Virus record (IMG/VR): IMGVR_UViG_3300020061_000004
Location: 59,281 to 123,280 of that record
DNA length: 64,000 bases
Strand: one strand, 5' to 3'
From: a virus
Shown: one piece after another, positions 1 to 64,000 of the stretch
Layout of the letters: each line of letters begins with the position of its first letter
How positions within the stretch are numbered: the first letter of the stretch is position 1
Made by a program: the position numbers and the translations under genes
The notes under the pieces: generated by a model
Database searches by the model: none
The model's input: the letters and a program-made list of their open reading frames with translations, nothing else
Told to the model about the DNA's origin: nothing

Positions 1-977
1 AACCATGCATCTAATACCTCTCCAAGAGTAAATGTAGAAATACTATCATGATTTCCCGGTATAATTATCACATCTACAGGTGCAATAGTAGATAGTTTTT
101 CTATAGTTTCAATTAATAGAGTCTTTGCAGTCTGGAACATCTTCCCAAAGCGTGAATCACATGATACGGGTGTACCGGCAGTAGTAGTATTACTAGCATT
201 ATCCACATTAATGAGGTCATTACCAACAGGAAGAATGATTTTTGCTACATTTTCCAGATTAACACGAGACAGTAATTCTTCTACTGCCTTTGTATAACGA
301 TCTACAGCAATTTTACTATCATAAGCTTCTCCTGTTTCCTTTCCCCATGCCAGTTTACCAATATGCAAATCAGGAATGTTGATTTCTAATGCATGTACCT
401 TTTCAACCTTAGATGGAACTGCATATTCAATACCAATATTACTATAAGGACTATATCCCTTGATTTCATCAAGAAACTTCTTCTTGTCGAATTCAACTGA
501 GCTTTCCTTTTTATTTTTAACTTTAGCCTTCACCGAATATAGTGGCTTAGACTCGATCTCTCCTTGGTTGTTCTTAATCCAAGCATTGTATGATTTAATC
601 TCATAATCTGATATATTTCCCTTATCAAGATTGATCTTTGCAACACTTATAAGATCATCAAGATTCTCTACTTTATCTTCTGTAGTATGTGTATATACAG
701 ATTCTGCATCTTCTACTTTATATGACCAACCAGTATTAGGAAGAGTTAGTGATCGAGTAGGGTCTTTTACTAAAGACTGATCATAATCTACACTATAATA
801 TCCAATTGTTGCAGTAGTAAGGGGTTTGTTTGTTTTATTTAATTGTCTCCAACGTTTACGAGCTTTTTCAGGATGAATATTAAACTTTGCAGCAATTTTA
901 TTGTAATATCCTACTTCATTTGTCTTTTTAGGATTTGCCATTATATATTCATCAACTAACTTATTCAGTTCACTCAT
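1..977 (-). CDS. Calcineurin-like metallophosphoesterase (runs off the window edge)
   Basis: Translated by hand from ATG at 977 (MSELNKLVDEYIMANP...); contains PDLHIG, VGNDLI and IPGNHD motifs. Confidence 0.8.
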   Translation of the reverse strand, partial: MSELNKLVDEYIMANPKKTNEVGYYNKIAAKFNIHPEKARKRWRQLNKTNKPLTTATIGYYSVDYDQSLVKDPTRSLTLPNTGWSYKVEDAESVYTHTTEDKVENLDDLISVAKINLDKGNISDYEIKSYNAWIKNNQGEIESKPLYSVKAKVKNKKESSVEFDKKKFLDEIKGYSPYSNIGIEYAVPSKVEKVHALEINIPDLHIGKLAWGKETGEAYDSKIAVDRYTKAVEELLSRVNLENVAKIILPVGNDLINVDNASNTTTAGTPVSCDSRFGKMFQTAKTLLIETIEKLSTIAPVDVIIIPGNHDSISTFTLGEVLDAW

Positions 978-1025
978 TTTGTTATATTTTACACAAAAAT
1001 ACACAAAATCTCTGATATATCCAAA

Positions 1026-1056
1026 TAAAAAATCCCCTCCTAGAAAAGAGGGGACA
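1026..1056 (-). terminator. Intrinsic terminator after the tail fibre gene
   Basis: Minus strand GTCCCCTC-loop-GAGGGGAT followed by a T-run. Confidence 0.7.
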
Positions 1057-1096
1057 GAACCTATCCAAAAACCAACAAAAGCATAGGGTCTTAAAG

Positions 1097-2860
1097 TTAT
1101 TTTAATTCGAGTACTTTTACCTTATCACTCAACTCTTTAACTGCATTTATTAGTGTAAAGATTAGAGTATCTGTATCAAGTTTTTTGAAATCCTCAATAT
1201 TATAATAATGACTTTTTTCAGTAACTACAGCTTCAGGTATAATCTTTTCTATTTCTTGTGCAATTACACCTACACGTTTATCACCAGTAGTATTGTCTTT
1301 AAAATGAAACTTTAATGTATTAATTTTTTCAATTTCATCAAGTCCTCTTGTATAAGATTCAAAACCAGTTTTTACTCTTTCATCTGATGTTACAACAACT
1401 CCTGTAGAGAAACTATTTGTCATAGTGCTACCTTCTTGGAAGATAGCATGTTTATTAGTTATACGTGCTCCATAATCACTTGTAGTAATATCATCAATAT
1501 ATAAACCATAGTAGTCAGCAACAGTTCCTGTATAAACTGCACCAGTTGGTGCTGTATTAATACCTCTTGCTCTTATTGCTGCCCATCTTGATACATTTCC
1601 TGCATCAGATGCAAAAGCAACAAATGTACCATTACTTACTATATTATCTACTGATACACTACCAGCATTTTCTTTAAACATAACACCCACTACACCTGCA
1701 TATCCATCACATCCAGGAGCTAATGTAACTGCACCAGTTGCATTTATTCTCATTTCTCCATGAATCGCAGATTTTATTGAGTTAATAGCATCTGTCTGTG
1801 CTCCACCATCAATTTCTAATAAACCAAATATTCCATTTAATCCTGTAGAAGCAAATGTTCCTGTAGTTGATATAGTTGCAGCACTAGTCTTTCCACCAGA
1901 TACTACATAAGTATTTTCTATCTGAAAGTTAGCTCCAGTACCGGGAGTACCTTCACCCATGTATAATACAGGATTGTCATGATACTTCAAATTAAAAGTA
2001 GCAAAATCAATATCTGTATTCTTAATTAATGGACCACCCATCTGAACTGTATTACCAGTAATGCTAAGACCATTATTAGCAGCATTAACTGTACCGGAAT
2101 TGCCTACGAATAAACCATCACTATTTACAGTAATATTATTACCAGCAGTAACTGATACTTTAACATTAGCAGTTAAGACATTAGGAGTAGTAGTTGAAAG
2201 ATTAAGATCAACTGTAGCTGTATCATTAGCTTGTAAACCTGCTGTTAATAAGCAATTTGCAAGCTGTTCCCTGACACCTAAGTTAGAACTACATAATGCA
2301 CTAGCAAAGCAAGCAGCGTTGAATGTAGGGCGTATTACAAGGGTTCCAGAATTATCTAGGACATCAATAGATATACAACCATCTACAGTAGTGTCTCCTA
2401 CTACCTGATTAAATAAATAATCAGGAGAATCATTAGCATCTACCTTTACAAAGAAATTAGGATTGGGATTAGTGGCAAGGAGTCCATTAGCTGTAGCAGA
2501 TAATAGATTACCAACAGTTGGGTCTATTATTACATTACCACTTAATGTTCTTCCATCAAGGCCAACAGTTAAATCTAATGTGTTTGTATCAAGAGGAATG
2601 ATAGGAGTATTAGCTGTACTACCAAACTTTGCATCTATTGCATCAAATATTGTCTGAGCAGAACTACCATTAGGAAGTCCTAGATTTATTAGATTAGTTG
2701 CAGGAGGGATGAAGCCTGGATATGTAGGATGATAGATAACACAAGCAGAATCCATTTCTGAATTACAGTTTGCATTTTCATTACATTGATCACAATAAGG
2801 AACTACTACACAATTACATCTAAGATGGTCTGGGCCACCACAAGTTGAGCAAATAGGCAT
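1097..2860 (-). CDS. Tail fibre/spike protein with C-terminal intramolecular chaperone (peptidase S74-like)
   Basis: Beta-rich low-charge body; C-terminal SDERVK...GVIAQEIEKIIPEAV...LINAVKEL signature. Confidence 0.8.
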   Translation of the reverse strand: MPICSTCGGPDHLRCNCVVVPYCDQCNENANCNSEMDSACVIYHPTYPGFIPPATNLINLGLPNGSSAQTIFDAIDAKFGSTANTPIIPLDTNTLDLTVGLDGRTLSGNVIIDPTVGNLLSATANGLLATNPNPNFFVKVDANDSPDYLFNQVVGDTTVDGCISIDVLDNSGTLVIRPTFNAACFASALCSSNLGVREQLANCLLTAGLQANDTATVDLNLSTTTPNVLTANVKVSVTAGNNITVNSDGLFVGNSGTVNAANNGLSITGNTVQMGGPLIKNTDIDFATFNLKYHDNPVLYMGEGTPGTGANFQIENTYVVSGGKTSAATISTTGTFASTGLNGIFGLLEIDGGAQTDAINSIKSAIHGEMRINATGAVTLAPGCDGYAGVVGVMFKENAGSVSVDNIVSNGTFVAFASDAGNVSRWAAIRARGINTAPTGAVYTGTVADYYGLYIDDITTSDYGARITNKHAIFQEGSTMTNSFSTGVVVTSDERVKTGFESYTRGLDEIEKINTLKFHFKDNTTGDKRVGVIAQEIEKIIPEAVVTEKSHYYNIEDFKKLDTDTLIFTLINAVKELSDKVKVLELK

Positions 2861-2861
2861 A

Positions 2862-3647
2862 TTATACAGTTGTTATTGTCTTAACGATTCCGTTTGCCTG
2901 AATCTTAAGAAGGTTTGAAGTGGTATTAAACCAATACTGTCCATCAAGAATTCCTGTAGGATCAGTAGCTAAATTACCAAGATATCCAATTACACCACAA
3001 GCAAGAGCAGCAAGACTTACCGAGTTACCACCTACAATAGATAATGTCTTAGTAGTATTATCAAGTGAAAGTGTCTGAGGAGCAGAAAATATACCATCAG
3101 ATAAAATAGAAGCTCTATTATTAGCTGTAGCTGATATCTTCACCACCCCAGTGATAGTATGGTTCTGAGTACCTGAAACAGTAAAATCAATAGATGTACT
3201 ATCTATAGGAGTAATAGGAATTGTTGCAGCGGCAGTTGCAGCAGCTATAGCAGCACTCTGTGTAGCAAATTCAGTATCAACTGATTGTGCAAACTGTTGT
3301 AGAGTATTTATAGTAAATGGAACAGCTCTAAGAAAGGGAAGAGTGTAGTTTGGTACATTCATTACCTGTCCAATAGGTACTGCAACAGTATCCATAAATA
3401 ACTGAAGAGTAGCTCCATTATTTAAGCCAATAGGTGTAAGATTATTAATTATATCATTATTCTTATGATAGATGACACAATTAGAATCTAACTGAATTGG
3501 GCAACCAGTATTATTACACGTACATACAGGCTGACCACATCCACATCCGCCATATTGCCAACCAGAAGGAGCTATACGAGGATATTGAGGACCAAATGGA
3601 ACAGCATCACTACCACATCCACAACCAGAATAAAGAGGGTTAGGCAT
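2862..3647 (-). CDS. Cys-rich putative virion structural protein
   Basis: Shares the DSxCVIYH motif and the TIPITPIDS/TPIIPLDT segment with the neighbouring fibre gene. Confidence 0.55.
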   Translation of the reverse strand: MPNPLYSGCGCGSDAVPFGPQYPRIAPSGWQYGGCGCGQPVCTCNNTGCPIQLDSNCVIYHKNNDIINNLTPIGLNNGATLQLFMDTVAVPIGQVMNVPNYTLPFLRAVPFTINTLQQFAQSVDTEFATQSAAIAAATAAATIPITPIDSTSIDFTVSGTQNHTITGVVKISATANNRASILSDGIFSAPQTLSLDNTTKTLSIVGGNSVSLAALACGVIGYLGNLATDPTGILDGQYWFNTTSNLLKIQANGIVKTITTV

Positions 3648-3658
3648 TTTATTTTAAT

Positions 3659-4117
3659 TTATATTCCTAAGAATGTTTTAATTGTACAAATTTCACTTCT
3701 AAATAAGTTTAGAATAGAAATGAGTGAGTATGTATTAGTTCCAACTTGACAAGGTGCAGCTGAGGCTGAAAGACATTGTAAGTCTATTGTTAGAAGCTGT
3801 GTAGCAATATTCCAAGCATTTACAGTTGATGTTAATGCAGTGAGAGCAGCATCCAGTCCACATATCTTATCTGTGTGAATCTGAAATAATCCCTTTACAT
3901 CTACATCAATAGGAACAGTTGTTAGACACTGGTTATTAAGATTAGTAACATTAATAGCCGTCTGAATATTTAGAATAGCCTGTGATATTAGATCAACAAT
4001 GTCATTGACATTAGCATCACAGTCGGGTTGTTGTTCTGTTGTAAGAAATACTAAATCCTTTCCTGTGTAAGGAACACATTCAGAAGGAATTATATTACCA
4101 CATGAATATCTTCTCAT
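3659..4117 (-). CDS. Cys-rich putative virion protein
   Basis: 152-aa ORF in the structural operon; SECVPY resembles the CVIY motif of its neighbours. Confidence 0.5.
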   Translation of the reverse strand: MRRYSCGNIIPSECVPYTGKDLVFLTTEQQPDCDANVNDIVDLISQAILNIQTAINVTNLNNQCLTTVPIDVDVKGLFQIHTDKICGLDAALTALTSTVNAWNIATQLLTIDLQCLSASAAPCQVGTNTYSLISILNLFRSEICTIKTFLGI

Positions 4118-4275
4118 TGTACTTTTTTATAAAGGAGGCTACAAATATATTCTGTTTGTTGTTTATCTTTGAAGAACTTGGCCTTTAGAAAGTCTTCATT
4201 AGGAAGTTCGCAGGTAATATCATAGCGATAGCTATTATATACAGCATTAGCATATTTAAGAAGTATCTTTAACAT
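4114..4275 (-). CDS. Small hypothetical protein (53 aa, not in the ORF track)
   Basis: MLKILLKYANAVYNSYRYDITCELP...KKVQ; fills the gap and overlaps both neighbours (ATGA overlap). Confidence 0.6.
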   Translation of the reverse strand: MLKILLKYANAVYNSYRYDITCELPNEDFLKAKFFKDKQQTEYICSLLYKKVQ

Positions 4276-4589
4276 TGTCCTGTGCTTAATATTACTGTTA
4301 CAAAACTTTTAATCTCGTCAAGCTGCTTTTTAAAATAGCAGACATTTGTTGGGTAGTTGAGTGTTGAAAGTAATATACCTCTATAGTTTACAAGCTGAGC
4401 TTGTGTGATATTAGGCATAGTTGTATATAACCCTTTATCCTTAAAGCATGTTACTTTTTCCAACCATGAATTTACCTGATCTAAGGTATATACACAATCT
4501 GATTGTTGTGTTTCATCAATGGGAGGAACAGAACGAGTAGCAAATGAGCGTGTAGCTATTGTAGCATTACCCGATGAACATCCACACAT
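4269..4589 (-). CDS. Hypothetical protein in the structural operon
   Basis: 106-aa ORF coupled to its neighbours. Confidence 0.6.
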   Translation of the reverse strand: MCGCSSGNATIATRSFATRSVPPIDETQQSDCVYTLDQVNSWLEKVTCFKDKGLYTTMPNITQAQLVNYRGILLSTLNYPTNVCYFKKQLDEIKSFVTVILSTGQC

Positions 4590-5155
4590 TAGTTACAACA
4601 TTTTTCGAGTTTCTTAATTAATCGATCTGTCAACTTAGATGCCAATGCATAAAACTCAGTAGCTTTCTTTTCATTCTGATCTGCAATAAGATGACATCCT
4701 TCTACAAGCATGTGTATCTCAGCAAGATCATTCATTATTGTTAAGTCCTCTTTTCTTGAACAATCTGAAGCTCCTATCTTTTCATAGATAAAAGTAATTC
4801 GTTGTTCTAAGATATTAGTACGACAAAAGCTCTTAAGTTTATAATTGAGATTGTATGGACAGATTTTATACTTTAGTCGATATACTCCATCAGGAAGATC
4901 AATAAGACAATCAGCATTCAATAAGTCTGTAAGTCCTAAAGTATTGGAATTGAAGGTATTAACCTGATTTGCAACAATATTAACTAAGAAATACTTATTG
5001 TATCCCGGCATTAATACTTCAAGTAAGGGTCTATCAGGTTGTCCTATATATACAGAGCTATCTATGAAAACAAGAGTCTTAGGATTTCCCGTAGAAATTA
5101 TTTCGAAATCTATAATATTTTCTCTAAATCCCTTCATAAATAAAAAAAGGAGCAA
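4589..5155 (-). CDS. Hypothetical structural-module protein (true start probably MKGFRE)
   Basis: ORF with a DLPDGVYRLKY motif, following a terminator. Confidence 0.55.
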   Translation of the reverse strand: MLLFLFMKGFRENIIDFEIISTGNPKTLVFIDSSVYIGQPDRPLLEVLMPGYNKYFLVNIVANQVNTFNSNTLGLTDLLNADCLIDLPDGVYRLKYKICPYNLNYKLKSFCRTNILEQRITFIYEKIGASDCSRKEDLTIMNDLAEIHMLVEGCHLIADQNEKKATEFYALASKLTDRLIKKLEKCCN

Positions 5156-5178
5156 GCAAGATTGTACCTGCTTGCTCC
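5142..5178 (-). terminator. Intrinsic terminator after the capsid gene block
   Basis: GGAGCAAGCA-loop-TGCTTGCTCC followed by a T-run on the minus strand. Confidence 0.8.
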
Positions 5179-5201
5179 AGATTATAAGAGTTACAAAAAA
5201 C

Positions 5202-7124
5202 TTAGTCGAGTATTACATCAACTGGGCTAGACAAACTTTCGATGTATCCCAGAATTGCTGTTTCGAATGCTGTACCTGTACCGGTAGGGAAGTATACAAC
5301 CTGCTGATATGAATCAGTATAGGTTTGAGACCAACCCAACACTTTGTAGGTGAATTCATACTCAAGAGTATATTCATCATAGAAAGCGAAAGGATCAGAG
5401 AAGTATACATAACCTTCAGCTTCACGAACAGCAGGGTCCATAGAGTAGTCCTTCAGGAAGTAACCAAGAGACTTAACTTCTTGATCACGAACATAAGCAC
5501 CAACACCTACAGGATACTGTACGTTCTGAAGTTCAGTGATAGGCCAACGATTTTCACAAGGAGAAGCATCGTAGTCTTCATTGTATTCAGATACCTGAAT
5601 GTGAATTGTATCAGCTTCATAAGGATAGTACAGATATGTACATTCTCCAGTGATACGATTGATAAAGGCCGTTTCTATGATAACACCAGCAGATACTACT
5701 GCACCCGGAGCTGCTGTTACTGGAACCCACTCAGAGTTACCAAAGGCAGGAATCTTACCGAAATCAATTTCATCTACCTGACAATCAATACCAACTACAT
5801 TAGAGAAAGTTGTTACTGCATAACCATGTACACAATCTACAGGACCATCAGCAAGCTGAGTAATCGTGAGAGGCTGTCCATTGATTAAGATACCAGCATA
5901 ATAGTCCTGAAGTTCAGTCAGACGGCTAACACCACAAACATTATCTGAAAGGGTAAGGTTAAGAGTCTGAGGGAACTGCCAAAGAACTGGAGTCTGTGCT
6001 GTCCAAGCAGTAGTTGTAGGAGTAGTGATAGTACATTTAGCACTTACATCTCCAAAAGCTTGAATAGAGTCAGTACCAACAGCAGCCTGATTAGCAACAT
6101 TACTTACAATTACATAAGTAGAAAGTTGATTAGGGCTATCGAAGTTAGTACGAACAATTGACTCACCGGGACCTGCAATAGCATAAGCAGTTGCAGCAGC
6201 CGTAAGAGCAGCAGGATTACCAGCATCAGCACGACGTACTACATACAAGAAACCAGCAGGATTCAATGTATAACCAGCAGGACAAGTAGCACAAGAAGGA
6301 AGTACAACAATACCAGCATTTGTGAATGCAGCAGGAGCACCAGCACTTGTAAGACGAGTCATCTGATATGTACTTACAATACCATCACGAGAAGTGCGAA
6401 TTACCACCATTCCAGGATACTGTACCTGTACAAAAGCCAGAGCAGCATTATGTCCACCATCCGCTACAGATAGGGTATATACTGTGTTTGAGAGAGCACC
6501 CGTTGTGTCAACAGCAGTGCTGAGAACTTTCTTAGCTAAAAGCAAACCGGGAGTATCGAAACTATTAAATTTCAGACGAGGATCATTATTGATCTTATCT
6601 ACAAGCTGATCAGCAAGCTGAGAAGCATTAACAGCAGCACAGTTGTCTGTACCACAATCATCGCAACAGCCCGTATCCAGCCAATACTGGCGAATAAGAC
6701 CCTGAACCGAGTAGAGTTTATCAATAGGATTACCTGTAAGTTTGATAAATACTGAACGCTTTTCACCGCAGTTAGCAGTTAAGGTTTTAGTAACATCAAA
6801 ACCGTCGAAACCGATAGCGACTTTCTGATTCTGTCCTTGATGTGCAGTTTTCTTACGGAACCTTGTAATAAGTTTCCCCTTGATCAGCTTAGAAGCCTGA
6901 TTAGTTTTAGGAATACCGCCCATTAAAGGGATAAAAGACAGATCAGGCATACCTTGCCAGATTTGAATTGCTTTGTTATTTGCATAGGTGGGAGCAGGAG
7001 CAGCAGTATAGGTATTGCCATCGACGATACCAATCTGAGAAATACCCAAGTCCACGGTTGTGCCCGATGCAAGTAAGACAGGAGTTTTCGTTACGAATAC
7101 TTGTCTAAACGATTGATTAAGCAT
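5202..7124 (-). CDS. Abundant virion structural protein (auxiliary capsid-like, crAss capsid module)
   Basis: 640 aa, Ala/Thr-rich, biased codons, third gene after the major capsid gene as in crAss-like phages. Confidence 0.6.
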   Translation of the reverse strand: MLNQSFRQVFVTKTPVLLASGTTVDLGISQIGIVDGNTYTAAPAPTYANNKAIQIWQGMPDLSFIPLMGGIPKTNQASKLIKGKLITRFRKKTAHQGQNQKVAIGFDGFDVTKTLTANCGEKRSVFIKLTGNPIDKLYSVQGLIRQYWLDTGCCDDCGTDNCAAVNASQLADQLVDKINNDPRLKFNSFDTPGLLLAKKVLSTAVDTTGALSNTVYTLSVADGGHNAALAFVQVQYPGMVVIRTSRDGIVSTYQMTRLTSAGAPAAFTNAGIVVLPSCATCPAGYTLNPAGFLYVVRRADAGNPAALTAAATAYAIAGPGESIVRTNFDSPNQLSTYVIVSNVANQAAVGTDSIQAFGDVSAKCTITTPTTTAWTAQTPVLWQFPQTLNLTLSDNVCGVSRLTELQDYYAGILINGQPLTITQLADGPVDCVHGYAVTTFSNVVGIDCQVDEIDFGKIPAFGNSEWVPVTAAPGAVVSAGVIIETAFINRITGECTYLYYPYEADTIHIQVSEYNEDYDASPCENRWPITELQNVQYPVGVGAYVRDQEVKSLGYFLKDYSMDPAVREAEGYVYFSDPFAFYDEYTLEYEFTYKVLGWSQTYTDSYQQVVYFPTGTGTAFETAILGYIESLSSPVDVILD

Positions 7125-7151
7125 TGTGATTTGTTATTGTTTGTTAAAAAT

Positions 7152-7820
7152 TTACTCTGTTACTATTCTTTCTTTTGCGAGTTGAAATCCATCTGGATTC
7201 TCGTAGCGTCTGATCACTTCTAAAGCACACCTGTCAATCACTTCATCAACATACTGATCTTGAATATCAGGATCAATGTTTGTTGATTGTGTGCCATCTA
7301 ATCTGATGTAACCTTCTATATCAATGTTTATAACAGAACGATAATAGTTTAGGTAACATTCATCAACAGCGAAGTCCTTTTTAAAGACGAATAGGTTTCC
7401 CTCAGACAAATCTACGATAGTTTCTTCAAAATCAAAAGAGGGCTGATTATTTGCGTCCTCTAATAGCATATTTTCGTTTAAGGGCTTGTAGGGAAAGTTG
7501 AATATTCTAACCCCTTTACAATTCCCCGAAGAACATACTGAATAACTACTCGCATAATTAAAGAAGTTGGTCGGCAACTTAAAGATAGCGTAACTATCAT
7601 TCTCATCCAGCTTTTGAAGCTTTTTGAACTTAACTTGGATTTCAGCCAAGTCTTGAACATCAATTACGCTTTCTTTTTCGTTTAACTTCGTCTTCAGCCA
7701 CCTTTTAGCCTGTTCATTAAATAAGAATACAAACTCACCTTTTGATATATCAATATCTGCATTGGTGTCATTCTTATTTACTTTTAATAACAGTCTTTTA
7801 TAGGTTTCAAATGACGTCAT
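7152..7820 (-). CDS. Putative head-tail ring/adaptor protein
   Basis: Position in the crAss-like capsid module; adaptor-like size and composition. Confidence 0.5.
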   Translation of the reverse strand: MTSFETYKRLLLKVNKNDTNADIDISKGEFVFLFNEQAKRWLKTKLNEKESVIDVQDLAEIQVKFKKLQKLDENDSYAIFKLPTNFFNYASSYSVCSSGNCKGVRIFNFPYKPLNENMLLEDANNQPSFDFEETIVDLSEGNLFVFKKDFAVDECYLNYYRSVINIDIEGYIRLDGTQSTNIDPDIQDQYVDEVIDRCALEVIRRYENPDGFQLAKERIVTE

Positions 7821-7830
7821 TATTATAATT

Positions 7831-8718
7831 TTATCCCAGTGAACGTTTTTCTTCTACTTCTTCTTTTACAGAAGCAAACTCATTTACATTTGCAGGACTA
7901 CTCAGGAACTTTATTACATCCTTCATAGTCTTACCATATGTAGCATTACCTCTCTGGTAATAGCCTTCTCTGATACGAATAACGTGACGCTGGATAGCTT
8001 CATCAATGATAAGCTTATAAGTGAGTTCTTCTACAGTCTTACCCATAGCTTCAGCAAACTTACGCGTTGCAGTACCTTCCTTATCATTAGTAAGTGTATC
8101 CCTAAGAAGGTTATATACACTATCTTTCTTCATTGAATCCTTAACCTTAGAGCCAAGAATGTATTTACCAATGAGATTAAGCTTACGCTCATTATCATAC
8201 AGACCGAAGAGATCAGCAACTGCCTTATCACGTTCACGACTCTTAACAGACTTCTGAGAATCTTCTTCTTCTGAACGGTGCATGTAGAATTTTGTGGAAA
8301 TGTAATCAGGATCACCTTTCGCTTCCAATTCTGGAGCACTAAATCTATTTGCTAGCAAGACATAGTATTTAACCCTGTCAAGCGGAATATCAAAGTTAAG
8401 AGCTAATTTATCTACAATACGAATGTAGAATGTTTCCCAGAAATCTGATTTAGCATGCAGATTAAGACCAGTGAGAGTTTCGAGTTCCAAACGGAGTTCT
8501 TTTTTCTCTGCCTGAATTTTCTCACGAAGTTCACTGTCTTTAATACTTTTGATAGATACTGTCTCGTCATCAAGACCTGTAATCCACCTTCCATCTAAGC
8601 CTTTACCAGCTTGAAGGATTTCAAAAGTTCCAGGAAATTTACTTTTGTCATACTTGTCAAGTCCAAGCATCTGAGCACCTAAGTCAGGAGCCTGTTTGAT
8701 TTCTACAAGAGTAGCCAT
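7831..8718 (-). CDS. Conserved capsid-module protein (start MATLVE)
   Basis: Directly downstream of the major capsid gene; ATG at 8718 follows an A/C-rich leader. Confidence 0.55.
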   Translation of the reverse strand: MATLVEIKQAPDLGAQMLGLDKYDKSKFPGTFEILQAGKGLDGRWITGLDDETVSIKSIKDSELREKIQAEKKELRLELETLTGLNLHAKSDFWETFYIRIVDKLALNFDIPLDRVKYYVLLANRFSAPELEAKGDPDYISTKFYMHRSEEEDSQKSVKSRERDKAVADLFGLYDNERKLNLIGKYILGSKVKDSMKKDSVYNLLRDTLTNDKEGTATRKFAEAMGKTVEELTYKLIIDEAIQRHVIRIREGYYQRGNATYGKTMKDVIKFLSSPANVNEFASVKEEVEEKRSLG

Positions 8719-8740
8719 TGTGTTTGTTTGTTGGTTTAAA

Positions 8741-8776
8741 AAAGAAAAGTAGGGAGGTGTTTGTGGCACACCTCCC
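8741..8776 (-). terminator. Terminator-like hairpin after the major capsid gene
   Basis: GGGAGGTGT-loop-ACACCTCCC then a T-rich tail. Confidence 0.65.
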
Positions 8777-8789
8777 GAAGCACTTAAAA

Positions 8790-10424
8790 TTAGAAGCTAG
8801 GCTTGATCTTTTCGATGATGATCGAGCGAGTGGCATCTTTCAGCCAAATGCTGCTCTGATTTTTCATCCAGATCGCATATCCATCACGCTGAGAGCTAGA
8901 GAACATACCCTGAGTTGCTTTAGGACCAAACGGATGTTGAGTACCTAATTCATAACCCCAATATGTATCAGACCAACCTTCAGGTTTAATAAGAACCAGG
9001 TTCGAGTTATCGTTAAAGCCATCTTCAACACGATATTCTACTTCCTTAACCTTTGCGGCTGCATTTGATGTATTATTATCAGTGATATCCAATACCATCA
9101 GAGTGTAAGACTCGATAGGCAGTTCACCTATCAGACCATCCTGAACACGATTGTAGTGATTATCCAGAGCAGGGTTATATTCGAAAGTAACCTCACCAGC
9201 TACAGGGAAACGTTTGCTAGTGAAACGATATCCATACATCAGGTGCATAGCATCTCCTGTTAGATATCCCTTAACATCACCAGCCAGTACCAAGAATGGA
9301 TTAGTATTCTTAAAGTCATCAGCCAGAAGTTTAGAAACTTCAATCATAGCACCAGTACCTACCATGATCTTAGTACGACGCTGTTCAAACGGAATACCAG
9401 AGTTGTAGAACAAGTTAGCCAGAGTTTCTTCGATCAGAGCAAGTGTCAGTCTAGTATACTGAACTCTATTACCTGTACGCAGTTGTTCGTAAAGACCCGT
9501 GTTAACACGTACCGAACGACGACCACTACCAGTAACAATACCACCCTTAGACCACATCAAATCCCTTTCTTCCATCATCTTCATTTCAGCCCATAGCATG
9601 GCTTCGATACGATTCATCCATTTCATGGAGTTAGGTATCGGCTTACCAGCCTGATCTTTATTGAAGAAGACAAGAGTAGAGTTATTTCTACGCAAATCAG
9701 AATACTGATTAAGATAACCATAACGAGGGTCTCCACCGTCGATCTTCAGCATGTCAGCATAAGCAGTAATCCAGTGATATACCGAACGTCCACCACCAAC
9801 TTGCATTTCCAGATCAAGTGATCCCTGACGAAGCCAAACAGAAGATTTCTGAGTGTCATATTCGCCATTAACATTGGTAATTTTCATATACTCAACACCG
9901 GGCTGAAGGAACCTCTTAGGGAAGAAGTTTTTCTTGTTAGCCTGTGGAAGAGTAACAGTATATACCCAACCATCACTTTCTTCATAGATTTCTTCTTCTG
10001 TGATATACAGAGACACACCATCACGATAATCGTAAGTGATAATATCAGTGTTTGTAAAACAGTTTTCAGAAAGCTTAATTTTGAATTTCTGTCCATCAAT
10101 ACCGGGACGCTGGATATCACCAGTCATATCTTCTACCATATAAGGTAGGCCGATGTTGTACGGTACGCTATAACGGAACTTTCCTTCAGCACCATTGATA
10201 TACATAACAGAGTTATTCATCTCAGTCATGCTGATCAGCGGCGTATTCATCAACCTACGCTGATTCCACAAGTGGATCATACCTTTATAGGTAGTGAATG
10301 ATTCTCTCTTGTACAGAGAGTAAAGTGAGTTCAAGTCTGTGTACTTGTTAACATCAAATCTAGTCTGACCAACAACGAGTGAGTTATTTAAACTCGTTAC
10401 GCTTGGTATTTGAACTTGAGCCAT
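8790..10424 (-). CDS. Major capsid protein (crAss-like)
   Basis: 544 aa, strong codon bias, two genes after portal, followed by a terminator; TGLYEQLR-type motif. Confidence 0.75.
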   Translation of the reverse strand: MAQVQIPSVTSLNNSLVVGQTRFDVNKYTDLNSLYSLYKRESFTTYKGMIHLWNQRRLMNTPLISMTEMNNSVMYINGAEGKFRYSVPYNIGLPYMVEDMTGDIQRPGIDGQKFKIKLSENCFTNTDIITYDYRDGVSLYITEEEIYEESDGWVYTVTLPQANKKNFFPKRFLQPGVEYMKITNVNGEYDTQKSSVWLRQGSLDLEMQVGGGRSVYHWITAYADMLKIDGGDPRYGYLNQYSDLRRNNSTLVFFNKDQAGKPIPNSMKWMNRIEAMLWAEMKMMEERDLMWSKGGIVTGSGRRSVRVNTGLYEQLRTGNRVQYTRLTLALIEETLANLFYNSGIPFEQRRTKIMVGTGAMIEVSKLLADDFKNTNPFLVLAGDVKGYLTGDAMHLMYGYRFTSKRFPVAGEVTFEYNPALDNHYNRVQDGLIGELPIESYTLMVLDITDNNTSNAAAKVKEVEYRVEDGFNDNSNLVLIKPEGWSDTYWGYELGTQHPFGPKATQGMFSSSQRDGYAIWMKNQSSIWLKDATRSIIIEKIKPSF

Positions 10425-10456
10425 TTTTTACGTGAATTTTAGTTTAGATTAAAAAT

Positions 10457-11734
10457 TTATCTTGAAGGTAAGCCCCAATCTAGGGTTGCTACTTTCTTAT
10501 CTTTATTACGAGAGGATTGTTCATGTTGGCTACCTTTCTTAGTAGAAACAGCACCATTTCCTTTGATGAACTTAAAGGCTTCAGCAGCGGCTTTGGATTT
10601 CTCCTGTGTTGCTACTTTATTAACAAACTTCTGCTTATCCATTACAAACATAACCAAATCAACATAATCTTGAGGGTTAGCTTGCATCTTAGCGAAGTTC
10701 ACATAGAACTTATTAACTAGATTGCCATTTGGAAGGCGCTGATCATAACTAAGAAGATAATCTTCTACAGTACGTTTTTCAGCTAATGAAAGGTCTTTAC
10801 GCTCTTTGATTGTATTACGAATATTACTTTCAAAAGTCTTTTCCTTTTCCTTCTCTTTAGCTACAAAATCTTCCTGATCTTTATTAAGCCTATCAGCTTC
10901 TTTTCCGTAGTAAGATTTCAGAAGGTCTTTAACTTCCTTAGCTTCATTTTCAAGCTCATTAGAAAGTATAAGTCCACCTATCTGCTTTTCAACCCTTTCA
11001 GGTTTCCATCCTAATACTTCAGAATAATAATGCTTAATAAGTTCTTTCTGTCCATCTACACTATCAAGAGGAATTGCTTCTACTTGTTTCTGTTCTTTAA
11101 ACAGATCGATGATCTCATCAGGTTGTCCACCATTCTTTACAAACTCAATGATAGCTTTACCAAAAGGTCCAGTACTATCTACAAGTTCTTCAAACATGCT
11201 ACTAACACGAAGAGAATCTTGCTGAGCTACTAATTTTGCATAAGTGTCTTCATCAATATCTAAGTCTTCACGACCTTCGAAATCCTGCCAAGCACCACTT
11301 TGTATAAGATACTCTACAGTAGATTTAAGAATTCCTTTTACATCACTACTATCACTCTTCTCTTCTTCTTCAGACTCTTCTTCAGATTCTTCAGAAGCTT
11401 CTTCTTTCCTTTTAACAGGAGGCTTTTTCTTTGCTTCTGGATTTTCTTCTTCTTCCTCTACTTCCTCTTCCTCATCTTCTTCATCCAGACTATCCAAATC
11501 TATATTCTGAATGTCATTACGACCAAAGGCTTCAGATATAGGTTGTTCTACACTTTTTTCTTTAGAAGCTAGAGGAGCTTTTTTACTTCCTTTAACTTCA
11601 GATTCTTCTTTTTTAGGGGCTTCTTTTTTTCCACCTACAAGAGAGTCTGCACTTGGTGTACCAGATGGTGTTTCATCAAACAGTCCATTAAGTACATCAT
11701 CGGACATCTCCATGATTTCACTTTGAAATTCCAT
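10457..11734 (-). CDS. Acidic scaffold-like protein between portal and capsid genes
   Basis: Poly-Glu N-terminal region and helical C-terminus; conserved position in crAss-like genomes. Confidence 0.6.
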   Translation of the reverse strand: MEFQSEIMEMSDDVLNGLFDETPSGTPSADSLVGGKKEAPKKEESEVKGSKKAPLASKEKSVEQPISEAFGRNDIQNIDLDSLDEEDEEEEVEEEEENPEAKKKPPVKRKEEASEESEEESEEEEKSDSSDVKGILKSTVEYLIQSGAWQDFEGREDLDIDEDTYAKLVAQQDSLRVSSMFEELVDSTGPFGKAIIEFVKNGGQPDEIIDLFKEQKQVEAIPLDSVDGQKELIKHYYSEVLGWKPERVEKQIGGLILSNELENEAKEVKDLLKSYYGKEADRLNKDQEDFVAKEKEKEKTFESNIRNTIKERKDLSLAEKRTVEDYLLSYDQRLPNGNLVNKFYVNFAKMQANPQDYVDLVMFVMDKQKFVNKVATQEKSKAAAEAFKFIKGNGAVSTKKGSQHEQSSRNKDKKVATLDWGLPSR

Positions 11735-11839
11735 TGTTGCTTGGTTTTATTAATTTAGAATCTATTACAAAAATAAGTACAAATAAGTAAGTAAGCAAAT
11801 CCTATGTTCATTAGTTGTAATACATAGCATTTCTTATAC

Positions 11840-14515
11840 TTATTTCTTACCATCGTATTTGTTTTTGTTTATTTTGGCTACTTTTAACTTTTCATTCTCT
11901 ACTCTTTCACGAGATTGTAGCTCCTGTTGACGTACTTTTAGATCAGCAGTTTTCATCTGAGCATCTATTACAGCCTTTTCACGAGCTATAGTATTCTTCT
12001 CCCTATCCAATAGCAATTTCTGCTGTCCTACTTCTGCTGCAACAGAAAGCTTATCATATTCCAGAATATCCGGAGTCTGATCAGCGTCTTCATCTTTAAG
12101 ATTATCTGGTTGACGAGAGAAGGTTTGGATATAAGCGATCTTCTCTTTAGAAGCTCTATTCTTATCATTCTCATCAGCTTGGAATGCAAGGTCTGCTTGT
12201 TTCTGCTGAGCTTCACTCTGAATCTGCTGCTGTTGCATATCCATTTGCTGTTGATACTTCTGTTCATTACGAGCCATAGCAACTTCAAGCTGAGCTTTAA
12301 TTTCAGCAGGACTATTAGATGTAATAACAGTAGCAAGATCAACTGGTGATGCTCCAGTATTATTATTAGACATAAATAACTGACGAAGAGATTCAAGTTG
12401 TCTCATATCTTCTTGAGAGTTAGACACATATACGTGAAGATCAGATAATAGGAGTTCTGTGCCATTCATCTTCATGAAAGCTCTACTCATATCTGATTTA
12501 ACATAAGATACTGTTACATCTCTTTCCTTAGACTGTACATACTGTGCAATATCTAAGTTCATCTTTAGTACACGACGCTTATATTCAGAGAACCTAGTAA
12601 AGTAAGATTCTGTCTGAGCATATGACTGAGCAATAGCTTGTTGTGTACCTGTAGCTGTTTCTGAGGCTGCCACTGACCCAAGACGCTGAGGAGTAATACC
12701 TACTTGAGATAGGGCTCTTTGTTCAAAGAACTCCATTATCTTCATTCTGGACATCATCCTTGCAGACTCATCCATATCTACTTCTTTAGGCATCTGTCCA
12801 CCTGGATTAGCACCCTTCATATTCTGGGGTGATGTATCTACAAAGGTGACACCTAAACTCTTAGCAACTAGAAGGAACTTTTCATAGGCATTCTCTCCAC
12901 CCCAGTCTTTAATGTTTGTAAGCATATTCACATCCATGATAAGGAAGCGACCAATTTCACGTTGCATTGTCTGGTAGAGTTGGTTAGCTCCTACATTAAA
13001 TCCAATCTGCCAAGGCTTCATCAAGTCTACAAGAGACATTGATTGAGAGTTTCTAGCATTGAATATCTGTCCACATACTGGTAGCTTCGCATAGTAAGGA
13101 TTGAAATCTCCTCTAAACTGAAATGGAAGAGGACCAGCATTTACATAAATATCTTCTTTTAATTGTGTACCATGTTTACATATCTTAATCCCACGCCAAA
13201 TTTCATTTACCCATGTCCAAGACACAGTATTAATTTGATCATCATTCTCATAGATAGCACTATCAAGTTCTTTAAATCCAGGAGGTACTACAAATGTTTC
13301 ATCTACAAGTTGCTTAGTAACTAAGTTAGTTTCAGGATCGATAAAGGTTACTTTACCTATCTTCTTCTGTGATTTCCAATAGGCTTCTAATACTTTCAGA
13401 TAGCCTCTAGTATTAAGGAAGTATGGATTATGTGTACTAAGTTCTGTAGACATGAAGTCTCCAGTAAAGGTGGGAATATAGGGAGCAGCAGGATTGACAC
13501 CAAAGGTATCAGTCATAAGTTTACCATCTCCATAGTTCTGGTATGGTACTACAGCACCATATGCAATACCCTGTCCATCAGTTCCAGATATCTTACCCAT
13601 TAAGTCCTTAGAGAGTTCCAAGTCTTTAAGGGTAGACTTTTTCATCATATACCCATATCTATCTACAACATCAGATACAGTTAGATATATAATACGTCCT
13701 ACATAGTCACCTTCTTCAGCATGTTCTACTTCAGGACTCTTATGGAAGAATGTATTAACAGGGTTCCAAGTTTCTTGGTTATACCCATTTGATGTCAGAT
13801 AGAAGTGTCTAAATGCACGATCCGCAGTGAGCATATCTTCAAACTCTCTACGTTCTAGTTCAGGAAGATAGAAACGCTGCCTATCAAGTTCAAGTTGGTA
13901 TTGTCCCCATATCTCAGCAGTATCCTGCCAAGAGTATTTCATATACTTCTCTATTTCTGGAGGAGTAAGAGCCTGACGCTGTTGTTCTACTTGTTGTTGA
14001 TATTGCTGTTGTTCTTGAGGAGAATTAAATTGATCCTTATTAGGATTCAATCCCATTTGTGCAAGACGTAAGTTTACTTCATTATTAACCTCTTGCATTA
14101 CATGCTCTAGTAGGAGACGAGTCTTTTCACGAACATAACTATTTGTAGTATTTTCATCATAACCCTTTACTCTAAAGTTATCAGGGCGCTTCTGGTATTC
14201 ACCAGATAAAGTATTGATTACCTGAGAGATAATATCATAGTGACGTAAGTAGTTAGGAATTTCAAATTCTCTGGAAAGCTGATGTACCATATCAGCATAT
14301 TCATCCTGTTCTAGGTAGTGAGAGAAAATGAATTTACCCTTAACCATCTCATAGTTTTCTATAAGACTCATGTTAGAGTAGTATTGAAGAGTTCCTATTC
14401 TCTCCAAAGAGTCCATATTGTCCTTAATCCACTGAGCATTTTTCTTGGTTAAGGGAACCATTTGGGCTGGTAAGGCCACATTAGGGTTCGTATTAATTGC
14501 CGGACTTATATTCAT
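11840..14515 (-). CDS. Portal protein
   Basis: 891 aa after the terminase; LRHYDIISQVINTLSGEY, GITPQRLG and a Gln-rich coiled-coil C-terminus. Confidence 0.8.
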   Translation of the reverse strand: MNISPAINTNPNVALPAQMVPLTKKNAQWIKDNMDSLERIGTLQYYSNMSLIENYEMVKGKFIFSHYLEQDEYADMVHQLSREFEIPNYLRHYDIISQVINTLSGEYQKRPDNFRVKGYDENTTNSYVREKTRLLLEHVMQEVNNEVNLRLAQMGLNPNKDQFNSPQEQQQYQQQVEQQRQALTPPEIEKYMKYSWQDTAEIWGQYQLELDRQRFYLPELERREFEDMLTADRAFRHFYLTSNGYNQETWNPVNTFFHKSPEVEHAEEGDYVGRIIYLTVSDVVDRYGYMMKKSTLKDLELSKDLMGKISGTDGQGIAYGAVVPYQNYGDGKLMTDTFGVNPAAPYIPTFTGDFMSTELSTHNPYFLNTRGYLKVLEAYWKSQKKIGKVTFIDPETNLVTKQLVDETFVVPPGFKELDSAIYENDDQINTVSWTWVNEIWRGIKICKHGTQLKEDIYVNAGPLPFQFRGDFNPYYAKLPVCGQIFNARNSQSMSLVDLMKPWQIGFNVGANQLYQTMQREIGRFLIMDVNMLTNIKDWGGENAYEKFLLVAKSLGVTFVDTSPQNMKGANPGGQMPKEVDMDESARMMSRMKIMEFFEQRALSQVGITPQRLGSVAASETATGTQQAIAQSYAQTESYFTRFSEYKRRVLKMNLDIAQYVQSKERDVTVSYVKSDMSRAFMKMNGTELLLSDLHVYVSNSQEDMRQLESLRQLFMSNNNTGASPVDLATVITSNSPAEIKAQLEVAMARNEQKYQQQMDMQQQQIQSEAQQKQADLAFQADENDKNRASKEKIAYIQTFSRQPDNLKDEDADQTPDILEYDKLSVAAEVGQQKLLLDREKNTIAREKAVIDAQMKTADLKVRQQELQSRERVENEKLKVAKINKNKYDGKK

Positions 14516-14592
14516 TCTTTGATATTAAATAGCACAAATGTACTTAAAAACGATTAGATTATAAAGTATGTAACCATAATAACATATTATGA

Positions 14593-16665
14593 TTACCTGG
14601 ATTGTTTATTATGCTTGAAGGTGAATGTACTCTGTACCTTTCCAAATCCTTGTCCTATCCTTACAAAGGGTGAAGCAAGCATTGGATCATGTACCTTCTT
14701 AGGCATTAGAGGATCAAAGGGTTGTTCAGCTATATTACTAACAGGATAGTATTTATCCAGATGCTTAGCAAATGCTAAAGCATGCCTGAAGGCCACTATA
14801 CGGTCATAGTTACCATCCTTTGGATCATACTTGATAATCTCCATTAGAAGTACAGGGTCCAGAATTCGGGTTATACCAAGCTTGTAGATGGGTTCTCTTG
14901 TAACAGGATGTGTTCCTATCTGTATCTGTTCCTTACAATATTCTATCATTAAGGACATACAGTAGTTAATATTAGCTACTGTTGGTGATAAGCCATATAC
15001 TTTACCACCTTGGTTAGCTCTAGTCTTAGGATTTATTTCTCTTGCAATATTAAATCCCTGTCCAAGCATATGTCCTTTATTCTTACGCTCAAAATACTGG
15101 ATGAATGTACCTGCTGCATTTTCTGGAAAGCATGTAGCATTATAATAATCCATTAACATCTCAACATCTTCATGCCAAGAATCCATTCTCTCAGGACGAG
15201 ATGCCAAAGATGCCACCACCATATTCTGATAGGTTTCACCAGATACATCTGTCATTCTCTTATAGATGAAGAGTGTCCCTAGAGAGTCAGACCAATCTGA
15301 TATATCATTATTATACGGGTCGGCTCCAGCTACATAAAGCCCCATAGGAGCATTTGTAATAGGTTCTTCCCATATTACTATAGGGCAATCTGTGCCTAAG
15401 TTTCCTTTTGTTGGAAACTCTGAGATTGGTAGATCAGTAGGATCAGCATTTTTCTGAATTACCCTACCATTAGAATCTCTATATAGACGTACATAACGTC
15501 CCTTAATTTGATTAGTTTGTAAGTATTCCAGATGCTGTCTAGCTGCTTCCAAAGGGAACGGATTACTACTACCTGATAGAAAGCATTCCTCTGGTGTCAG
15601 AGGATGATACATTACAGCCTTTAAATACTCTTGTTTATCTGGGTCTTTAGACTTGATGAGTCTTTCTTCTTCTATCTTTAAGCGAGCTTTCTCTTTATCT
15701 GATACCTTAATAGGAATTGTCTTAGCTTCTAATCCAATTCCTGTAAATCCTTTTGATAAGAGATAGTCATATAGATTGGAATCAGTCTTACAATCCATTC
15801 GGTAAAGACCAGACATGAATAAGCCAGTCTTCTTTCCTGTCTCTTCATTTACTACTTCTTGGAAGTTATTAGCTGTGGGATGTTCAAATACACGTTTAGC
15901 ATCATTACCTTTCTCAAAACTACCACCAGTACCCACTAGGATTGGAACACAACGCCAGCCGTATGGTGATAGGAACGCTGGTTTATGTGCTTCAAATACT
16001 GGTGAAAATAGATATTTACCAATTTCATCATATACTGCTGCCTTTGCTGTTGTACCAGCCGCGGCTTCTGTATTTGTACCTTCTTCTGCATTACGAATCA
16101 TTATATAACTCCACACATGGTCTTCATTATTCTTGTCTTTAAAACCAAGACGTAATGTTGGCTTCCTCCAGTCTTTATCTAGTTTAGGGATAGCCAATCC
16201 TTGCCACATATGTTTCCATCCAAAATCAATCTTCTCTGTAAGAAGCTTCATGTCTGCTCCATTACCCGCTACAAGTACACTCTGTGAATTCTCATATAAT
16301 ATAGCTGTCATACCAATATGAGAAGCTTCCCATTCTGATTTACCTCCCTGACGTAATCCCACTTCTATATATCCCTTCTGAGCTACACGAGCTTTCTCAA
16401 AATACTCAGCACGTTCCCATTCATTATCTCTAAGATCAGGTAGGGATGGTGTACGTACAATGTTTCCCCACTTATCCTTCTTATCCACAATAATATGCCA
16501 GTGATTCAAATGCCCATATAAAATTCCAGGAATATGAACACCACCAATAGTAATACCCCCCATGCACTTTTCAATTTCCCACTCTACAAGAGAAGTGAAA
16601 TCATCAGTACCGGGAGGTGGCAAAGTTTTTATATTTCTAAAAAACTCAGTTGTTTTAATCTGCAT
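14593..16665 (-). CDS. terL: Terminase large subunit
   Basis: RQGGKS Walker A, VYDEIG Walker B, GTGG coupling motif, nuclease motifs AGADPY and GNYDRI. Confidence 0.9.
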   Translation of the reverse strand: MQIKTTEFFRNIKTLPPPGTDDFTSLVEWEIEKCMGGITIGGVHIPGILYGHLNHWHIIVDKKDKWGNIVRTPSLPDLRDNEWERAEYFEKARVAQKGYIEVGLRQGGKSEWEASHIGMTAILYENSQSVLVAGNGADMKLLTEKIDFGWKHMWQGLAIPKLDKDWRKPTLRLGFKDKNNEDHVWSYIMIRNAEEGTNTEAAAGTTAKAAVYDEIGKYLFSPVFEAHKPAFLSPYGWRCVPILVGTGGSFEKGNDAKRVFEHPTANNFQEVVNEETGKKTGLFMSGLYRMDCKTDSNLYDYLLSKGFTGIGLEAKTIPIKVSDKEKARLKIEEERLIKSKDPDKQEYLKAVMYHPLTPEECFLSGSSNPFPLEAARQHLEYLQTNQIKGRYVRLYRDSNGRVIQKNADPTDLPISEFPTKGNLGTDCPIVIWEEPITNAPMGLYVAGADPYNNDISDWSDSLGTLFIYKRMTDVSGETYQNMVVASLASRPERMDSWHEDVEMLMDYYNATCFPENAAGTFIQYFERKNKGHMLGQGFNIAREINPKTRANQGGKVYGLSPTVANINYCMSLMIEYCKEQIQIGTHPVTREPIYKLGITRILDPVLLMEIIKYDPKDGNYDRIVAFRHALAFAKHLDKYYPVSNIAEQPFDPLMPKKVHDPMLASPFVRIGQGFGKVQSTFTFKHNKQSR

Positions 16666-16978
16666 CTCTCTGCATTCTATGAGGAATATTAGTATTCCCT
16701 TTTGCTTCAGCCTTAGTTGCTTCTTTTTCTCTTAATTTATCTATCACTTCCAAAAGAAGAAGATAGTTCTTCATGGTATCTTGTACAGATTTAATCTGTT
16801 GTTCAATAGAAGCCACTACTGTACGCATCATACCACCATTCTTCGTCTCCTTATAGTCCATCCTATCTGTTAGTTGATCTATAGGATTGATGTCAATGTA
16901 ATTACGCCATTTCTTTAATTGCTCTTCAGCCCAATCTAAATCTGATGTTATGTAACTATTAACTTTCTTTGCTGCCAT
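16655..16978 (-). CDS. Hypothetical protein, possible terminase small subunit
   Basis: Helical 107-aa ORF overlapping the terL start. Confidence 0.4.
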   Translation of the reverse strand: MAAKKVNSYITSDLDWAEEQLKKWRNYIDINPIDQLTDRMDYKETKNGGMMRTVVASIEQQIKSVQDTMKNYLLLLEVIDKLREKEATKAEAKGNTNIPHRMQRDAD

Positions 16979-17444
16979 CTATTTGGTTTTGAGCACTAGG
17001 TTGGATTTGAACCAACGGTTGTACGGTTTTGCAGACCGGTGCCTTGGACCCCTCAGCCACTAGTGCAGGTTTCTGTGCGAAATCTAAATACTTTGATATT
17101 AAAATCTTATTCTTAAGAACGTAATCAAATATCTTCTCCACTATATATCCTGTTATATATGCTCTTGTCTCACCTAGTTTCTCTACTTCAGTCTTCTCGA
17201 TGATGTAGTCTACAATGTGGGACACTTCATGTACAATGCAGTTGGGAGTGAGTCCATGTAACTGATAGAAGATGAAGTATTTATGATCAGGTGTATCTAG
17301 TGATAAACCATAATAGCCTCCTTCTGCAAGAGGCTCCATACCATACTTCTTAAGATATCTTGGTACTATCTTTTCAATCTCTTCATCTATAATAATAGTG
17401 AGGTTGAACTCAAAGATAGGTATCTTTATAGTTGTCTTATACAT
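16959..17444 (-). CDS. Putative zincin-like metalloprotein
   Basis: HEVSH (HExxH) motif followed by ETRAY. Confidence 0.5.
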   Translation of the reverse strand: MYKTTIKIPIFEFNLTIIIDEEIEKIVPRYLKKYGMEPLAEGGYYGLSLDTPDHKYFIFYQLHGLTPNCIVHEVSHIVDYIIEKTEVEKLGETRAYITGYIVEKIFDYVLKNKILISKYLDFAQKPALVAEGSKAPVCKTVQPLVQIQPSAQNQIDGSKES

Positions 17445-17454
17445 AGAAGATATT

Positions 17455-17529
17455 TGGAAGCGGGAGCGGGATTTGAACCCGCGACCTTTGAGTTATGAGC
17501 CCAACGAGCTACCTCTGCTCTACCCCGCT
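17455..17529 (-). tRNA. tRNA-Met(CAT), initiator-like
   Basis: AGCGGGGTAGAGCAGAGGTAGCTCGTTGGGCTCATAACTCAAAGGTCGCGGGTTCAAATCCCGCTCCCGCTTCCA; body resembles fMet tRNA, CCA encoded. Confidence 0.9.
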
Positions 17530-17535
17530 ATATTA

Positions 17536-17763
17536 TTAATCTTCTATTTGTGTTGCCTTATCAGCTAGATCAGTCTCAAGTTCATCACGATAGTTTTCAA
17601 ACTTCTTGAGAAGTTCTTCATCACTCCAGTTATAATTACCTGTTTGGGGGCGCATCACATGCACAATATGCTGTGAGATACTATACTGGGGAAACAACTC
17701 TACTATCTCTACGAAATGATGAAAAATCTGTTGCTTGATCTGAGTTTTTTGTTTATTGCTCAT
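17536..17763 (-). CDS. Hypothetical protein
   Basis: 75-aa ORF coupled to the upstream gene. Confidence 0.6.
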   Translation of the reverse strand: MSNKQKTQIKQQIFHHFVEIVELFPQYSISQHIVHVMRPQTGNYNWSDEELLKKFENYRDELETDLADKATQIED

Positions 17764-18181
17764 TGGTTTTTGTTTTGTATGCTGTCCATTTAAGTTCCAT
17801 ATTGATGTTGTTATTCTGATTAAAGGCTAACAACTCTTTATCCTTGCAAGTACAATTTGATAAGTTATCAAAATTGCAACAATCAATTCCACAATTTGCT
17901 TCTAGTGAAGCTGTCTTTCTAGTGATTGTACATCCACACATAATACAATGTTCATCAAATCTATCTGTCTTATATCCAGTAGATACTGCATTTGAACTAT
18001 TGAATGGACACGTTGCACATATAAATCTTCTTCTTGCTATTTCTGCTTGTTCATCTTCAGGAAGGATATCATATTGCAATTTCACTTGATTCACTATCCC
18101 CTCCACTATCAAGTCTGCATTCTGTACTACTGTCGGCAGTAGTTTTACATATTCTATTAGTCCTTTTAGCATAAGCTTCAT
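17753..18181 (-). CDS. Cys-rich putative Zn-binding protein
   Basis: ICATCPF, HCIMCGC and further Cys clusters. Confidence 0.6.
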   Translation of the reverse strand: MKLMLKGLIEYVKLLPTVVQNADLIVEGIVNQVKLQYDILPEDEQAEIARRRFICATCPFNSSNAVSTGYKTDRFDEHCIMCGCTITRKTASLEANCGIDCCNFDNLSNCTCKDKELLAFNQNNNINMELKWTAYKTKTNEQ

Positions 18182-18512
18182 AATACTGTGTTGCTAATGT
18201 ATTCCTCTGTATTAAGGCTTTTCTAAGTTTGCCATAGTTTACTTCGAGGAGCAGGTCTTTTGTTGATTCTTTATACCTGATAGACTTCTTTATATTCCTA
18301 ATCTTATTAATTGTGGACTTTATAAAGTAGTCTATCTTACGTTTACTTGTTGTTATTGTTCCTAAGTACTTGATACTCACCGATGTAGACTCAAGGCCAC
18401 TTAGTTTTTTCCTTACTTCTTTCCAATAAAAATCATTCACACTATCAACAATCTTCTCTTCTATTCCCATCTCACGGGATACTATCTTGCTGATTACTTG
18501 AATAGTTTTCAT
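18069..18512 (-). CDS. Putative HU/IHF-like DNA-binding protein
   Basis: Basic; helix-turn-helix start then VSIKYLGTI strand as in the IHF-like proteins of crAss-like phages. Confidence 0.5.
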   Translation of the reverse strand: MKTIQVISKIVSREMGIEEKIVDSVNDFYWKEVRKKLSGLESTSVSIKYLGTITTSKRKIDYFIKSTINKIRNIKKSIRYKESTKDLLLEVNYGKLRKALIQRNTLATQYYEAYAKRTNRICKTTADSSTECRLDSGGDSESSEIAI

Positions 18513-18853
18513 TAGCTATTATCTATTTTAATCAGTACACCAATCACAGGATTAACAGGAAAGTCTAAGTCTGCATTAAGTGTGTAGTCTTTAGAATCTA
18601 CAGGACGCACTAACATTCCAAACTTCTTAAGTTTACTCATTGTATTCTTCAGACTATCCTCTGTTTTGAGAATATTTGAAGAAAGAATAAGGTCTTTAGT
18701 TTTTCTATTAATCCTATATACCATGAAATAAGCAAGGACTGTGAGTTCAGTATCAGAAAGTCGTATATTCTTGAGTAAACAAAAGATACCAATTACTTTC
18801 TTTGCCTGTTCCACCTTGCTATTGGTTTTAAGTTTGATTTTTACAAGCTGCAT
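18512..18853 (-). CDS. Hypothetical winged-helix-like protein (start MQLVKI)
   Basis: ORF downstream of a promoter; LKNTMSKLKKFGMLVR pattern. Confidence 0.5.
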   Translation of the reverse strand: MQLVKIKLKTNSKVEQAKKVIGIFCLLKNIRLSDTELTVLAYFMVYRINRKTKDLILSSNILKTEDSLKNTMSKLKKFGMLVRPVDSKDYTLNADLDFPVNPVIGVLIKIDNS

Positions 18854-18910
18854 TTCCTTAATTTCTACACAAAGATAAGTAATTGATTTCAATTAACCAA
18901 ATCTTTTTCA

Positions 18911-19396
18911 CTAATTATGATTATTTGCTGTAATTAAGTCTCTATATCTCTCATTTACAATCTTAGCCTGAGCTGATGAAGGTATTCTTCCTGATTCTAA
19001 TAGGGAAAGGATACTTCTGAAGTAAGGAGCAGGGGATATTTGTAATATCTTCTTACAACGCTTCTTATATTCCTCTATAACTCCTTGTATTCTAGTGGTA
19101 TCCTTTGATTTATTCTTCTTTACTCTTCTGGTTGATGAAGGTTTCTTCATGAAAGAAGCTATTGTTCTTTTCTCATGTGCTTTTGAATGACAATCTGCAC
19201 AAAGAGTAACTAAAGCTTTCAAAGGATATTCCCAAGGACTCTTATCTTTGATGTAATAGAGATGATGAACATGCAACATACAATTTGTAGCCTTACAATT
19301 CCTGCATGTATACTTATCACGGTTTAAAACCTGAACCCTAACTACATCAACCCAGCGTGTATCAAGTAATAATATTTTATATTCTTCTTTTGTCAT
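18911..19396 (-). CDS. HNH endonuclease (start probably MTKEEY)
   Basis: RDKYTCRNC...LHVHH...LVTLCADCH. Confidence 0.8.
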   Translation of the reverse strand: MTKEEYKILLLDTRWVDVVRVQVLNRDKYTCRNCKATNCMLHVHHLYYIKDKSPWEYPLKALVTLCADCHSKAHEKRTIASFMKKPSSTRRVKKNKSKDTTRIQGVIEEYKKRCKKILQISPAPYFRSILSLLESGRIPSSAQAKIVNERYRDLITANNHN

Positions 19397-19476
19397 AATA
19401 TTCTCTGTTGAGTATGCAATACTACGGAAAATTATTGACATTATGCCACTTTTTTCAATATTTATTTTTATATAAT

Positions 19477-19504
19477 ATAAAAACCCCTCACTTGGAGGGG
19501 CTTG
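19477..19504 (-). terminator. Intrinsic terminator
   Basis: AAGCCCCTC-CAAGT-GAGGGGTTTT. Confidence 0.7.
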
Positions 19505-19524
19505 CAACAAAAGAAGGTAGCAGA

Positions 19525-19671
19525 TTAGACTTTTTTAGCATCTGCTTCGACAGTAGAAGCTACTTCTTCAACCTTTTCAATAATCGGCTCGATCTTTTCC
19601 TTGTTATTACGGTAAATTAATATACCTGCAATGAACAAACCAAGAGATACAATAGCAACGAGTGGAACCAT
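19525..19671 (-). CDS. Small single-pass membrane protein (48 aa, not in the ORF track)
   Basis: MVPLVAIVSLGLFIAGILIYRNNKEKIEPIIEKVEEVASTVEADAKKV, with its own promoter (about 19690-19721) and terminator. Confidence 0.65.
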   Translation of the reverse strand: MVPLVAIVSLGLFIAGILIYRNNKEKIEPIIEKVEEVASTVEADAKKV

Positions 19672-19721
19672 ATGTTTCAAATTTAGATACAAAGATAATA
19701 ACTTCTTAGGAAATTACCAAA

Positions 19722-19795
19722 TGGCACGGGAGGCTTGATTCGAACAAACATCAAAGGTTTTGGAGACCTCTATTCTACCATTGAACTACTCCCGT
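19722..19795 (-). tRNA. tRNA-Trp(CCA)
   Basis: Cloverleaf, anticodon loop CTCCAAA, CCA end. Confidence 0.9.
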
Positions 19796-19796
19796 A

Positions 19797-19871
19797 TGGG
19801 GTGAAAGGACGGTAATGATCCGTCTTCTATGCCTTCACAGGGCACCGCATCACCTTAATGCTTCAGACACC
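19797..19871 (-). tRNA. tRNA-His(GTG), atypical acceptor stem
   Basis: Loop CTGTGAA, G-1:C73, CCA end; acceptor GTGTCTG/CTTTCAC has three mismatches. Confidence 0.8.
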
Positions 19872-19880
19872 ATGTATTAT

Positions 19881-19953
19881 GTACCCGATCATGGGAACGA
19901 TCCACATTCTCCTGCTTCAAAGGCAGGCATAATACCTTTATACTACTCGGGTA
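19881..19953 (-). tRNA. tRNA-Gln(TTG)
   Basis: Stem CCTGC/GCAGG, loop CTTTGAA. Confidence 0.8.
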
Positions 19954-19957
19954 TAAG

Positions 19958-20028
19958 TTGGGGAAGATTGAATCGAACAACCACCAAAGGTGTCAGAGAC
20001 CTTTGTACTACCATTATACGATTCCCCA
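19958..20028 (-). tRNA. tRNA-Gln(CTG)
   Basis: Stem AAGGT/ACCTT, loop CTCTGAC, Gln-type body. Confidence 0.85.
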
Positions 20029-20074
20029 AAATGAAGGTTCCTTACTCAATGAAGTATGCCTACAACCCAAAATG

Positions 20075-20147
20075 TGGTACAGGTTAGTTATGATCTAACT
20101 CCTCGGGATTTTCAGTCCCGCGCTTCTACCAAGTTAGCTTCTGTACC
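20075..20147 (-). tRNA. tRNA-Phe(GAA)
   Basis: Stem CGGGA/TCCCG, loop CTGAAAA. Confidence 0.9.
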
Positions 20148-20152
20148 ATAAG

Positions 20153-20226
20153 AGCCCTAGCCGGAACTCGAAGCCGGTCTGTTCCGCATTACAAGTGCGG
20201 CGCTGCACCATATCAGCATCTCGGGC
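20153..20226 (-). tRNA. tRNA-Thr(TGT)
   Basis: Stem CCGCA/TGCGG, loop CTTGTAA. Confidence 0.85.
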
Positions 20227-20275
20227 AGTTGACATTTGATTTTCACATAAAACAAAGTTTCCAAACAAAACATCG

Positions 20276-20376
20276 CTAATGGGGTACGATTCGAACGTAC
20301 ATGCAGAGGTTATTAATTCCCTATATCTGCACCACCGAGAAAAGGAGGCGAGTCTGCCAAGTTCCAACACCCATTA
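20276..20376 (-). ncRNA. Aberrant class II tRNA-like RNA (about 30-nt variable arm, loop TTTTCTC)
   Basis: Perfect acceptor TAATGGG/CCCATTA, T-arm GTACG-TTCGAAT-CGTAC, Leu/Ser-type D region, long TGCAGA...TCTGCA arm. Confidence 0.7.
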
Positions 20377-20381
20377 ATCTG

Positions 20382-20453
20382 CGGGGAAGGTATGGATCGA
20401 ACATACGACCTGAGAGTTAACAGCTCCCTGCTCTACCGCTGAGCTACTTCCCC
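20382..20453 (-). tRNA. tRNA-Asn(GTT)
   Basis: Canonical cloverleaf, loop CTGTTAA. Confidence 0.9.
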
Positions 20454-20510
20454 AAAATAGGGTGTAAGGGTTCTTCCTTACACAGGGTGCGCTTACCCCA
20501 CTTCCTATTG

Positions 20511-20586
20511 CCGGCAATACGGGATTTGAACCCGTGGTCTTCCCGTAGACAGCGGGACAGGGACAACCAGACTCCCCTAAATGCCG
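20511..20586 (-). tRNA. tRNA-Asp(GTC)
   Basis: Stem TCCCG/CGGGA, loop CTGTCTA (pyrimidine at 37), G73. Confidence 0.85.
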
Positions 20587-20594
20587 AATAAAAG

Positions 20595-20665
20595 TCTAGC
20601 TTGTCTGAATCGAACAGCTCTTCATGCTTCCAAGGCACGGGTGCTACCATCACACCCCAAACTAG
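20595..20665 (-). tRNA. tRNA-Pro(TGG)
   Basis: Stem CGTGC/GCATG, loop CTTGGAA; weak T-stem. Confidence 0.75.
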
Positions 20666-20697
20666 AAATAAAAAACCCTCCTTTAAGGGGAGGGCTT
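20666..20697 (-). terminator. Attenuator terminator of tRNA operon A
   Basis: AAGCCCTCC-CCTTAAA-GGAGGGTTTTTTATTT directly ahead of tRNA-Pro. Confidence 0.85.
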
Positions 20698-20721
20698 GTA
20701 TGAACACGCTTGAAAATTTAG

Positions 20722-20802
20722 TTATCGTGATATAATATAGCCTCTCCCAACGATTGTATCGGGTTGAAAATTAAAGGTATTATTATGCCAATTCTGAATC
20801 AT
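20722..20802 (-). CDS. Leader peptide A (26 aa) MIQNWHNNTFNFQPDTIVGRGYIISR
   Basis: Hand translation; codons 3-16 encode only Q, N, W, H, T, F, P, D, matching the downstream tRNAs. Confidence 0.85.
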   Translation of the reverse strand: MIQNWHNNTFNFQPDTIVGRGYIISR

Positions 20803-20806
20803 ACAG

Positions 20807-20838
20807 CAAAGATAAGAAGAATATTTGATATTACCAAA
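20807..20838 (-). promoter_or_regulatory. Bacteroidota-type promoter of tRNA operon A
   Basis: TTTGG...TATCTTTG, ending 4 nt before the leader ATG. Confidence 0.85.
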
Positions 20839-20857
20839 TTTCTTATAAAAATAAATG

Positions 20858-20940
20858 TGGGAGCTGATGGAGTTGAACCACCCGAGTCCTAAGACAGCAG
20901 ATTTACAGTCTGCCCCGCTACCCCTACGGTATAAACTCCC
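20858..20940 (-). tRNA. tRNA-Tyr(GTA)
   Basis: Loop CTGTAAA, long variable arm. Confidence 0.9.
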
Positions 20941-21026
20941 AAATAGCTACCCTCGGTATTTCCGAGACCAGCTTACAATATAGGGTCACTCACTTAAGAG
21001 GCTCACTAGTTTCCTAGTTACTTTAG

Positions 21027-21113
21027 AGGAAGGTGTGGGATTTGAACCCACGGAACTTTTACATCCTCCGGTTTTCAAGACCGGTGCAATCAGCCAGACT
21101 CTGCCAACCTTCC
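21027..21113 (-). tRNA. tRNA-Ser(TGA)
   Basis: Loop CTTGAAA, long variable arm. Confidence 0.9.
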
Positions 21114-21187
21114 TAAAGCTCACCCCGTAGGTGAGCAGCGCAATTAAGGCTTTGCGATGCCATTACAGCCACCCTTTGGGCAGTGTG

Positions 21188-21272
21188 AGGAGAGTAGAAG
21201 ATTCGAACTTCTGGGGCTTTAACACCCAACACTTTAGCAAAGTGTTACGATAAACCTCTCTGACAACTCTCC
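21188..21272 (-). tRNA. tRNA-Ser(GCT)
   Basis: Loop TTGCTAA, long variable arm. Confidence 0.9.
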
Positions 21273-21277
21273 TTATG

Positions 21278-21357
21278 TATCCCTAACATGATTTGAACAT
21301 GCACCCCGAAGGAGCAGATTTTAAGTCTGCCGCGTCTACCAGTTTCGCCATAGAGAT
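21278..21357 (-). tRNA. tRNA-Leu(TAA)
   Basis: Loop CTTAAAA, Leu-type D arm. Confidence 0.9.
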
Positions 21358-21363
21358 AAGTTG

Positions 21364-21448
21364 TAGGTATAGTAAGAGTCGAACTTACACGCCCATTACA
21401 GGCATCAGTTTCTAAGACTGACGTGTCTACCAATTCCACCATATACCC
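21364..21448 (-). tRNA. tRNA-Leu(TAG)
   Basis: Loop CTTAGAA, Leu-type D arm. Confidence 0.9.
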
Positions 21449-21450
21449 AT

Positions 21451-21488
21451 AAAATAAAAACCCCCGCTATCCGAATTAGCAGGGGAGT
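21451..21488 (-). terminator. Attenuator terminator of tRNA operon B
   Basis: ACTCCCCTGCTAATTCGGATAGCGGGGGTTTTTATTTT directly ahead of tRNA-Leu(TAG). Confidence 0.85.
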
Positions 21489-21528
21489 GACGATATTGTC
21501 TTTTACGAACGCTTCTTTATCACATACT

Positions 21529-21591
21529 TTACCCCTTACTATCGAGTGATAGATAACTTAAGGAGAGCAAATATGAGTTTAAATTCTTCAT
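21529..21591 (-). CDS. Leader peptide B (20 aa) MKNLNSYLLSLSYLSLDSKG; an in-frame upstream ATG lies at 21657
   Basis: Hand translation; codons 6-16 encode only Leu, Ser, Tyr, matching the downstream tRNAs. Confidence 0.85.
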   Translation of the reverse strand: MKNLNSYLLSLSYLSLDSKG

Positions 21592-21665
21592 TTTAATTAG
21601 GGGTCTCAGGAAAGATATAGAAACAATCGTGTGTACAATAAATCTATATCTATCCATCAACACAA

Positions 21666-21697
21666 CAAAGGTAATACAAATAATTGATATTACCAAA
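21666..21697 (-). promoter_or_regulatory. Bacteroidota-type promoter of tRNA operon B
   Basis: TTTGG...TACCTTTG. Confidence 0.85.
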
Positions 21698-21705
21698 TTT
21701 AAGTG

Positions 21706-21778
21706 TAGTAATGATGGGAGTTGAACCCACTACCCCGGAGGTATCAGCTCCGTACTCTAACCGTTGAGCTACACTACT
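21706..21778 (-). tRNA. tRNA-Ile(GAT)
   Basis: Stem CGGAG/CTCCG, loop CTGATAC. Confidence 0.9.
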
Positions 21779-21780
21779 AG

Positions 21781-21852
21781 TGGACTGAGATGGAATTGAA
21801 CCATCGACTTGCACATTATGAGTGTGCTGCTCTACCCCTGAGCTATCAGTCC
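21781..21852 (-). tRNA. tRNA(CAT), probably Ile2 (lysidine) rather than elongator Met
   Basis: Loop CTCATAA; GGAC- acceptor like bacterial Ile2; next to tRNA-Ile; the leader contains ATA and no internal ATG. Confidence 0.75.
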
Positions 21853-21859
21853 ATAAAAG

Positions 21860-21931
21860 TACTCTGTGACGGTTACGATCCGTCTTCCACGCTTTGAAGG
21901 AGCGTTATCCTAGCCACTAGACGAACAGAGC
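21860..21931 (-). tRNA. tRNA-Glu(TTC)
   Basis: Glu-type body, stem ACGCT/AGCGT, loop CCTTCAA (C at 33). Confidence 0.8.
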
Positions 21932-21938
21932 ATATATG

Positions 21939-22010
21939 AGCACCAGTGGGTAATCGAAACCCAATCCGCGCATTGGAAGTGCGCTATAATAGCCGTTATA
22001 CGACTGATGC
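21939..22010 (-). tRNA. tRNA-Gly(TCC)
   Basis: Loop CTTCCAA, U73. Confidence 0.9.
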
Positions 22011-22012
22011 AT

Positions 22013-22087
22013 TGGTAGAGATACCAAGAATCAAACTTGGGTCTAGGGATTAGAAGGCCCTCGTTCTATTCATTGAACTACATCTCT
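22013..22087 (-). tRNA. tRNA-Arg(TCT)
   Basis: Loop CTTCTAA, CCA end. Confidence 0.9.
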
Positions 22088-22088
22088 A

Positions 22089-22164
22089 TGGAGGACACAG
22101 AAAGAGTCAAACTTTCGTTCCCTGCTTCGTAGGCAGGAGTTCTATTCAGCTGAACTATGCGTCC
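22089..22164 (-). tRNA. tRNA-Arg(ACG)
   Basis: Loop CTACGAA, CCA end. Confidence 0.9.
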
Positions 22165-22235
22165 TAATACTGGGCCAGAGTATACAGGTTACTGTCCCTC
22201 TATGAATTTCACATAGTTACCCCAGTAGAATACTG

Positions 22236-22308
22236 TCTCCCCGTTCGGAATCGAACCGAACCCCACGGTTTAAAAGACCGTTGCCTACAACCAGTTTGCT
22301 ACAAGGAG
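22236..22308 (-). tRNA. tRNA-Lys(TTT)
   Basis: Stem ACGGT/ACCGT, loop CTTTTAA. Confidence 0.85.
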
Positions 22309-22313
22309 TTTGT

Positions 22314-22353
22314 AAAAACAAAAACCCGAAGCTGCTAGTTGCGGCTCCGGGCT
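22314..22353 (-). terminator. Attenuator terminator of tRNA operon C
   Basis: AGCCCGGAGCCGC-AACTA-GCAGCTTCGGGTTTTTGTTTTT directly ahead of tRNA-Lys. Confidence 0.85.
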
Positions 22354-22375
22354 CTGTTAAAAGAAATTGTTAGTA

Positions 22376-22477
22376 TTATCCTAAATCAATATCTTGTAGA
22401 CATATAGCTCCGGAGCCAGGTTTTCTTCCTGCCTCGCGAATAATTTCTATGCCACCGATATTGATAACTAAATTCAT
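22376..22477 (-). CDS. Leader peptide C (33 aa) MNLVINIGGIEIIREAGRKPGSGAICLQDIDLG
   Basis: Hand translation; 12 of codons 7-19 encode I, G, E, R, K, matching the downstream tRNAs. Confidence 0.85.
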   Translation of the reverse strand: MNLVINIGGIEIIREAGRKPGSGAICLQDIDLG

Positions 22478-22481
22478 AATG

Positions 22482-22513
22482 CAAAGATATGTTAAATATT
22501 TGAAACTACCAAA
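22482..22513 (-). promoter_or_regulatory. Bacteroidota-type promoter of tRNA operon C
   Basis: TTTGG...TATCTTTG, ending 4 nt before the leader ATG. Confidence 0.85.
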
Positions 22514-22746
22514 TCTTGTTTTAAAAAGGCTATTACTTCTTTAAGTTCTTGTTCAGGAGTAGATGGCCTTATCATAAATTCTCTTTCCCGATTTGTTACC
22601 ATATATCCAAAAACATTTGAGGATGCTAGGAAACCCTTTGAAATATTAAGAAATGATGGAAGGTGTGTTCCAGACATAAATCCATAATCTCCTCTACTAT
22701 GAGAGAGTCCTGTCTCCTTATCTATATAAGCTAATACAGCATTCAT
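22492..22746 (-). CDS. Hypothetical protein
   Basis: 84-aa ORF. Confidence 0.55.
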   Translation of the reverse strand: MNAVLAYIDKETGLSHSRGDYGFMSGTHLPSFLNISKGFLASSNVFGYMVTNREREFMIRPSTPEQELKEVIAFLKQDLVVSNI

Positions 22747-23030
22747 TATACAAAGATTAAACTACACAATGCTTTTGATATCCATACAATCTCACCTTTA
22801 ACTGGTTCTTGATCAATCTCAATAGATATATGAGTGCCATCAATCCCTGCAAACTCTCCATTATCTAAGGGTGTCATATTCCAATGGCTTATCTCACGTT
22901 TATCATTGAGGATGGTATAATAGCTACCATCCTCTTTTATTAATCTTATGCCGGGACAGAGATATTTCTTTGGAATATATCTATCCCTCCAATCTCCCTG
23001 TATCATCAGAGTCACTCGTGTGGGTCTCAT
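22746..23030 (-). CDS. Hypothetical protein
   Basis: 94-aa ORF, TAATG coupling. Confidence 0.55.
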   Translation of the reverse strand: MRPTRVTLMIQGDWRDRYIPKKYLCPGIRLIKEDGSYYTILNDKREISHWNMTPLDNGEFAGIDGTHISIEIDQEPVKGEIVWISKALCSLIFV

Positions 23031-23054
23031 AACTAAAAAAAATTCGTTCGTACG

Positions 23055-23456
23055 TTAACTCAAATTATCACTATCCATACCAAGCCCGAAATCATCAATC
23101 GAATCTGGTTTGATGATAGTGTCATTAGACGCGCCTTCTCCAGATTTTTCTGTTATGAATCCGTGTATACTATACCCTGTAGCGGCTGTATAGATACGCT
23201 GAAACTCACTATAAGGCAATGCCACTACAAAACTATCCCCGTCCTTAAAACGCACCGTTGTCGATTTTTTATCCTGGCTACGATTGAATCGAGAGATATC
23301 ATTGATATCAAACGTCATAGGAGCATAGTCATAAAAGAACTCTGGTTGGAAGTTGTTCTGCTCTTCACCACTCAGAAGCTTCTTTAGTTGAAGTTCCTGA
23401 TCGTCCTCTTTCTTAACACGCATCTCTGTCCATCTCACCTGCATTTCTACTATCAT
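23055..23456 (-). CDS. Hypothetical protein
   Basis: 133-aa ORF. Confidence 0.6.
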   Translation of the reverse strand: MIVEMQVRWTEMRVKKEDDQELQLKKLLSGEEQNNFQPEFFYDYAPMTFDINDISRFNRSQDKKSTTVRFKDGDSFVVALPYSEFQRIYTAATGYSIHGFITEKSGEGASNDTIIKPDSIDDFGLGMDSDNLS

Positions 23457-23457
23457 A

Positions 23458-23673
23458 TTAATATACTTCTCCTATAAGTTTGTTTATTTTCTTCCTATCA
23501 CCATTTGTTTTAGTTACAATCTCCACTAAGGTTTCAAACCTGGAGCTTCTCAATACTAGAGGGGAAGTTCTATTAGAGAATAACAAGGGATAATGATCCC
23601 TTTCTACGGCTGCCCATTCCATCTTATAGGCATTGTAGTTAAATACCCAATTGTGTAAATTACTTAGTTCCAT
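23458..23673 (-). CDS. Hypothetical protein
   Basis: 71-aa ORF. Confidence 0.55.
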   Translation of the reverse strand: MELSNLHNWVFNYNAYKMEWAAVERDHYPLLFSNRTSPLVLRSSRFETLVEIVTKTNGDRKKINKLIGEVY

Positions 23674-23968
23674 TTATATCTACTTTTGTTGTTGCTTTTA
23701 AATTCTCTACTGTCTTTATATCTGCATCAGCTAACTCAGGGTGTTCTCGTAATGCTTTCTGCATTGCTTCTTCCCATTGTGCTGCTGTAAAGTTAACTCT
23801 TTTTTGTTTAGTAAACAAATATTTTTGCTTAATTTTCATGTTTATATTTTTCGTTTAAATTATCTACAAACTCCTTTAATATCTTCTTAGGTATTTTAGG
23901 CCCATATTTTATATATAGTGCCCCCATACCTTCTAGCCATTCTGCTGTTAGTTTGGCTTCTTCAATAC

Positions 23969-24724
23969 TTAGCCAAGATGTTTCATCCATTTTACTTCTT
24001 TTATAATTTCCCTCCAGCGTGTAGCTAAGAGGTTTGAATAAATACTATCATCAAGTCCATAGTTCCCAAGAGACCATCCATCATTACACTCTACCAATAC
24101 TGTCTCTCCTGTAGATAGAACACCAACATCCAGACTATATCCAGAAGGAGCTTCTGTATAAGCTGCTATCATCTTCATCACCTTCTCCTTATTGGGAGCT
24201 ATAAAAGGATCACCAAGATAGTGCTTCATTCCCTTTAATACTCCATTGATGATATAGCATCTATATTCAGAAACGAAGTCTACCACTTCACTATAGAATA
24301 TCTTTGTATCCTGAGGAATCTTACTGAAGTAAATAAGAGCATCTGTTGGTGTTTTAACTACTCCTGCTATAAACTCCTTAGCTTTTCCATCTGGCTTTAC
24401 AAATAGAGGCCATTTACGCTGCTCACTATACCAAGTAATATCCTCCATTTTACCATTTCCTACTTCTCTTTTAAGGAACTCTTCTTTCCATAATTGGTAG
24501 GGAACATTAATAGCCTGCTTTGGTGGTAGTCCTATCTTCTCGAAATACTTATTGGTGGTTTCTATATAAGCTACAAGAATTACCCAAGGAGCTACAGGTA
24601 CTTCATCAATATCCTCAAAGAATACTATATTAGCTTGCTTCCCTTTAAACCCCATATAGGCAGATACCATCCAGTCTGCGATTGGGAAGTTATTAAGACT
24701 CTCTATGTATATTTTATAATCCAT
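23969..24724 (-). CDS. ATP-grasp domain protein (DUF4343/R2K-like)
   Basis: PLFVKP, SEYRCYI, YSLDVG, LVECNDGWSLG motifs. Confidence 0.75.
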   Translation of the reverse strand: MDYKIYIESLNNFPIADWMVSAYMGFKGKQANIVFFEDIDEVPVAPWVILVAYIETTNKYFEKIGLPPKQAINVPYQLWKEEFLKREVGNGKMEDITWYSEQRKWPLFVKPDGKAKEFIAGVVKTPTDALIYFSKIPQDTKIFYSEVVDFVSEYRCYIINGVLKGMKHYLGDPFIAPNKEKVMKMIAAYTEAPSGYSLDVGVLSTGETVLVECNDGWSLGNYGLDDSIYSNLLATRWREIIKEVKWMKHLG

Positions 24725-24738
24725 TCTTTCTCAATATT

Positions 24739-25038
24739 TTATTTTCCATATCTCTGTTCATCTGGTGTTACTATAACTGTAAAGTTATTATATCTCAATG
24801 ACTTAGATTCTATAGGAGCATTAGTAGCCATCGCTCCATAATTATAATGTCGTTCTCCCTTAGTCATAATGTGCTCTATAAAGTCTGCTACAGAAGGCAT
24901 ATTCTTAGTAATAGTACTAAGCCTTGTCTGTATACTATCAAACACATTCTTGGAAATAATTTCCTGATGGGTGAGTGTATTAAGAACCAGTTGTATTTCT
25001 GTTACAGTCTGGTTGAGTTTATCATATTTTGCTTGCAT
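24739..25038 (-). CDS. Hypothetical protein (start MQAKYD)
   Basis: ATG 4 nt after a TATTTTTG promoter box; first gene of the minus-strand arm. Confidence 0.55.
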   Translation of the reverse strand: MQAKYDKLNQTVTEIQLVLNTLTHQEIISKNVFDSIQTRLSTITKNMPSVADFIEHIMTKGERHYNYGAMATNAPIESKSLRYNNFTVIVTPDEQRYGK

Positions 25039-25217
25039 GTGGCAAAAATACAATAATAAGACATACTTTCCAAATTTTTTACTACCTATTTTTTAACAAG
25101 TATGGATGTAATACCTCTACCTCACCAAGTGTATGGGTGCATATACCCAGTCTCAACAGCTCCCCCCCTTAAATCTAGCGGAGCGATAGTGCCCCGTACT
25201 TACACTAATACGTAATT

Positions 25218-25499
25218 ATGAACACGAAATTCACAGTCGTTGCATCTACAGCTAATCAGAAAGGTGGCTTTGTTTGGAAACTTACAGCTAATCAGGAAGT
25301 CACTGTCTTCGGTGTTAAGAAGCTCATCAGTCGCACATACTACATTGGTGGCATGCCTTCTGCTGCTGCTATTGGTGCTGTCATCGAGGAAGACATGGCG
25401 AAATTCGACGTCATTGAACGCGAGTTTCAGTTCCCTAATAAGGACACTGGCGAAGTGGAAACGATCAACCTGAAGTGGCTACACGCGAAAGCGATGTAG
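25218..25499 (+). CDS. Small protein with highly expressed-type codon usage; first gene of the plus-strand arm
   Basis: 93 aa, higher GC, biased codons, followed by a CCC-TTCG-GGG hairpin. Confidence 0.7.
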   Translation: MNTKFTVVASTANQKGGFVWKLTANQEVTVFGVKKLISRTYYIGGMPSAAAIGAVIEEDMAKFDVIEREFQFPNKDTGEVETINLKWLHAKAM

Positions 25500-25934
25500 C
25501 ATCCCTTCGGGGAGGCTGCTTATACAATACCTCAGACTAGTGTGAGATATTTATAGGGTATTGCTCTATAAATACCTCATATCTGGGTGATGTATATACG
25601 CAGTATTTATACACTATTCAATACCAGCTTGATTCTTTACGAGGACAGAAGTAGACAGCTTGACTGCGCATACCGTTAGTAAATACACTTATATATATGT
25701 ATACAATCATCAATGGCTGCTTAATTCCTACTAAGGATGCAGCTGAATGGGACAAGAAATGACTAATATAATACACACATGATGAGAATTGTGTGTGTAT
25801 TTTTCTTATTTCTATTGTCATAACCAATTGATTGTCAGTGTGTTGATGAGATAGGTAGGTAAAATAGTATGTATTTGAGGATATATTTAACATTAGTATA
25901 AAACACATTCCTAATATTTAATACTATTGCATTT

Positions 25935-26141
25935 ATGTCACAACATAACATTAATTGTCCTAAGTGTCATACTACTCATGAAGTAGATGTTCTTAGAAAT
26001 GGTGGGATTGCTGGAGTTATAGTTTCAGAACAATGTGGCTTTCAGACTAATAATAAAGCAGAGATTATGAAGTTATTAGGATTGGAAGAGATACATAGGC
26101 AGCGTGTTCGTGGTTATGAGATACCAGCACAAGACTACTAA
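25935..26141 (+). CDS. Hypothetical Zn-ribbon-like protein
   Basis: CPKC motif. Confidence 0.45.
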   Translation: MSQHNINCPKCHTTHEVDVLRNGGIAGVIVSEQCGFQTNNKAEIMKLLGLEEIHRQRVRGYEIPAQDY

Positions 26142-26269
26142 GATATTTCAGGATCAGGTATTCATAGAGGATTTTATTGGACTTAAAGAGAGGGTATTTC
26201 TATACTCTCTCTATTTTTACCTTCTTACATAGCATTTATTATCTTTTAATATCTAATACACACTTACAC

Positions 26270-26677
26270 ATGAACAAGGAATTTACACTTCAAAAGACCA
26301 ATGATTTGAAAGCTGTTGAAATAGTATTGATTGAGAATATCTATCTTGTATTAAAGAGGAGAGATGAACTCATCAAGCGAATTGTTAATCATGCAGATGA
26401 TTACAAGAAGGTATTAGAAGCAGCTGAAGAATTGAGGCATATTGATCGCTATAATGGCACAATGGATAACATGAAGAATCAATTATTTGAATATGCTTCT
26501 GTTGAGACATTGAGAAAGATAGTATATGAGGAGAAATTTGCTTCAGTATATAACTTTCAAGATCCATTTACTATTTCTAAGCTTGTGCTCAAAGAGTTTG
26601 GATATGGAAGTGAAATCAAGCAGAGCCATCCAAAAGCAGAAATAGCTAAGAAATTGGGTGCTAAAATAGTTATCTAA
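26270..26677 (+). CDS. Hypothetical protein (start MNKEFT)
   Basis: ORF followed by a hairpin. Confidence 0.6.
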   Translation: MNKEFTLQKTNDLKAVEIVLIENIYLVLKRRDELIKRIVNHADDYKKVLEAAEELRHIDRYNGTMDNMKNQLFEYASVETLRKIVYEEKFASVYNFQDPFTISKLVLKEFGYGSEIKQSHPKAEIAKKLGAKIVI

Positions 26678-26732
26678 GGCATTAAATAGAGGGCTTGTCC
26701 CTCTATTCCTTTTGTAATCAAACGTTTACATC

Positions 26733-26948
26733 ATGAAACGTATTATATATAAGATTGGTGGTAGCCATATTGGCCATATGGATACAACAATGTATCATTA
26801 TTGGATATCATACAATAATGGAGCTTATTTCTATCCTGTTCATTGTTCACATGAGCATTTTGCAATGCATATGCTGAATGTCTGGGATATGGCAGGATAT
26901 AAGGTAGAATACATTGAACATGGCATTCTAGCCACAGAAAAAGATTGA
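26733..26948 (+). CDS. Hypothetical protein
   Basis: 71-aa ORF. Confidence 0.5.
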   Translation: MKRIIYKIGGSHIGHMDTTMYHYWISYNNGAYFYPVHCSHEHFAMHMLNVWDMAGYKVEYIEHGILATEKD

Positions 26949-27145
26949 TTTCGGCCATCAATTCACAAGCATGTATTATTCCAGAAATGGTATAATATAT
27001 GCTTTTACACTGTACACTAATACTTAACATATGAATCCAAAACGCATTCTTGGATTGGCTTTCTTGGTATTATTCGTTTATTGGATAATATGCATGATGG
27101 CATAATCAGGACATTTGGGCGGACATCAACAGGACAGGGGAGGAA

Positions 27146-27529
27146 ATGGCTATAAGCCGCAATAGTTTCCTCCCTATTTTTAACTTTAAACTTTTAATCG
27201 TGATAATTATAAAGATTCAATTGTTTTTTAATATTCTTTTTACTGTGTTAGTAGCTCTTGGTATTTATGTAGATATTCAGCATATTACATATATGTTGAT
27301 ATTTGATGCTATTATGGCAGGTATTTGTGTTTATAAATGGGTAGCTTATTCCAGGGATATTGCAGAGATTGAATTGGAGGCTGAGATGAATAAGTGTATG
27401 GTAAGCTTATTGGAAGATCAACTTGCTATCACTGAGCGAATGTACAGGAATAAGTTTGAGGTATTTAAATCCTCTTTTAACCACAAAGAAAATTGTGGCT
27501 GTATTGTTTGTGCTATAGTAAAAGAGTAA
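27146..27529 (+). CDS. Hypothetical membrane protein
   Basis: Two hydrophobic segments; start uncertain. Confidence 0.5.
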   Translation: MAISRNSFLPIFNFKLLIVIIIKIQLFFNILFTVLVALGIYVDIQHITYMLIFDAIMAGICVYKWVAYSRDIAEIELEAEMNKCMVSLLEDQLAITERMYRNKFEVFKSSFNHKENCGCIVCAIVKE

Positions 27530-27936
27530 TTAATTACACTTTATATGATCAAGGTACAATCTAGTACTTACCCTTCTCAGACTCTATCATTTAATGAGTG
27601 GATGCAACACATCTATAAGCTCTTAAATAATAGATAAATCATTGATAGTTAGTATATTATAAGGATATTACCGTTTGGTATGATCAAATAATATGCTGAC
27701 TATTATATTTTTAACTCTAAATTATTAGATCGTGTTAACAAAAATATTCATGTTTCTCATATTCTTAGGTATAGCTATTGCATTATGGCCAATTGCTAAG
27801 GATAATGGTGATGTTTGTGCTGTTCTTATTGTGGATGGTATTATTGATGCTTGTTTTCTCTATTTTATATTAGAGAGCATCGAGAAGAGATTTAAAATTT
27901 AAGACATTCTATTTTTTCATATAACAATTTAATTTC

Positions 27937-28167
27937 ATGCCAGTCATTAAACAGGATCGTGTGATGCCATTTGCTTTTGTACATGCTAATGCTCCATTTG
28001 CATTTACCACTACTATTTACAGTAAGTCTGAAGGTGTTGAAGAACCTAAAGAACACATCTTCTTTAAGAAGGGTGTTAATAAGGCTATTACATCAGACAA
28101 GCGTGTAGTAGTATATTTTGCACCTAATGATAATGTACAATTGTGCAAGTTGGAAAGGAACCAATAA
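27937..28167 (+). CDS. Hypothetical protein
   Basis: 76-aa ORF. Confidence 0.55.
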   Translation: MPVIKQDRVMPFAFVHANAPFAFTTTIYSKSEGVEEPKEHIFFKKGVNKAITSDKRVVVYFAPNDNVQLCKLERNQ

Positions 28168-28386
28168 TTTCTTAACAATCTAAAATACCCAAAAGTCATG
28201 AAAAAGCTTTTAATCTTTGTTATTATTGGCGTATTATTCACATCGTGTTATAGTTCAAAAAAGGACTATCGCTACACACCCATGCCCAGAAGTGGTAGAA
28301 TGTGTGATTATGTTCATAAACATTGGGTAGGTTTTTGATAAACTCGCGCCTAGAGTAAATCAATCTCTTACATCAATTTCTTTTTA

Positions 28387-28602
28387 ATGAACTATCATCC
28401 ATCAACCGAAAAGGTGAGTAATAACCCTAATTTAGGGTTTGCAATTAGTAAAGCATCACGGCAGCTTCATCCATGCAGAGTATATACAAAGGATGAATAT
28501 CCATCATTACCTGAAACAATGGTAAAGATTATATCTCAGGATGGGCGGAATATATTTCTGCCAGCGTCTAAGTTCAGCGAAATAAGCACAATGGACTTTT
28601 AA
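28387..28602 (+). CDS. Hypothetical protein
   Basis: 71-aa ORF. Confidence 0.5.
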   Translation: MNYHPSTEKVSNNPNLGFAISKASRQLHPCRVYTKDEYPSLPETMVKIISQDGRNIFLPASKFSEISTMDF

Positions 28603-28646
28603 ACCTTATCCAATCATTTATTTAATTTAAAACAAAAAACAAGAAC

Positions 28647-29216
28647 ATGGAAGCGACAAAATCATTATCGGCTCTTTTGAATAAGACAACCCCTGTAATT
28701 CTGGTAGCAAACGAAAACATCGAAGGAAGTCCTCTGGTTACTCCTCTGATGGATAGCGTCACTAATCTGCCCAAAACGGATATGATGGGTAAAGCACTCG
28801 GCAGTATTCGTGTACAGCAGGAAACCACCTCTTTGGCTAATGGCTCTTTCTTGAATGTACGCAAGCGTGTTGCATTCATCAGCGGCTCTGTTGAACTGCT
28901 CACCGCTATTATCTCTGGTAATGGCTTGAAAGCTGGTAGTGCATTGCCTGGAAAGATTGTTATCACTGAATCTCTGGAACCCTTCTGGAATGGCCAGAAT
29001 CATAAGATCAACCCGCAGACTGATGAACCCATTGGTGTTACCATCAATGACAAGTTCTATCCCGTCTATATGCGTATGTTGTATCAGGAAGATGGCAGCG
29101 GCAAGGATGTATTCATCCGCACACCTGAAGAAGCTGTTAATTGGTTTGCATCCCGTACAGCACTCACTGCTCAGACAGCAGGAACTGTTGAAACGGCTAG
29201 CATGCCACAGGCTTAA
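28647..29216 (+). CDS. Hypothetical protein with highly expressed-type codons
   Basis: 189 aa, A-rich leader, terminator at about 29251-29286. Confidence 0.7.
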   Translation: MEATKSLSALLNKTTPVILVANENIEGSPLVTPLMDSVTNLPKTDMMGKALGSIRVQQETTSLANGSFLNVRKRVAFISGSVELLTAIISGNGLKAGSALPGKIVITESLEPFWNGQNHKINPQTDEPIGVTINDKFYPVYMRMLYQEDGSGKDVFIRTPEEAVNWFASRTALTAQTAGTVETASMPQA

Positions 29217-29304
29217 TTGATATAAAATAAAGAACGTTCCGGCGGCATGGAGAAGAGCTAAGAAATTAGCTCTTCTTCTATTTTTTAATTCGTAACAAAA
29301 ACAA

Positions 29305-30033
29305 ATGAAAAAAGCAATTTTTCTTATATCCTTGTTGATAGGATCAATAATTGGATATTCTCAGACTATCACTACTGATAGTATCTTTACAGGTACTTCA
29401 ATGAATGGTAGTATTATTACCATCAAATCAGGTATTACTCTTACTTTCACTAAAGCAGTAGATATTACCGGCTGTACATTTACAATAGAACCAGGCGCTA
29501 CTCTTACTTCTAACAATGCTCTTACACTCAATGGATCAACCTTATTTATTAGTGGTACATTACAAGCTACTAATACAACAATAAAGAGTAGTACAGTAAC
29601 ATTAGCAGGTTGTGCATTTATTAATATTAAAAATCTTACAACTAATAGTAGTGATCAGTTAAGTGGGAGTGGATTGATAGTTGTTGCTAACGAATACAAG
29701 AATACTTCAAATCAAGGTCTTACTTTTAGTTCTACTATTTATATCAATACTAGTAATACTACGAATCTTGGAAATGCACAGCCTACTAATCAGACTATAC
29801 CTGCCTGTAGTGTCACCACACCTGTAGTATTTAGTGCAAGTCCTAAAGTAACAGCTATCTATGAGAACTATGTAACAGTAGAATTCAAGGTAGCTAATGA
29901 GGATCAGATTGCACGCTATAATGTACAGTTTAGTCGGGATGGTGGTAAGACATGGGAAACAGTAGCCGTAGTAATACCTAATAATACCACATTGAACAAA
30001 ACCTACTCTATTAACGTAAATTTATACAAATAA
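29305..30033 (+). CDS. Secreted beta-helix/Ig-like protein
   Basis: Signal peptide MKKAIFLISLLIGSIIGYSQ; Thr/Ser-rich repeats; C-terminal TPVVFS...YNVQFSRDGGKTW domain. Confidence 0.65.
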   Translation: MKKAIFLISLLIGSIIGYSQTITTDSIFTGTSMNGSIITIKSGITLTFTKAVDITGCTFTIEPGATLTSNNALTLNGSTLFISGTLQATNTTIKSSTVTLAGCAFINIKNLTTNSSDQLSGSGLIVVANEYKNTSNQGLTFSSTIYINTSNTTNLGNAQPTNQTIPACSVTTPVVFSASPKVTAIYENYVTVEFKVANEDQIARYNVQFSRDGGKTWETVAVVIPNNTTLNKTYSINVNLYK

Positions 30034-30224
30034 TGTCACGTAAGACAAAACTCATCGCAGCAGCAGTAATCATCATTGCAATACTTTTTACAATGGCTTC
30101 CTGCTCTAAAAAGACTTCAAGACCCAATGTGGGTACAACAACAATATTGGTACGAATACAGGCAATAAACTCTGTGGATACTAGCTCTGCTGGTTATTCT
30201 ACGCAGGCAGCCTTTAAGTACTAA
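30033..30224 (+). CDS. Small lipoprotein
   Basis: Hydrophobic leader ending in the lipobox MASC. Confidence 0.6.
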   Translation: MSRKTKLIAAAVIIIAILFTMASCSKKTSRPNVGTTTILVRIQAINSVDTSSAGYSTQAAFKY

Positions 30225-30383
30225 TGACGGCAAACTACCGGGGGAGTGGTATCAATGACCACTCCCTTTTATTTCTGTCAAAGATATTTTGTTCATTGCG
30301 TAACAAAGTGTAAGTGTAATTGTCATACAAGCTGGATGTTTCTACATCCGGCTTATTTTTAATTTCATTAAACATTATTTTAT

Positions 30384-30986
30384 ATGAAGGTAGAAATATC
30401 ACTTCTGTCATGGCATGTTAAGGTATATAAATGGTTTTACCATACACATTCTGTGCCAGTATCTCTTTGTAAGTATTTTTGGAAAACAGCTTTTGCTACA
30501 ATCATAGCGCCTTTTCTGCTACTGCTATCATTACCAAACTTTGTAATAATACATTATTTCAAAGGATGGAGATGGTTTATTCATCAGGTAGATAGAGTAT
30601 CTCCTAAGCATTTTGCTTTTGCTGGTGCTTTATTGTATGGTGCAGCGTGGATATTTACACACACTATCTTTTTCATTCTGGCTCTCATTCAGCATCATCA
30701 TATCACCACCAATCAGACAGTATCTTTTGCAATGACTGTAGTATCTACTATTATGATAATAGTAATATTTGTAGCTAATAAGTTTTATAATTATAAAACT
30801 GATCAAGAAAATCGGCTTTATACTCAATTTCGCCGTGCAAATCCTGAATTGGGATGGAGAGAATTCTATGAAGAATCCAAAAAGCGCAAATGGTATAGGA
30901 GATTTAATCTTCCCAATTCGCTACTTGTTAAAGCCATTATAGCATGGTATAACAAAAGTTGCCCTATTATTGAGTGGACACGTTAA
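30384..30986 (+). CDS. Membrane protein
   Basis: Three hydrophobic segments. Confidence 0.6.
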   Translation: MKVEISLLSWHVKVYKWFYHTHSVPVSLCKYFWKTAFATIIAPFLLLLSLPNFVIIHYFKGWRWFIHQVDRVSPKHFAFAGALLYGAAWIFTHTIFFILALIQHHHITTNQTVSFAMTVVSTIMIIVIFVANKFYNYKTDQENRLYTQFRRANPELGWREFYEESKKRKWYRRFNLPNSLLVKAIIAWYNKSCPIIEWTR

Positions 30987-30989
30987 CTC

Positions 30990-31618
30990 TGCCCTAAGAA
31001 TATAGGCGGTTCCTATTAACTAAGTGGGTGATAACCAAAGATTACAAGATGTAGGTCTTCTTATAATCCTAATAATACACCTTCTGAATACTCATAGTGT
31101 AGAAGACCACAGCTATTGTGAGAGCTAAGATGCCGATAGTGATACGGCTTTAATGCTGGGAATACCTTCGAGAAGTGGGCAACGGGGAAACTTCTCATTT
31201 TTGATACTCAGGTTATATTCAATAGGCTGCATGTATAAGGCGTCAGTTCATGAGCTGTTTATACTTGCAGGGAAATAGTACTAACCAAGTGCCGGATATA
31301 CTATCAGTTATATACTGTATAATCTGGGTATCATTAACTTATTAAAGATTATATAGTATCATTCTGTTGGATTCAGATAAGCTCAGGTAAACAGATAACG
31401 CTGGCCTTTCTTTCAAGGGCTATATAATCTTTAACTTCTTAAGCTCCTATACACCTTATTGATATATTAAGCCCATAGCATGAGGATGGTCAGGCTAAGC
31501 ACATACAACGCTTGAATAGGTAAATGGGACATGTAATCAAGTTGTGATAGTTACATGTTGGGTAGTGCTTAGGATGGATTAATAAGTGAGGCCAGATTGC
31601 CCTCTGTATAGGAGCTTA
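30990..31618 (+). ncRNA. Cluster of structured non-coding elements
   Basis: About 630 nt with no ORF of 60 aa or more on the plus strand; three consecutive domains closed by 14-16 bp stems. Confidence 0.5.
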
Positions 31619-31635
31619 TTTTAAACTTTATTATT

Positions 31636-31881
31636 ATGAAAACAATAGATACTACAATAGGTAAAATTCCTGAAATACAGCATTTGTTTGTAAAACTAAT
31701 AGCTGACAATGGCAATGGAATCAAAGGAGATATGAATATACTCAAAGATTCTACTGAATCTAAGGATGATAAAATCATATTCATGTATCCAAATGAATAT
31801 GGAGGATTTTCTCGTGGATCAATAAGTAAAGATCATGTATTATTTATTGATGGTAAAACCTTAAAAGAATTAAATTTTTAA
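31636..31881 (+). CDS. Hypothetical protein
   Basis: 81-aa ORF. Confidence 0.55.
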   Translation: MKTIDTTIGKIPEIQHLFVKLIADNGNGIKGDMNILKDSTESKDDKIIFMYPNEYGGFSRGSISKDHVLFIDGKTLKELNF

Positions 31882-31899
31882 CTCTTTAAACCAATCGGT

Positions 31900-32187
31900 A
31901 TGGATAAAATAGACTTAGATGCATTATTAAAAGAGTTCGTATTTGAAGATGAATATGGAGATGATTGTATTACTGTTAATACTGCCAAAGAATGTATGCG
32001 AAAACTTGTTCATCAAGCTCTTGTATTAGCTACTGAGAAAGCTCAGCTTGTTGGTACATGCGTTCATCAAGCATGGAGACCTGATGTATCTGATGATTCT
32101 GTTTATGTGGCTAATTCAAATGGACCAGATTATATTTATAGAGTAGATAAACAATCTATTCTTGACATTGAAAAATTGATTATATGA
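31900..32187 (+). CDS. Hypothetical protein (paralog of the next gene)
   Basis: Shares KIDL, AKxCM, LxLAxExA and DKQSILDI with 32184-32429. Confidence 0.65.
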   Translation: MDKIDLDALLKEFVFEDEYGDDCITVNTAKECMRKLVHQALVLATEKAQLVGTCVHQAWRPDVSDDSVYVANSNGPDYIYRVDKQSILDIEKLII

Positions 32188-32429
32188 ATAACAAGATAGA
32201 CTTAAATAGTATTATAGCTGAGGTAAATAAGCTTCCTAAATTCAATGGGGGAGTATATACTGAGGCTCAATATGCTAAAAAATGTATGGAAATAGCTATC
32301 CATAAAACTTTACTATTGGCTAGTGAGAATGCTAAAATGAAGGCACAGAAAGGTGGAGGAATTGATGATATATTCTGGGTAATAGATAAACAATCTATTC
32401 TGGACATAGATAAACTTATTGTCGATTAA
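32184..32429 (+). CDS. Hypothetical protein (paralog of the previous gene)
   Basis: Shares KIDL, AKxCM, LxLAxExA and DKQSILDI with 31900-32187. Confidence 0.65.
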   Translation: MNNKIDLNSIIAEVNKLPKFNGGVYTEAQYAKKCMEIAIHKTLLLASENAKMKAQKGGGIDDIFWVIDKQSILDIDKLIVD

Positions 32430-32807
32430 CTTTTTAAAAAATATCAATTATGATACATTACAATTTGAGTAAAAAACAGTTAAGAGAATTGGGAAACAAT
32501 CGTGTAAATGCACGTTGCCCTAATCGTCAGTCTCGCTTGACAGTAAAGGGTAAAGCGCATCTCTTTTTGAGGTTAAACCCTGTAAAAAATGTGGAATAAC
32601 AAATATCGATTTGTTGATAAACTCATTGCAGAGATGTTTGGACCAGCATTTCATAGCCCTGAGCATGATAAAGTATCATCATCAATTAAGATTACTATAG
32701 TCTTAATTGTAATGGGAATTGCTTATCTGCTTTATATCAAGTAACCATATTTAATTACAAGAAGCTCATAGTAATATGGGCTTCTTTCACATTTTAAATC
32801 ACTAATT

Positions 32808-33023
32808 GTGCGTGAATTCGATCAAGAAGAACAGGAAGAAATGGATGAGCAAATAGAAATGCTTATTCGTACCACTAAGAGTACTATTAAAGGAATGGAT
32901 GAAGAATTTCATCAACTCCAAGCTGAGAATGCAATGCGTGCCTATAATGCTTACCAGAAGGTAGGATTTACTGCTCAGCATTGCTTTGATCTTGTTGTAG
33001 CTTCTATGAAAGCTATAAAATAA
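32808..33023 (+). CDS. Hypothetical protein
   Basis: 71-aa acidic ORF. Confidence 0.5.
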   Translation: MREFDQEEQEEMDEQIEMLIRTTKSTIKGMDEEFHQLQAENAMRAYNAYQKVGFTAQHCFDLVVASMKAIK

Positions 33024-33033
33024 GCTTTAAAGT

Positions 33034-33126
33034 GGGCATGGTAGCATTGGTGGCGCTAATGTAACTCCCTCAACAGAAAAGCGCAAGCGGGATTAGATCG
33101 CTGGTTCGAAACCAGTCATGTCCCCA
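33034..33126 (+). ncRNA. tRNA-like RNA with acceptor stem and T-arm but no canonical anticodon arm
   Basis: GGGCATG/CATGTCC (G3.U70), GCTGG-TTCGAAA-CCAGT, ends in CCA. Confidence 0.6.
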
Positions 33127-33150
33127 CATTTTAATCATTAAAACAGTTTT

Positions 33151-33540
33151 ATGTATAAGAAACTTTTAATTCTTATTCCAAGTATTATTCTGTTCTTTGT
33201 AGGACTAAATCTACTTGTAACTCTTGCGAGTATTGGAGTATGGTATTCTTATACCACTCCTATATTAGCACTCTTATTGTGCTATGGGTTTGCTAAACTC
33301 TGGCGATATACCTTTAAAACCTGGTATGAATGGCTTGATGCTACAAGCTATAAGCGTAATGAAGCTATTAAGGAACGTATAAGAGCATCTGCCAAGCTCT
33401 TATCTACTACATCAAATCTGGAATCTGTACAAAAATTAGCTAAAATGCAAGCTAATAAAGTATGTCCTTATGGTGATTCCTCTGTTGCTCGTGTTACTAT
33501 TGTCATACCTAAAATTGATAGCGATGCGAAAAGCGTATAG
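33151..33540 (+). CDS. Membrane protein
   Basis: Two N-terminal hydrophobic segments. Confidence 0.55.
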   Translation: MYKKLLILIPSIILFFVGLNLLVTLASIGVWYSYTTPILALLLCYGFAKLWRYTFKTWYEWLDATSYKRNEAIKERIRASAKLLSTTSNLESVQKLAKMQANKVCPYGDSSVARVTIVIPKIDSDAKSV

Positions 33541-33757
33541 ATTCCTCACCTATCTAAGTACATGGATTCAAAATACTGGATTCTTTGGTGATACCCCATG
33601 TGGTGGATATTTCTGTGGAAATATTGATAGTGAACATAAATGGGGAAGTAGACATTATTGGTATTTCTTCATGGGAGTATTATTATTCCTTCTATCAATT
33701 GTAAGAGTAATAGTTTGGGCATTTTGGTATTGGGAGCCTGATCATTTAAAAAAATAA
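33524..33757 (+). CDS. Small membrane protein (start MRKAYR)
   Basis: WGSRHYWY followed by a transmembrane segment. Confidence 0.5.
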   Translation: MRKAYRFLTYLSTWIQNTGFFGDTPCGGYFCGNIDSEHKWGSRHYWYFFMGVLLFLLSIVRVIVWAFWYWEPDHLKK

Positions 33758-33766
33758 GTTTAATAC

Positions 33767-34306
33767 ATGAAAACAATTCTGTTTTTATTGATATTTATTC
33801 ATCAACCATTTCATTGGGAAGATCACAAACTATCGTGGATAGATTTTGAAGGAGTATATGATAAATCAGAAGCTTCGGCTTCATCGTGTACAGAGCTTTA
33901 TATGGATATGAACCTGGATTCAATCGGTGGAGTAGTATTCAATGTAAAAGCTATATTTCATCCTGAGTCATCTTTTATAGCACCTTTCTGTTCAAAGAGT
34001 AGTAGAGCGTTAAAGCATGAACAATTACACTTCGATATTACTGAAGTATATGCAAGACAATTACGTATACTTTTAGCCCCGCTTCAACATACTCATAATC
34101 AGAATAGTGTACAGATGTCAGAATACTATTATGAATTTGTGAGTAAGCAATGGAATAATACGGAGAGAGATTACGATTGTGAAACAGATCATGCAAATAA
34201 GCTCGTAGTTCAACAGATGTGGGAGATTCGTGTAGCGAATGCTCTTATAAAACCATTAAAGTATGCAAACAAATCTAGCCCCAGACTACGTAAAGTTCGT
34301 AGATAA
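33767..34306 (+). CDS. DUF922-like secreted Zn-dependent protease
   Basis: KLSWIDFEG, LKHEQLHFDITEVYAR, YDCETDH. Confidence 0.75.
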   Translation: MKTILFLLIFIHQPFHWEDHKLSWIDFEGVYDKSEASASSCTELYMDMNLDSIGGVVFNVKAIFHPESSFIAPFCSKSSRALKHEQLHFDITEVYARQLRILLAPLQHTHNQNSVQMSEYYYEFVSKQWNNTERDYDCETDHANKLVVQQMWEIRVANALIKPLKYANKSSPRLRKVRR

Positions 34307-34544
34307 TGGAGAGCGAATAGATCATCTTGTACAAGAAGTAATTGATAGAGCCCAGTATCATGCTGGATTTCTTGATTTCTTAGAGATGTTGTTAAAAGAT
34401 TATGAATCTCCTTTCGAATGGCTTGACACACCAGATGGAAGAGTAAGAACATTAAAACCTCATTTCGTTAAAACAAATTCAAATGGCAATAATATTGAAT
34501 CTGAGACCGGGACTGATAACGGATCAGAATTACAAAGCCTTTAA
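34263..34544 (+). CDS. Hypothetical protein
   Basis: 93-aa ORF overlapping both neighbours. Confidence 0.45.
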   Translation: MQTNLAPDYVKFVDNGERIDHLVQEVIDRAQYHAGFLDFLEMLLKDYESPFEWLDTPDGRVRTLKPHFVKTNSNGNNIESETGTDNGSELQSL

Positions 34545-35394
34545 GTTTCCGGGTGGTGAACTACATTTCATCTTAAGCGATTCATTCAAATATATTCTGA
34601 ATGAGAGCAATGATGATATTCATGTTTATGCAGGAGTAAATTCTGCTGAGGACCTTATTCTGTTGTGTATTGCTGTAGAGACAATAGCAAAGACCTATAC
34701 TAATGAAATTCATGTAGTATTTGCTTATATGCCCTATCAGCAAGCAGATAGAGACTTCTCTGAAGGTGAAAGTTTTAGTCTTAAAACCATAACAAACATT
34801 CTTAATGGACTACCGGTACAGTCGTTCACCATTTATGATCCGCATTCTGATGTATCTCCTGCATTGCTGCGTAATTGTCAGGTTATTACTAACCATAACT
34901 ACATCAAAGAAGTAGTAGATAGTATTGTACATGAGGATTTTCAGGAGGAACTTGTTATTCTTTCTCCGGATGCTGGAGCATACAAGAAGATATTCAAACT
35001 TGCTGAAGCAATTAAGTTTGATGGTGGGATTGAAACTGCCAATAAATATCGTGATATAAGAAGTGGAGACCTTAAAGTGAGGTTCTCCTGTGACGATTTT
35101 AATGGCAGAGATGTTCTCATCGTTGATGACATCTGTATCGGCGGTGCTACATTTATTGCTCTTGCGGAAGAGCTTTTGGATAAGAATGTGGGAAAACTGT
35201 ATTTAGCAGTATCTCATGGTATATTCTCCAGAGGATTTGGAGAACTCGGTAACTATTTTTCGAAGATATATACTACCAATTCACGGCACTCTGAATATGG
35301 TGATCTTATTGATGATTGGAATATTAATCATGCTCCTCGCACCAATAAATATCACACAGATGAGTTTGAGCTGGCAGTACATTCCATTATTTAA
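34483..35394 (+). CDS. Ribose-phosphate pyrophosphokinase family protein (probable NARP1 ADPR-PP synthase, Adps)
   Basis: FKFPGGE, YMPYQQADR, DPHS, SPDAGA, IVDDICIGGATF, VSHGIFS. Confidence 0.85.
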   Translation: MAIILNLRPGLITDQNYKAFKFPGGELHFILSDSFKYILNESNDDIHVYAGVNSAEDLILLCIAVETIAKTYTNEIHVVFAYMPYQQADRDFSEGESFSLKTITNILNGLPVQSFTIYDPHSDVSPALLRNCQVITNHNYIKEVVDSIVHEDFQEELVILSPDAGAYKKIFKLAEAIKFDGGIETANKYRDIRSGDLKVRFSCDDFNGRDVLIVDDICIGGATFIALAEELLDKNVGKLYLAVSHGIFSRGFGELGNYFSKIYTTNSRHSEYGDLIDDWNINHAPRTNKYHTDEFELAVHSII

Positions 35395-35405
35395 AACTTT
35401 TTACA

Positions 35406-35861
35406 ATGTTTTTTTTAAATCCGGAAAACTTCACACAGCGTCTTCGAACAGAATGGGAGACATATGGCGGGTTAATTCTTGCTGTAGACTATGATAGTAC
35501 TCTTGTTCCTTATTGGCAATATGAGATGAAAGACTCATATGAACCCATTCAACAACTCATCAGAGAATGTAAAGAATGGGGATGTACCATTATCATCAAT
35601 ACGGCTGCTGCTGAGGAGAGACATGAGAGTATTAAGCTTAAATTAGCTGAATTGAATATTCGTTGGGATTATTTCAACGAGTCTCCCTCTTATATCCCCG
35701 GCATCGGTAAAGGTGGTAAAGTATATGCCAATGTATATATTGATAACAGAGGAGGACTCTGGCAGGTATATACCACTCTTAAACAACTTCTTCTGGAGAG
35801 GCAAACTATCCTACTGAAAAAGCAGGTAAAAGCTCTTGACAGGTACATCACAAAATTATAA
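35406..35861 (+). CDS. HAD-superfamily hydrolase
   Basis: AVDYDSTL (DxDxT) and KVYANVYIDNR. Confidence 0.7.
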   Translation: MFFLNPENFTQRLRTEWETYGGLILAVDYDSTLVPYWQYEMKDSYEPIQQLIRECKEWGCTIIINTAAAEERHESIKLKLAELNIRWDYFNESPSYIPGIGKGGKVYANVYIDNRGGLWQVYTTLKQLLLERQTILLKKQVKALDRYITKL

Positions 35862-36357
35862 AACTATGGTAGAGGTACATTATCCACCCGCCAAGCCTTT
35901 TATTAACAAAAGATCATTTAAGATTTTCTTAGCTGGTACAATTGATCAGGGTAATTCCATTGATTGGCAAAAGCTAATGATTAAGGAAATTGAAAAGCAC
36001 TTTCCTGAAGGTAATATTGATATTATGAATCCCCGGCGACCTGATTGGGATTCATCATGGGAGAATGATCCTTGTCATCCTATGTTCAAAGCTCAGGTAA
36101 ACTGGGAATTGGATCAATTGGATAATGCGGACTTAATCATCATGGTATTATTGGAAGAAAGTATAAGTCCTGTTTCTATGTTGGAACTTGGATATCTCAA
36201 GGATCGTAGGATGCTTGTTTTTAATCCGGAAGAGTTCCATTTATACGGAAATGTAGAAATATTCTGTCGTAGAAATAATATACCAAGCTTTCACGATTGG
36301 GATGACTATTTGATTTCTATTAACCGTTATATTCGTACTTCACTTTTAAACTATTAA
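35836..36357 (+). CDS. Nucleoside 2-deoxyribosyltransferase-like protein
   Basis: IFLAGTI, NPRR, QVNWELD, SPVSMLELG. Confidence 0.8.
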   Translation: MTGTSQNYKTMVEVHYPPAKPFINKRSFKIFLAGTIDQGNSIDWQKLMIKEIEKHFPEGNIDIMNPRRPDWDSSWENDPCHPMFKAQVNWELDQLDNADLIIMVLLEESISPVSMLELGYLKDRRMLVFNPEEFHLYGNVEIFCRRNNIPSFHDWDDYLISINRYIRTSLLNY

Positions 36358-36365
36358 AACTTACG

Positions 36366-37979
36366 ATGTCTAACGCAGCACACAAAATCGACTTTTATAA
36401 ATCTGGACACAAAGTCCAGTATCCTGAAAATACAACACTCATCTATTCCAATCTTACTCCTCGAACGAGTAGAATACCCGGAATTGATCATGTTGTGTTC
36501 TTTGGGATGCAAGCAGTTATCCTTAAATTTCTCATTTACGATTGGAGAAAAGGATTTTTTAATCGTGATAAAGAATCTGTATTACATTCCTATAAACGTA
36601 GGCTTGATAATGCATTGGGTAAGGATGTAGTAGATATTAGCCACATAGCTGCTCTTTACGATCTGGGCTATCTTCCATTGGAAATTAAAGCCCTGCCTGA
36701 AGGAACTCTGGTGCCTATTAAGGTTCCTGTATTCACTATTAAGAATACCAAGCCTGAGTTCTTCTGGCTGGTAAACTATCTTGAAAGTGCTATATCAAAT
36801 CTGATATGGAAGCCTATCACTTCTGCAACATTAGCCTTCAACTTTCGCAAGAACTTTGAGGACTTTTATGCACAGACAATAGGAGAAAATATTCCTGATG
36901 GTCCTGTTATGTTTCAAGGACATGATTTTTCCTATCGTGGTATGTCAGGTGATTGGGATGCTGAAGCATCTGGTGCGGGTCATCTACTATCCTTCTGGGG
37001 AACTGATACTGTACCTGCAATTGATTTCCTCGAAGACTATTACTTTGCTGATAGTGATAAGGAAATGATTGGTTGTAGTGTTCCGGCAACAGAGCATTCT
37101 GTTATGTGTATGGGAGGTAAGGAAGATGAAATTACTACCTTCCGTAAGCTCATCACTGAGACATACCCTTCCGGTATTGTTTCCATTGTCTCTGACACAT
37201 GGGACTTCTGGAAGGTAGTAACGGAATATCTGCCTATTCTGAAGGATGAAATAACCAATCGTAAAGGTAAAGTAGTAATTCGTCCTGATAGTGGCGATCC
37301 TTATCGTATTATTTGTGGCTATATGCCTGAAGAACTTGTGGAAAGAGACGGAAAGTTATATTTTACTGAAGAGGTATGGAATGAAGAACATACAGAATCA
37401 AGATACAAAACTGATTCTAAATCATTAGAAATCTGGCAAGTAAGGGGACTTATCCAGTGCTTATGGGATACATTTGGTGGTAGTATGAGTACTCTGGGAT
37501 ATCGTATCTTATCTGAGAAGATAGGCGCTATCTATGGTGACTCTATAAACCTCACCAATCAGGTACAAATCTTACAGGGATTGAAGCGTAAAGGCTTTGC
37601 ATCTACTAACATTGTACTTGGTATTGGTTCCTATACTTATGAGTATCAGACTCGTGATACCTTTGGGTTTGCAATGAAGGCTACTTATGGTGAAGTAGAA
37701 GAAGCGGAAGCTAGGGAAGATATGGGTTCAGGATATACAGTAAAAACTGTAGGTCGTGAAATCTTCAAAGACCCCAAGACTGATAGTGGTATGAAGAAGT
37801 CTGCTCGTGGCTTGCTTCAGGTATTCGAAGACGAGAACAATGAACTACACCTGAAAGACCAGTGTACTTGGGAAGAAGAACAGCAGGGATTGTTGCAAAC
37901 CGTCTTTCTGGACGGACAGCTAATAGCTCCTATATCTCTCTCAGAGATACGCAATCGTGTTAATTCGTATATCATTTAA
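36366..37979 (+). CDS. Nicotinamide phosphoribosyltransferase family protein (probable NARP1 Namat)
   Basis: DFYKSGH, HDFSYRG, SVPATEHSVM, SIVSDTWD, VIRPDSGDP, IYGDSI, KDPKTD..KKSARG. Confidence 0.9.
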   Translation: MSNAAHKIDFYKSGHKVQYPENTTLIYSNLTPRTSRIPGIDHVVFFGMQAVILKFLIYDWRKGFFNRDKESVLHSYKRRLDNALGKDVVDISHIAALYDLGYLPLEIKALPEGTLVPIKVPVFTIKNTKPEFFWLVNYLESAISNLIWKPITSATLAFNFRKNFEDFYAQTIGENIPDGPVMFQGHDFSYRGMSGDWDAEASGAGHLLSFWGTDTVPAIDFLEDYYFADSDKEMIGCSVPATEHSVMCMGGKEDEITTFRKLITETYPSGIVSIVSDTWDFWKVVTEYLPILKDEITNRKGKVVIRPDSGDPYRIICGYMPEELVERDGKLYFTEEVWNEEHTESRYKTDSKSLEIWQVRGLIQCLWDTFGGSMSTLGYRILSEKIGAIYGDSINLTNQVQILQGLKRKGFASTNIVLGIGSYTYEYQTRDTFGFAMKATYGEVEEAEAREDMGSGYTVKTVGREIFKDPKTDSGMKKSARGLLQVFEDENNELHLKDQCTWEEEQQGLLQTVFLDGQLIAPISLSEIRNRVNSYII

Positions 37980-37986
37980 GACTGTG

Positions 37987-38056
37987 AGGGATAGAGAATA
38001 GACCACACTGAAATGGCAGACCTATAGAGTGGCGACAAGTTTGCTTCTCTATCCCT
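37987..38056 (+). ncRNA. Stem-closed element with TGGCAGACC and TGGCGACA boxes
   Basis: 12-bp stem AGGGATAGAGAA/TTCTCTATCCCT; the inner boxes recur at 63748 and 63831. Confidence 0.4.
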
Positions 38057-38205
38057 TCTTTATTTTTTAAACAATCATTATTTTTATGTATCAAGGAGAT
38101 TTTTGTGGGTATGGTATGAGGATATATACTCCTTTACTAGGATGATGAGATGCAACAGCATACCTATCCGTTAGCTGAACAATTTTTATTTTTAAACATG
38201 AAATA

Positions 38206-38562
38206 ATGGAAAACATCTGGCCTAGAAGGGTAGGAGTTACACAGGAGCAAGCAACTAAATTAAATTCTTTAATTCAAGAGTTTGCTCCTCTTTTTACAAA
38301 GTATTCTGAAGAAAATGGTATGTTGTTTAACACAAAAGAACCATATTCATACGCTTCAGGAATTCATTGGTTTGAATTTTGTTTTACTGTATTAGCACCA
38401 AATGTTGCTATACACTATACAAAACATCATATGGATAGTACACAAGGTTGGGCTAGAAGAATGATATTGCAGAAGCTAGCTCATGAAGTATTTATTAATA
38501 ATCCTATAGATACATTGTATTCTATATGGACTGATCCACAACTTTATAAACAAGGATTATGA
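38206..38562 (+). CDS. Hypothetical protein
   Basis: 118-aa ORF. Confidence 0.55.
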   Translation: MENIWPRRVGVTQEQATKLNSLIQEFAPLFTKYSEENGMLFNTKEPYSYASGIHWFEFCFTVLAPNVAIHYTKHHMDSTQGWARRMILQKLAHEVFINNPIDTLYSIWTDPQLYKQGL

Positions 38563-38744
38563 CAATATCAATTCCTATATTAGTAACTATTATCTTTATA
38601 ATAGCTTTAATAGTAACATTCTTTATTCTTAATCAGAGTGATGATTGTTTTGCGGGATTTTATCTTCTTGTTGTATGGCTTCTTGAAATATTAGGCTATG
38701 CAGTTTTTTGGATTATTTGGTTAGCTATTCATTATCATGCCTAA
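38559..38744 (+). CDS. Small two-pass membrane protein
   Basis: Two hydrophobic helices, ATGA overlap. Confidence 0.55.
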   Translation: MTISIPILVTIIFIIALIVTFFILNQSDDCFAGFYLLVVWLLEILGYAVFWIIWLAIHYHA

Positions 38745-39120
38745 GATTTGTAATGTTTGTAGTAATCCTGTCTTTGGCGGGGGGTATTGTAAATCACATC
38801 AATATCTAAGACAGGATAAGAAAGCGCCCAAACCCGTCACACATACTCCTATTAGTAGGATGAGCAAAAAACTGAGAAATAATACTCAGCAATATAACTT
38901 TCAGAGAGGTAAATATCTCGTACTGAATCCGTTATGTAAAGCGAGGATATCTATAAATTGCTCTCGTCAAGCTAATGATATTCATCACATAAAGGGACGA
39001 GGAATCTACCTTCTAAGAGAGGATACATGGCTACCAGTATGCAGAACATGCCACTATTGGATTGAAATGCATCCAAAAGAAGCAAAAGAATTAAATTTTT
39101 CACAATCAAGACTAAGTTAA
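38737..39120 (+). CDS. HNH-fold nuclease-like protein
   Basis: CKARISINC...DIHH...LPVCRTCH. Confidence 0.7.
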   Translation: MPKICNVCSNPVFGGGYCKSHQYLRQDKKAPKPVTHTPISRMSKKLRNNTQQYNFQRGKYLVLNPLCKARISINCSRQANDIHHIKGRGIYLLREDTWLPVCRTCHYWIEMHPKEAKELNFSQSRLS

Positions 39121-39680
39121 TGGATAAGCTTAAAGTATATCCGATTATGATCCCTACTACAGATATTTCATCTCCTTTATTCAAAGGAAGAAAGACGGGT
39201 ACAGTTGGATTGACGGGCGGTAGTCTATCAGGGGATCAGCATCTCTATTTAGTCTCTGACAGAGAGATAAAAGAAGGTGACTGCTATTACAATAGTATCA
39301 ACGGCAGAATATATAAGGATGCAGGTGCAGGGGTATATGATAAAATATTCAAGAAGGTAGAAGCAACCACCAATCTTTTATTAGGATTACCTATTATCCC
39401 TAAGTCATTTATTGAAGAGTATGTGCAGAAACAAGGGAAGATTGAGACTGTATACATTCAACAATATTTGTGGGAGGATAAAAGTAGATATACTCCAGAT
39501 ATAAGATATGGAGAAGTAATAATCCTCCCTGTAAAGGATAGCTGGAATAGAGAGGAGCACAAGAAAGGTGCCTTGGATGCAATTAATTGGTATATAGGTC
39601 TAAGGTGGCCGGGAAAAAATCTTGCTTTGACTTATCTCAATATACTAGACTTCAACGAATGGTTCGATAAAAACTATTAA
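39120..39680 (+). CDS. Hypothetical phage protein
   Basis: HLYLVSDREIKEGD motif. Confidence 0.6.
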   Translation: MDKLKVYPIMIPTTDISSPLFKGRKTGTVGLTGGSLSGDQHLYLVSDREIKEGDCYYNSINGRIYKDAGAGVYDKIFKKVEATTNLLLGLPIIPKSFIEEYVQKQGKIETVYIQQYLWEDKSRYTPDIRYGEVIILPVKDSWNREEHKKGALDAINWYIGLRWPGKNLALTYLNILDFNEWFDKNY

Positions 39681-39954
39681 ATAATGGTAAGAGAAAAACA
39701 ACCGGGAGAAATAGATATGTCTAAAGTTCCTGTTATAAAGACAGCTTTTCCTAAGCCAAAAGGCTTCATTCCTTCTACTCATCCTGAAGCATAATGAAAA
39801 TTATATCTCGTAATGGTAGCTCTGTTATCATCGAGAGAGATAATGGACAAATATGGTTAACTAGACGTAAAAAGCGTCGTCATGACAGTAGAAGAAGGGT
39901 TTTTAATAAAACCAATAAATCTTCAGTGATTTACATACCTATTAAACATTTATC

Positions 39955-40467
39955 ATGAAAACATATTTTGCTAAATATCTCCCAGTAGAAGGAGAAGTGA
40001 AAGAGGGGGATAAGTTTGTGGATAATTGGACTATAGATAAATCAGTTAGAACCTGTATCTCCTTTGGTAGTGTGAAGGGATTCATCGATCCTCTTATTAC
40101 TGATAGTAAACATTTACGTTCATCGCCTAAAAACACTAAAAAGGTACAACTCTTCCTCTGTAGTAGAGATATACAGGTTGGTGATAAAGCTTATTTAAGA
40201 CCAGATTTACAACTGGTTCCTACTAAAGTTACCTCTATAGGAGGTAGAGGAAGTGAAATGATTATACAAGGCGAAGATGGTACAGATTGTTATTTAGGAG
40301 AAGATAATTATTTTAAAGTAATAGGTCATATTTCTCTGGATGCTACATGGGTAAAAGATGGAGATAATTTTGAGGAAACCAGTATTAAAATACCTTCTCG
40401 TAATAATAAGTTTTGTAATCTCAATACTGACATCCTTATAAAGGGACCCTGTGGACATTTTCACTAA
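39955..40467 (+). CDS. Hypothetical phage protein
   Basis: EVKEGD and LFLCSRDIQVGD motifs. Confidence 0.6.
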   Translation: MKTYFAKYLPVEGEVKEGDKFVDNWTIDKSVRTCISFGSVKGFIDPLITDSKHLRSSPKNTKKVQLFLCSRDIQVGDKAYLRPDLQLVPTKVTSIGGRGSEMIIQGEDGTDCYLGEDNYFKVIGHISLDATWVKDGDNFEETSIKIPSRNNKFCNLNTDILIKGPCGHFH

Positions 40468-40476
40468 ATCTTATAT

Positions 40477-40860
40477 ATGGCGAAATTTCATCAATTATTA
40501 GATAAGAAGAATGGAACTATCACTTACAATAAAGAGAATGTAAAAAACATTCTTGATATATTATTTGATGGTCGCTATCTTGTTACTCTACAAAGAATTG
40601 ATCCTAAGAGTGATGTGAAGGATTATCGCCGCTGCTATTTTGCCAAGCTTGATGAGCTTGCAAGAGATGCTGGTGAAGATCGATATTCTCTTCATGCTAT
40701 TATTAAGGATCAGGTAATGCTTCCTATGATGGAAGAAACTCCTGAATTATTTGCCGATGGTGCAATTAGTACAGGCTCTTTAACCCTCGAAGGCTGGACT
40801 GTATTCATAGAACGATTCGATCTATGGTCTTTCACAGAGTACGGGATAATACTTCAATAA
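40477..40860 (+). CDS. Hypothetical protein, possibly NinB-like
   Basis: YFAKL...LHAIIK...STGSLT pattern. Confidence 0.45.
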   Translation: MAKFHQLLDKKNGTITYNKENVKNILDILFDGRYLVTLQRIDPKSDVKDYRRCYFAKLDELARDAGEDRYSLHAIIKDQVMLPMMEETPELFADGAISTGSLTLEGWTVFIERFDLWSFTEYGIILQ

Positions 40861-41321
40861 TGAATACAAAACAGTTTATCACAGAACTTAATAAGGTTGG
40901 TTATACTACAAATGTTAATCATCCAGCCTATATTGTAAAAATCGATGGAGCTGAAGATGAGGAATACAGCTTCGATTTTGATGTAGCAAATACAAACTTC
41001 TGCTGTGGTATGTATGAAATAGGAGATGTAAGTATTTCTGGAAAAAGTAATTTTAATGTTGTTTTTTCATCAAGAAAGAAAGAAGATAAAAATCTCATCC
41101 GAGCTCTTGTTTTACTTATATCTTTCCAAATACTGAATGATATAGGTATTAATAAGAAAGGAAAAACTCCTCAATCATATCAATATATCTTTACAGGAAA
41201 TGGACTACCTGTATCAAAGTTAGTTGGTATGGGACTTCTCCATACTGGAAGATTCAAAGAAGTATGTAAAAGTATTAATCCTGGGAGTAAACGTGAACTC
41301 ACTACATACATTGGTGTATAG
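40860..41321 (+). CDS. Hypothetical protein (start MNTKQF)
   Basis: TAATG coupling; FCCGMYEIG motif. Confidence 0.55.
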   Translation: MNTKQFITELNKVGYTTNVNHPAYIVKIDGAEDEEYSFDFDVANTNFCCGMYEIGDVSISGKSNFNVVFSSRKKEDKNLIRALVLLISFQILNDIGINKKGKTPQSYQYIFTGNGLPVSKLVGMGLLHTGRFKEVCKSINPGSKRELTTYIGV

Positions 41322-41347
41322 AATTTATAATAATTTTTAAACTTAAA

Positions 41348-41379
41348 TTTGGAGGAACCTATGCTATTTAGTATTTTTG
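41348..41379 (+). promoter_or_regulatory. Bacteroidota-type promoter of the DNA polymerase gene
   Basis: TTTGG...TATTTTTG just before ATG 41383. Confidence 0.7.
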
Positions 41380-41382
41380 CAG

Positions 41383-43368
41383 ATGGCTAATCAGGAACGT
41401 TACACAGTATATGATCTTGAAACTCTCTGTAATCTAATTACAGGTTGTTTTATGGATTGGGAGACCAAAAAGCGTAAACAGTTTATTATACATGAATCTC
41501 AGAATGATTTTGAAGAACTATATAAGTTCTTATGTGCTCTACAAGAGCATAGATATTATCTGGTAGGATATAATAATCTGGACTTTGACTCTCAGGTGAT
41601 TCACTTTATAATGGTGAATTATAAGAGTCTTAGGAAGCTTAATGGCGAAGAACTAGCTAAAGTACTTTATACTAAAGCACAGGAAGTGTTACAGACTCGT
41701 GAAGAAGAACGTTATTTAAATAATGTTCCAGAATACAAGCTGTCTCACTTACAATTAGATGTTTATAAGCAAAAGCACTATGATGGTAAAGCTAAACGTA
41801 CTAGCCTGAAATGGCTAGAGTTCACCATGAGAATGCCTAATATTGAGGAAATGCCTATTGCTCACGACATGCCTGTCACAAAAGAGCAAATCCCCGGTAT
41901 TCTCGCATATAACTGGAATGACGTAGAAGCAACTTTAGAATTCTTTATTCGCAATAAATTTGAGACCGATCTACGTCTAAAATTATCAGGGCAGTTTAAT
42001 ATCAATCTTCTCAACGCCTCTGAGCCACGTATGGCTAGAGAAATATTAGCTAAGCTATTAGCAGAAGATATGGGTATTCCACTGCGGGATTTAAAAGATA
42101 AGAAGACTTTCCGTAAGGAAATACATCTAGGCAAGTGCATCATACCAATAGTGAAGTTTGAGGATCAAGCATTCAAGGATTTGCATACTTTTTTCAAGAA
42201 GACAACAGTAAATGCCTTAAACACTAAAGAGTGTTTTAAATATCCCGTAAGATATAAAGGTATAGATATTGAGTATGGTGTAGGAGGTGTACATGGAACT
42301 AGTGGAAGTGGAGTATATACCTCTGATGAAGACTATGTAATATGGACAGTGGATGTGAAGTCTTTTTATCCGAATATGATCATTAATTACGGATTTACGC
42401 CCGCACACCTTGGGCAGAGTTTCTCCAATAGATATAGATGGTTCTATACTGAACGTAGTAAATACGGTAAGAAAGACCCCATCAATTACATCTATAAAAT
42501 TATTCTTAATAGTACATATGGTCTGTCCAATGATAAAAACTCTTTCTTGTATGACACGCTTGTCACAATGAAGACTACTATCAATGGCCAGCTACTCCTT
42601 AGTATGCTAGCAGAAAGCTTATCGGGAATCCCAGACAGCCAGCTTATTATGATGAATACAGATGGTTTAGAAATAAGATTTCCAAGAAAGTATGAGGCCC
42701 TACTGACTGAACGCTGTAAAGCGTGGGAAACACTTACTAAACTTGAACTAGAGTATGACCAGTATGACAAGATTATTTTAGCAGATGTAAATAACTATAT
42801 TGGAATTTTCAGCAAAAGGAAAGCAAAAACTCAAGAAGAATGGCTTAATCTGAAAAAAACAGAACCCTACTATGTGTTTGAACAGGATGGTGAAGACTAT
42901 TACTATTCACCTACAAAGCTAAAGGGACGATTCGAGATTAAGATGGATTGGCATAAGAATCCTAGTGGTATAATCATCACTCAGGCAGTCTTCAACGAAC
43001 TTGTACGGGGTATTCCCGTTAAGGAAACGATTGAAGCAGGTGACAATATTCTTGATTTTTGCTATGGTGTCAAAAAGAAATATGATTTTAACCTCATTCT
43101 CCACAGAGTAGCATTTGGCGAACATCTTCGCGAAACACAGCAAAAGGTGACTCGCTATTATATGTCGAATAAGGGAGGTAAACTTGTAAAAGAGTATCAT
43201 GATGGTAGAATCGTATCAGTGAGTGCTTCCACTCCAGTGACACCGCTGAACCGTATTAATGACAATTCAATCCCTGATAATTTAGATCGTAGTTTCTATA
43301 TCGCAGAAGCGAATAAGGAAATTCAAAGTGTTATCGGACATAAGAGCACACAATTAGTAATGTTCTAA
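41383..43368 (+). CDS. polB: Family B DNA polymerase
   Basis: Exonuclease YDLET, GYNNLDFD, YNWND; polymerase DVKSFYPN, KIILNSTYG, NTDG. Confidence 0.9.
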   Translation: MANQERYTVYDLETLCNLITGCFMDWETKKRKQFIIHESQNDFEELYKFLCALQEHRYYLVGYNNLDFDSQVIHFIMVNYKSLRKLNGEELAKVLYTKAQEVLQTREEERYLNNVPEYKLSHLQLDVYKQKHYDGKAKRTSLKWLEFTMRMPNIEEMPIAHDMPVTKEQIPGILAYNWNDVEATLEFFIRNKFETDLRLKLSGQFNINLLNASEPRMAREILAKLLAEDMGIPLRDLKDKKTFRKEIHLGKCIIPIVKFEDQAFKDLHTFFKKTTVNALNTKECFKYPVRYKGIDIEYGVGGVHGTSGSGVYTSDEDYVIWTVDVKSFYPNMIINYGFTPAHLGQSFSNRYRWFYTERSKYGKKDPINYIYKIILNSTYGLSNDKNSFLYDTLVTMKTTINGQLLLSMLAESLSGIPDSQLIMMNTDGLEIRFPRKYEALLTERCKAWETLTKLELEYDQYDKIILADVNNYIGIFSKRKAKTQEEWLNLKKTEPYYVFEQDGEDYYYSPTKLKGRFEIKMDWHKNPSGIIITQAVFNELVRGIPVKETIEAGDNILDFCYGVKKKYDFNLILHRVAFGEHLRETQQKVTRYYMSNKGGKLVKEYHDGRIVSVSASTPVTPLNRINDNSIPDNLDRSFYIAEANKEIQSVIGHKSTQLVMF

Positions 43369-43479
43369 AGGCCACAAATGACACAACTATTAAATAGTGT
43401 AAACAAGCTCCGCAACAATATTGTCCTCTAGCGAGCTTTGATAATATCATCAGTTTACGTTGTAAAATGTATACTATTG

Positions 43480-44607
43480 ATGATCAATGAGGAGCGGCGA
43501 AAGCTGCAAATGGAAGCTCTACAAGCCCTGAGAAGTAATGACTTCCGGGGCATTGTTATCTTACCTACTGGAACAGGCAAAAGTTATGTTTTAATTGAAG
43601 CTCTAAAAGAGCTATATCAACCGGGCATGAGTATATTATATACTTGTGACAGTATACGTTTAAGAGACATTGATTTTGATAAAGAACTTCAGAAGTGGGA
43701 TGCTCAAGAGTATTCTGAATTAATGGAAAAGGAATGTTATGCTACAGCATACAAATATGGAGGAAAGCATTATAACATCTTGTTAGCAGATGAAGGTGAT
43801 TATGGACTTACTCCTTCCTATTCCAAACTATTCACAGAGAATACATTTGATCATATTATATTTGTTAGTGCAACCCTTGATAAGAAGAAGCGAAAACTCG
43901 CTGAAAGTATAGTACCAATTGTGTACGAGAAGAAGATCGATGAGATCGAAGAAAAGGGTGTAATTAATAAATGTGATATATTCTATGTTCCCTACCTTCT
44001 AAACAAGGAGGAGAACGACCAATATCTGAAATTCAATCAACGTTTTCATCATCTTCTACAAGACATGAATCCTGCTAATCAAAAAAGATTAGAGTTTTTA
44101 ACCTTCGAAAGATTACATTTTCTTGCTGGATTGAAAAGTTCTGCGTACATTTGTAGAGAATTAATGAAAGATTTGTATTCAAAAGATGCAAATACTAAAA
44201 TGTTAATTTTCTGTGGTAGTACAGAGCAAGCGGATAATGTATGTAAATACTCCTATCATACTAAGTCAGAGACAGACTGGTTGGATATCTTCAACAAAGG
44301 AGAAATTCCTGCCTTAGCAGTATGTGGAAAGGTAGATAGAGGTATTAATCTGGAAGGTGTAAATACTATCATCATGGAATTCACCACAGCAAGTGAGACC
44401 AAGATGATTCAGAAGAGTGGACGAGGTAGAAGATTGAAGGTGGGAGAAGTATTAAGATTATTCTTCTTGCTTCCATACTACAAGCAGATGAAAACGAATA
44501 AGATGCAGCAATATCCTACAATAGTTCTTGATAAGATCAAGAAGGCTTGTAAGAACATCGGCATCGAGAATGCAAAAACGTATATTTTAAAACTGGAAAA
44601 TGGCTAA
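43480..44607 (+). CDS. Superfamily 2 helicase
   Basis: PTGTGKS, DEGD, SAT, RGINL, QKSGRGRR. Confidence 0.85.
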   Translation: MINEERRKLQMEALQALRSNDFRGIVILPTGTGKSYVLIEALKELYQPGMSILYTCDSIRLRDIDFDKELQKWDAQEYSELMEKECYATAYKYGGKHYNILLADEGDYGLTPSYSKLFTENTFDHIIFVSATLDKKKRKLAESIVPIVYEKKIDEIEEKGVINKCDIFYVPYLLNKEENDQYLKFNQRFHHLLQDMNPANQKRLEFLTFERLHFLAGLKSSAYICRELMKDLYSKDANTKMLIFCGSTEQADNVCKYSYHTKSETDWLDIFNKGEIPALAVCGKVDRGINLEGVNTIIMEFTTASETKMIQKSGRGRRLKVGEVLRLFFLLPYYKQMKTNKMQQYPTIVLDKIKKACKNIGIENAKTYILKLENG

Positions 44608-45331
44608 CTTAGAGATTCAATTAAACGCTAGCATTATTAAAAAAGTTAAATCGCTAAACTTTCAGGTAGATCAGATTGGGTCTGTACTGTTTATTCTTTT
44701 TGCTCTATATGAAGATAGAATCGATTTGTTAGATGCATTTGATGACTTCAATAGGCAGAAGCGTGCATTCCTCTTATATACAGAGTTGCAGAATAGGGAC
44801 TTAGTACAGTATAACAGTGATACCGATAAGGATAGCCCATTCTACATACTCACCAAAGCAGGAATTGAATTTGTTGAATATGTAAAATCTGAATTTGCTA
44901 ATACCTATCAGCAAGTGGATAGTGCTAAAATAGCGGTGACAGGTATTGAAGAAGACCAGCTTAGCAAAGTAGTTAATCCCGATGATCTTGACGTTTGGAT
45001 TGATGAATGGATAGATATTTTTCCAAGGGGCGTGAAGTCAGGTGGTCGTCTTATCAGAGGAGATAAACAATCATGTTTACGCAAAATGCGCGTATTCATG
45101 AAAGAATATCAGTATGATAAACAGACCATCCTCAACGCTACCAGAAAATATATCGAATCTAAAAAAGCTGAAGGTTTTCAATACACAAGATGCGCCGTCT
45201 ATTTTATATATCGTGTAGATAGCTCTCAGAAAGATAAAGTTTCTGATCTAGCTTCATGGTGTGATCAATCTATTCACGAAGCATCAGAAGGTCCACAGAA
45301 TACTAGTAATAACCTCGAAATCATGGCATAA
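44600..45331 (+). CDS. Hypothetical replication protein (initiator/loader-like)
   Basis: Coupled to DnaB; N-terminal winged-helix-like segment. Confidence 0.45.
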   Translation: MANLEIQLNASIIKKVKSLNFQVDQIGSVLFILFALYEDRIDLLDAFDDFNRQKRAFLLYTELQNRDLVQYNSDTDKDSPFYILTKAGIEFVEYVKSEFANTYQQVDSAKIAVTGIEEDQLSKVVNPDDLDVWIDEWIDIFPRGVKSGGRLIRGDKQSCLRKMRVFMKEYQYDKQTILNATRKYIESKKAEGFQYTRCAVYFIYRVDSSQKDKVSDLASWCDQSIHEASEGPQNTSNNLEIMA

Positions 45332-46452
45332 TGAATCTGTTTGACTCAACTCTTAGTAACATCGAACAGAAAGCCGAGATTAAGAGGGTTGGTGGCTTTA
45401 ACGGCATTCCCTATCCATATCCAAGACTTGCAGAATATGTTCCAAGTATTGATAGAGAAACTGTTATTGGACTCACTTCTTATACTGGGGCAGCAAAATC
45501 GAAGTTTTTACGGTATACCTATGTAATGCATCCTTATGAGTTCTCTTTAATTAATGATTATAATGTTCTTATAGATTATTATTCTCTGGAAGATAGTGCA
45601 ATGAAGGTATATAAAAATATCCTTTGTCACTATCTATTCATGAAGAGTAAAATACGTGTGTCTACATTTGATCTTGATAGTAAGTTTAAAGCTCTTCCTG
45701 CTGATGTGATGAAGCACTTGAAAGGTGCTGAAAAGTACATGCAGGATTTTAGTAATAAAGTACGAATCAAGGATGGATTAACACGTCCCTTTGCTATCTA
45801 TACGGATGTTTTAAAGACAGCAGCAGAACTAGGTGAAGTAGTTACTAAAGAAGTTGAGTGGGGAGGAGAGAAACGTCAGCAGATCGTAGACTTTAAACCA
45901 AAGGATAATACCCATTGGATATTGCTCTGCGATAACTTGAATAATATAGATAAAGAGAAGCAACATCACGATAAGAAAGAAGCTATGGATAGCTTTGTTC
46001 AACGTGATTGTAGACTTATCTTTTCTAAAATATTCAAGATGACTTGTGTAATCGTTCATCAACAGGCATTAGAAGCTGAAAGACAACAATTTACAAACAC
46101 CGGAGGAAGTATCCTTGAAAAGATTATGCCATCATTAGCAAATCTAGGAGGAACCAAAGAGGTTGTAAGAAGTTATCATCTAGTATTTTCACTGTTTAAT
46201 CCACATAAATTTAAAGTAGAGAACTATAAGGGATATAACGTAAGTCATATCTCCAACAATTTTAGAGAACTTCAGGTATTAAAGAATAATGATGGCTTTG
46301 ACAATGTGTCAGTTCCATTATATTTCGATGGTGCTGCTGAGTTCTTTAGAGAAATTCCACATGCTGATAAACAAAAAGAGGAACTGCAAAAGTTCTATGA
46401 TTGGTTGACAGAAGAACGCCTCAAACAGAAAAATAAAATTCTATTATTCTAA
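45331..46452 (+). CDS. dnaB: DnaB-like replicative helicase
   Basis: GIPYPY, variant Walker A SYTGAAKS, YSLED, LLCDNL, VHQQ, VLKNNDG. Confidence 0.7.
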   Translation: MNLFDSTLSNIEQKAEIKRVGGFNGIPYPYPRLAEYVPSIDRETVIGLTSYTGAAKSKFLRYTYVMHPYEFSLINDYNVLIDYYSLEDSAMKVYKNILCHYLFMKSKIRVSTFDLDSKFKALPADVMKHLKGAEKYMQDFSNKVRIKDGLTRPFAIYTDVLKTAAELGEVVTKEVEWGGEKRQQIVDFKPKDNTHWILLCDNLNNIDKEKQHHDKKEAMDSFVQRDCRLIFSKIFKMTCVIVHQQALEAERQQFTNTGGSILEKIMPSLANLGGTKEVVRSYHLVFSLFNPHKFKVENYKGYNVSHISNNFRELQVLKNNDGFDNVSVPLYFDGAAEFFREIPHADKQKEELQKFYDWLTEERLKQKNKILLF

Positions 46453-46462
46453 AACTTTTCAA

Positions 46463-46942
46463 GTGAAAAAATATTATTTCGCATACGGTTCCAACCTTGA
46501 TCAAAACCGGTTGGAAGCAAGGGTTGGAAAAGTAGTTAATCTAGGAGTCCATACATTATATGGATATAGGTTATCATTCAACGCTGGATTTGAAATGAGT
46601 CAACATGCATTTGCTAATCTTATTCCCACAGGTAGTATGAAAGATAGTGTCGAGGGAGTAGTATATCAAATGTCTATGATGCAAATCAAACTGCTTGATA
46701 ATTGTGAGGTTGCTCCTCATCTCTATACCCGCTGTATTCACTATTATAAGGATAAAGACTTACAGGTATATATATCCTTTAATCCTGCCTATACTGGGAA
46801 AGGACATCAAGGTGTTATACCCACTCAGGAATATATGCGTTTTGTAGTAGATGGAGCATTCAAAAATAATGTTAAATCCACTTTGGATATTATTACAACA
46901 GAATATCCACGTCTTTGGAACAAGTTAATGAATAAAAAATAA
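46463..46942 (+). CDS. Gamma-glutamylcyclotransferase family protein
   Basis: YFAYGSNL, GYRLSF, VEGVVY, LDNCE. Confidence 0.8.
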   Translation: MKKYYFAYGSNLDQNRLEARVGKVVNLGVHTLYGYRLSFNAGFEMSQHAFANLIPTGSMKDSVEGVVYQMSMMQIKLLDNCEVAPHLYTRCIHYYKDKDLQVYISFNPAYTGKGHQGVIPTQEYMRFVVDGAFKNNVKSTLDIITTEYPRLWNKLMNKK

Positions 46943-47005
46943 AAGTAACAATTATGTTGATTGTTTATCAGTTTTTGCATATCTTTGTAAAAACTAAACA
47001 TCAAT

Positions 47006-47725
47006 ATGTCAAGAGTTGCGCTTATTTTAGGTGAAGCTGGAGCAGGTAAATCTACTTCAGTTCGTACCTTAAACCCTAAAGAAACTTTCGTTATTAACTC
47101 TTTAGGTAAGGACCTTCCTTTTAAAGGATCAGGCAAGCTGTATACATATTGGGATAAAGACAAGAATCCCAATGGTAATATGGTGAAGACTACAGCAGGA
47201 GCTGCTGTTATACAATGGTTACAATTTATCGATCAGAAACGTCCCGAAATCAAGAACATCATTATAGATGACAATACCCATCAGTCTTCTATGGAATACA
47301 TCCGTAGAATACGCGAAACAACATGGGATAAGTTCAATGATATCGCGTACAATATGGTGACAATTGTTAATCTTTGTGGCTCATTACGTGATGATCTTAC
47401 TGTATTTATTATGCACCATGTCACTACAGAAGGTGATGGTATATTAACAGATAAGAAAGTCAAAGCACAAACATTAGGTAAACTCGTAGATCAAAAGCTT
47501 TCCTCTTTTGAATCATTCTTCACTATTGTATTCCTTGCTGAAAAAAGTAAGACTGATACAGGTGACGTAGAACATTATTTCTTGACGAGAGATGCTAATT
47601 CAACAGCAAAAACACCCAATGGGATGTTTGAAGACCAGAAAATACCGAATGATTTAGCCTATATAAAAAAGGCAATTGAAGGGTATTATAATGGAGAAGT
47701 AGAAACAAAACAAGAAAATAAGTAA
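47006..47725 (+). CDS. AAA_24/Sak4-like ATPase
   Basis: GEAGAGKST, IIIDD, TAKTPNGMF. Confidence 0.8.
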   Translation: MSRVALILGEAGAGKSTSVRTLNPKETFVINSLGKDLPFKGSGKLYTYWDKDKNPNGNMVKTTAGAAVIQWLQFIDQKRPEIKNIIIDDNTHQSSMEYIRRIRETTWDKFNDIAYNMVTIVNLCGSLRDDLTVFIMHHVTTEGDGILTDKKVKAQTLGKLVDQKLSSFESFFTIVFLAEKSKTDTGDVEHYFLTRDANSTAKTPNGMFEDQKIPNDLAYIKKAIEGYYNGEVETKQENK

Positions 47726-47727
47726 GA

Positions 47728-48303
47728 ATGTACAACGAAGAAGCAATTGATTTTGGTAGTGTATCTGCTGCCGCAGAAAGTAAGTTCCTTGAGCCTGGTA
47801 TGTATCGGTTGAAGTTTGACAAGGAGGGTATTGTGCTATTCACACCGGATGGCAAAACACCATATCTGTCTGCTCGCCTGTATAGTCAGGATGGAGGAGC
47901 TATTAATGAGAAGTTTTTCCTCACTGCAAAAGCCCTACCAAGGTTGCAGTATTTGCATGAAGCATTGCTTGATAAGAAGCTGGATAAGAAATTTACCAGT
48001 TTTATTCAGGTAGGAGAATATTTCAAAGCGGTGTTGAGTGCTCTCACCAAGTCTTATCCTGTAGTAACAGCCGGTAAGATTACTCCTGACGGTAAGTTCT
48101 ATAGTGGTCTTCCTTATACAGGATTTATTGTTAAAGATGAATCCTTGTTTGAAGAAGGACCTTTCGACAAAGACAGTGACCAGTACAAGCGTTTGGTAAA
48201 GGTTGAAAAGCCTAATCCTATGGTTGCAGGAACTGATAGTAGTATTCTCCCTGAAATGGGTGGTCCTTCTATGCCTGTAGCTGGTGGTCCTACGCCTTGG
48301 TAA
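47728..48303 (+). CDS. Putative single-stranded DNA-binding protein
   Basis: Follows the Sak4-like ATPase; LEPGMY start, flexible tail ending PW; biased codons. Confidence 0.55.
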   Translation: MYNEEAIDFGSVSAAAESKFLEPGMYRLKFDKEGIVLFTPDGKTPYLSARLYSQDGGAINEKFFLTAKALPRLQYLHEALLDKKLDKKFTSFIQVGEYFKAVLSALTKSYPVVTAGKITPDGKFYSGLPYTGFIVKDESLFEEGPFDKDSDQYKRLVKVEKPNPMVAGTDSSILPEMGGPSMPVAGGPTPW

Positions 48304-48384
48304 GATTAAAATTTTAGGCGCGAGTTTTAGTTTATGAAGCCCCTTGCATTCGTGTAAGGGGCTATTTTTTAAAACCATCTTGTT

Positions 48385-48645
48385 ATGCAACTATACAACA
48401 ATCGTATAACAGTTCCACAAGCAAAAGTGTTAATAACTCAATTGCCACTTAGTGGAAGATTTACAAAGGATCATATCTTTATGTTAGCTGCTAAGAGGAA
48501 TAACTATATCTTTGGATATAAACTTAGAGAATGTGTAACAAAAGCACTCAAAGAGTTGGTAATTGAGGGAAGTATGACTGAAAGCTATGGACAACTGAAG
48601 AAAAGTGATGGAAGCATAACAGAAACCTTTTATAGTTGGAAATAG
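48385..48645 (+). CDS. Hypothetical protein
   Basis: 86-aa ORF. Confidence 0.5.
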   Translation: MQLYNNRITVPQAKVLITQLPLSGRFTKDHIFMLAAKRNNYIFGYKLRECVTKALKELVIEGSMTESYGQLKKSDGSITETFYSWK

Positions 48646-49658
48646 ATTTTACCAAAGTAGTAGGAGCCTACAATATAACAACTGATTTTCTTCTTTCGAA
48701 ATTATCGGAGGAACAGATATTCTTTTATTATTTTGGACGCTTTGAATTAGGTAGGTCCTATCCTTCTAAATTCAGGAAGGATGGAACGCCTAGCACTGGA
48801 TTTTATGTTAATCGTACAGGAAATATCATTCTAAATGATCTCCGTACTGGTGAAAAGCTTAATTGCTTTCGCTTTGTAGCAAAGCTTTATCAACTCAGCT
48901 ACACAGAAGCTCTTAATAAGATTGCTGCTGATTTTGGTTTATTAGCTAATACAGATGCTAAACCATTAGCACAATCAATTATCAATCAAGGAATAGAATT
49001 TGATAGGGAATTAAAGAAGAATACTCTTATTCAATTTGTTCCGGGACAATGGACTACTAATAGAAGAATGTATTGGAATCAGTATGGATTAGGAAATCTA
49101 AACTTCACCAAAGCAGATATATATCCAGTAGATAAGTTGTTTCTCAACAAGAATGAAATAAGAAATCTTGATGAATTATGTTTTGCATATGTAGTGAGAG
49201 AGAAAGTAGATGGAAAGGAACAAATATATGTAAAGATATATTCCCCCTACTCAGAGAATATGAAATGGCTTTCTAATATTCCCCTTACTGTTCCCTTTGG
49301 ATTAAACACATTGAATTACAACAGTGATCATGTAATAGTGACAAAGGCAAAGAAGGATATGGAAGTATTAAAGCTGTTATTTCCTTCGGTAATCGGCACT
49401 CAAAATGAGTCTACATCAGCTCTTACAGATAAAATGGTGAAACATCTTTGCCATAATTTCACCAGAAGAACCATTATCTGGGATGCTGATGAAACAGGTG
49501 TAGAAGCCTGTAAGAAGTTCAATACGAGAGGATTCGATTATTTTAATACACCAAAGGAACTCCTTGAAAGAGATATTAAGGATGTTTCTGATTTTGTAGC
49601 TGCATTTGGATTAAAAGCACTCGAAGACCTTCTTCGACAAAAGAGAATATTATGGTAA
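48636..49658 (+). CDS. DNA primase (TOPRIM)
   Basis: FRKDGTPS, VTKAKKD, WDADETG, KDVSD. Confidence 0.8.
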   Translation: MEIDFTKVVGAYNITTDFLLSKLSEEQIFFYYFGRFELGRSYPSKFRKDGTPSTGFYVNRTGNIILNDLRTGEKLNCFRFVAKLYQLSYTEALNKIAADFGLLANTDAKPLAQSIINQGIEFDRELKKNTLIQFVPGQWTTNRRMYWNQYGLGNLNFTKADIYPVDKLFLNKNEIRNLDELCFAYVVREKVDGKEQIYVKIYSPYSENMKWLSNIPLTVPFGLNTLNYNSDHVIVTKAKKDMEVLKLLFPSVIGTQNESTSALTDKMVKHLCHNFTRRTIIWDADETGVEACKKFNTRGFDYFNTPKELLERDIKDVSDFVAAFGLKALEDLLRQKRILW

Positions 49659-49846
49659 AGTATGCACGATTTAAGATTGAAAGGCTTGTATTAAACTTCA
49701 ATTCCTTACAGCAAGTATTAGATAATCCTCAGTATTATAAATATACTCTGGATGAAGCTAGAACTATGCGAAAAAATCTGGAATCCATAAGAAATGCTCT
49801 ACGGATACGAATATTAGAACTAAAAAGTTTAATTGGAGAAGCATGA
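49652..49846 (+). CDS. Hypothetical protein
   Basis: Coupled ORF. Confidence 0.5.
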   Translation: MVKYARFKIERLVLNFNSLQQVLDNPQYYKYTLDEARTMRKNLESIRNALRIRILELKSLIGEA

Positions 49847-50124
49847 GTATTTGGAAAGATAAACCAGACCTTATCACTTTAATTCACGACACTAACAATT
49901 CTCTTAGCTTATTAGGAGCACGTCTAAGACAATTAGATGCTTACAATAAAGAGAATGTAGCTAAAATGAGAGATGCTGGTATTAATGATACTAAATCATT
50001 TATCATAGCTGAAAGTTTTAGAGCTGAATTAAAAAGAATTGAAGGGGTAATTGACATTTATTACGAAAAGGAAAAAGCAAAATATGAGCAAGAAGTTAAA
50101 GCAGGAACTAATAACACCAAGTGA
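49843..50124 (+). CDS. Hypothetical protein
   Basis: Coupled ORF. Confidence 0.5.
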   Translation: MSIWKDKPDLITLIHDTNNSLSLLGARLRQLDAYNKENVAKMRDAGINDTKSFIIAESFRAELKRIEGVIDIYYEKEKAKYEQEVKAGTNNTK

Positions 50125-50241
50125 TTATCTGGTAGCATGGGCTAATGGTGAACTCACCTTTGAAGAAGCATTGAGTGATTATGCTGCTAAGGCATATGCA
50201 ACTGGATTATCTGAAGGTATTGCATCAGCACAGGAGGCATA

Positions 50242-50940
50242 ATGGCATTACAAGATCATTTTGAAGAAGGGTGGTGGCAAAAGCTATCACCCTTCCTCCT
50301 TTCTGATCAGTTCACAGTCATTGGACAAAGACTGATGAGAGAGAAATCAATGGGTATTGAAGTCACACCTAAGTTTGATGATATGTTCAGAGCCTTTAAG
50401 GAATGTCCTTATAAGGATTTGAAAGTAGTATTTATGGGTCTTGATCCCTATCCTTCTAAAGGAATAGCAGATGGTCTTTCATTCTCTTCTAAATATACTC
50501 CATATGATGAGCCAATATCTTTAAGATATATCTTTGACGCAATGGAGAAAGATGCTTATGGAGGCTTTGGAATAGGATTTAACCAAGAGTATAGAAATAC
50601 TGATTTAACTCGTTGGGCTAATCAGGGAGTTCTTCTCATAAATACTGCTCTAAGTACTCAAATAGGTAAGACAGGAACCCATTTGGAATTATGGCAACCG
50701 TTTATTCGCAATCTCATGATACAACTTGCATCATTCAATACAGGTATAATTTATGTGTTCTTTGGAGCAGTGGCTAAACAATGGTCTGTAGCCATACCAA
50801 AGGAACAGAATTATATCTATAGTGTTGTACATCCTGTATACAGTAACTATCAAAATCTAAAAGAATGGGATTGCGAAGATATTTTCTCTAAGATTAATAA
50901 AATCTTAGAGAGTAATAATAAAACAAAGATTTTATGGTAA
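50242..50940 (+). CDS. ung: Uracil-DNA glycosylase family 1
   Basis: KVVFMGLDPYP, ADGLSFS, WANQGVLLINTAL, HP. Confidence 0.9.
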   Translation: MALQDHFEEGWWQKLSPFLLSDQFTVIGQRLMREKSMGIEVTPKFDDMFRAFKECPYKDLKVVFMGLDPYPSKGIADGLSFSSKYTPYDEPISLRYIFDAMEKDAYGGFGIGFNQEYRNTDLTRWANQGVLLINTALSTQIGKTGTHLELWQPFIRNLMIQLASFNTGIIYVFFGAVAKQWSVAIPKEQNYIYSVVHPVYSNYQNLKEWDCEDIFSKINKILESNNKTKILW

Positions 50941-51164
50941 AGAGAATATTTCTCATTTTTCTACTATCTTATTTTCTGGAAGGATGTAACCAACCTGAAG
51001 AGATTAAGGTTCCTCATGGACACATCACTCAGGTAAGACTGATACAAGGAACTACTTATATAGAAGTAGAATTCCAAAGTGAATGTACCACTTGTTCTTC
51101 TTCTACTGAGTGGTTTGTAGGGAGTGATACTTGTAGAGTAGGGCAAAAAATATTAGTAAAATAA
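50934..51164 (+). CDS. Small lipoprotein
   Basis: Lipobox LEGC after a hydrophobic leader. Confidence 0.5.
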   Translation: MVKRIFLIFLLSYFLEGCNQPEEIKVPHGHITQVRLIQGTTYIEVEFQSECTTCSSSTEWFVGSDTCRVGQKILVK

Positions 51165-51171
51165 TATAAAT

Positions 51172-51414
51172 ATGAAGCAACTTGATTTTCCTACAGCTCA
51201 GGAAATAAGATCAATTAATCCTATTGCGGATATTGATCAATATCTTGGTAATCTTTCCTATGTAATGAAAAAAGCTAGGGCGGAAGGACAGGATAGAGTT
51301 ATATCACATCATGCTAACAATGCTGCTGAACGTGTAGCTCTTATACAATTTTTAAAAAGTAAAGGGTTTACTGTTTTAACAAGTGGTCATTACAGCATTG
51401 AAATTCAATGGTAA
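51172..51414 (+). CDS. Hypothetical protein
   Basis: 80-aa ORF. Confidence 0.55.
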   Translation: MKQLDFPTAQEIRSINPIADIDQYLGNLSYVMKKARAEGQDRVISHHANNAAERVALIQFLKSKGFTVLTSGHYSIEIQW

Positions 51415-51417
51415 TTT

Positions 51418-51642
51418 ATGACAAACTCATATGTAACACTAACAAAATATACTCCTACTCTCAATTCTAACTATAAAATGAGGAGTTTCTTTGAAACTAA
51501 TGTAGATGGAACGAAAGCTATGGAAATATTTCAATACTTGTTCAGTGAATCTGTCAAGAATTTTAAAGGAGGTTTTCCACAGTTTTCACATCTATCAGAT
51601 ACGGCTTTTGATGTACAGATCACTCTTCTAAAATCAGTGTAA
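51418..51642 (+). CDS. Hypothetical protein
   Basis: 74-aa ORF. Confidence 0.5.
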   Translation: MTNSYVTLTKYTPTLNSNYKMRSFFETNVDGTKAMEIFQYLFSESVKNFKGGFPQFSHLSDTAFDVQITLLKSV

Positions 51643-52469
51643 TGAGAAACTTAGCACACATGCCGATTGAAAAGCTAGAGGAAATACCAACTCATCTTAG
51701 TATGAAATGGAATCCTCATAGCGGATGGACATTGAAGCCTTACGATCGCTACTATAGAGATAATTGGGCATATCTTAGGCTTTACAACAAATTAGATAGG
51801 ATTGTCAAGGCAAGTATTGGAAAAAATTGGAATGATATTTATTCTAAGTTAACAGTGCTTACCAGAAATATATCCTACGGCTTCAAACTTGATCACTTCC
51901 TAAGTAATGAGGTAGAAATACCTCATTGGAGTACTAAGGATCAGAGATGGAAATTCATGGGTGGATATAATTCCTATGAAGTTGATCTTGAATATCATAT
52001 AGCCAATTTAAAGCGAACATATGGTAATAGTACAATTAACTTCTATTATGTTTGTCCAGTCAGTGGTGTGCTTCGTTTAGTGAAATCGAGAATCTGGCCA
52101 TATAAGAAGAGAGATCATGCAGAGTTCTGGAGGAGACATTATAAATTTGCCTCTGAAAGAAAGAAGAAAAAGAAAAAAGAGCATATTCCTGAAGCTATAT
52201 ACACAATGATTAATAATCGTGAATTATTCAAGTTTTATACTGAGATAAAGAGCAATTATACTAATCGTCTGAAAGTATTAGCTAAAGGCTTAAAACCTAT
52301 TCCAAAAGACTATTGGAGTAAGTGGAATGTGTATACTCACAATAGTAACTACAAAAAGTTTAGTGAAGATCAAGTAACGCTTCAGAGTATGAAAGATCAA
52401 ATAGAAGAACTCGAAAAAGGAAACTTTGACGGATTCTTTGAAAGTGCAGTGTATTTATATTCGAAATAA
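51642..52469 (+). CDS. Hypothetical basic protein
   Basis: 275 aa; IGKNWNDIYSKL and FYYVCPVSGVL. Confidence 0.6.
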   Translation: MRNLAHMPIEKLEEIPTHLSMKWNPHSGWTLKPYDRYYRDNWAYLRLYNKLDRIVKASIGKNWNDIYSKLTVLTRNISYGFKLDHFLSNEVEIPHWSTKDQRWKFMGGYNSYEVDLEYHIANLKRTYGNSTINFYYVCPVSGVLRLVKSRIWPYKKRDHAEFWRRHYKFASERKKKKKKEHIPEAIYTMINNRELFKFYTEIKSNYTNRLKVLAKGLKPIPKDYWSKWNVYTHNSNYKKFSEDQVTLQSMKDQIEELEKGNFDGFFESAVYLYSK

Positions 52470-52510
52470 AAAGAATGTCATCATTTCGAACAACCATAAT
52501 AAAAAATAAC

Positions 52511-52909
52511 ATGGAACAATCGCAAGACCCACAGGGTCCTTTATATGCAGTGTATGGTACATTGCGTCAGGGATTTGGCAACTATCAAAGGCTACTCAAC
52601 AATGAATTTTGCACCTATCTTGGTACAGAGCGCACAGAGCCTAATTTTCATATGGTAAGTCTTGGAGGTTTTCCCGGTGTAATTCCCGGTGGTAATCAGG
52701 CTATCACCATCGAAGTATTTCAGGTAAATTCTCCTAAAGTTGAGCAAGGTCTCGATTGGCTGGAAGGATATCCAAGCTTCTATGGTAAGATGGAAATTAA
52801 GACTAAATGGGGAATGGCTAATATGTATATCCTTGATGAGTCTTATTTGGGTCGTACAATTGTACCTAGTGGTGACTGGGCAGAACATATCGGCAGAAAA
52901 ATTCATTAA
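52511..52909 (+). CDS. Gamma-glutamylcyclotransferase (YtfP-like)
   Basis: AVYGTLRQG, GGFPGV, LDWLEGYP. Confidence 0.85.
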   Translation: MEQSQDPQGPLYAVYGTLRQGFGNYQRLLNNEFCTYLGTERTEPNFHMVSLGGFPGVIPGGNQAITIEVFQVNSPKVEQGLDWLEGYPSFYGKMEIKTKWGMANMYILDESYLGRTIVPSGDWAEHIGRKIH

Positions 52910-52924
52910 CAAAAAATACAAGAA

Positions 52925-53989
52925 ATGTTTCCTAAAGATTTTGTAAAGTCAATTCCGGGCTATCATGTAAATTCTCATATGGGTGTATCTTTCTCAACAA
53001 ATAAGTCTAAGATTCAGACTCTTAATGCAATTAAGAAGATGGGTATAGGAAACTTTTTGCAGGAAGATAACCCTATTAAGTATAATAGTTTTGAGTATAA
53101 CTATGGTAAAAATAAGACGAAGCTGTATAACGATGATCGTATCGTTGGCTCACCTATTCTTCATAGTATGACTCAATGTTGCTCATGGACTAAGGCATCT
53201 GATAGATGGTTCTTATTCCCATTTCCGGAAAGTAATTTCAAAGCCGTAGGTATTACTATTGATGATGCTTTGCATTATATCAAAAGTTTGAATGATCTCA
53301 ATGTAGGGTTTAAATATCTCTATCTTGGACTTCAGGAAGGCGGAGAAAGACTAAAACCAATTAGGGCAACTGGAGAATTTCATTGGTTTGCTGTTCCCAA
53401 GACAGCTAATAAGGATGGTAATCATCCTCCCTATCATATAATGTATTTACATTGGATATTCCTACGAATGCTTGTAAATACTCATTATAATGATGGTTTT
53501 CATATACAATCTCTTCCATATTTCAACTTTCCAAGGATATTTATGTATATGATGGAGGATTTGAAAGTGGCTCCTTGGAAGGCATTCTTATATACTCATG
53601 CCACTACCGCATGGTATAATTATTACAGTATGACTCATGCTCATGCTGATATTAATAATCCACTTCATAAATTTATGGTTCCTGATCTTGGAATAACTAA
53701 GAAGGATTTTAAAGCTGTATGGACTTCTGGAACTACAAACATGAATGATGCTTTCACCGCAGGAAGTAATGAGTTTTTCAAAACTAAAAAGTTGAATATT
53801 ACTCTTGAAGGTAAGCATGATGTTAATACCTGTATAAGTCTCTGGAGTGGAAAGCAATACCATGAGTTTGTACAGTATATGGACAGTGTTTACTCTTCTG
53901 AATCAAAAAAGAAAGCAGATAGTTCTAAAGCTAAACTAATTACACGTGGCAAAAAATCAGCAACCAAAAAATCAGCTAAAGCCAATTAA
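52925..53989 (+). CDS. Hypothetical protein inside the amidoligase cluster
   Basis: 354-aa ORF overlapping the next gene. Confidence 0.6.
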   Translation: MFPKDFVKSIPGYHVNSHMGVSFSTNKSKIQTLNAIKKMGIGNFLQEDNPIKYNSFEYNYGKNKTKLYNDDRIVGSPILHSMTQCCSWTKASDRWFLFPFPESNFKAVGITIDDALHYIKSLNDLNVGFKYLYLGLQEGGERLKPIRATGEFHWFAVPKTANKDGNHPPYHIMYLHWIFLRMLVNTHYNDGFHIQSLPYFNFPRIFMYMMEDLKVAPWKAFLYTHATTAWYNYYSMTHAHADINNPLHKFMVPDLGITKKDFKAVWTSGTTNMNDAFTAGSNEFFKTKKLNITLEGKHDVNTCISLWSGKQYHEFVQYMDSVYSSESKKKADSSKAKLITRGKKSATKKSAKAN

Positions 53990-54776
53990 TAACCCCACAA
54001 TTGGGGCTGATATTGAGCTTTTTCTTAAGAATTATGTTAATGATGAGATAGTATCAGCTGAAGGTATCATCAAAGGAACAAAGTTTGCTCCGTTCCAGTT
54101 TGATGAACACAATCAGTATTTCAGTACATCTCTGGATAATGTAATGGCAGAGTTCACTATTCCGCCTGCAAGAGAATCTCTTCAGTTTGCAAATAACATC
54201 AAGTATGCAATAGGATGGATTAATGGATTCATTCCTAAAGAGCTTCAGACTGTTACACTAGCAGCAGCAAGGGTAAATCCTAAATATCTGGAAACAGAGA
54301 ATGCTAAACTGTTTGGATGTGAACCTGACTATAATGCATGGTTGATGGGAGATATGAATCCTAAACCTGAATGTGATAGTAACCTGAGAAGTGCAGGTGG
54401 ACATATTCATATAGGATATGATAAACCTGATTATGATATATCTATGGCCCTAATAAGGGCTATGGATATATTTATCGGTTTACCGTCTGTAATTCAGGAG
54501 CCTGACAATGAGCGTAAACAGCTCTATGGAAAGGCAGGGGCATTTCGCCATAAACCATATGGTGTAGAATATCGAACAGTTTCAAATTATTATGTAGAAA
54601 GTGATTCCCTAATGGAATGGGCTTTCAATAATACTCTTGAAGCAATCGATTTTGTAAACAACAACTCTCCTCTTACAGGTGAACATGCAAAGTCCATCAT
54701 CACTGCTATTAATACAGCAGATAAAGAACTTGCCAGTACAATCTGTAAGTATTTTGGAGTAAAACTTGCAGCATAA
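53946..54776 (+). CDS. phiEco32-like COOH-NH2 ligase type 2
   Basis: TIGADIELF, DNVMAEF, FGCEPDYNAW, RSAGGHIHIGY, YGKAGAFRHKPYGVEYRT. Confidence 0.85.
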   Translation: MAKNQQPKNQLKPINNPTIGADIELFLKNYVNDEIVSAEGIIKGTKFAPFQFDEHNQYFSTSLDNVMAEFTIPPARESLQFANNIKYAIGWINGFIPKELQTVTLAAARVNPKYLETENAKLFGCEPDYNAWLMGDMNPKPECDSNLRSAGGHIHIGYDKPDYDISMALIRAMDIFIGLPSVIQEPDNERKQLYGKAGAFRHKPYGVEYRTVSNYYVESDSLMEWAFNNTLEAIDFVNNNSPLTGEHAKSIITAINTADKELASTICKYFGVKLAA

Positions 54777-54958
54777 TGAAATTGGTAACGTATATCGAAG
54801 TTTCTGAAAAGGAAGTATTACAAGCACTTGAGGAAAAGTACAACAGGGATAATAATACAAATCATCAGTTGGGTTGGTATGGTCTTAATTCGACATCCAA
54901 TATTACTGTTAGGGTTGTGAAACATAATAAAGAAGAGGAAACTCATTAAAAGTAGTAT

Positions 54959-55897
54959 ATGATAAAAATTCTTGTTGGAAAGGACGGTCGTCCCTCAATG
55001 AAGAAAGTATTTGTTCTAATGAATAGTGAAGCAAATTTAGTAGTAAGGCGTATTCCTCCTAAAACGAAGAAGCCTTATTTACGTGTATTCGATGTACCAA
55101 AATCTGAAACATTCAAAAAAGCACCAATCAATGAACTCACTTTGGCAGGTAGTAAGATTATCCGATGGGGTAATCGAATTGAAGCAGAAACAGATAAGAC
55201 TACGATTGTCTACAACAAATCCGAGGCTATTGCGAAAGCTACGAACAAAAAGCTTAGTCGGGAACTCTTCATTGCGGGAAAGGTCCGTACTCCACTCTTG
55301 GTGATACCTCAAACAGTAAAGAATGAACAATTCCCTATTATCGCACGACCAAGTACTCATGCCAAGGGTAAGAACTTCGTTATACTTAAAAATGGTGCAG
55401 AGTTCGGTACACATTTCACTGCGAATGAAAAGAGTGGTTGGTATTACTCTGAGTACATCAACAAAGAAAGAGAGTTTCGTGTACATTGTGCGCATGGTAA
55501 GATTCTGGCGGTTATGGAAAAGACAAGAGGTGGCGATAAAATCGCGTGGAATCGTGCCGTTACAGGTGAACCCTTTACAAGGCTCACTCAGGATGCTTAT
55601 CCTTTCTCCGTCTGCTTTCAAGCTCTTAAAGCTGTTCGAACACTTGGACTTGATTTTGCAGGCGTAGATGTGATGCTCCTGGGGAAGGAAGGTATTGTTC
55701 TTGAAGTAAATACGAGTCCAACCTTGAACTCTAGTGATCATGTAAGTAATCAGTATGCAATGTATTTTGATTGGCTTAATCGGTCTGAAAAGCGTCGTGA
55801 ACATTGGGATTTCACCAAGTTCAAGCAAGCAGAAAGTTTCTCTTGGAAGAATTTCCAATTGAATGAAACTCCTAATCCAAAAGTAACAGCTCAATAA
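54959..55897 (+). CDS. ATP-grasp ligase (RimK-like)
   Basis: IIRWGN, FPIIARP, REFRVH, GLDFAGVDV, LEVNTSP. Confidence 0.85.
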   Translation: MIKILVGKDGRPSMKKVFVLMNSEANLVVRRIPPKTKKPYLRVFDVPKSETFKKAPINELTLAGSKIIRWGNRIEAETDKTTIVYNKSEAIAKATNKKLSRELFIAGKVRTPLLVIPQTVKNEQFPIIARPSTHAKGKNFVILKNGAEFGTHFTANEKSGWYYSEYINKEREFRVHCAHGKILAVMEKTRGGDKIAWNRAVTGEPFTRLTQDAYPFSVCFQALKAVRTLGLDFAGVDVMLLGKEGIVLEVNTSPTLNSSDHVSNQYAMYFDWLNRSEKRREHWDFTKFKQAESFSWKNFQLNETPNPKVTAQ

Positions 55898-55964
55898 CTA
55901 AAACCAAACAATTATGTGCGGAAATTAATTTGTTTAACTCACATATTTTATATAGTTTTGCACT

Positions 55965-56531
55965 ATGAAAATATGTAAAAATTGCAAGGTTCCAAAACCA
56001 TTCTCTGATTTCTATAATGATAAAATGTATGCTGATAGTCATTATCCCTATTGTAAAATTTGTAAATCTCAGTATGATAAAAAGTATAGAGAACTAAACA
56101 AAACTAAGTATTCGAGTAAAGAATATAAAGAATATAATAGAGAAAGAATGAAAGTATATAGACATAATAACCCTGAGTTAATATTACTTAAAGGAGCAAG
56201 AAGTCGGGCTAAAAGGGACACTTTGCCCTTTAATATATCTATAGAAGATATTAATATACCAAAAACATGTCCTATATTAGGAATTCCTATTGTATTAAGT
56301 TCTGAAAGAATGGAAAAGAAATATCATAGTGGCTCTCCATCTATAGATAAGATAGTTCCTAAATTAGGATATGTAAAGGGTAATATACAAGTAATATCAA
56401 TGAGAGCAAATATAATGAAATCAAATGCAAGTTTAGATGAATTAGAGAGATTTTGCACGAATATTTTAAAATTAATTTCTAATGTTAGAAACAGTGATAA
56501 TTCAATTATGGATAGTGGGGCTATTAATTAG
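55965..56531 (+). CDS. HNH-type homing endonuclease
   Basis: CKNC..CKIC Zn finger; TCPILGI, PSIDKIVPKLGYVKGNIQVISMRANIMK; own promoter. Confidence 0.8.
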   Translation: MKICKNCKVPKPFSDFYNDKMYADSHYPYCKICKSQYDKKYRELNKTKYSSKEYKEYNRERMKVYRHNNPELILLKGARSRAKRDTLPFNISIEDINIPKTCPILGIPIVLSSERMEKKYHSGSPSIDKIVPKLGYVKGNIQVISMRANIMKSNASLDELERFCTNILKLISNVRNSDNSIMDSGAIN

Positions 56532-59088
56532 CTCTATCTTGAACTTTAGAAAGAAGCAAACAGTTTTATTCTGTGGTATTTTTGGGGCATCTCTTAATCC
56601 AAAACTAATGGATAAGGGAATGTCTAAGGCAGCTATCGCCAAGTTCAAGATGTTAGGAATGTATAATGTGGATAGAGGTAAGCATTCGTGTGGAGTATTT
56701 GTTGGGAATACTATCCAGAAAGGTATTGACAAAGAAAAGATATTTACTGATTTCATCGTAGAACAAAACTTCAACGATCCAATGGAATCTGGTAACTTTA
56801 CTATGATCGGTCATACCCGGATGGCAACCCAAGGAAACCATACAGCGGATAATGCTCATCCATTTATAGTTGATGATGATTTTATTCTTGCTCATAATGG
56901 TGTTATACGTAATGTATGGACACTCTGTAACAAATATGAGATTAACCATACTCATATTCATGTTGATAGTCTGGGCTTGGCAAATCTCATCAACAAGAAA
57001 GGATTTACTATTCTTAATGAGTATGAAGGGTTTGCAGCCCTTCTTATGACTAAGAAGAGTGAGCCTAATTCTATGTATGTCTATCGCGGTGTTTCTAAAA
57101 GAAGCTATGATGGAAAGTATGAAGAAGAAAGGCCATTATACTATCTGAAAACAGAAGAAGGTATTTATTTCTCCAGTCTTGAGAGTTCTTTGCTCGCTAT
57201 CTCTGATAGTAGCACTGATAAACTCTATCAATTAGAAGGAAATACTGTATTCAAAGTAACCAATGGTGTTTTCACTAAGGTTAAGACAGTAGTTAATCGT
57301 GATTCTGTAAATGTAGGTATCACCACTAATACACACGGGGGGAGTGCATCTGCTAACTACCCAAAACCGAATGGAGTGGGGGCAGCGAACAAGACTACTG
57401 GGACTTCTACTACACCAAGTATGGGCGCTATCCTGTCAGGGACTAATTCACATATTGGTGCTTCTCACTCCAATCCTGCTGCGATATTTCAAAAGGATCA
57501 AATTCCTGCTATCTGGTATGAAACTCTTCCATCAAGAATGAAGGCTTTTACCAAAGATAAGAAAGGAATTATCTTTAATCAAGGAAGATATTGGATTGTT
57601 GAAGATGACGCTCTGGAATTAGCACATGGTTCTTATTATATCAATAAGAAGGGTCATGTTAATCGCTATAAAGAGCGTACAAACCATAACTGGTATTTCT
57701 TCAAGGGTGTAATGATGAAAAGCTTTGTCGCTTATCAGGAAGCTCTGAAGGATGAAGGTCTTCGTAGTGATGAATGGAATCTGGCAATGCATCTTTCAAA
57801 ATATGCAGATTATCCAATCTGTAATAGTAAGGAAGATTGTACTACACGCTGTAAGGGAGCATCTGATTTTGTAAAATTCCGTTGGTATCAAAACCAGACA
57901 ATGTGTACTAATACAGGTTTTACACCAAGATTTAGTAACAGAAACTATGTTATTCATGATGGTCTTCTTCACAGTATCACCTCTCAAAAAGATTGTGGTA
58001 TTATAGAAAAGACTATTGACAATGAAGAACTAGCAAAAGCAAGGTCTCGATCAATGGATACTACTGTAGAAAAAGTAACTCCTCCAGCGGTTATAATGCC
58101 ACTACTTCCTATTCTTGCAGGACAACCTGTTGAGTCTGGAATAAGCAATGAACTTCCTTTTCCTGAACCTCCTGTAACAGTAGTGGATGGTGATAATACA
58201 AATTATGAGGTGGCTCATTTTTATCAACCATTTGAGACTGTTCTTCAGGCAAGAGAAACTCTCACTGATCTGGAAACTAATGCCTTACGGTATTATGTTG
58301 CTGATGTGATGATGGCAGAGATGAATGTACAACCTGTGTCTATTTTTGATGAGCAAGTGGATGTTCAACTGAATATCTTCTTGTCTGTGTGTGTGGAAAT
58401 GGGTACAAACATCATTGAAAATTGGGATGATAAGAACTATTCTGATATTCTCGAATATCTTGTAATAGCAGAAGATAATCCCGATGGTGGCCTTTATGAG
58501 ACTGTAACATCTCCCGTGAAAGATAATATTGAAGAAGCGGAAAAGAATGAGGTATGTGAATATGTTCCCAAACCTAATACTGCTCCCGAATTCTCAGCTA
58601 AAGAGACTTTAGAAGAACTTAATGCGCATGTTGAAGGAATTGAAGTAAAACTCAAGGAAATGCACATGCAAGTGGTAGCTAAAAATCTCAATAGTATTAT
58701 CACAAGGGGTGAAAACAAACTCTATGCTAAGGATGAAACAGCAACTGTTCCAACAGTAGTAGAGAAAGAGTTTACTACATCTACTTATAGTAAAGAAGAT
58801 GAGAGAGACTTTGCATTTCAGGATGCAGTAGATTATCTCAATGTAGTACGCTCTAATGCAGATGAGTTACAAGCTCATGAAGATGATGATCTTGCACAGC
58901 ATGCTGCAAGTATTCTATATAAGGCAGTTGATCCTGCCTTTGAAGAGTTAAAAGATTTAGCAACCAAGTATAGTGAACCCGATTTGTTACGTCATATAAA
59001 CAGAACTTATGGCAAAAGAACTAATAACAGTACGATACAAGGACAATCCGGAATTAAAGTACAAGACGGTGAAGACCGTATCCGGTAA
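56482..59088 (+). CDS. Class II (Ntn) glutamine amidotransferase with long C-terminal extension
   Basis: CGIFG at residue 31, RGKHSCG, GHTRMAT, NAHPF, AHNGVI, VDS. Confidence 0.85.
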   Translation: MLETVIIQLWIVGLLISSILNFRKKQTVLFCGIFGASLNPKLMDKGMSKAAIAKFKMLGMYNVDRGKHSCGVFVGNTIQKGIDKEKIFTDFIVEQNFNDPMESGNFTMIGHTRMATQGNHTADNAHPFIVDDDFILAHNGVIRNVWTLCNKYEINHTHIHVDSLGLANLINKKGFTILNEYEGFAALLMTKKSEPNSMYVYRGVSKRSYDGKYEEERPLYYLKTEEGIYFSSLESSLLAISDSSTDKLYQLEGNTVFKVTNGVFTKVKTVVNRDSVNVGITTNTHGGSASANYPKPNGVGAANKTTGTSTTPSMGAILSGTNSHIGASHSNPAAIFQKDQIPAIWYETLPSRMKAFTKDKKGIIFNQGRYWIVEDDALELAHGSYYINKKGHVNRYKERTNHNWYFFKGVMMKSFVAYQEALKDEGLRSDEWNLAMHLSKYADYPICNSKEDCTTRCKGASDFVKFRWYQNQTMCTNTGFTPRFSNRNYVIHDGLLHSITSQKDCGIIEKTIDNEELAKARSRSMDTTVEKVTPPAVIMPLLPILAGQPVESGISNELPFPEPPVTVVDGDNTNYEVAHFYQPFETVLQARETLTDLETNALRYYVADVMMAEMNVQPVSIFDEQVDVQLNIFLSVCVEMGTNIIENWDDKNYSDILEYLVIAEDNPDGGLYETVTSPVKDNIEEAEKNEVCEYVPKPNTAPEFSAKETLEELNAHVEGIEVKLKEMHMQVVAKNLNSIITRGENKLYAKDETATVPTVVEKEFTTSTYSKEDERDFAFQDAVDYLNVVRSNADELQAHEDDDLAQHAASILYKAVDPAFEELKDLATKYSEPDLLRHINRTYGKRTNNSTIQGQSGIKVQDGEDRIR

Positions 59089-60541
59089 TACCGAATATCG
59101 AAGAAATTGTCGTAAAATAAAAGATAAGTATTATGTATCTGGTGAAGAATGTTTTCTCATAGGAGATACATGGTATGCCAATACATCAAAGCTTATCACT
59201 TATGATTATGAGAAGGAGATATATGTTCTGATAAAGGACACTCCTCTCGTATATGGTGTAGTGGGTTTTAAGGAAGATGGGGTTCACGAGATGGGATATT
59301 TTACAGAGAATAAGTATAACAATATTCTCGTAAATATTCATGGCTATGGTTCTATATGGTGCTTTAATCAAGCAACATTGGAAAAAGGAGGATTTGTAGA
59401 AAATCTTTCTGATGGTCTGTGGTATTATAAAAAGAACCATTCAGCTTCTGCACTTGCTGGTTTTAAAAAGATCACAAGTAAGAAGGTGTATCGGGATAAA
59501 GGTTATAATATTGAGGACAACAAACAAGAGTTTGATCAGAAGATAAAGTCTTTTGCTGCAAGTCCCTTTGAAATACCTACAAAAGCCCACAGAATGGCTA
59601 AGTATTTAGGGAATACGACTTTTGGAATGGAAATAGAAACTGCACTTGGATATCTTCCTGAACATATACAATCCCGTCATGGGGTTGTTATATGTCGGGA
59701 TGGAAGTATTGATAATGCAGAATTTGTAACTGTTCCAATGCAAGGTGCAAGAGGTTTAGCTAATATCAAACATCTTAGCACTGAACTTTGTAAAAGGACT
59801 ATTCCTGATATCAAGTGTTCTTTTCATATCCATCTTGGAACTCTTCCTGATCATAGGCTATTTATCGTAGCATTATGGGCATTGTCTATAAAAATTCAGG
59901 ATGAACTCTATACAATGTTTCCTGGTTTCAAGACACATTGGGAAAAGTTCAAAAAGAAGGATTATAATCAGAAGACAAGAAAGCTTGGATTTACTACTCT
60001 TAAACCCTCTTTCACCAAAGATCAGTATTTGGCATATATTGATGATGCATATTATCGTATATCTAAGTTTCTGAATGAAGGAAATGAACCTGATGACCGC
60101 TTTAATAGGCAGAATCATCAGCATGTGAGAACTGCAAAGTGGGAAAGGGCACAAAGGTATTATTGGATCAATTTCATGAATATGTTCTTTAGTGAGAGGA
60201 AGACGATTGAGTTTAGACTCCATCAAGCCACCACTAATGGACAGAAGATGACTAATTGGTTGTTTATCTGTAATGCTATTGTAAAATATGCACAACAGAA
60301 TCCTAGGAAAATATTGTCTTCTCCTGACACTATTTCTCTTAACGAAGTGATGGATTATTACAAAGACACTTTCAAATCTGAAGAAGCGGGATTTCTCTCC
60401 GACTATATGAAAGCTTATATTGCTGACAGAAAGGCATATTTTGCTAATGATATAGCCAAAGGAGATTATGAAAGCAAAAAAGAGCTTCAAACAGACAAGG
60501 ATTATGTCTTTGAGTATAAAGGAGTTTTGTGGCTTTTCTAA
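59009..60541 (+). CDS. Putative amidoligase (Amidoligase_2-like)
   Basis: TFGMEIET, RDGSI, EFVT, CSFHIH, RYYWIN, TIEFRLH. Confidence 0.8.
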   Translation: MAKELITVRYKDNPELKYKTVKTVSGNTEYRRNCRKIKDKYYVSGEECFLIGDTWYANTSKLITYDYEKEIYVLIKDTPLVYGVVGFKEDGVHEMGYFTENKYNNILVNIHGYGSIWCFNQATLEKGGFVENLSDGLWYYKKNHSASALAGFKKITSKKVYRDKGYNIEDNKQEFDQKIKSFAASPFEIPTKAHRMAKYLGNTTFGMEIETALGYLPEHIQSRHGVVICRDGSIDNAEFVTVPMQGARGLANIKHLSTELCKRTIPDIKCSFHIHLGTLPDHRLFIVALWALSIKIQDELYTMFPGFKTHWEKFKKKDYNQKTRKLGFTTLKPSFTKDQYLAYIDDAYYRISKFLNEGNEPDDRFNRQNHQHVRTAKWERAQRYYWINFMNMFFSERKTIEFRLHQATTNGQKMTNWLFICNAIVKYAQQNPRKILSSPDTISLNEVMDYYKDTFKSEEAGFLSDYMKAYIADRKAYFANDIAKGDYESKKELQTDKDYVFEYKGVLWLF

Positions 60542-60595
60542 AAATAATTGACATAAAATAGGGAATATTCAAATATATTCCCTATTTTTGTCTTT

Positions 60596-60988
60596 ATGGC
60601 AAAATCGAAAAGAATATTAATTCCAAGAACAAGAGCCAGTCTTACTATGACTGAATCACAATACTGGTCCTTCATCAGATCAGCTCTTAGGAATAAGAGT
60701 AGATTCTGGAAACCAATTCAGGATGCAAAAGTATTAGCACGTAGAAATAATGAAAGCTCCAATAAGCGACTCAAATATGAATACAAATGTGCTATTTGTG
60801 GAGATTGGTTTCCTGAGAAGCTAGTAGAAGTTGATCATTTAGAGCAAGTGGGGTCTTTACGTTCTGGGGATGATTTAAAAGGATTCGTAGCAAATCTATT
60901 TTGTGAAGTGGATAAGCTAAGAGTATTATGCGAACCATGTCATTCACAAGTAACAAAAGAACAAGCCGATGCAAAGGACCGAGTATAA
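60596..60988 (+). CDS. HNH-fold protein
   Basis: YKCAIC, VEVDH, LCEPCH. Confidence 0.75.
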   Translation: MAKSKRILIPRTRASLTMTESQYWSFIRSALRNKSRFWKPIQDAKVLARRNNESSNKRLKYEYKCAICGDWFPEKLVEVDHLEQVGSLRSGDDLKGFVANLFCEVDKLRVLCEPCHSQVTKEQADAKDRV

Positions 60989-62057
60989 GAATGTATTTGC
61001 TATAAGTCAGAGTGCAATGAAGGCTTTTCGAAAGAAGACTCTTCATGATTTTCATAATCTCTACATCAACCAGATTGAGGACGATGAGGATGATTCTGAT
61101 TATGCCTTTGGAAGTCTAGCTGATACATTAGCCTTTCAACCTGAATTGATGGATGAAAGATTTTATATTCCTGAACATGCAATTTCAATACCCGGTGATA
61201 AGGTAAAGATAATTGTAGATAAGGTATATAAAGAAGCCTCAAAGATAGTTGAAACTAAGATGCTTCTTAATGAGAAAGGAAATCTTCCCGAACCTATTCA
61301 TGTTCCTTCATTGGAAGATTTATATGATTGGGAAGATGTTATTATGAAGTATGCCAAAGAGATTAAATATGGCGGAGATACATGGAGTCGTCCAAGAATT
61401 TTGGATAAGGTTGTTGATGAAGGGCAAGCTTATTTCAGGATGATGTCTAATGCTAATGGACGCTATATCATAAGCTCAATGGATAATGCTGATGCTATAG
61501 AGGTAGTGGATAATCTTCGTAAGGATATTAATACCCGTAAGTATTTTGTTCAACAGGAAGGTGAAACACTTCTATTTCAGCAGGAGATTTTTGTGGATCA
61601 TATTTATCAGGATAACTTGATGATTCCTCTCAAAGGTGCTCTTGATATTATACACTTCGACCACAAGAAGCGTACAGTACGGGTAGTTGATCTAAAAACA
61701 ACTCATACTTGTGAATTCTTTCCAAAGATAGCAAAAGAGTTGTTTTACATTGTTCAAGTATCATTCTATCAGTATATCCTATCTGAATGGCTTAAAACCT
61801 ATGAAGAAGGTAAATATGCAGGATATGAATTTGAGATTCCAATTAATATTGCAATAGACAGAAGGACTAAAATCCCTTATATCTATCAATATTTTGCGGA
61901 AGACCTTGAAATCGCAGAATACGGCTCGAAAGAGAAGAATATTCAGGGATGGAGAGAGACTCTCGATACAATATCTTGGCATGTTTCTACAGGAATATGG
62001 GATAGATCAAGAGAACTCTATGAAAATGGGTTTATCAGGATGAAGATTTACAAATGA
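60969..62057 (+). CDS. PD-(D/E)XK exonuclease (RecE/ExoVIII-like)
   Basis: SQSAMK, FGSLAD, KGALD, VDLKTT, QVSFY. Confidence 0.75.
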   Translation: MQRTEYKNVFAISQSAMKAFRKKTLHDFHNLYINQIEDDEDDSDYAFGSLADTLAFQPELMDERFYIPEHAISIPGDKVKIIVDKVYKEASKIVETKMLLNEKGNLPEPIHVPSLEDLYDWEDVIMKYAKEIKYGGDTWSRPRILDKVVDEGQAYFRMMSNANGRYIISSMDNADAIEVVDNLRKDINTRKYFVQQEGETLLFQQEIFVDHIYQDNLMIPLKGALDIIHFDHKKRTVRVVDLKTTHTCEFFPKIAKELFYIVQVSFYQYILSEWLKTYEEGKYAGYEFEIPINIAIDRRTKIPYIYQYFAEDLEIAEYGSKEKNIQGWRETLDTISWHVSTGIWDRSRELYENGFIRMKIYK

Positions 62058-62719
62058 CAAAAACAACTGAAGTAAGTATTGTTAATCTATTAGGGGAAGA
62101 GTATGTTAGCCCGGAGTCCGTCTTTGATACAAAGAGGACTAAAACCTCGCATTATATGCTTAACACCATCTTCCATAATAGTTCTCTGATGAGTACAGAG
62201 TATTTTGTAAATGCCTATCTGGATGATGAGGAACTTTCTCATAAGTTCTTTAGGCCATTATTCTTAGTATTCAAAGTAACCCCAAAAGATACTAAATGGA
62301 ATACAATTGCTCCTCGTTTGAGAGCAAAACCTGAATATCTGATGGAGTACTTTGTAGGAGTACAGGACACCAAACACTTAATTGTAATGGTTTTCCAAAT
62401 TCCTGACAAATATGCTAAGGATTATATCAATTTTAAACAAGGAAAGTATTCATTATTTACTCCGGAGTATAAGAAACTATTTGCTCGATATACTGCCAAT
62501 GAACGTGCCCAACCAGTGGAAAGCAAGATTTGGCAGGTAATCCACAAAACCAAAGAACTCAAGGCAGAATTGGAGAAGTATTTTACTGTAAATGTAAAAG
62601 ACCCCTTCCAATTTGGTCCTAATGATGAACTTTGGGGAATTCCGGAACCTAAATATGAACATTTTCGACACAAAACTACAGAAGAAGATGAACGAAAAGG
62701 GTGGTGGCTCTCGATTTAA
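62054..62719 (+). CDS. Hypothetical conserved phage protein
   Basis: 221 aa; FKQGKYS and DELW motifs. Confidence 0.6.
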   Translation: MTKTTEVSIVNLLGEEYVSPESVFDTKRTKTSHYMLNTIFHNSSLMSTEYFVNAYLDDEELSHKFFRPLFLVFKVTPKDTKWNTIAPRLRAKPEYLMEYFVGVQDTKHLIVMVFQIPDKYAKDYINFKQGKYSLFTPEYKKLFARYTANERAQPVESKIWQVIHKTKELKAELEKYFTVNVKDPFQFGPNDELWGIPEPKYEHFRHKTTEEDERKGWWLSI

Positions 62720-63488
62720 TGCAGGAAAAACAAGATATGATCTTGCTCCAGCATTTGCTCAGGATGTATATGCTCAAGTATTAACTTTTGGAAAAGATAA
62801 ATATGGAGAGCGTAACTAGGAAAAAGGAATGGCTTGGAGTAAAATAATTGCATCATTAGAGAGACATCTATGGGCTATCAAGAGAGGAGAAGATTATGAT
62901 CCTGAAACAGGCTTATTACATGATGGACATATTATGTGTAATGCTGCCTTTTTGACAGAGTATTATAAGATTTTCCCTCAAGGAGATGACAGACCTCTGC
63001 CATATCTACACCAAAAGAGAATTGGCACAGATATTGATGATGTATTAGCAGATTTCATTCCTGCATTTAGTAGAAGGTGTAATATACCCTCTGCTAAACA
63101 TTGGAATTATCATACGGATTTTATGAATGATTATAATAATCTTGAAGATTTCTTCTTTGAAAATCTTCCTTGCATAATTCATCCAAATGAAATTCCTTTT
63201 GAACCTGTTGTCTATATTACTTCAAGAAGAGCTAATCTCGCAGAGGCTACACATAAATGGTTATTTGAAAATAATAACTATCCTGTAGCTCCTCTAGTAT
63301 TTGCAAATGATAAATTAGATGCATGTAGAGAATATAATCTTGATGTTTTTATAGATGATAAGTATGAAACCTTCATACATCTCAATAAAAATGGAGTTCT
63401 GTGCTATCTCTTTGATGCCCCACATAATCGAAAGTATAATGTAGGCCATAAACGCATCACCAAGGATACAATTAACAGAATTTTATGA
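62688..63488 (+). pseudogene. dATP/dGTP diphosphohydrolase (DUF5664) fused to a HAD nucleotidase, interrupted by an in-frame TAG at 62817-62819
   Basis: GKTRYDL...GKDKYGERN*EKG...SLERHL...DPETGLLH then DIDDVLADF and FIDD; the stop replaces the Trp of the usual NWxKG motif. Confidence 0.75.
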
Positions 63489-63685
63489 ACTATGTAGAAA
63501 TAATTAAAGCTCTCATAGGAATTCTTAGTGTAGCTATTTGTTATTTCCTAATATTCTATGGACTATTCGAAATTCATTTAGACTGGACAGAGACAGATGA
63601 ATTACTTCTATGGTATAGCAAATACCAAAAAGATGGAAGTATTAAACGAAAGTTCATAGTATTGTATAAAAGAAACCAACGTTAA
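63485..63685 (+). CDS. Small membrane protein
   Basis: N-terminal hydrophobic helix, ATGA overlap. Confidence 0.5.
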   Translation: MNYVEIIKALIGILSVAICYFLIFYGLFEIHLDWTETDELLLWYSKYQKDGSIKRKFIVLYKRNQR

Positions 63686-63722
63686 ACCAACAATAAGGCT
63701 CAGAGAAATCTGGGCCTTTTTT

Positions 63723-63853
63723 ATTACTATACTCAAGAAACGGCGGGTGGCAGACCGCGTAAGTCCACCCTAGATGCTCAAAGCGGTTCGAAACGCGACA
63801 CAGCCCTAATCGAAAACGGTAGGGGTTTATTGGCGACACCCTAGTATAGTAAT
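63723..63853 (+). ncRNA. GC-rich structured intergenic RNA candidate
   Basis: 11-bp closing stem ATTACTATACT/AGTATAGTAAT; inner GGGTGG/CCACCC and other hairpins. Confidence 0.5.
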
Positions 63854-63868
63854 TAATTTATTTATATC

Positions 63869-64000
63869 ATGAGAACTCTAGTAGTCGGAGATATTCATGG
63901 TGCTCATTTAGCTCTTGAACAAGTATTAAAGAGGTCATCCTTTAATAAGAAGGAAGATACTCTAATTACTCTGGGAGATGTAGCTGATGGGTGGCCCTAC
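63869..64000 (+). CDS. Ser/Thr phosphatase-like metallophosphoesterase (5' part)
   Basis: MRTLVVGDIHG...LGDVADG. Confidence 0.85.
   Translation, partial: MRTLVVGDIHGAHLALEQVLKRSSFNKKEDTLITLGDVADGWPY

Follow-up and report, generated by a model that had tools for sequence, protein, structure and literature searches.

The minus strand of the 64,000-nucleotide (nt) stretch of soil phage DNA analyzed here (the window) carries three successive units between positions 19722 and 22513, each consisting of a promoter, a short open reading frame (ORF) of 20 to 33 codons, an intrinsic terminator, and a tRNA array. The short ORF of every unit contains a dense block of codons for the amino acids of its own array, the composition of such leaders follows that of the arrays in related phages, and a segment beyond the block is complementary to the 5′ arm of the unit's own terminator. 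We judge it likely that the three units are ribosome-mediated transcription attenuators of the trp/ilv style, multivalent in what they sense, each controlling one phage tRNA array. Thus, the phage would probably make a block of tRNAs only when ribosomes run short of those tRNAs. Attenuation had been put forward from an initial inspection of this DNA, and the permutation match, the co-variation, and element positions that fit the classical model lend it support.

Of the 22 tRNA genes that ARAGORN reported in the window, the three minus-strand arrays (19722-22308) contain 20. Calls of tRNAs, ORFs, terminators, and promoters bore out the threefold layout of the original prediction (Table 1). The window contains 16 copies of the promoter pattern TTTG-N17-23-TAnnTTTG versus 3.1 expected, and one copy stands immediately 5′ of each of the three leaders, as had been claimed. 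In unit A, 4 nt separate the −7 box from the leader ATG, and a leaderless mRNA is therefore predicted. The intrinsic terminators end 6 to 10 nt 5′ of the first tRNA in all three units and, because the gap is only that long, there is no tRNA-type promoter between terminator and first tRNA in any of them. An independent terminator pattern scan listed two of the three; the third is absent since its 11-nt loop exceeds the limit of the tool. In a first set of 18 units (window and relatives), a hairpin with a T-run was present in every unit (−9.4 to −22 kcal/mol), and it was located 4 to 12 nt before the first called tRNA in 17 of them; the distance is 83 nt in L003-A because ARAGORN missed its Lys tRNA. 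The order within each unit of the window, namely, predicted sensed block, putative antiterminator segment, terminator, and tRNAs, fits the classical attenuation model.

Table 1. Features of the three predicted attenuator units in the window
Unit	Feature	Position	Strand	Remarks
A	Promoter	22482..22513	-	Bacteroidota-type −33 TTTG and −7 TAnnTTTG boxes
A	Leader ORF	22376..22477	-	33 codons
A	Predicted sensed block	22421-22459	-	Codons 7-19, 13 residues: Ile, Gly, Glu, Arg, Lys, and one Ala
A	Putative antiterminator segment	22397..22420	-	Codons 20-27, complementary to terminator 5′ arm
A	Intrinsic terminator	22316..22358	-	Hairpin −22.0 kcal/mol and T-run; ends 7 nt before tRNA-Lys
A	tRNA array	21705..22308	-	Lys-UUU, Arg-ACG, Arg-UCU, Gly-UCC, Glu-UUC, CAU-anticodon tRNA, Ile-GAU
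B	Promoter	21666..21697	-	Same Bacteroidota type; ends 8 nt before in-frame upstream ATG at 21657
B	Leader ORF	21529..21591	-	20 codons; 42 if the start is the in-frame ATG at 21657
B	Predicted sensed block	21544-21576	-	Codons 6-16: Leu, Ser, Tyr only
B	Putative antiterminator segment	21529-21543	-	Overlaps stop codon; −11.4 kcal/mol versus own terminator 5′ arm
B	Intrinsic terminator	21459..21500 (core hairpin 21461-21485)	-	−17.6 kcal/mol and T-run; ends 10 nt before tRNA-Leu
B	tRNA array	20857..21448	-	Leu-UAG, Leu-UAA, Ser-GCU, Ser-UGA, Tyr-GUA
C	Promoter	20807..20838	-	−7 box ends 4 nt before ATG
C	Leader ORF	20722..20802	-	26 codons
C	Predicted sensed block	20755-20796	-	Codons 3-16, 14 consecutive codons
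C	Putative antiterminator segment	20737-20748	-	−12.5 kcal/mol versus own terminator 5′ arm
C	Intrinsic terminator	20672..20697	-	Hairpin −13.0 kcal/mol and T-run; ends 6 nt before tRNA-Pro
C	tRNA array	19722..20665	-	Pro, Asp, Asn, tRNA-like element, Thr, Phe, Gln-CUG, Gln-UUG, His, Trp

Two of the tRNAs named in the original prediction stand with qualification. The Ile2 gene of array A is present as a CAU-anticodon tRNA, which ARAGORN labels Met and which is probably Ile2. The tRNA-His of array C (19800-19870) is a weak call, found by Rfam (31.4 bits; gathering score, 29) and by relaxed ARAGORN (His-GUG) and absent at default ARAGORN settings. Spacers that contain no assigned gene occur in array A (70 nt, 22165-22234) and array B (21114-21186 and 20941-21025), and array C harbors a conserved tRNA-like element at about 20280-20375, between Asn and Thr.

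The claim that leader codons mirror their own array held for all three units, which possess blocks of 11 to 14 residues, nearly all of them in the set of the array, with every array amino acid represented. The unit A block covers five of five array amino acids and includes both Arg codon families, one AUA codon, and an Ala that has no tRNA in the array. In unit B, 11 of 11 residues are in the set, the three array amino acids are covered, and the two codon families of Leu and the two of Ser are all present; in unit C, the figures are 14/14 residues and 8/8 amino acids, with one CAG and one CAA. Scores against the own array were 10, 11, and 14 (A, B, and C), versus 1 to 3 against the other two arrays of the phage, and the other five reading frames scored 1 to 5. 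The permutation test proposed earlier was strongly positive, as the observed scores were reached by 9, 0, and 1 random peptides per 200,000 trials for units A, B, and C, respectively. Among 691 other short ORFs in the window, the corresponding numbers were 1, 0, and 0, the single case being an unrelated Lys/Ile-rich ORF that equals the unit A score. Taken jointly, the three matches have a probability far smaller than any correction for multiple testing would require. The unit A leader retains Val at one codon and Ala at two, of which one lies within the block. No Val or Ala tRNA was found in the 123 kb of this phage (76% complete), and relatives possessing Val and Ala tRNAs show the same leader codons.

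Co-variation of leader and array was then evaluated in 27 units from 16 phage contigs, which were found through terminase; for several array tRNAs, acceptance required relaxed ARAGORN thresholds or manual reading of the anticodon loop. With the sensed region taken to run from codon 2 up to the antiterminator segment, and the tail as the remainder of the ORF, in-set residues made up 335 of 458 (73%) in sensed regions versus 67 of 206 (33%) in tails, and 169 of the 176 array amino acids were represented in the sensed region. The mean in-set fraction was 0.73 for the own array versus 0.34 for the arrays of other units, with none of 20,000 permutations as good; the units share descent, and pooled P values therefore overstate independence. 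Twenty-five contrasts were available between homologous leaders with differing arrays. Twelve were concordant in the strict present/absent sense, 8 showed a difference of degree in the expected direction, 2 were ties, and 3 were opposite. These data indicated that leader composition tracks array composition (20/25), a strongly positive outcome of the co-variation test that had been suggested for related phages. For example, L112 has neither a Phe or Trp tRNA nor a Phe or Trp leader codon, and Asn is missing from array and leader alike in L040. The leaders of L015, L066, and L130 cover all 12 unambiguous amino acids in differing residue orders; among the relatives, residue order is shuffled and composition is kept.

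Exceptions were also encountered. The L041 leader carries codons for Leu, Arg, Pro, Ser, Tyr, Gln, and His before an array of Pro, Val, Gly, and Cys, such that 1 of 17 residues is in the set; we read this mismatch as a probable recent deletion. Some leader residues have no detected tRNA in L042, L059, and L070-2, and some arrays of relatives have no leader, e.g., the Ile-Ile-Ala arrays of L006 and L040. A different layout was seen in five relatives, where a Glu-rich ORF leads straight into tRNA-Glu, with no terminator between them.

The match extends to the codon level: in the 17 units examined for this property, the array supplies an anticodon able to read 252 of the 254 in-set codons if wobble is treated permissively. 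Blocks contain CGN codons where the array has Arg-ACG only (3/3), AGA where it has Arg-UCU only (2/2), and both where both isoacceptors are present (3/3), and AUA occurs in the leader wherever a CAU tRNA accompanies Ile-GAU. We propose that sensing may operate partly at the isoacceptor level.

A segment 3′ of the block and complementary to the terminator 5′ arm, another element of the original prediction, was located in or at the end of all three ORFs (−23.5, −11.4, and −12.5 kcal/mol for A, B, and C), and for the unit A segment its own arm was the best of 18. The segment follows the block at about codons 17 to 23, near the stop codon; it lies 1 to 4 codons beyond the block and, in most units, at or beside the stop codon. 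Pairing of ORF tails with their own terminator arm averaged −14.2 kcal/mol versus −8.9 kcal/mol with other arms in 18 units and −13.2 versus −8.2 kcal/mol in 27 units, and 0 of 20,000 permutations did as well in either set.

Simple folding models gave mixed results, with the expected switch on average and in one of the three window units per model. At equilibrium, the mean terminator probability over 18 units fell from 0.89 with no ribosome to 0.51 when one was stalled mid-block and stood at 0.88 when it had reached the stop codon; the mid-block values of 0.13, 0.98, and 0.69 for units A, B, and C support a switch for A only. When the transcript was ended before the 3′ arm, the 5′ arm was paired at 0.75 with a stalled ribosome versus 0.57 with one at the stop codon (Wilcoxon p = 0.018). 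Among the window units, only B switches as expected in this model, and the terminator arms of A and C are paired in all three ribosome states.

In the mechanism that we propose, the transcription start site, leader translation, the sign of the response, and the feedback are predicted from sequence. Host RNA polymerase would initiate at the Bacteroidota-type promoter, and a ribosome would translate the short leader ORF, on an mRNA that is probably leaderless in two of the three units. With all aminoacyl-tRNAs of the block plentiful, the ribosome would reach the stop codon and cover or pass the antiterminator segment, so that the terminator hairpin would form upstream of the first tRNA and leave the array untranscribed. 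Were any array-encoded tRNA scarce, the ribosome would stall in the block, the antiterminator would pair with the terminator 5′ arm, and polymerase would enter the array. The new tRNAs would then relieve the stall and turn the unit off again, constituting a negative feedback.

Four other explanations were weighed against attenuation. The first, which we regard as unlikely, agrees that leaders sense the decoding of array codons but places the output elsewhere than in terminator readthrough: in precursor processing or stability that depends on the ribosome, in polarity through Rho, or in the occlusion of RNase P/RNase E sites. It would accommodate the folding models, in which units B and C do not switch cleanly, and the Glu-rich ORFs directly abutting tRNA-Glu suggest a translation-coupled action on the tRNA precursor. 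However, it leaves without purpose both the strong terminators in 18 of 18 first-set units and the segments complementary to the own arm, which no permutation equaled. Rather less probable is a response of the opposite sign, in which efficient leader translation promotes readthrough and tRNAs are made when decoding is good (feed-forward). No measurement here fixes the sign, and the arms of A and C that stay paired in every ribosome state would suit this reading. Against it, the complementary segment sits in most units where a terminating ribosome would cover it and, lying just past the block, where a stalled ribosome leaves it free, and the mean terminator probability drops only in the stalled state. 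We give still less credence to direct binding of tRNAs by an untranslated leader RNA in the manner of a T-box. The codons do match the anticodons of downstream tRNAs, partly at the isoacceptor level, but they are contiguous in one frame, from an ATG beside the promoter to the antiterminator segment, with no match in the other five frames, and relatives retain their composition in shuffled order; moreover, neither the T-box covariance model nor any other known cis-regulatory family of Rfam matched 16500-23500 at E values up to 1. That the ORFs are small proteins with their own function, or nongenes, resembling the arrays by coincidence or shared ancestry is disfavoured and scarcely credible. 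Short ORFs are indeed common in AT-rich DNA and one Lys/Ile-rich ORF reaches the unit A score, but the joint probability of three matches, the leaders that follow their arrays in the contrasts, and the tails without enrichment all argue against it.

The preferred reading, ribosome-mediated attenuation, has precedents. Multivalent leaders are known in enterobacteria, as in ilvGMEDA (Ile, Leu, and Val) and thr (Thr and Ile), and further leaders include trp, his, leu, and phe. As in those leaders, a short ORF rich in regulatory codons, here predicted to be translated, is followed by an intrinsic terminator, and the predicted alternative pairing uses the terminator 5′ arm, with a ribosome stalled by aminoacyl-tRNA shortage giving readthrough. 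To our knowledge, all leader-peptide attenuators regulate genes for amino acid biosynthesis or aminoacylation. In contrast, the genes controlled by the window units would be tRNAs, which belong to neither class and are not biosynthetic enzymes; therefore, the product sensed would be the product made. The units also differ from enterobacterial leaders in the number of amino acids predicted to be sensed (3, 5, or 8 in the window and as many as 12 or 13 in relatives, versus 1 to 3), in regulatory codons mixed one or two at a time rather than in long single-codon runs, in a probably leaderless mRNA with a Bacteroidota-type promoter, and in their tandem arrangement within a phage. The Escherichia coli pheM leader, which controls pheST (phenylalanyl-tRNA synthetase), likewise attenuates a component of the translation apparatus, but its target is a synthetase rather than tRNA genes, and it senses a single amino acid. 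The Rfam family "Bacteroid-trp," a predicted Trp leader of Bacteroidota that gave no hit here, suggests that leader-peptide attenuation works in the presumed host phylum, although it controls Trp biosynthesis genes and also senses one amino acid. T-box riboswitches share with the units the sensing of the state of specific tRNAs and a terminator/antiterminator switch upstream of translation-related genes; however, they bind uncharged tRNA directly and are untranslated, whereas the ORF structure here argues for translation. For pheL, one account (PMC3082878) presents a leader-peptide attenuator model. In Anabaena PCC 7120, the trn tRNA operon is reported to be silent, with TrcR as its repressor, and to be switched on by translational stress (PMC10272220; PMC8421152). 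It resembles our proposal in that an accessory tRNA array would be off until translation is impaired; it differs, as reported, in employing a ribbon-helix-helix repressor on the whole 26-gene operon and is not known to have a codon-matched leader in cis for each array.

The usual view of phage tRNA genes is that they are expressed constitutively to assist with codon usage or that they act as decoys for defences that cleave tRNAs, and we know of almost nothing on their regulation. Our literature search found no published account of leader-peptide attenuators controlling phage tRNA arrays. A cis sensor reading the codons served by the tRNAs downstream would form a closed feedback loop on tRNA supply and, as far as our searches show, would be new for tRNA genes in any organism; if the proposal is true, no attenuator described so far would come close to it in multivalency. 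More tentatively, the tRNA genes of large phages of Bacteroidota-type hosts may act as a bank of demand sensors that work independently, are multivalent, and partly resolve isoacceptors, with each array transcribed only if decoding is limited by a tRNA that it encodes. Such a shortage could arise from codon usage that differs between phage and host, from decay of host tRNAs after shut-off, or from host nucleases that cut tRNAs; the involvement of host tRNA-cleaving defences is offered as a suggestion.

Such attenuators would make it possible to test directly when a phage needs tRNAs of its own and why, explain the sorting of arrays into fixed isotype groups, and provide compact parts for synthetic control in Bacteroidota. 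They would also open a sequence-only route to annotating noncanonical phage tRNAs and small leader genes in metagenomes. If the demand-sensor bank exists, leader peptides could reveal the identity of odd phage tRNAs, such as the CAU tRNA as Ile2 or tRNAs missed by gene finders. On that supposition, the RNA ligase and the CCA-adding-type enzyme that the same phage encodes would represent a second line of tRNA maintenance.

The virus record comprises 123,280 bases (36% G+C, 76% complete by CheckV), and the window is its right-hand 64 kb. ARAGORN identified 22 tRNA genes in the window, all on the minus strand, 20 of which are clustered in three arrays at 19722-22308. A weak extra tRNA was detected with Rfam (31.4 bits versus a gathering score of 29) and was called His-GUG by ARAGORN under relaxed settings. 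The elements upstream of every array follow the same order, i.e., promoter, ORF, hairpin with a T-run, and first tRNA; these sets are referred to as units A, B, and C. The hairpins of units B and C were found independently among the top three matches of a general terminator scan, from which that of unit A is absent because its 11-nt loop exceeds the limit of the tool. The sequencing runs listed for positions 19600-22600 comprise four DNA-type entries from three studies and no RNA entry.

Features of the tRNA region and of related loci (window positions unless a contig is named; G000 is the record of this phage, and L numbers denote contigs of related phages)
Feature	Position	Strand	Description
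Unit A		minus	Lys, Arg-ACG, Arg-UCU, Gly, Glu, CAU-anticodon tRNA, Ile-GAU; leader ORF of 33 codons from ATG; G+C-rich hairpin with T-run, -22.0 kcal/mol, 7 nt before first tRNA
Unit B		minus	Leu-UAG, Leu-UAA, Ser-GCU, Ser-UGA, Tyr; leader ORF of 20 codons from ATG; G+C-rich hairpin with T-run, -17.6 kcal/mol, 10 nt before first tRNA
Unit C		minus	Pro, Asp, Asn, Thr, Phe, Gln-CUG, Gln-UUG, His, Trp; leader ORF of 26 codons from ATG; G+C-rich hairpin with T-run, -13.0 kcal/mol, 6 nt before first tRNA
Weak extra tRNA	19800-19870		His-GUG
Promoters	18870-18901, 19690-19721, 20807-20838, 21666-21697, 22482-22513	minus	extended -33 box starting TTTGGT, 32-nt spacing
Small ORF	19525-19692		membrane-protein-like, right after tRNA-Trp
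HNH ORF	18911-19510	minus	phrog_119, E = 4e-18
HNH gene	L040:6731-7117
Array spacers	22165-22234, 21114-21186, 20941-21025	minus	inside arrays A and B; 70-85 nt
Asn-Thr gap	20227-20380		154 nt
tRNA-like element	20280-20375	minus	in the Asn-Thr gap
tRNA-like element, other copies	L003:6196-6295, L004:6191-6286
tRNA-Met (CAU)	17455-17529	minus	solitary
tRNA-Cys	16991-17066	minus	solitary
Low-complexity ORF	63045-63182		Lys/Ile-rich
Mismatched unit	L041:6230-6660
Lone tRNA-Glu units	L011:5533-5661, L015:2584-2708, L066:664-785, L070:3891-4016, L130:about 60-185
RNA ligase match	G000:C1:1278-1961		PF09414, 35.9 bits; outside the window
PolyA_pol/CCA-adding family match	G000:C1:4019-4429		PF01743, 58.5 bits; beside the RNA ligase match

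According to the original prediction, each leader carries codons for the amino acids of its own array. We scored a leader by its best segment, in which each residue carried by a tRNA of the unit's own array (in set) adds 1 and any other subtracts 2. The unit C leader scored 14 (14/14 residues in set, 8/8 own-array amino acids), the unit B leader 11 (11/11 and 3/3), and the unit A leader 10 over 13 residues, with Ala as the single outsider (5/5 own-array amino acids). The three leaders scored 1 to 3 against the phage's other two arrays, and the five remaining reading frames of each leader gave 1 to 5. The scores of A, B, and C were reached by 1, 0, and 0, respectively, of the 691 other window ATG ORFs of 15 to 45 codons, the sole ORF equalling unit A being the low-complexity one in the table. 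The match probability, whose calculation had been proposed along with the prediction, was estimated with 200,000 random peptides of the same background composition, of which 9, 0, and 1 equalled these scores. By both comparisons, the predicted match is far above chance.

Close relatives are absent from GenBank, as a 3.3-kb query run with blastn on 50,697 phage records returned single tRNAs only, covering at most 7% of its length. Relatives were sought via the large terminase (phrog_6681), 3 to 6 kb downstream, which yielded 5 and then 53 related loci on IMG/VR viral contigs and 80 more on metagenome contigs, most of them having no tRNA array inside the 10 kb fetched. The architecture was present in the IMG/VR relatives L003, L004, L006, L011, L015, L040, L041, and L042 and in the further relatives L059, L066, L070, L112, L120, L121, and L130, and the terminase identity of array-bearing relatives to the window ranges from 73% down to about 39%. 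L005, L007, and L016 were dropped as duplicates, their tRNA coordinates being equal to those of L003, L006, and L015 (judged without alignment), as were L060, L064, L118, and L126, whose contig ranges are identical to those of L008, L011, L040, and L042. Also excluded were L008, in which an HNH-like ORF precedes the array and the available DNA holds no leader; the first array of L066, which is truncated at the edge of the contig; L043, L048, and L054, with 1 or 2 tRNAs each; and the Ile-Ile-Ala, Asp, and Glu units of relatives, which are without a terminator-type leader. The total is 27 units on 16 contigs, window included.

In these units, the sensed region was set blind to amino acids, from codon 2 up to the segment pairing with the terminator arm. 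In-set residues account for 335/458 positions of the sensed regions versus 67/206 of the ORF tails, and 169 of the 176 array amino acids are present in the sensed region; the pooled 2x2 table gives an odds ratio of 68, for which a P value is not meaningful since the units are related. The automated boundary misplaced the antiterminator segment in two units (L015-1 and L112-1), resulting in three of the seven coverage misses; with the boundaries of the 18-unit duplex analysis described below, L041-1 accounts for every one of the three misses. When units were scored against their own array, the in-set fraction was 0.73, compared with 0.34 against the arrays of other units, and none of 20,000 reassignments was as good.

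Among homologous leaders, residue order varies, composition stays that of each leader's own array, and differences between arrays are mirrored in the leaders. In L112, the tRNAs are Pro, Asp, Asn, Thr, Gln, and His, without Phe or Trp, and the leader has neither Phe nor Trp codons. Arg-ACG replaces Asn and Asp in L040 and L120, and their blocks of array-matched codons contain Arg and no Asn. Ala and Cys of L121 occupy the positions of Arg and Ser in L070, and the leaders follow, bar one tail Cys in L070. The leaders of L015, L066, and L130, heading arrays of 13 to 14 tRNAs, cover 12/12 unambiguous amino acids in three different orders and also hold Met/Ile for the CAU tRNAs. When nine pairs of whole leaders were compared, 12 of the 25 amino-acid contrasts were strictly concordant in presence and absence, 8 had more copies on the side having the tRNA, 2 were ties, and 3 went the wrong way, all via ORF-tail residues. 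A leader content unrelated to array content in relatives had been named as grounds for refuting the prediction; 20 of the 25 contrasts ran in the expected direction and 3 in the opposite one.

The match extends to codons, as seen in 17 of the 27 units (L041-1 and nine metagenome units were left out). With wobble treated permissively, own-array anticodons can read 252 of the 254 in-set codons, and both unreadable ones are AGA codons in tails. Arg is the informative amino acid: arrays with Arg-ACG as the only Arg tRNA have CGC, CGA, or CGT in the block (3/3), those with Arg-UCU only have AGA (2/2), and those with both, including window unit A, have one codon of each family (3/3). In every Leu/Ser/Tyr leader, the two codon families of Leu and the two of Ser are all represented. 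AUA is present wherever a CAU tRNA adjoins Ile-GAU, which supports the predicted Ile2 identity of this tRNA, an assignment that we still infer. The two Gln tRNAs of window unit C are matched by a single CAG and a single CAA codon; this pairing is not general because L040 also has both Gln tRNAs, yet CAA twice.

A terminator was found in all 18 units of the first set, lying 4 to 12 nt before the first called tRNA in 17 of them; the 83 nt seen in L003-A result from a Lys tRNA that ARAGORN misses. In every unit, an ORF segment at about codons 17 to 23, often overlapping the stop, is complementary to the 5' arm of its own terminator. The mean duplex energy was -14.2 kcal/mol with the own arm versus -8.9 kcal/mol with the arms of other units (0/20,000 permutations as good), and the own arm ranked first or second in 12 of 18 units; for all 27 units the values were -13.2 and -8.2 kcal/mol (0/20,000). 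Terminator arms vary between homologous units, and the ORF segment varies along with them. The complementary segment 3' of the block that had been predicted is specific to its own arm.

The positions of block, segment, and terminator match the classical attenuation model, in which a ribosome stalled in the block would leave the antiterminator segment free and one at the stop codon would cover it. Folding was modeled at equilibrium and for a truncated transcript, with the ribosome footprint masked. The mean terminator-formation probability of the 18 units was 0.89 without a ribosome, 0.51 with one stalled mid-block, and 0.88 with one at the stop codon, the mid-block values in the window being 0.13 (A), 0.98 (B), and 0.69 (C); because attenuation is kinetic, equilibrium values of this kind do not decide for or against a switch. 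When the transcript was cut short of the 3' arm, pairing of the 5' arm had a probability of 0.75 in the stalled state versus 0.57 with the ribosome at the stop codon (p = 0.018), and among the window units only B pairs the arm more when stalled. Thermodynamic modeling thus lends only partial support to the putative switch, and the reading given below does not depend on it.

The TTTG/TAnnTTTG promoter pattern occurs 16 times in the window versus 3.1 expected (0/100 shuffles as many), and it stands before each of the three leader ORFs, as predicted. Sigma-70-type promoters are not enriched in the window (30 versus 27.8 expected). From the promoter type only, we infer Bacteroidota as the host phylum. 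The -7 box ends 4 to 5 nt upstream of the leader ATG in 11 of 27 units, including window A and C; in L112 this spacing is obtained when the ORF is started two codons earlier, at another in-frame ATG, and in window unit B there are 8 nt from the box to an in-frame upstream ATG. In Bacteroides promoters, transcription starts a few bases past the TAnnTTTG box. Provided that this start position holds here, the units with the 4- to 5-nt spacing probably yield leaderless mRNAs. Other units have A-rich leaders of 15 to 27 nt or lie behind a small ORF or tRNA-Glu without a promoter of their own. Of the five TTTGGT promoters in the window, three drive leaders and one drives the membrane-protein-like small ORF, homologues of which lie directly upstream of a leader in L040 and L042.

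Judging by these sequence features, we consider it quite likely that ribosome-mediated attenuators gate the tRNA arrays, which would place the supply of the very same tRNAs under negative feedback. A T-box riboswitch was rejected, since the Rfam search gave no T-box match at E up to 1 in 16500-23500 and the leader-array match is frame-specific. The proposed attenuators share their working principle with the multivalent ilv and thr attenuators; they are not ordinary members of that group because the genes under control are tRNAs, many more amino acids are sensed per leader, and the mRNA probably begins leaderless. In function, the closest parallel is the trn operon of Anabaena, which translational stress switches on by way of the repressor TrcR (PMC10272220; PMC8421152). 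The prediction had left its novelty to a literature check, and no account of leader-peptide attenuation of tRNA genes was found in searchable full texts, a scope outside which subscription journals and supplements fall. An attenuator-like leader was reportedly described in the 1980s at the Escherichia coli tRNA-Phe genes pheV and pheU; this precedent is unsupported, as the sequence of about 105 nt upstream of either gene in K-12 lacks both a short Phe-rich ORF and a terminator ahead of the tRNA.

Several units depart from the match. The window unit A leader retains a Val codon and two Ala codons, one of the latter in the block; in L003 and L004, tRNAs for Val and Ala come after Ile, but neither is found in the window or elsewhere in the 123-kb record. 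In L041, a Pro/Gln/His/Arg/Leu/Ser/Tyr-type leader precedes Pro, Val, Gly, and then Cys, with 1/17 residues in set. The gene order of L015 suggests that a deletion joined the front of one array to the rear of a second; if so, the mismatched sensor would be a natural experiment on the speed of leader re-adaptation. The L042 array has Pro, Gln, and His only, and Leu, Tyr, and Ser codons persist beside the block. L059 and L070-2 have Gln/Asn and Arg/Phe leader codons, respectively, without a detected tRNA; missed tRNAs are possible because gaps of 80 to 260 nt remain. No such leader accompanies the Ile-Ile-Ala arrays and lone Asp of L006 and L040.

In five relatives, a lone tRNA-Glu is preceded by a promoter and by an ORF of about 16 to 18 codons that is probably leaderless, unlike in the window, where Glu sits inside array A. 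The last part of this ORF is Glu-rich and reads on into the tRNA without a terminator, and its final Glu codon pair is complementary to the 5' strand of the tRNA acceptor stem. By their sequence, these ORFs may be a different, processing-level sensor.

The solitary tRNA-Met and tRNA-Cys of the window lie amid protein genes without a leader/terminator unit; in L011, L015, L066, and L130, Cys ends a leader-controlled array whose leader has Cys codons. The three spacers in arrays A and B are about tRNA-sized and were recognized neither by the tRNA search nor by Rfam; they may represent small RNAs or else tRNAs that have decayed or are non-canonical. The tRNA-like element in the Asn-Thr gap, for which Rfam gives no match, is conserved in L003 and L004. 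It combines an acceptor stem of 8 bp with a T arm and a long variable arm, and compensatory changes occur at three pairs. The window and L003 copies have an aberrant anticodon region, and ARAGORN calls the L004 copy a 96-nt Asp-GUC tRNA. As regards the suggested link to tRNA-cleaving defences, the RNA-ligase-family and CCA-adding/poly(A)-polymerase-family genes outside the window, as assigned by the matches in the table, show that the phage invests in tRNA upkeep, nothing more. HNH endonuclease genes, judged by eye in the relatives, adjoin or interrupt tRNA arrays in the window, L040, L041 (Gly-Cys), and L008 (upstream of 506), and the L040 leader still names tRNAs lying past the HNH insertion.

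Follow-up and report, generated by a model that had tools for sequence, protein, structure and literature searches.

Why should an intrinsic terminator lie directly in front of a phage tRNA block and downstream of that block's own promoter, with a short open reading frame (ORF) in between? This arrangement, here called unit A, is found in the 64,000-nucleotide stretch of an uncultured phage that we analyzed (the window). We consider it likely that unit A is a ribosome-mediated, or leader-peptide, transcription attenuator of nine phage tRNA genes, with the expression and the switching inferred. Four observations form the shown basis of this reading: the anatomy of the unit, its nonrandom codon roster, the covariation of such rosters with tRNA block content in relatives, and the alternative RNA pairings.

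Anatomy of unit A and its two sister units

The earlier note, made from the sequence alone, had proposed an attenuator at 20666-20838. The parts are present there on the minus strand, in the order promoter, 26-codon ORF, hairpin with U-tract, and tRNA-Pro.

20807-20838, minus strand: promoter A, with the -33 element TTTG at 20835-20838 and the -7 element TATCTTTG at 20807-20814
20722-20802, minus strand: leader ORF A, 26 codons plus stop, MIQNWHNNTFNFQPDTIVGRGYIISR
20755-20796, minus strand: regulatory codons 3 to 16 of leader A, encoding QNWHNNTFNFQPDT
20758-20777, minus strand: region 1, within the regulatory codons, pairing with region 2 in the full-length minimum-energy fold
20739-20751, minus strand: region 2 (GUUGGGAGAGGCU), codons 18 to 21, with region 1 and the terminator 5' arm as alternative partners
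20689-20697, minus strand: region 3, the terminator 5' arm (AAGCCCUCC), from the hairpin fold
20666-20681, minus strand: region 4, the terminator 3' arm, with GGAGGGUUU at 20673-20681, running into the U-tract UUUUUUAUUU at 20666-20675
19722-20665, minus strand: tRNA block A, with Pro(tgg), Asp(gtc), Asn(gtt), a tRNA-like element of about 101 nt, Thr(tgt), Phe(gaa), Gln(ctg), Gln(ttg), His(gtg), and Trp(cca)

The promoter pattern TTTG-N19-21-TAnnTTTG, which we take to be the Bacteroidota-type promoter consensus, has 13 matches in the window against 1.41 expected, and none of 100 shuffles reached 13; three of the 13 matches precede the three leaders A, B, and C. In unit A, 4 nt separate the -7 box from the ATG. 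From this short distance and the Bacteroidota-type consensus, we infer that the message is probably leaderless or nearly so. The ORF reads ATG ATT CAG AAT TGG CAT AAT AAT ACC TTT AAT TTT CAA CCC GAT ACA through codon 16 and continues from codon 17 with ATC GTT GGG AGA GGC TAT ATT ATA TCA CGA TAA, stopping about 55 nt before tRNA-Pro. The terminator hairpin has a predicted energy of -13.0 kcal/mol and is followed by U6, and tRNA-Pro begins 1 nt later. Block A contains nine tRNAs of eight isotypes. All were called by ARAGORN at default settings except His(gtg) at 19797-19870, which is weaker: it was called only at a relaxed ARAGORN threshold and is supported by an Rfam tRNA match of 31.4 bits against a cutoff of 29.

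Attenuator-type parts in this same order occur three times in the window, as units A, B, and C. The two sister units and their blocks, with tRNAs called by ARAGORN, are as follows.

21449-21697, minus strand: sister unit B, with promoter at 21666-21697, ORF at 21529-21657, and terminator stem at 21461-21485
20857-21448, minus strand: tRNA block B, with Leu(tag), Leu(taa), Ser(gct), Ser(tga), and Tyr(gta)
22309-22513, minus strand: sister unit C, with promoter at 22482-22513, ORF at 22376-22477 (MNLVINIGGIEIIREAGRKPGSGAICLQDIDLG), and terminator stem at 22324-22352
21705-22308, minus strand: tRNA block C, with Lys(ttt), Arg(acg), Arg(tct), Gly(tcc), Glu(ttc), Met/Ile2(cat), and Ile(gat)

The ORF of unit B has an internal ATG at 21591 (...MKNLNSYLLSLSYLSLDSKG).

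Codon rosters of the leaders

The earlier note had claimed that 14 consecutive codons of leader A sample all eight amino acids of the downstream tRNA array, and this held for the codons, the coordinates, and the tRNA calls. Codons 3 to 16 encode only Q, N, W, H, T, F, P, and D, which are the eight isotypes of block A (14/14). No other run of in-set residues in any of the six frames (128000 positions in the window) is as long as these 14; the runner-up is 8, and the number of runs of 14 expected by chance in the window is about 2.3e-3. When the best 10-codon window of each leader was scored against its own block, leaders A and B reached 10/10 and leader C reached 9/10.

Two observations weigh against the match. 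Strictly cognate phage anticodons are lacking for some roster codons, and codons such as ACC and CCC would require four-way reading by U34 tRNAs. Leader C is a counterexample in that it contains one Val and one Ala codon, yet the 123-kb record has no such tRNAs.

Leader rosters follow block content in related phages

Relatives were collected through the large terminase, independently of the leader sequence. The terminase was used because blastn was useless for finding them: with 19500-22800 as the query against deposited phages, it returned only tRNA genes of unrelated phages, covering no more than 7% of the query. The search gave 135 records, of which 94 remained after the removal of 41 duplicates, and these yielded 25 leader/terminator/tRNA-block units at 15 loci. 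Blocks in relatives were called with ARAGORN -ps90, as the defaults miss several noncanonical tRNAs. These calls are still incomplete: in L001, tRNAs for Lys, Ser(gct), and Gln(ttg) were missed and all three were read by eye, with Rfam support only for Gln (6505-6575). The 25 units omit leaders for which the terminator finder returned no hairpin (leader C of L001, the first leader of L095, and that of L072) and, because -ps90 called fewer than three isotypes in their blocks, the Leu/Ser/Tyr units of L005 and L006.

Across the 25 units, the best 10-codon window scored 10/10 in 17, 9/10 in four, 8/10 in one, 7/10 in two, and 3/10 in one. The mean leader score was 4.29 for the leader's own block compared to 0.74 for dissimilar blocks (442 comparisons), the own block outscored the sibling block in all 24 within-locus comparisons, and the observed total was reached in none of 20000 label permutations. 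Isotypes present in a block had a codon in the block's own leader in 171 of 175 cases, compared to 162 of 325 for isotypes absent from the block (odds ratio, 43). For the split codon boxes (Leu, Ser, Arg, Gln-CAG, and Ile-ATA), the corresponding counts were 37/38 when the tRNA was present and 68/162 otherwise. As the 25 units are phylogenetically related, the P values overstate their independence.

Individual cases show the same covariation. The L063 block lacks Phe and Trp, and its leader, TNHTTNQPNPQD, lacks F and W. Blocks without Asn and Asp but with Arg(acg) are found in L006, L069, and L071, and the leaders there (TRQHTQFWFPT, FQHTRFWFTQPT) lack N and D and have a single CGT or CGC codon. 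In L095, L017, and L081, the blocks include tRNAs for Met, Lys, Ile, and Val, and the leaders include M, K, I, and V; in L090, where these tRNAs are missing, the leader has neither I nor V and no M apart from the start. When similar but nonidentical blocks were compared, the leader whose block had the extra tRNA contained more of the matching codons in 105 cases, fewer in 19, and an equal number in 14. These results show that leader rosters gain and lose amino acids together with their blocks across relatives. Besides leader C of the window, there are two counterexamples: the L120 leader reaches only 3/10 against its present block, and in L005 a leader of the same type with its terminator has no tRNA behind it. 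The same design is found in Cellulophaga phage phi17:2, which is in culture and shares only about 31% identity with the window phage in its terminase.

A finer link proposed earlier did not extend to the relatives. Both Gln codons of leader A match the two Gln tRNAs (CTG and TTG), as claimed, but this is true of the window and is no rule elsewhere. Covariation with the Gln isoacceptors had been suggested by L001 and L002, which have CAA only and a TTG tRNA only, and it was rejected by the wider set: L069 has a CTG tRNA and no CAG codon, and seven leaders have CAG without a CTG tRNA.

Alternative pairings and folding of the proposed switch

The earlier note had also claimed that GGGAGAGGCT (20739-20748) can pair with the terminator arm with one bulged A. 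This held both in folding and against shuffled sequences. The segment pairs with AGCCCTCCC as GGGAG(A)GGCU / AGCC-CUCCC, and this antiterminator is the minimum-energy structure once the terminator 3' arm is omitted. The duplex of region 2 with the terminator arm has an energy of -12.5 kcal/mol, compared to -6.8 +/- 1.9 kcal/mol for 300 dinucleotide shuffles (P = 0.010); complementarity also beats shuffles in units B (P = 0.023) and C (P = 0.007).

Terminators diverge too far between phages for an alignment and hence for formal covariation methods such as RNAalifold or pair counts; for the relatives, we compared duplex energies with shuffles unit by unit instead. An upstream segment was complementary to the terminator 5' arm at P <= 0.05 (300 dinucleotide shuffles) in 17 of the 25 units, with a mean z of -2.71; in the other 8 of 25, the antiterminator complementarity was no better than in shuffles. 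The paired antiterminator sequences differ from phage to phage. The partner segment begins a median of 4 nt past the roster, lies downstream of it in 21 of the 25 units, and in all 25 ends inside the ORF or no more than 15 nt past the start of the stop codon.

Ribosome positions were modeled by folding the transcript as it would be before the 3' arm is made and recording how far the terminator 5' arm is engaged with the upstream segment. In unit B, the modeled engagement is 0.89 to 0.97 with the ribosome at codons 4 to 12, 0.03 to 0.04 at codons 15 to 18, and 0.04 without a ribosome, the last being the expected behavior if region 2 is sequestered in an untranslated leader. In unit A, it is 0.88 with the A site on codons 1 to 14 and 0.32 to 0.44 on codons 16 to 26, and the truncated transcript still favors the antiterminator with the ribosome at the stop codon (0.77) and without a ribosome, where the 2:3 pairing forms (0.88). 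The 1:2 pairing of unit A is present in the full-length minimum-energy fold. At full-length equilibrium the terminator has a probability of 0.94, and it falls below 0.5 only for stalls at codons 5 to 8 and 14. Under the model, termination of unit A with no ribosome, or with one at the stop codon, would rest on kinetics or on the full-length equilibrium. Since kinetics determine the result, equilibrium folding can inform on unit A only in part. In the folding check proposed in the earlier note, both the terminator and the antiterminator form, but the unit A model retains the antiterminator without a ribosome in the truncated transcript. The attenuator itself, as claimed, is supported by its sequence parts and by the comparison with relatives; translation of the ORF is inferred and switching is only modeled.

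Proposed circuit

In the circuit that we propose, transcription would begin at the Bacteroidota-type promoter, probably giving a leaderless or nearly leaderless message, and a ribosome would read the 26-codon ORF while RNA polymerase proceeds. If all of the Gln, Asn, Trp, His, Thr, Phe, Pro, and Asp codons of the roster are decoded quickly, the ribosome would move onto region 2 (codons 18 to 21) and cover it, the hairpin and U-tract would form, and transcription would stop 1 nt before tRNA-Pro. If the ribosome has to wait at any of codons 3 to 14 for a scarce aminoacyl-tRNA, it would cover region 1 and leave region 2 free; region 2 would then pair with the terminator 5' arm, and the polymerase would enter the tRNA block. 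Because the products of the block are the very molecules whose shortage would stall the ribosome, such a circuit would place tRNA supply under negative feedback. For the Leu/Ser/Tyr set and the Lys/Arg/Gly/Glu/Met/Ile set, units B and C, respectively, may work in the same way. We infer that the ORF is translated, that ribosome and polymerase are coupled, which way the switch works in vivo, and that the signal is tRNA supply instead of amino acid supply. The last of these can only be inferred, because amino acid starvation would trip the same switch, with no benefit. Loss or cleavage of host tRNAs, or a mismatch in codon usage, may be the event that changes tRNA supply.

Alternative explanations

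One alternative is that unit A consists of a plain promoter and an intrinsic terminator that separates transcription units, with an untranslated ORF whose composition reflects base composition or ancestry. There are no expression data, short ORFs starting with ATG are common in AT-rich spacers, the transcript of each block must end somewhere so that the hairpin could serve the upstream unit, and the shared ancestry of the relatives inflates the statistics. Against this, a terminator that follows its own promoter and sits 1 nt ahead of the genes is sensible only if it is conditional. Moreover, the roster is specific to its own block (24/24 sibling comparisons; 0/20000 permutations), the run of 14 is unique, the rosters follow block content across lineages whose terminator sequences differ, and an equivalent of region 2 is found at the 3' end of the ORF in 25/25 units. 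We therefore regard this explanation as highly improbable. The possibility that the ORF encodes a functional microprotein behind a leaky terminator, with a tRNA-matched composition that helps the peptide to be made efficiently when phage tRNAs become available, is extremely unlikely. In the cultured relative phi17:2, one ORF of this kind carries the annotation of a hypothetical protein (gp077), but composition is kept and sequence is not: among leader A and its homologues in L001 (MINNWHNTFTFTPNQPDRARVYCAN) and L002 (MINNWHNTFNNFTPDQQDLDEGTLCQNK), the order is shuffled after MI(Q/N)NWHN. The leaders of different blocks share no common motif, and the ORF lies upstream of the tRNAs that it would need and overlaps the switch.

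A closer rival accepts a true attenuator but holds that it gauges amino acid supply or general translation stress, for example, to time the production of tRNAs during infection, and not these tRNAs specifically. Classical attenuators answer to the level of aminoacyl-tRNA and so to amino acid, synthetase, and tRNA alike. The closest regulated tRNA array, the Anabaena trn operon, answers to general translational stress (PMC8421152), and the lack of a strictly cognate phage anticodon for some roster codons would also fit such a sensor. On the other hand, extra tRNA would bring no relief from amino acid starvation, and a general sensor would have no need to name 171 of 175 block isotypes or both sub-boxes of Leu, Ser, and Arg (37/38), nor to be built separately for each block. 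This alternative seems unlikely to us.

Comparison with known regulatory systems

The proposed attenuator of tRNA genes resembles the attenuators of amino acid operons in having a short ORF with regulatory codons (translated, in the case of ORF A, by inference only), mutually exclusive 1:2, 2:3, and 3:4 pairings (for unit A, 1:2 in the full-length fold), and an intrinsic terminator before the regulated genes, with a stall favoring the antiterminator, which for unit A is a model result. Enterobacterial multivalent leaders include those of ilvGMEDA (Ile/Leu/Val) and thr (Thr/Ile), and the trp, his, leu, and pheA leaders are also well known (cf. PMC1183508, PMC3082878). Unit A differs in that it would regulate phage tRNA genes and not biosynthetic enzymes, its product would feed back directly on the sensor, and its promoter is probably of the Bacteroidota type with a leaderless or nearly leaderless start. 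The earlier claim that its roster is much broader than those of classic biosynthetic attenuators held: the roster of unit A covers eight amino acids and that of unit B three, and rosters in relatives reach 13 (L095, L017, and L081), compared to one to three in classical leaders. The classical scope, genes for amino acid biosynthesis or transport, is not met, as nine tRNA genes lie downstream. Unit A would thus work like a leader-peptide attenuator but outside the known scope of such attenuators, because the regulated genes are tRNAs.

An Rfam scan of 16500-23000 at E <= 1 gave no leader family (His, Trp, Thr, Leu, etc.) and no T-box; the only matches were of the tRNA type, plus three chance matches to plastid or viral tRNA-like families. 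T-box riboswitches, like unit A as proposed here, monitor the state of specific tRNAs and switch between terminator and antiterminator. Unlike unit A, they bind uncharged tRNA directly via a specifier codon without any ORF, and they control synthetase or amino acid genes with one tRNA per element. The trn operon of Anabaena sp. PCC 7120 is a long tRNA array that is induced under translational stress (PMC8421152, PMC10272220). It resembles the system proposed here as a silent accessory tRNA array that is turned on when translation is impaired. Its expression is governed at the level of the promoter by direct repeats and the RHH repressor TrcR, and a single switch serves the whole cellular array, in contrast to the isotype-matched sensors proposed here in a virus; the main text of PMC8421152 contains no occurrence of "leader peptide," "attenuat," or "terminator." In drug-responsive leaders (erm, vmlR, bmrCD, etc.), a stall in an upstream ORF likewise remodels the downstream RNA, but there the antibiotic and the nascent peptide cause the stall and the peptide sequence matters, whereas here composition alone is kept and tRNA supply is the proposed cause. 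We found no account of leader-peptide control of tRNA genes in the open-access literature that we searched, supplements excluded.

Implications for phage tRNA arrays

Attenuation has been in textbooks for fifty years, and in the literature searched its targets elsewhere are limited to genes for amino acid synthesis or transport and for drug resistance. Here this logic is applied, with switching inferred, to viral tRNA genes and with rosters far broader than those of classical leaders. If the reading is correct, it would explain how a phage with a large tRNA array is spared the production of tRNAs for which it has no need. It would also offer a direct, isotype-resolved readout of tRNA limitation during infection and a mechanistic tie between phage tRNA arrays and the depletion or cleavage of host tRNAs. 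The leaders would be compact natural parts for building sensors of the decoding speed of chosen codons. Because the same design is found in a cultured pair, Cellulophaga baltica and its phage phi17:2, these predictions are directly testable.

A bolder reading, for which we see as much reason to hesitate as to accept, is that a broad group of phages of Bacteroidota-like hosts, from this soil phage to phi17:2, runs its tRNA genes as demand-driven circuits. The translated roster of each block would poll every isotype of that block (up to 13 amino acids) and open the block when any one of them becomes limiting, so that loss of host tRNAs, through host shut-off or anticodon-nuclease defenses, would be detected and repaired set by set. 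If this is true, no earlier case would be known of tRNA genes being controlled by sensors of tRNA supply, as they would be by these leaders, and the phages would carry a built-in counterdefense switch.

Virus record and tRNA array

The source record of the window is linear, comprises 123,280 bases and is estimated to be 76% complete. Its large terminase shares 45% identity with the counterpart in Leptolyngbya phage Lbo-JY46 and about 31% with the counterparts in Cellulophaga phages phi17:2 and phi4:1; the terminases of crAss-like phages are more distant relatives. Besides the 22 tRNA genes found by default ARAGORN, a 23rd, tRNA-His(gtg) at 19797-19870, appeared at a relaxed ARAGORN threshold and scored 31.4 bits with the Rfam tRNA model. 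An Rfam tRNA search of the virus's own genome record (18 matches) found no tRNAs outside the array. The tRNA-Cys gene (16991-17066, minus strand) lies inside the last ~36 codons of a 161-codon ORF on the same strand (16959-17444), and therefore tRNA excision and translation of the message would compete.

The earlier note had proposed an attenuator at 20666-20838. These positions turned out to be the exact bounds of one unit, unit A, consisting of a promoter, a leader ORF and a terminator.

Features of the array and of unit A (window coordinates)
14593-16665, minus strand: large terminase
16991-22308, minus strand: phage tRNA genes, 22 by default ARAGORN
20835-20838, minus strand: upstream promoter box of unit A, TTTG
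20807-20814, minus strand: -7 box of unit A, TATCTTTG
20802, minus strand: ATG of unit A, with the -7 box 4 nt upstream
20722-20802, minus strand: leader ORF A, 26 codons, MIQNWHNNTFNFQPDTIVGRGYIISR, stop codon at 20722-20724
20673-20697, minus strand: terminator hairpin of unit A, -13.0 kcal/mol
20666-20675, minus strand: U-tract of unit A, UUUUUUAUUU
20665, minus strand: first base of tRNA-Pro

Block A, the tRNA block behind this unit, reads Pro, Asp, Asn, a tRNA-like element of ~101 nt, Thr, Phe, Gln(ctg), Gln(ttg), His, and Trp. In the tRNA-like element (20276-20376, minus strand), the acceptor and T arms are intact and the variable arm is very long. Counterparts are present in two related phage loci, L001 (about 6195-6297) and L002 (6191-6286, called by ARAGORN as a 96-nt tRNA-Asp gtc), and the anticodon loop is different in all three copies. 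It is possible that this element is not a decoder.

Leader codons and tRNA blocks within the window

Codons 3 to 16 of leader A are confined to Q, N, W, H, T, F, P, and D, each of which occurs. This 14-residue run is unique in the six frames of the window; the runner-up has 8 residues, and the expected number of 14-residue runs is about 2.3e-3. The layout is repeated twice more, upstream of unit A. In unit B, ...MKNLNSYLLSLSYLSLDSKG and a terminator precede Leu(tag), Leu(taa), Ser(gct), Ser(tga), and Tyr, and in unit C, MNLVINIGGIEIIREAGRKPGSGAICLQDIDLG and a terminator precede Lys, Arg(acg), Arg(tct), Gly, Glu, a CAT tRNA, and Ile(gat). The pattern TTTG-N19-21-TAnnTTTG, which we take to be a promoter consensus of the Bacteroidota type, has 13 matches in the window against 1.41 expected, a number reached by none of 100 shuffles, and three of the matches stand ahead of the three leaders. 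Another match (19690-19721, minus strand) lies where block A ends, immediately past tRNA-Trp; the unit that it heads is a 55-codon ORF at 19525-19692. Such promoters also occur in Lbo-JY46 (PP438436.1) at 1790-1830, 5350-5390, and 6080-6115. The host on record for that phage is cyanobacterial, and its assignment may therefore merit re-examination.

Comparison with related phages

Relatives were gathered through the terminase, to keep the sample unbiased towards leaders, from IMG/VR and metagenome scans with the terminase protein and a four-sequence profile; 135 records became 94 once de-duplicated. By script, each hairpin with a T-run at most 70 nt upstream of a same-strand tRNA was counted as the head of a unit. 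The block of the unit comprised the tRNAs behind this terminator and ended at another terminator of this kind or where a gap exceeded 1 kb, and blocks of fewer than 3 isotypes were discarded. The outcome was 25 units across 15 loci, the window's three included. All ATG ORFs in the 200 nt preceding a terminator were considered, and the 10-codon window that scored highest against a given block's isotype set gave the unit's score for that block. Against its own block the score was 10/10 in 17 units, 9/10 in 4, 8/10 in 1, 7/10 in 2, and 3/10 in 1. The mean binomial score was 4.29 for the own block versus 0.74 for dissimilar blocks (442 comparisons, the best of which reached 4.33), the own block outscored a sibling block in all 24 within-locus comparisons, and the observed total was matched by none of 20,000 block-label shuffles. 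When the leader was chosen blind to composition, as the longest ORF or, for ties, the one nearest the terminator, it contained a codon for 171 of 175 isotypes in the block versus 162 of 325 absent from it; for split codon boxes, these values were 37/38 and 68/162. The units share descent, and the p-values are not independent probabilities.

The co-variation of leader and block is the part of the evidence that shared ancestry cannot explain. L063 has a block of Pro, Asp, Asn, Thr, Gln, and His, and its leader core, TNHTTNQPNPQD, lacks F and W. Lbo-JY46 and two other loci (L069 and L071) have Pro, Thr, Phe, Gln, His, Arg(acg), and Trp; N and D are absent from their leader cores (TRQHTQFWFPT, FQHTRFWFTQPT, and QFQHTRFWFTPT, respectively), and each leader has one CGN-box Arg codon. 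In a clade whose array is arranged differently, a large block (Ala, Asp, Asn, Trp, Thr, Arg, Met, Lys, Ile, Phe, Val, Gly, and Cys) comes with leaders such as MMMNNWFNIIDTAFATRNCGKVGI... in L095, and in L090, where the block lacks Met, Lys, Ile, and Val, the leader MKRNNWFNNAAAFTTTDCGKG... lacks I, V, and an internal M. Among pairs of similar but non-identical blocks, which overlap, the codon of the extra tRNA is more numerous in the leader of the block that has this tRNA in 105 cases, less numerous in 19, and equally numerous in 14. Residue order differs among the leaders of the window, L001, and L002 beyond MI(Q/N)NWHN, although these are closest relatives, and selection therefore acts on composition.

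The cultured Cellulophaga phage phi17:2 (NC_021798.1) has the same design as the window. There, MKIQRLHLQELEQPIISGGTGV and a terminator precede Pro, Glu, Gln, His, Leu, Leu, and Arg(acg), and gp077, annotated as a hypothetical protein (...TKTGITVIDKTKGARAYLGDTVIG), and a terminator precede Ala, Lys, Ile, Gly, Met, Asp, Thr, Val, Arg, Met, Tyr, and further tRNAs.

Several side observations concern these arrays. By eye, the annotated phi17:2 CDS gp078 (13335-13436, minus strand) resembles a sequence of the tRNA-Ser(TGA) type rather than a protein gene. Homing-endonuclease-like ORFs lie inside the arrays of L005 (4200-4817, with a GIY...YIG-like start by eye) and Lbo-JY46 (3562-4389, annotated as a homing endonuclease). 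Leaders of blocks with 11 to 13 isotypes (L095, 3531-3689; L021, 4017-4169; L017, 786-953; L081, 186-351) have no promoter of their own and directly follow tRNA-Glu; they would be translated from a tRNA-containing precursor transcript.

Predicted RNA switch

In unit A, GUUGGGAGAGGCU (codons 18 to 21) has two alternative partners. In the full-length minimum-energy fold it pairs with the upstream roster codons, those matching the block's isotypes, and in the minimum-energy fold without the 3' arm it pairs with the 5' arm of the terminator (9 bp, one bulged A). Overall, complementarity to the 5' arm exceeds that of shuffles in 17 of 25 units, with a mean z of -2.71; the three units of the window are among the 17 (p = 0.010, 0.023, and 0.007). 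The paired antiterminator sequences vary between phages. The partner segment occupies a constant position: its start lies a median of 4 nt past the roster (downstream of it in 21/25 units), and in 25/25 it ends inside the ORF or at most 15 nt past the start of the stop codon (median, 9 nt before the stop).

We modeled the ribosome as a 30-nt mask on a transcript whose 3' arm is not yet made. For unit A, upstream engagement of the 5' arm was 0.88 with the A site on codons 1 to 14 and 0.32 to 0.44 on codons 16 to 26. Unit B is predicted to switch much as in textbook cases, with engagement of 0.89 to 0.97 on codons 4 to 12, 0.03 to 0.04 on codons 15 to 18, and 0.04 without a ribosome. For unit C, at full-length equilibrium, the terminator probability fell to 0.08 to 0.13 with the ribosome on codons 11 to 13. 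The same model exposes a weakness of unit A: engagement is 0.88 without a ribosome and 0.77 with one at the stop codon, in which case the off state would depend on timing or else on the equilibrium reached at the end (terminator probability, 0.94).

Observations against the reading and classification

Some results do not fit the match of leader and block. In L120, a leader of the Pro/Gln/His/Arg/Leu/Ser/Tyr type (MNTFLRPSLSLYSQHLYAGQGNSV) now stands ahead of only Pro, Val, and Gly (6230-6660), a mismatch that resembles the outcome of a deletion joining the beginning of one block with the end of the block after it. An orphan leader in L005 (4872-5040) has a promoter, a block-A-type ORF (MKNLVSRFWHQQTTQPCFTYD...), and a terminator but lacks a tRNA gene downstream; next come another hairpin and a protein gene. 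In the window, leader C (with its block at 21705-22477, minus strand) retains one GTT (Val) and one GCA (Ala) codon, and neither tRNA is found anywhere in the window's record; tRNA-Val(tac) and tRNA-Ala(tgc) are present at the end of block C in L001 (5008-5160) and L002 (4716-4863). For the ACC and CCC codons of leader A, the phage encodes no strictly cognate anticodon.

A T-box riboswitch identity for unit A was rejected on the basis of an Rfam scan of 16500-23000 at E <= 1, which also gave no match to a curated leader. The nearest published conditionally expressed tRNA array that we found, the Anabaena trn operon, is controlled at the promoter by the repressor TrcR. The full-text literature searched, which left out most subscription journals and supplements, held no account of leader-peptide control of tRNA genes.

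The eight-amino-acid roster described in the earlier note is confirmed. Its remark that both Gln codons, CAG and CAA, match the two Gln tRNAs is correct for the window and does not apply generally among the relatives. The attenuator interpretation has strong comparative support, no experimental support, and no RNA data. Unit A is predicted to work like the multivalent leader-peptide attenuators of amino acid operons and meets most of their sequence-level criteria, but it regulates tRNA genes, which lie outside the classical scope of that family. As inferred from sequence and comparison, unit A is very likely a leader-peptide attenuator of tRNA genes and would be a new variation on a known type of control.

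Follow-up and report, generated by a model that had tools for sequence, protein, structure and literature searches.

Leader ORFs that mirror their downstream tRNA blocks: a predicted Leu/Ser/Tyr attenuator in the tRNA array of an IMG/VR virus and similar units in its relatives

Leader-peptide attenuators are known from the amino-acid operons of enterobacteria, among them trp, his, leu and pheA, and some of them are multivalent, such as the thr leader (Thr, Ile) and the ilvGMEDA leader (Ile, Val, Leu). The pheM leader attenuator controls pheST, the genes of phenylalanyl-tRNA synthetase. The reason why phages carry tRNA genes has for its part been debated for decades, the proposals being codon compensation, the replacement of degraded host tRNAs and escape from anticodon nucleases. 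According to the available text of two papers on Anabaena sp. PCC 7120 (PMC8421152, PMC10272220), the trn L-array of this organism is silent until translation is impaired, and the RHH repressor TrcR acts on direct repeats that lie over the -10 box and the start site. Our full-text literature search brought up no description of tRNA genes preceded by a leader peptide or an attenuator, although supplements or papers beyond that search could hold one. The E. coli tRNA-Phe genes pheU and pheV were considered as a leader precedent and rejected, as their promoter lies directly before the tRNA and there is no leader ORF.

The stretch of DNA analysed here (the window, 64 kb) comes from a soil phage and is the final part of a 123-kb IMG/VR virus record with a completeness estimate of 76%. 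The large terminase (TerL) encoded in the window is nearest to those of crAss-like and Cellulophaga phages, with Leptolyngbya phage Lbo-JY46 as the best match among isolates (44.7%). A megablast search of positions 20800-22300 against phages returned just tRNA-Tyr-sized matches with 6-7% coverage and no close DNA relatives, and a search of viral contigs with the neighbouring 251-aa protein (23969-24724) found no relatives either. On the minus strand of the window 22 tRNA genes were called, and a 23rd, for His, was recovered via Rfam and lower-threshold ARAGORN. An array of 21 tRNA genes (22308-19722, minus strand) is split into three units, A, B and C, each headed by a promoter-like motif of the Bacteroidota type (-33 TTTG, -7 TAnnTTTG). 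The window holds 16 copies of this motif against 2.76 expected, a number reached in 0 of 100 shuffles. Five copies lie on the minus strand around the tRNA array, one of them ahead of each of the three units. The nearest cultured relative, Lbo-JY46, is recorded on a cyanobacterium, yet carries the same Bacteroidota-like promoter motif.

Unit B is described here in full; the initial annotation had read it as a Leu/Ser/Tyr leader that controls five tRNAs with long variable arms. The anatomy of the unit (Table 1), its recurrence in relatives and the covariation of leader and block all bear this reading out as a prediction. The leader ATG has A at positions -1 to -3. The sensor consists, as had been noticed, of eleven consecutive codons for Leu, Ser or Tyr; Leu is written in four different ways and Ser in three, and TAT occurs twice. 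The terminator hairpin has 9 pairs, 6 of them G-C, with a 7-nt loop and an energy of -14.5 kcal/mol, and its T-run ends 3 nt ahead of the first tRNA-Leu. The five tRNAs of the block are 81-88 nt long and are the sole long-arm tRNAs called in the window. A T-rich stretch lies 3' of tRNA-Tyr, followed by the next promoter (20838-20807).

Table 1. Features of unit B, in coordinates of the window
Feature	Position	Strand	Remarks
Promoter, Bacteroidota type	21666..21697	-	motif -33 TTTG, -7 TAnnTTTG
Predicted transcription start	about 21661-21662	-	placed by the F. johnsoniae spacing in the available text of PMC6847099
5' hairpin in 70-nt leader	21609..21655	-	upstream in-frame ATG (21657-21655) at hairpin foot
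Leader ORF, 20 codons + stop	21529..21591	-	stop codon 21531-21529
Sensor run, codons 6-16, all Leu/Ser/Tyr	21544..21576	-	3' part (21565-21548) is pairing segment 1
Segment 2, codons 17-20	21532..21543	-	ends one base ahead of stop codon; partner is sensor or terminator 5' arm
Intrinsic terminator (segments 3 + 4)	21451..21485	-	hairpin 21485-21461, T-run 21460-21451; from hairpin search and folding
Regulated block: Leu(tag), Leu(taa), Ser(gct), Ser(tga), Tyr(gta)	20857..21448	-	tRNA calls, Rfam

The composition of the leader was compared with a residue background of 14,557 residues from the long ORFs of the window, in which Leu, Ser and Tyr together make up a fraction of 0.19. Against this background a run of 11 such residues has a bound P of 1.1e-7, and none of 200,000 simulated peptides reached it. 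In the remaining five frames of this DNA the runs are 1-4 long, and in the other frames of leader ORFs generally they are of at most 6. All five downstream tRNAs have at least one cognate codon in the leader. The leaders of the two other units follow the same pattern, with a run of 9 for Lys/Arg/Gly/Glu/Met-or-Ile2/Ile in unit A and a run of 14 for Pro/Asp/Asn/Thr/Phe/Gln/His/Trp in unit C; when the three leaders were scored on one another's blocks, the runs were of 1-3 only. The parts of unit B are thus confirmed as real and well beyond chance. They are also the parts expected of a leader-peptide attenuator, namely an ORF between promoter and genes, a run of cognate codons and a terminator before the first gene, together with mutually exclusive 1:2, 2:3 and 3:4 pairings that are predicted to be set by the position of the ribosome.

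Folding of the RNA from 21591 to 21451 gives -35.2 kcal/mol (z -2.7), in a structure in which sensor codons 9-15 pair with codons 17-20 and the terminator forms. The pairing proposed between the bases just before the stop codon (21541-21532) and the 5' arm of the terminator was recovered as the best partner of that arm, at -11.4 kcal/mol against -6.4±2.0 for 1000 shuffles, 1.9% of which were as good. To simulate ribosomes, we masked their footprint and folded the nascent RNA as far as the 5' arm of the terminator. When a simulated ribosome is stalled with its A site at any of codons 6-14, segment 2 pairs with 5-9 of the 9 arm bases, and with the stall at codons 15-16, or with the ribosome at the stop codon or absent, 0 of the 9 arm bases are in the 2:3 pairing. 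As modelled, the folding of unit B is that of a trp-type attenuator, including predicted termination when the leader is left untranslated.

Relatives of the array were collected by TerL searches of IMG/VR, which gave 53 loci; at least three tRNAs were present in the fetched flank at 12 of them, and the 41 others have 0-2 tRNAs in the fetched flank and no unit. Loci L005, L006 and L016 were left out, their tRNA pattern being the same as that of L003, L007 and L015, and so was L008, whose array runs into the end of the contig. Of the candidates found automatically, three were discarded (a gap in the window at an odd tRNA-like element, one in L040 before Phe and behind an inserted ORF, and one that came from a spurious low-threshold Leu call over leader A of L004), and unit A of L003 and unit A of L004 were added by a separate look. 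The final set comprises 18 units of promoter, ORF, terminator and tRNAs in 9 arrays, the window included. TerL identity to the window runs from 73% to about 39% in these arrays, and over 31-73% for the relatives in which the design recurs. The same design is found in two cultured phages, Leptolyngbya phage Lbo-JY46 and Cellulophaga phage phi17:2; a literature search found no papers naming Lbo-JY46. In phage T5, treated with the same pipeline, 31 small ORFs precede tRNA blocks, and their runs do not exceed 2.

The run of each leader on its own block has P<=0.01 in 16 of the 18 units and P<=1e-4 in 10. The first number becomes 17 with an alternative ORF in unit 2 of L011, where the fixed rule took an overlapping ORF without a match and the other ORF, with a run of 17, was chosen after seeing the data. 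As the units are related by descent, the 18 do not represent 18 independent events. In the six arrays with two or three units, 15 of 15 leaders score best on their own block. When every leader was scored against all 18 blocks, the own block came first for 12 leaders and second or third for four, the better-scoring block being in these four cases the homologous block of a relative; the own block ranked 6 for L007 and 12 for L041. The weak match of the L007 leader is explained by its Tyr gene, which was not called. L041 is a true mismatch between leader and block: its leader resembles the Pro/Gln/His/Arg/Leu/Ser/Tyr type seen in L011 and L015, but the tRNAs behind it are just those for Pro, Val, Gly and Cys. 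Over the whole set, 122 of the 128 block tRNAs have a cognate codon in their own leader, against 78.1±7.5 with permuted leaders (maximum 105 in 10,000 permutations).

The order of residues in the leader peptides is not conserved, and their composition tracks the block, as can be followed where tRNA genes have changed place. In L011 and L015 one block combines Leu, Ser and Tyr with Pro, Gln, His and Arg, and the leader mixes exactly these residues. The second block of both loci carries Trp, Phe, Asn, Asp and Thr with Gly, Cys, Ala and Arg, all listed in the second leader, and that of L015 additionally carries Lys, Ile, Met and Val, which are listed in its leader too; this one leader, of unit 2 of L015, covers up to 14 tRNA genes and 12 amino acids. 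In L040 and Lbo-JY46, Arg(acg) and Trp stand beside Pro, Thr, Phe, Gln and His, and the leader gains Arg and Trp codons, in the same way as the leader of phi17:2 gains Glu codons where Glu stands beside Pro, Gln, His, Leu and Arg. Lbo-JY46 also has a block of two Cys tRNAs behind a leader with six Cys codons. Wherever Arg(acg), Trp, His, Gln, Pro, Glu, Cys, Val or Ala is relocated, its codons appear in the leader of the new block. Across units the sensors list between 3 and 12 amino acids. The leaders have a use in annotation, as they predict which unrecognised tRNA-like genes belong to a block: the leader codons pointed to several tRNAs that ARAGORN had missed at its default threshold, among them His (unit C), Ala (L003, L004, L011) and Lys (phi17:2).

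The pairing segments recur along with the sensors. A partner of the terminator arm was found in the 18 units at about codons 15-28 (17-22 in 13 units), mostly right after the sensor, and it is better than 95% of shuffles in 15 units; the three units with no significant antiterminator partner are unit C of L003 (0.083) and units 1 (0.168) and 2 (0.425) of L040. In the full-length minimum free energy structure, 17 of 18 units have both a formed terminator and a segment 2 that is paired with the sensor upstream of it, and a simulated stall leads to the 2:3 pairing in 17 of 18. Once the ribosome is placed at the stop codon, this pairing is blocked in 12 simulations and still permitted in 6, and with the ribosome absent it is blocked in 10 and permitted in 8. 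When L003 and L004 are compared by eye, the sensors of their B units differ by synonymous changes only, and one change in segment 2 has its counterpart in the terminator arm.

The match between leader and tRNAs was also considered at the level of single codons, since it had been suggested that the unit B leader polls isoacceptors. In favour of this, all five tRNAs of the block have cognate codons in the leader, but the choice among synonymous codons is not above the expectation from codon usage. In all leaders together, 200 of 257 codons are readable by the phage anticodons under standard wobble, against 189.5 expected from the codon usage of the window. For the member codons of unit B the number is 10 of 13, or 13 of 13 if U34 reads whole four-codon boxes, the two CTC codons and the TCC codon being those that need U34 to read C. 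As codon choice is not tuned beyond codon usage, the match is to be placed at the level of amino acids or codon boxes. The remark that all class II tRNAs are grouped in unit B is correct for the called tRNAs of the window, and the same grouping is present in L003, L004, L007 and L040. It is absent in L011, L015 and phi17:2, and is therefore not a rule of the system.

Unit B differs from units A and C of the window in its 5' region, as had been pointed out: 74 nt separate the promoter motif from the leader ATG, while the ATG lies 4 nt past the -7 box in units A and C, and likewise in units B and C of both L003 and L004. In F. johnsoniae, according to the available text of PMC6847099, the promoters have the same consensus and a spacing of 4-5 nt to the start site, so that the ATG of these other units would be at or adjoining the start site and their mRNAs would be leaderless. 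The 5' region of about 70 nt in unit B does contain the hairpin (arms 21655-21643 and 21621-21609) and the in-frame ATG at 21657 that had been described. The arms are of 13 nt, are 92% complementary and lie 21 nt apart, and the hairpin has an energy of -19 kcal/mol (z -4.33), with 0 of 200 shuffles as good. No second copy was found across the 123-kb record, and the idea that the hairpin is a repeated element was dropped for this reason.

From this region it had been supposed that the leader might have a 42-aa form starting at 21657, or that there might be a second layer of control, which the hairpin could exert on initiation or on the transcript. In favour of this, the upstream ATG shares the frame of the leader, is followed by 22 codons without a stop and lies about 5 nt from the predicted transcription start, a position comparable to that of the leaderless ATGs in units A and C; in units 1 and 2 of L040 and in L042 a small upstream ORF is present whose stop overlaps the leader ATG; and the bases just 5' of the downstream ATG (21604-21594) are complementary to segment 2. 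We nevertheless consider both versions of this alternative unlikely, though not to be neglected. The 42-aa form is disfavoured because the homologous leaders of relatives start where the downstream ATG lies, with Met-Lys, as in the 20-codon form, at the head of leaders in L003, L004, L007, L015, L040 and Lbo-JY46, and because the upstream ATG stands at the foot of the -19 kcal/mol hairpin, which would occlude it. For a second layer no evidence was seen: the extension is absent from the closest relatives, L003 and L004, and the hairpin, without another copy in the genome, was not seen in relatives. Since the hairpin begins at the upstream ATG and is absent in the closest relatives, and since the Met-Lys start is shared, we took 21591 as the start; with either start the sensor is in frame. 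The hairpin might be a stabilising stem-loop at the 5' end.

Taken together, unit B is probably a ribosome-mediated transcription attenuator in which the transcription of two Leu, two Ser and one Tyr tRNA would be set by the speed at which Leu, Ser and Tyr codons are decoded. RNA polymerase would start at about 21661 and a ribosome would initiate at the ATG at 21591. With charged tRNAs plentiful, the ribosome would pass the eleven sensor codons and cover segment 2 when it reaches the stop codon, so that the terminator hairpin (21485-21461) could form and the transcript would end at 21451. With slow decoding, a ribosome stalled in the sensor would hold segment 1, segment 2 would pair with the 5' arm of the terminator and the polymerase would read through into the tRNA genes. 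Without a ribosome, the 1:2 and 3:4 pairings would form and transcription would terminate. Units A and C would act likewise on their own tRNA sets. We infer that the leader ORF is translated, that stalling causes read-through and that host RNA polymerase uses these promoters and terminators. As the product, tRNA, would be the very thing sensed, such a unit would exert direct negative feedback, and demand-driven feedback on tRNA supply appears to be the best reading of the data.

The same attenuator could be thought to respond to amino-acid starvation, through uncharged tRNA, and not to how large the tRNA pool is. In structure the units equal the classical attenuators, and a stalled ribosome cannot distinguish a missing from an uncharged tRNA, but extra tRNA would give no relief from starvation, and the codons of each leader correspond exactly to the tRNA genes that follow it, with as many as 14 genes for 12 amino acids in L015 unit 2, which argues for tRNA supply rather than a metabolic pathway and makes the starvation reading improbable. 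That the ORFs are no sensors at all, but encode peptides with a function of their own or owe the match to chance, lying between a promoter that is constitutive and a terminator that leaks, is very improbable even with the regulation itself only predicted, since the peptides keep composition and not order, chance is bounded at 1e-7 for unit B, the observed coverage was reached in 0 of 10,000 permutations, the other frames stay at runs of 6 or less, T5 is negative, and a terminator directly before the tRNA genes with a matched antiterminator would be purposeless in a constitutive unit.

Under demand-driven feedback, a sensor that lists exactly the tRNAs it controls would allow the phage to gauge decoding speed for each tRNA set and to supply tRNAs on demand. 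A further step, which we put forward tentatively as possible rather than probable, is that the attenuators serve as codon-resolved alarms for the loss of host tRNAs, by anticodon nuclease or by phage shut-off, where ribosomes would stall only in the leader that lists the lost set and only its block would be induced. If this were true, the partition into blocks (Leu/Ser/Tyr; Lys/Arg/Gly/Glu/Ile; Pro/Asp/Asn/Thr/Phe/Gln/His/Trp) would show which tRNAs disappear as a group. The reason for phage tRNA genes becomes testable in this system, as induction specific to one unit is directly measurable, and the cultured phages phi17:2 and Lbo-JY46 provide bench systems for the design.

Among known regulators, the Rfam search of positions 16500-23000 (E<=1) found tRNA-type matches and weak chance ones only, with no leader family (Trp, His, Leu, Thr) and no T-box. 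A T-box resembles the phage units, as predicted here, in that it attenuates transcription according to the state of a specific tRNA; it differs in that it binds the uncharged tRNA directly, without an ORF, and targets synthetase and amino-acid genes. In pheM/pheST, as it would in the phage units, leader-peptide attenuation acts on a gene of the translation apparatus and not on biosynthesis, but what is controlled there is a synthetase and not a tRNA, and a single amino acid is sensed. As far as the available text of the papers goes, the Anabaena trn array seems to be the nearest functional analogue that we found in print, being an accessory tRNA array that is induced when translation is in trouble. 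Its control, by contrast, lies at the promoter and follows a global stress signal that is not codon-specific, its promoter is of another type than those of the units described here, and the available text of PMC8421152 makes no mention of a leader peptide or of attenuation.

In their predicted workings the phage units are most readily set beside the attenuators of enterobacterial amino-acid operons, with which they share a short ORF with regulatory codons, four pairing segments, a terminator before the first gene and an antiterminator that would form when the ribosome stalls. They differ from these in that they would regulate tRNAs and not enzymes, the molecule sensed being the product, and in their sensors of 3 to 12 amino acids, their Bacteroidota-type promoters, the lack of a Shine-Dalgarno sequence and the several mRNAs that appear to be leaderless. 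If the prediction holds, leader-peptide attenuation extends to tRNA genes, with sensors of up to 12 amino acids, in phages with promoters of the Bacteroidota type.

In unit B, the 11 nt immediately preceding the leader ATG are complementary to segment 2 (82% over the 11 nt, inverted repeat I4) and therefore provide a third possible partner for this segment, besides the sensor run (segment 1) and the 5' arm of the terminator. If formed, the I4 pairing would enclose the entire unit B leader ORF; it is absent from the minimum-energy fold of unit B.

Block C contains an odd tRNA-like element; its acceptor and T arms are perfect, whereas its extra arm is oversized. The element is conserved in the two closest relatives of the window (L003 and L004), and there ARAGORN assigns it as an Asp(gtc) of 96 nt; Asp is already covered by a normal tRNA. 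The sensor run of leader C in the window has no Glu codon.

Coordinates of the features considered in the window, in related IMG/VR loci (L003 to L042) and in two cultured phages
Feature	Sequence	Position	Strand	Remark
Inverted repeat I4	window	21594-21604 + 21531-21541		11 nt directly 5' of leader ATG vs segment 2
tRNA-like element	window	20276-20376	(-)	~100 nt; block C, between Asn and Thr
Same element	L003	about 6195-6297
Same element	L004	6191-6286
Leader A	window	22376-22477	(-)
Leader	L041	about 6230-6560
Glu-rich ORF	L015	2583-2664		26 codons; behind own promoter-like motif
Small ORFs	L040	5445-5644; 6396-6456		promoter-to-leader interval; stop overlaps leader ATG
Small ORF	L042	185-313		promoter-to-leader interval; stop overlaps leader ATG
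Small ORF	window	19525-19692	(-)	directly after tRNA array
161-aa ORF	window	16959-17444	(-)
tRNA-Cys	window	16991-17066	(-)	within final codons of 161-aa ORF, same strand
tRNA units	Lbo-JY46 (L058, PP438436.1)	1780-6640
gp078/gp077 annotation sites	phi17:2 (L059, NC_021798.1)	locus 7335-7436; 9258-9377

In L003 and L004, block A ends on two tRNAs that are missing from block A of the window, a tRNA-Val and an unusual tRNA-Ala(tgc); leader A of the window retains one Val codon and two Ala codons. The L041 leader belongs to the Pro/Gln/His/Arg/Leu/Ser/Tyr type, its antiterminator and terminator are both strong, and it is followed only by Pro, Val, Gly and, later, Cys tRNAs; it looks like the survivor of a unit from which most of the block was lost or moved. 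In L015, the main leader polls every tRNA of the block except tRNA-Glu, and a Glu-rich ORF, at which no terminator was seen, extends into the 5' half of this tRNA.

The small ORFs of L040, L042 and the window are for the most part hydrophobic. A tRNA-Cys adjoins the terminase module in the window, L003 and L004 alike.

Among cultured phages, Lbo-JY46 is recorded from the cyanobacterium Leptolyngbya boryana and, despite this host record, its tRNA units also carry the Bacteroidota-like promoter motif. Either the motif is read by a phage factor or the recorded host should be re-examined; one of the Lbo-JY46 tRNA blocks is split by a homing endonuclease and other ORFs. In Cellulophaga phage phi17:2, an unannotated tRNA-Ser(tga) lies beneath the annotated gp078, and the second tRNA unit has as its leader ORF the annotated gp077, to which a TTG start within the promoter has been assigned; a tRNA-Lys in the block of this unit is likewise unannotated.
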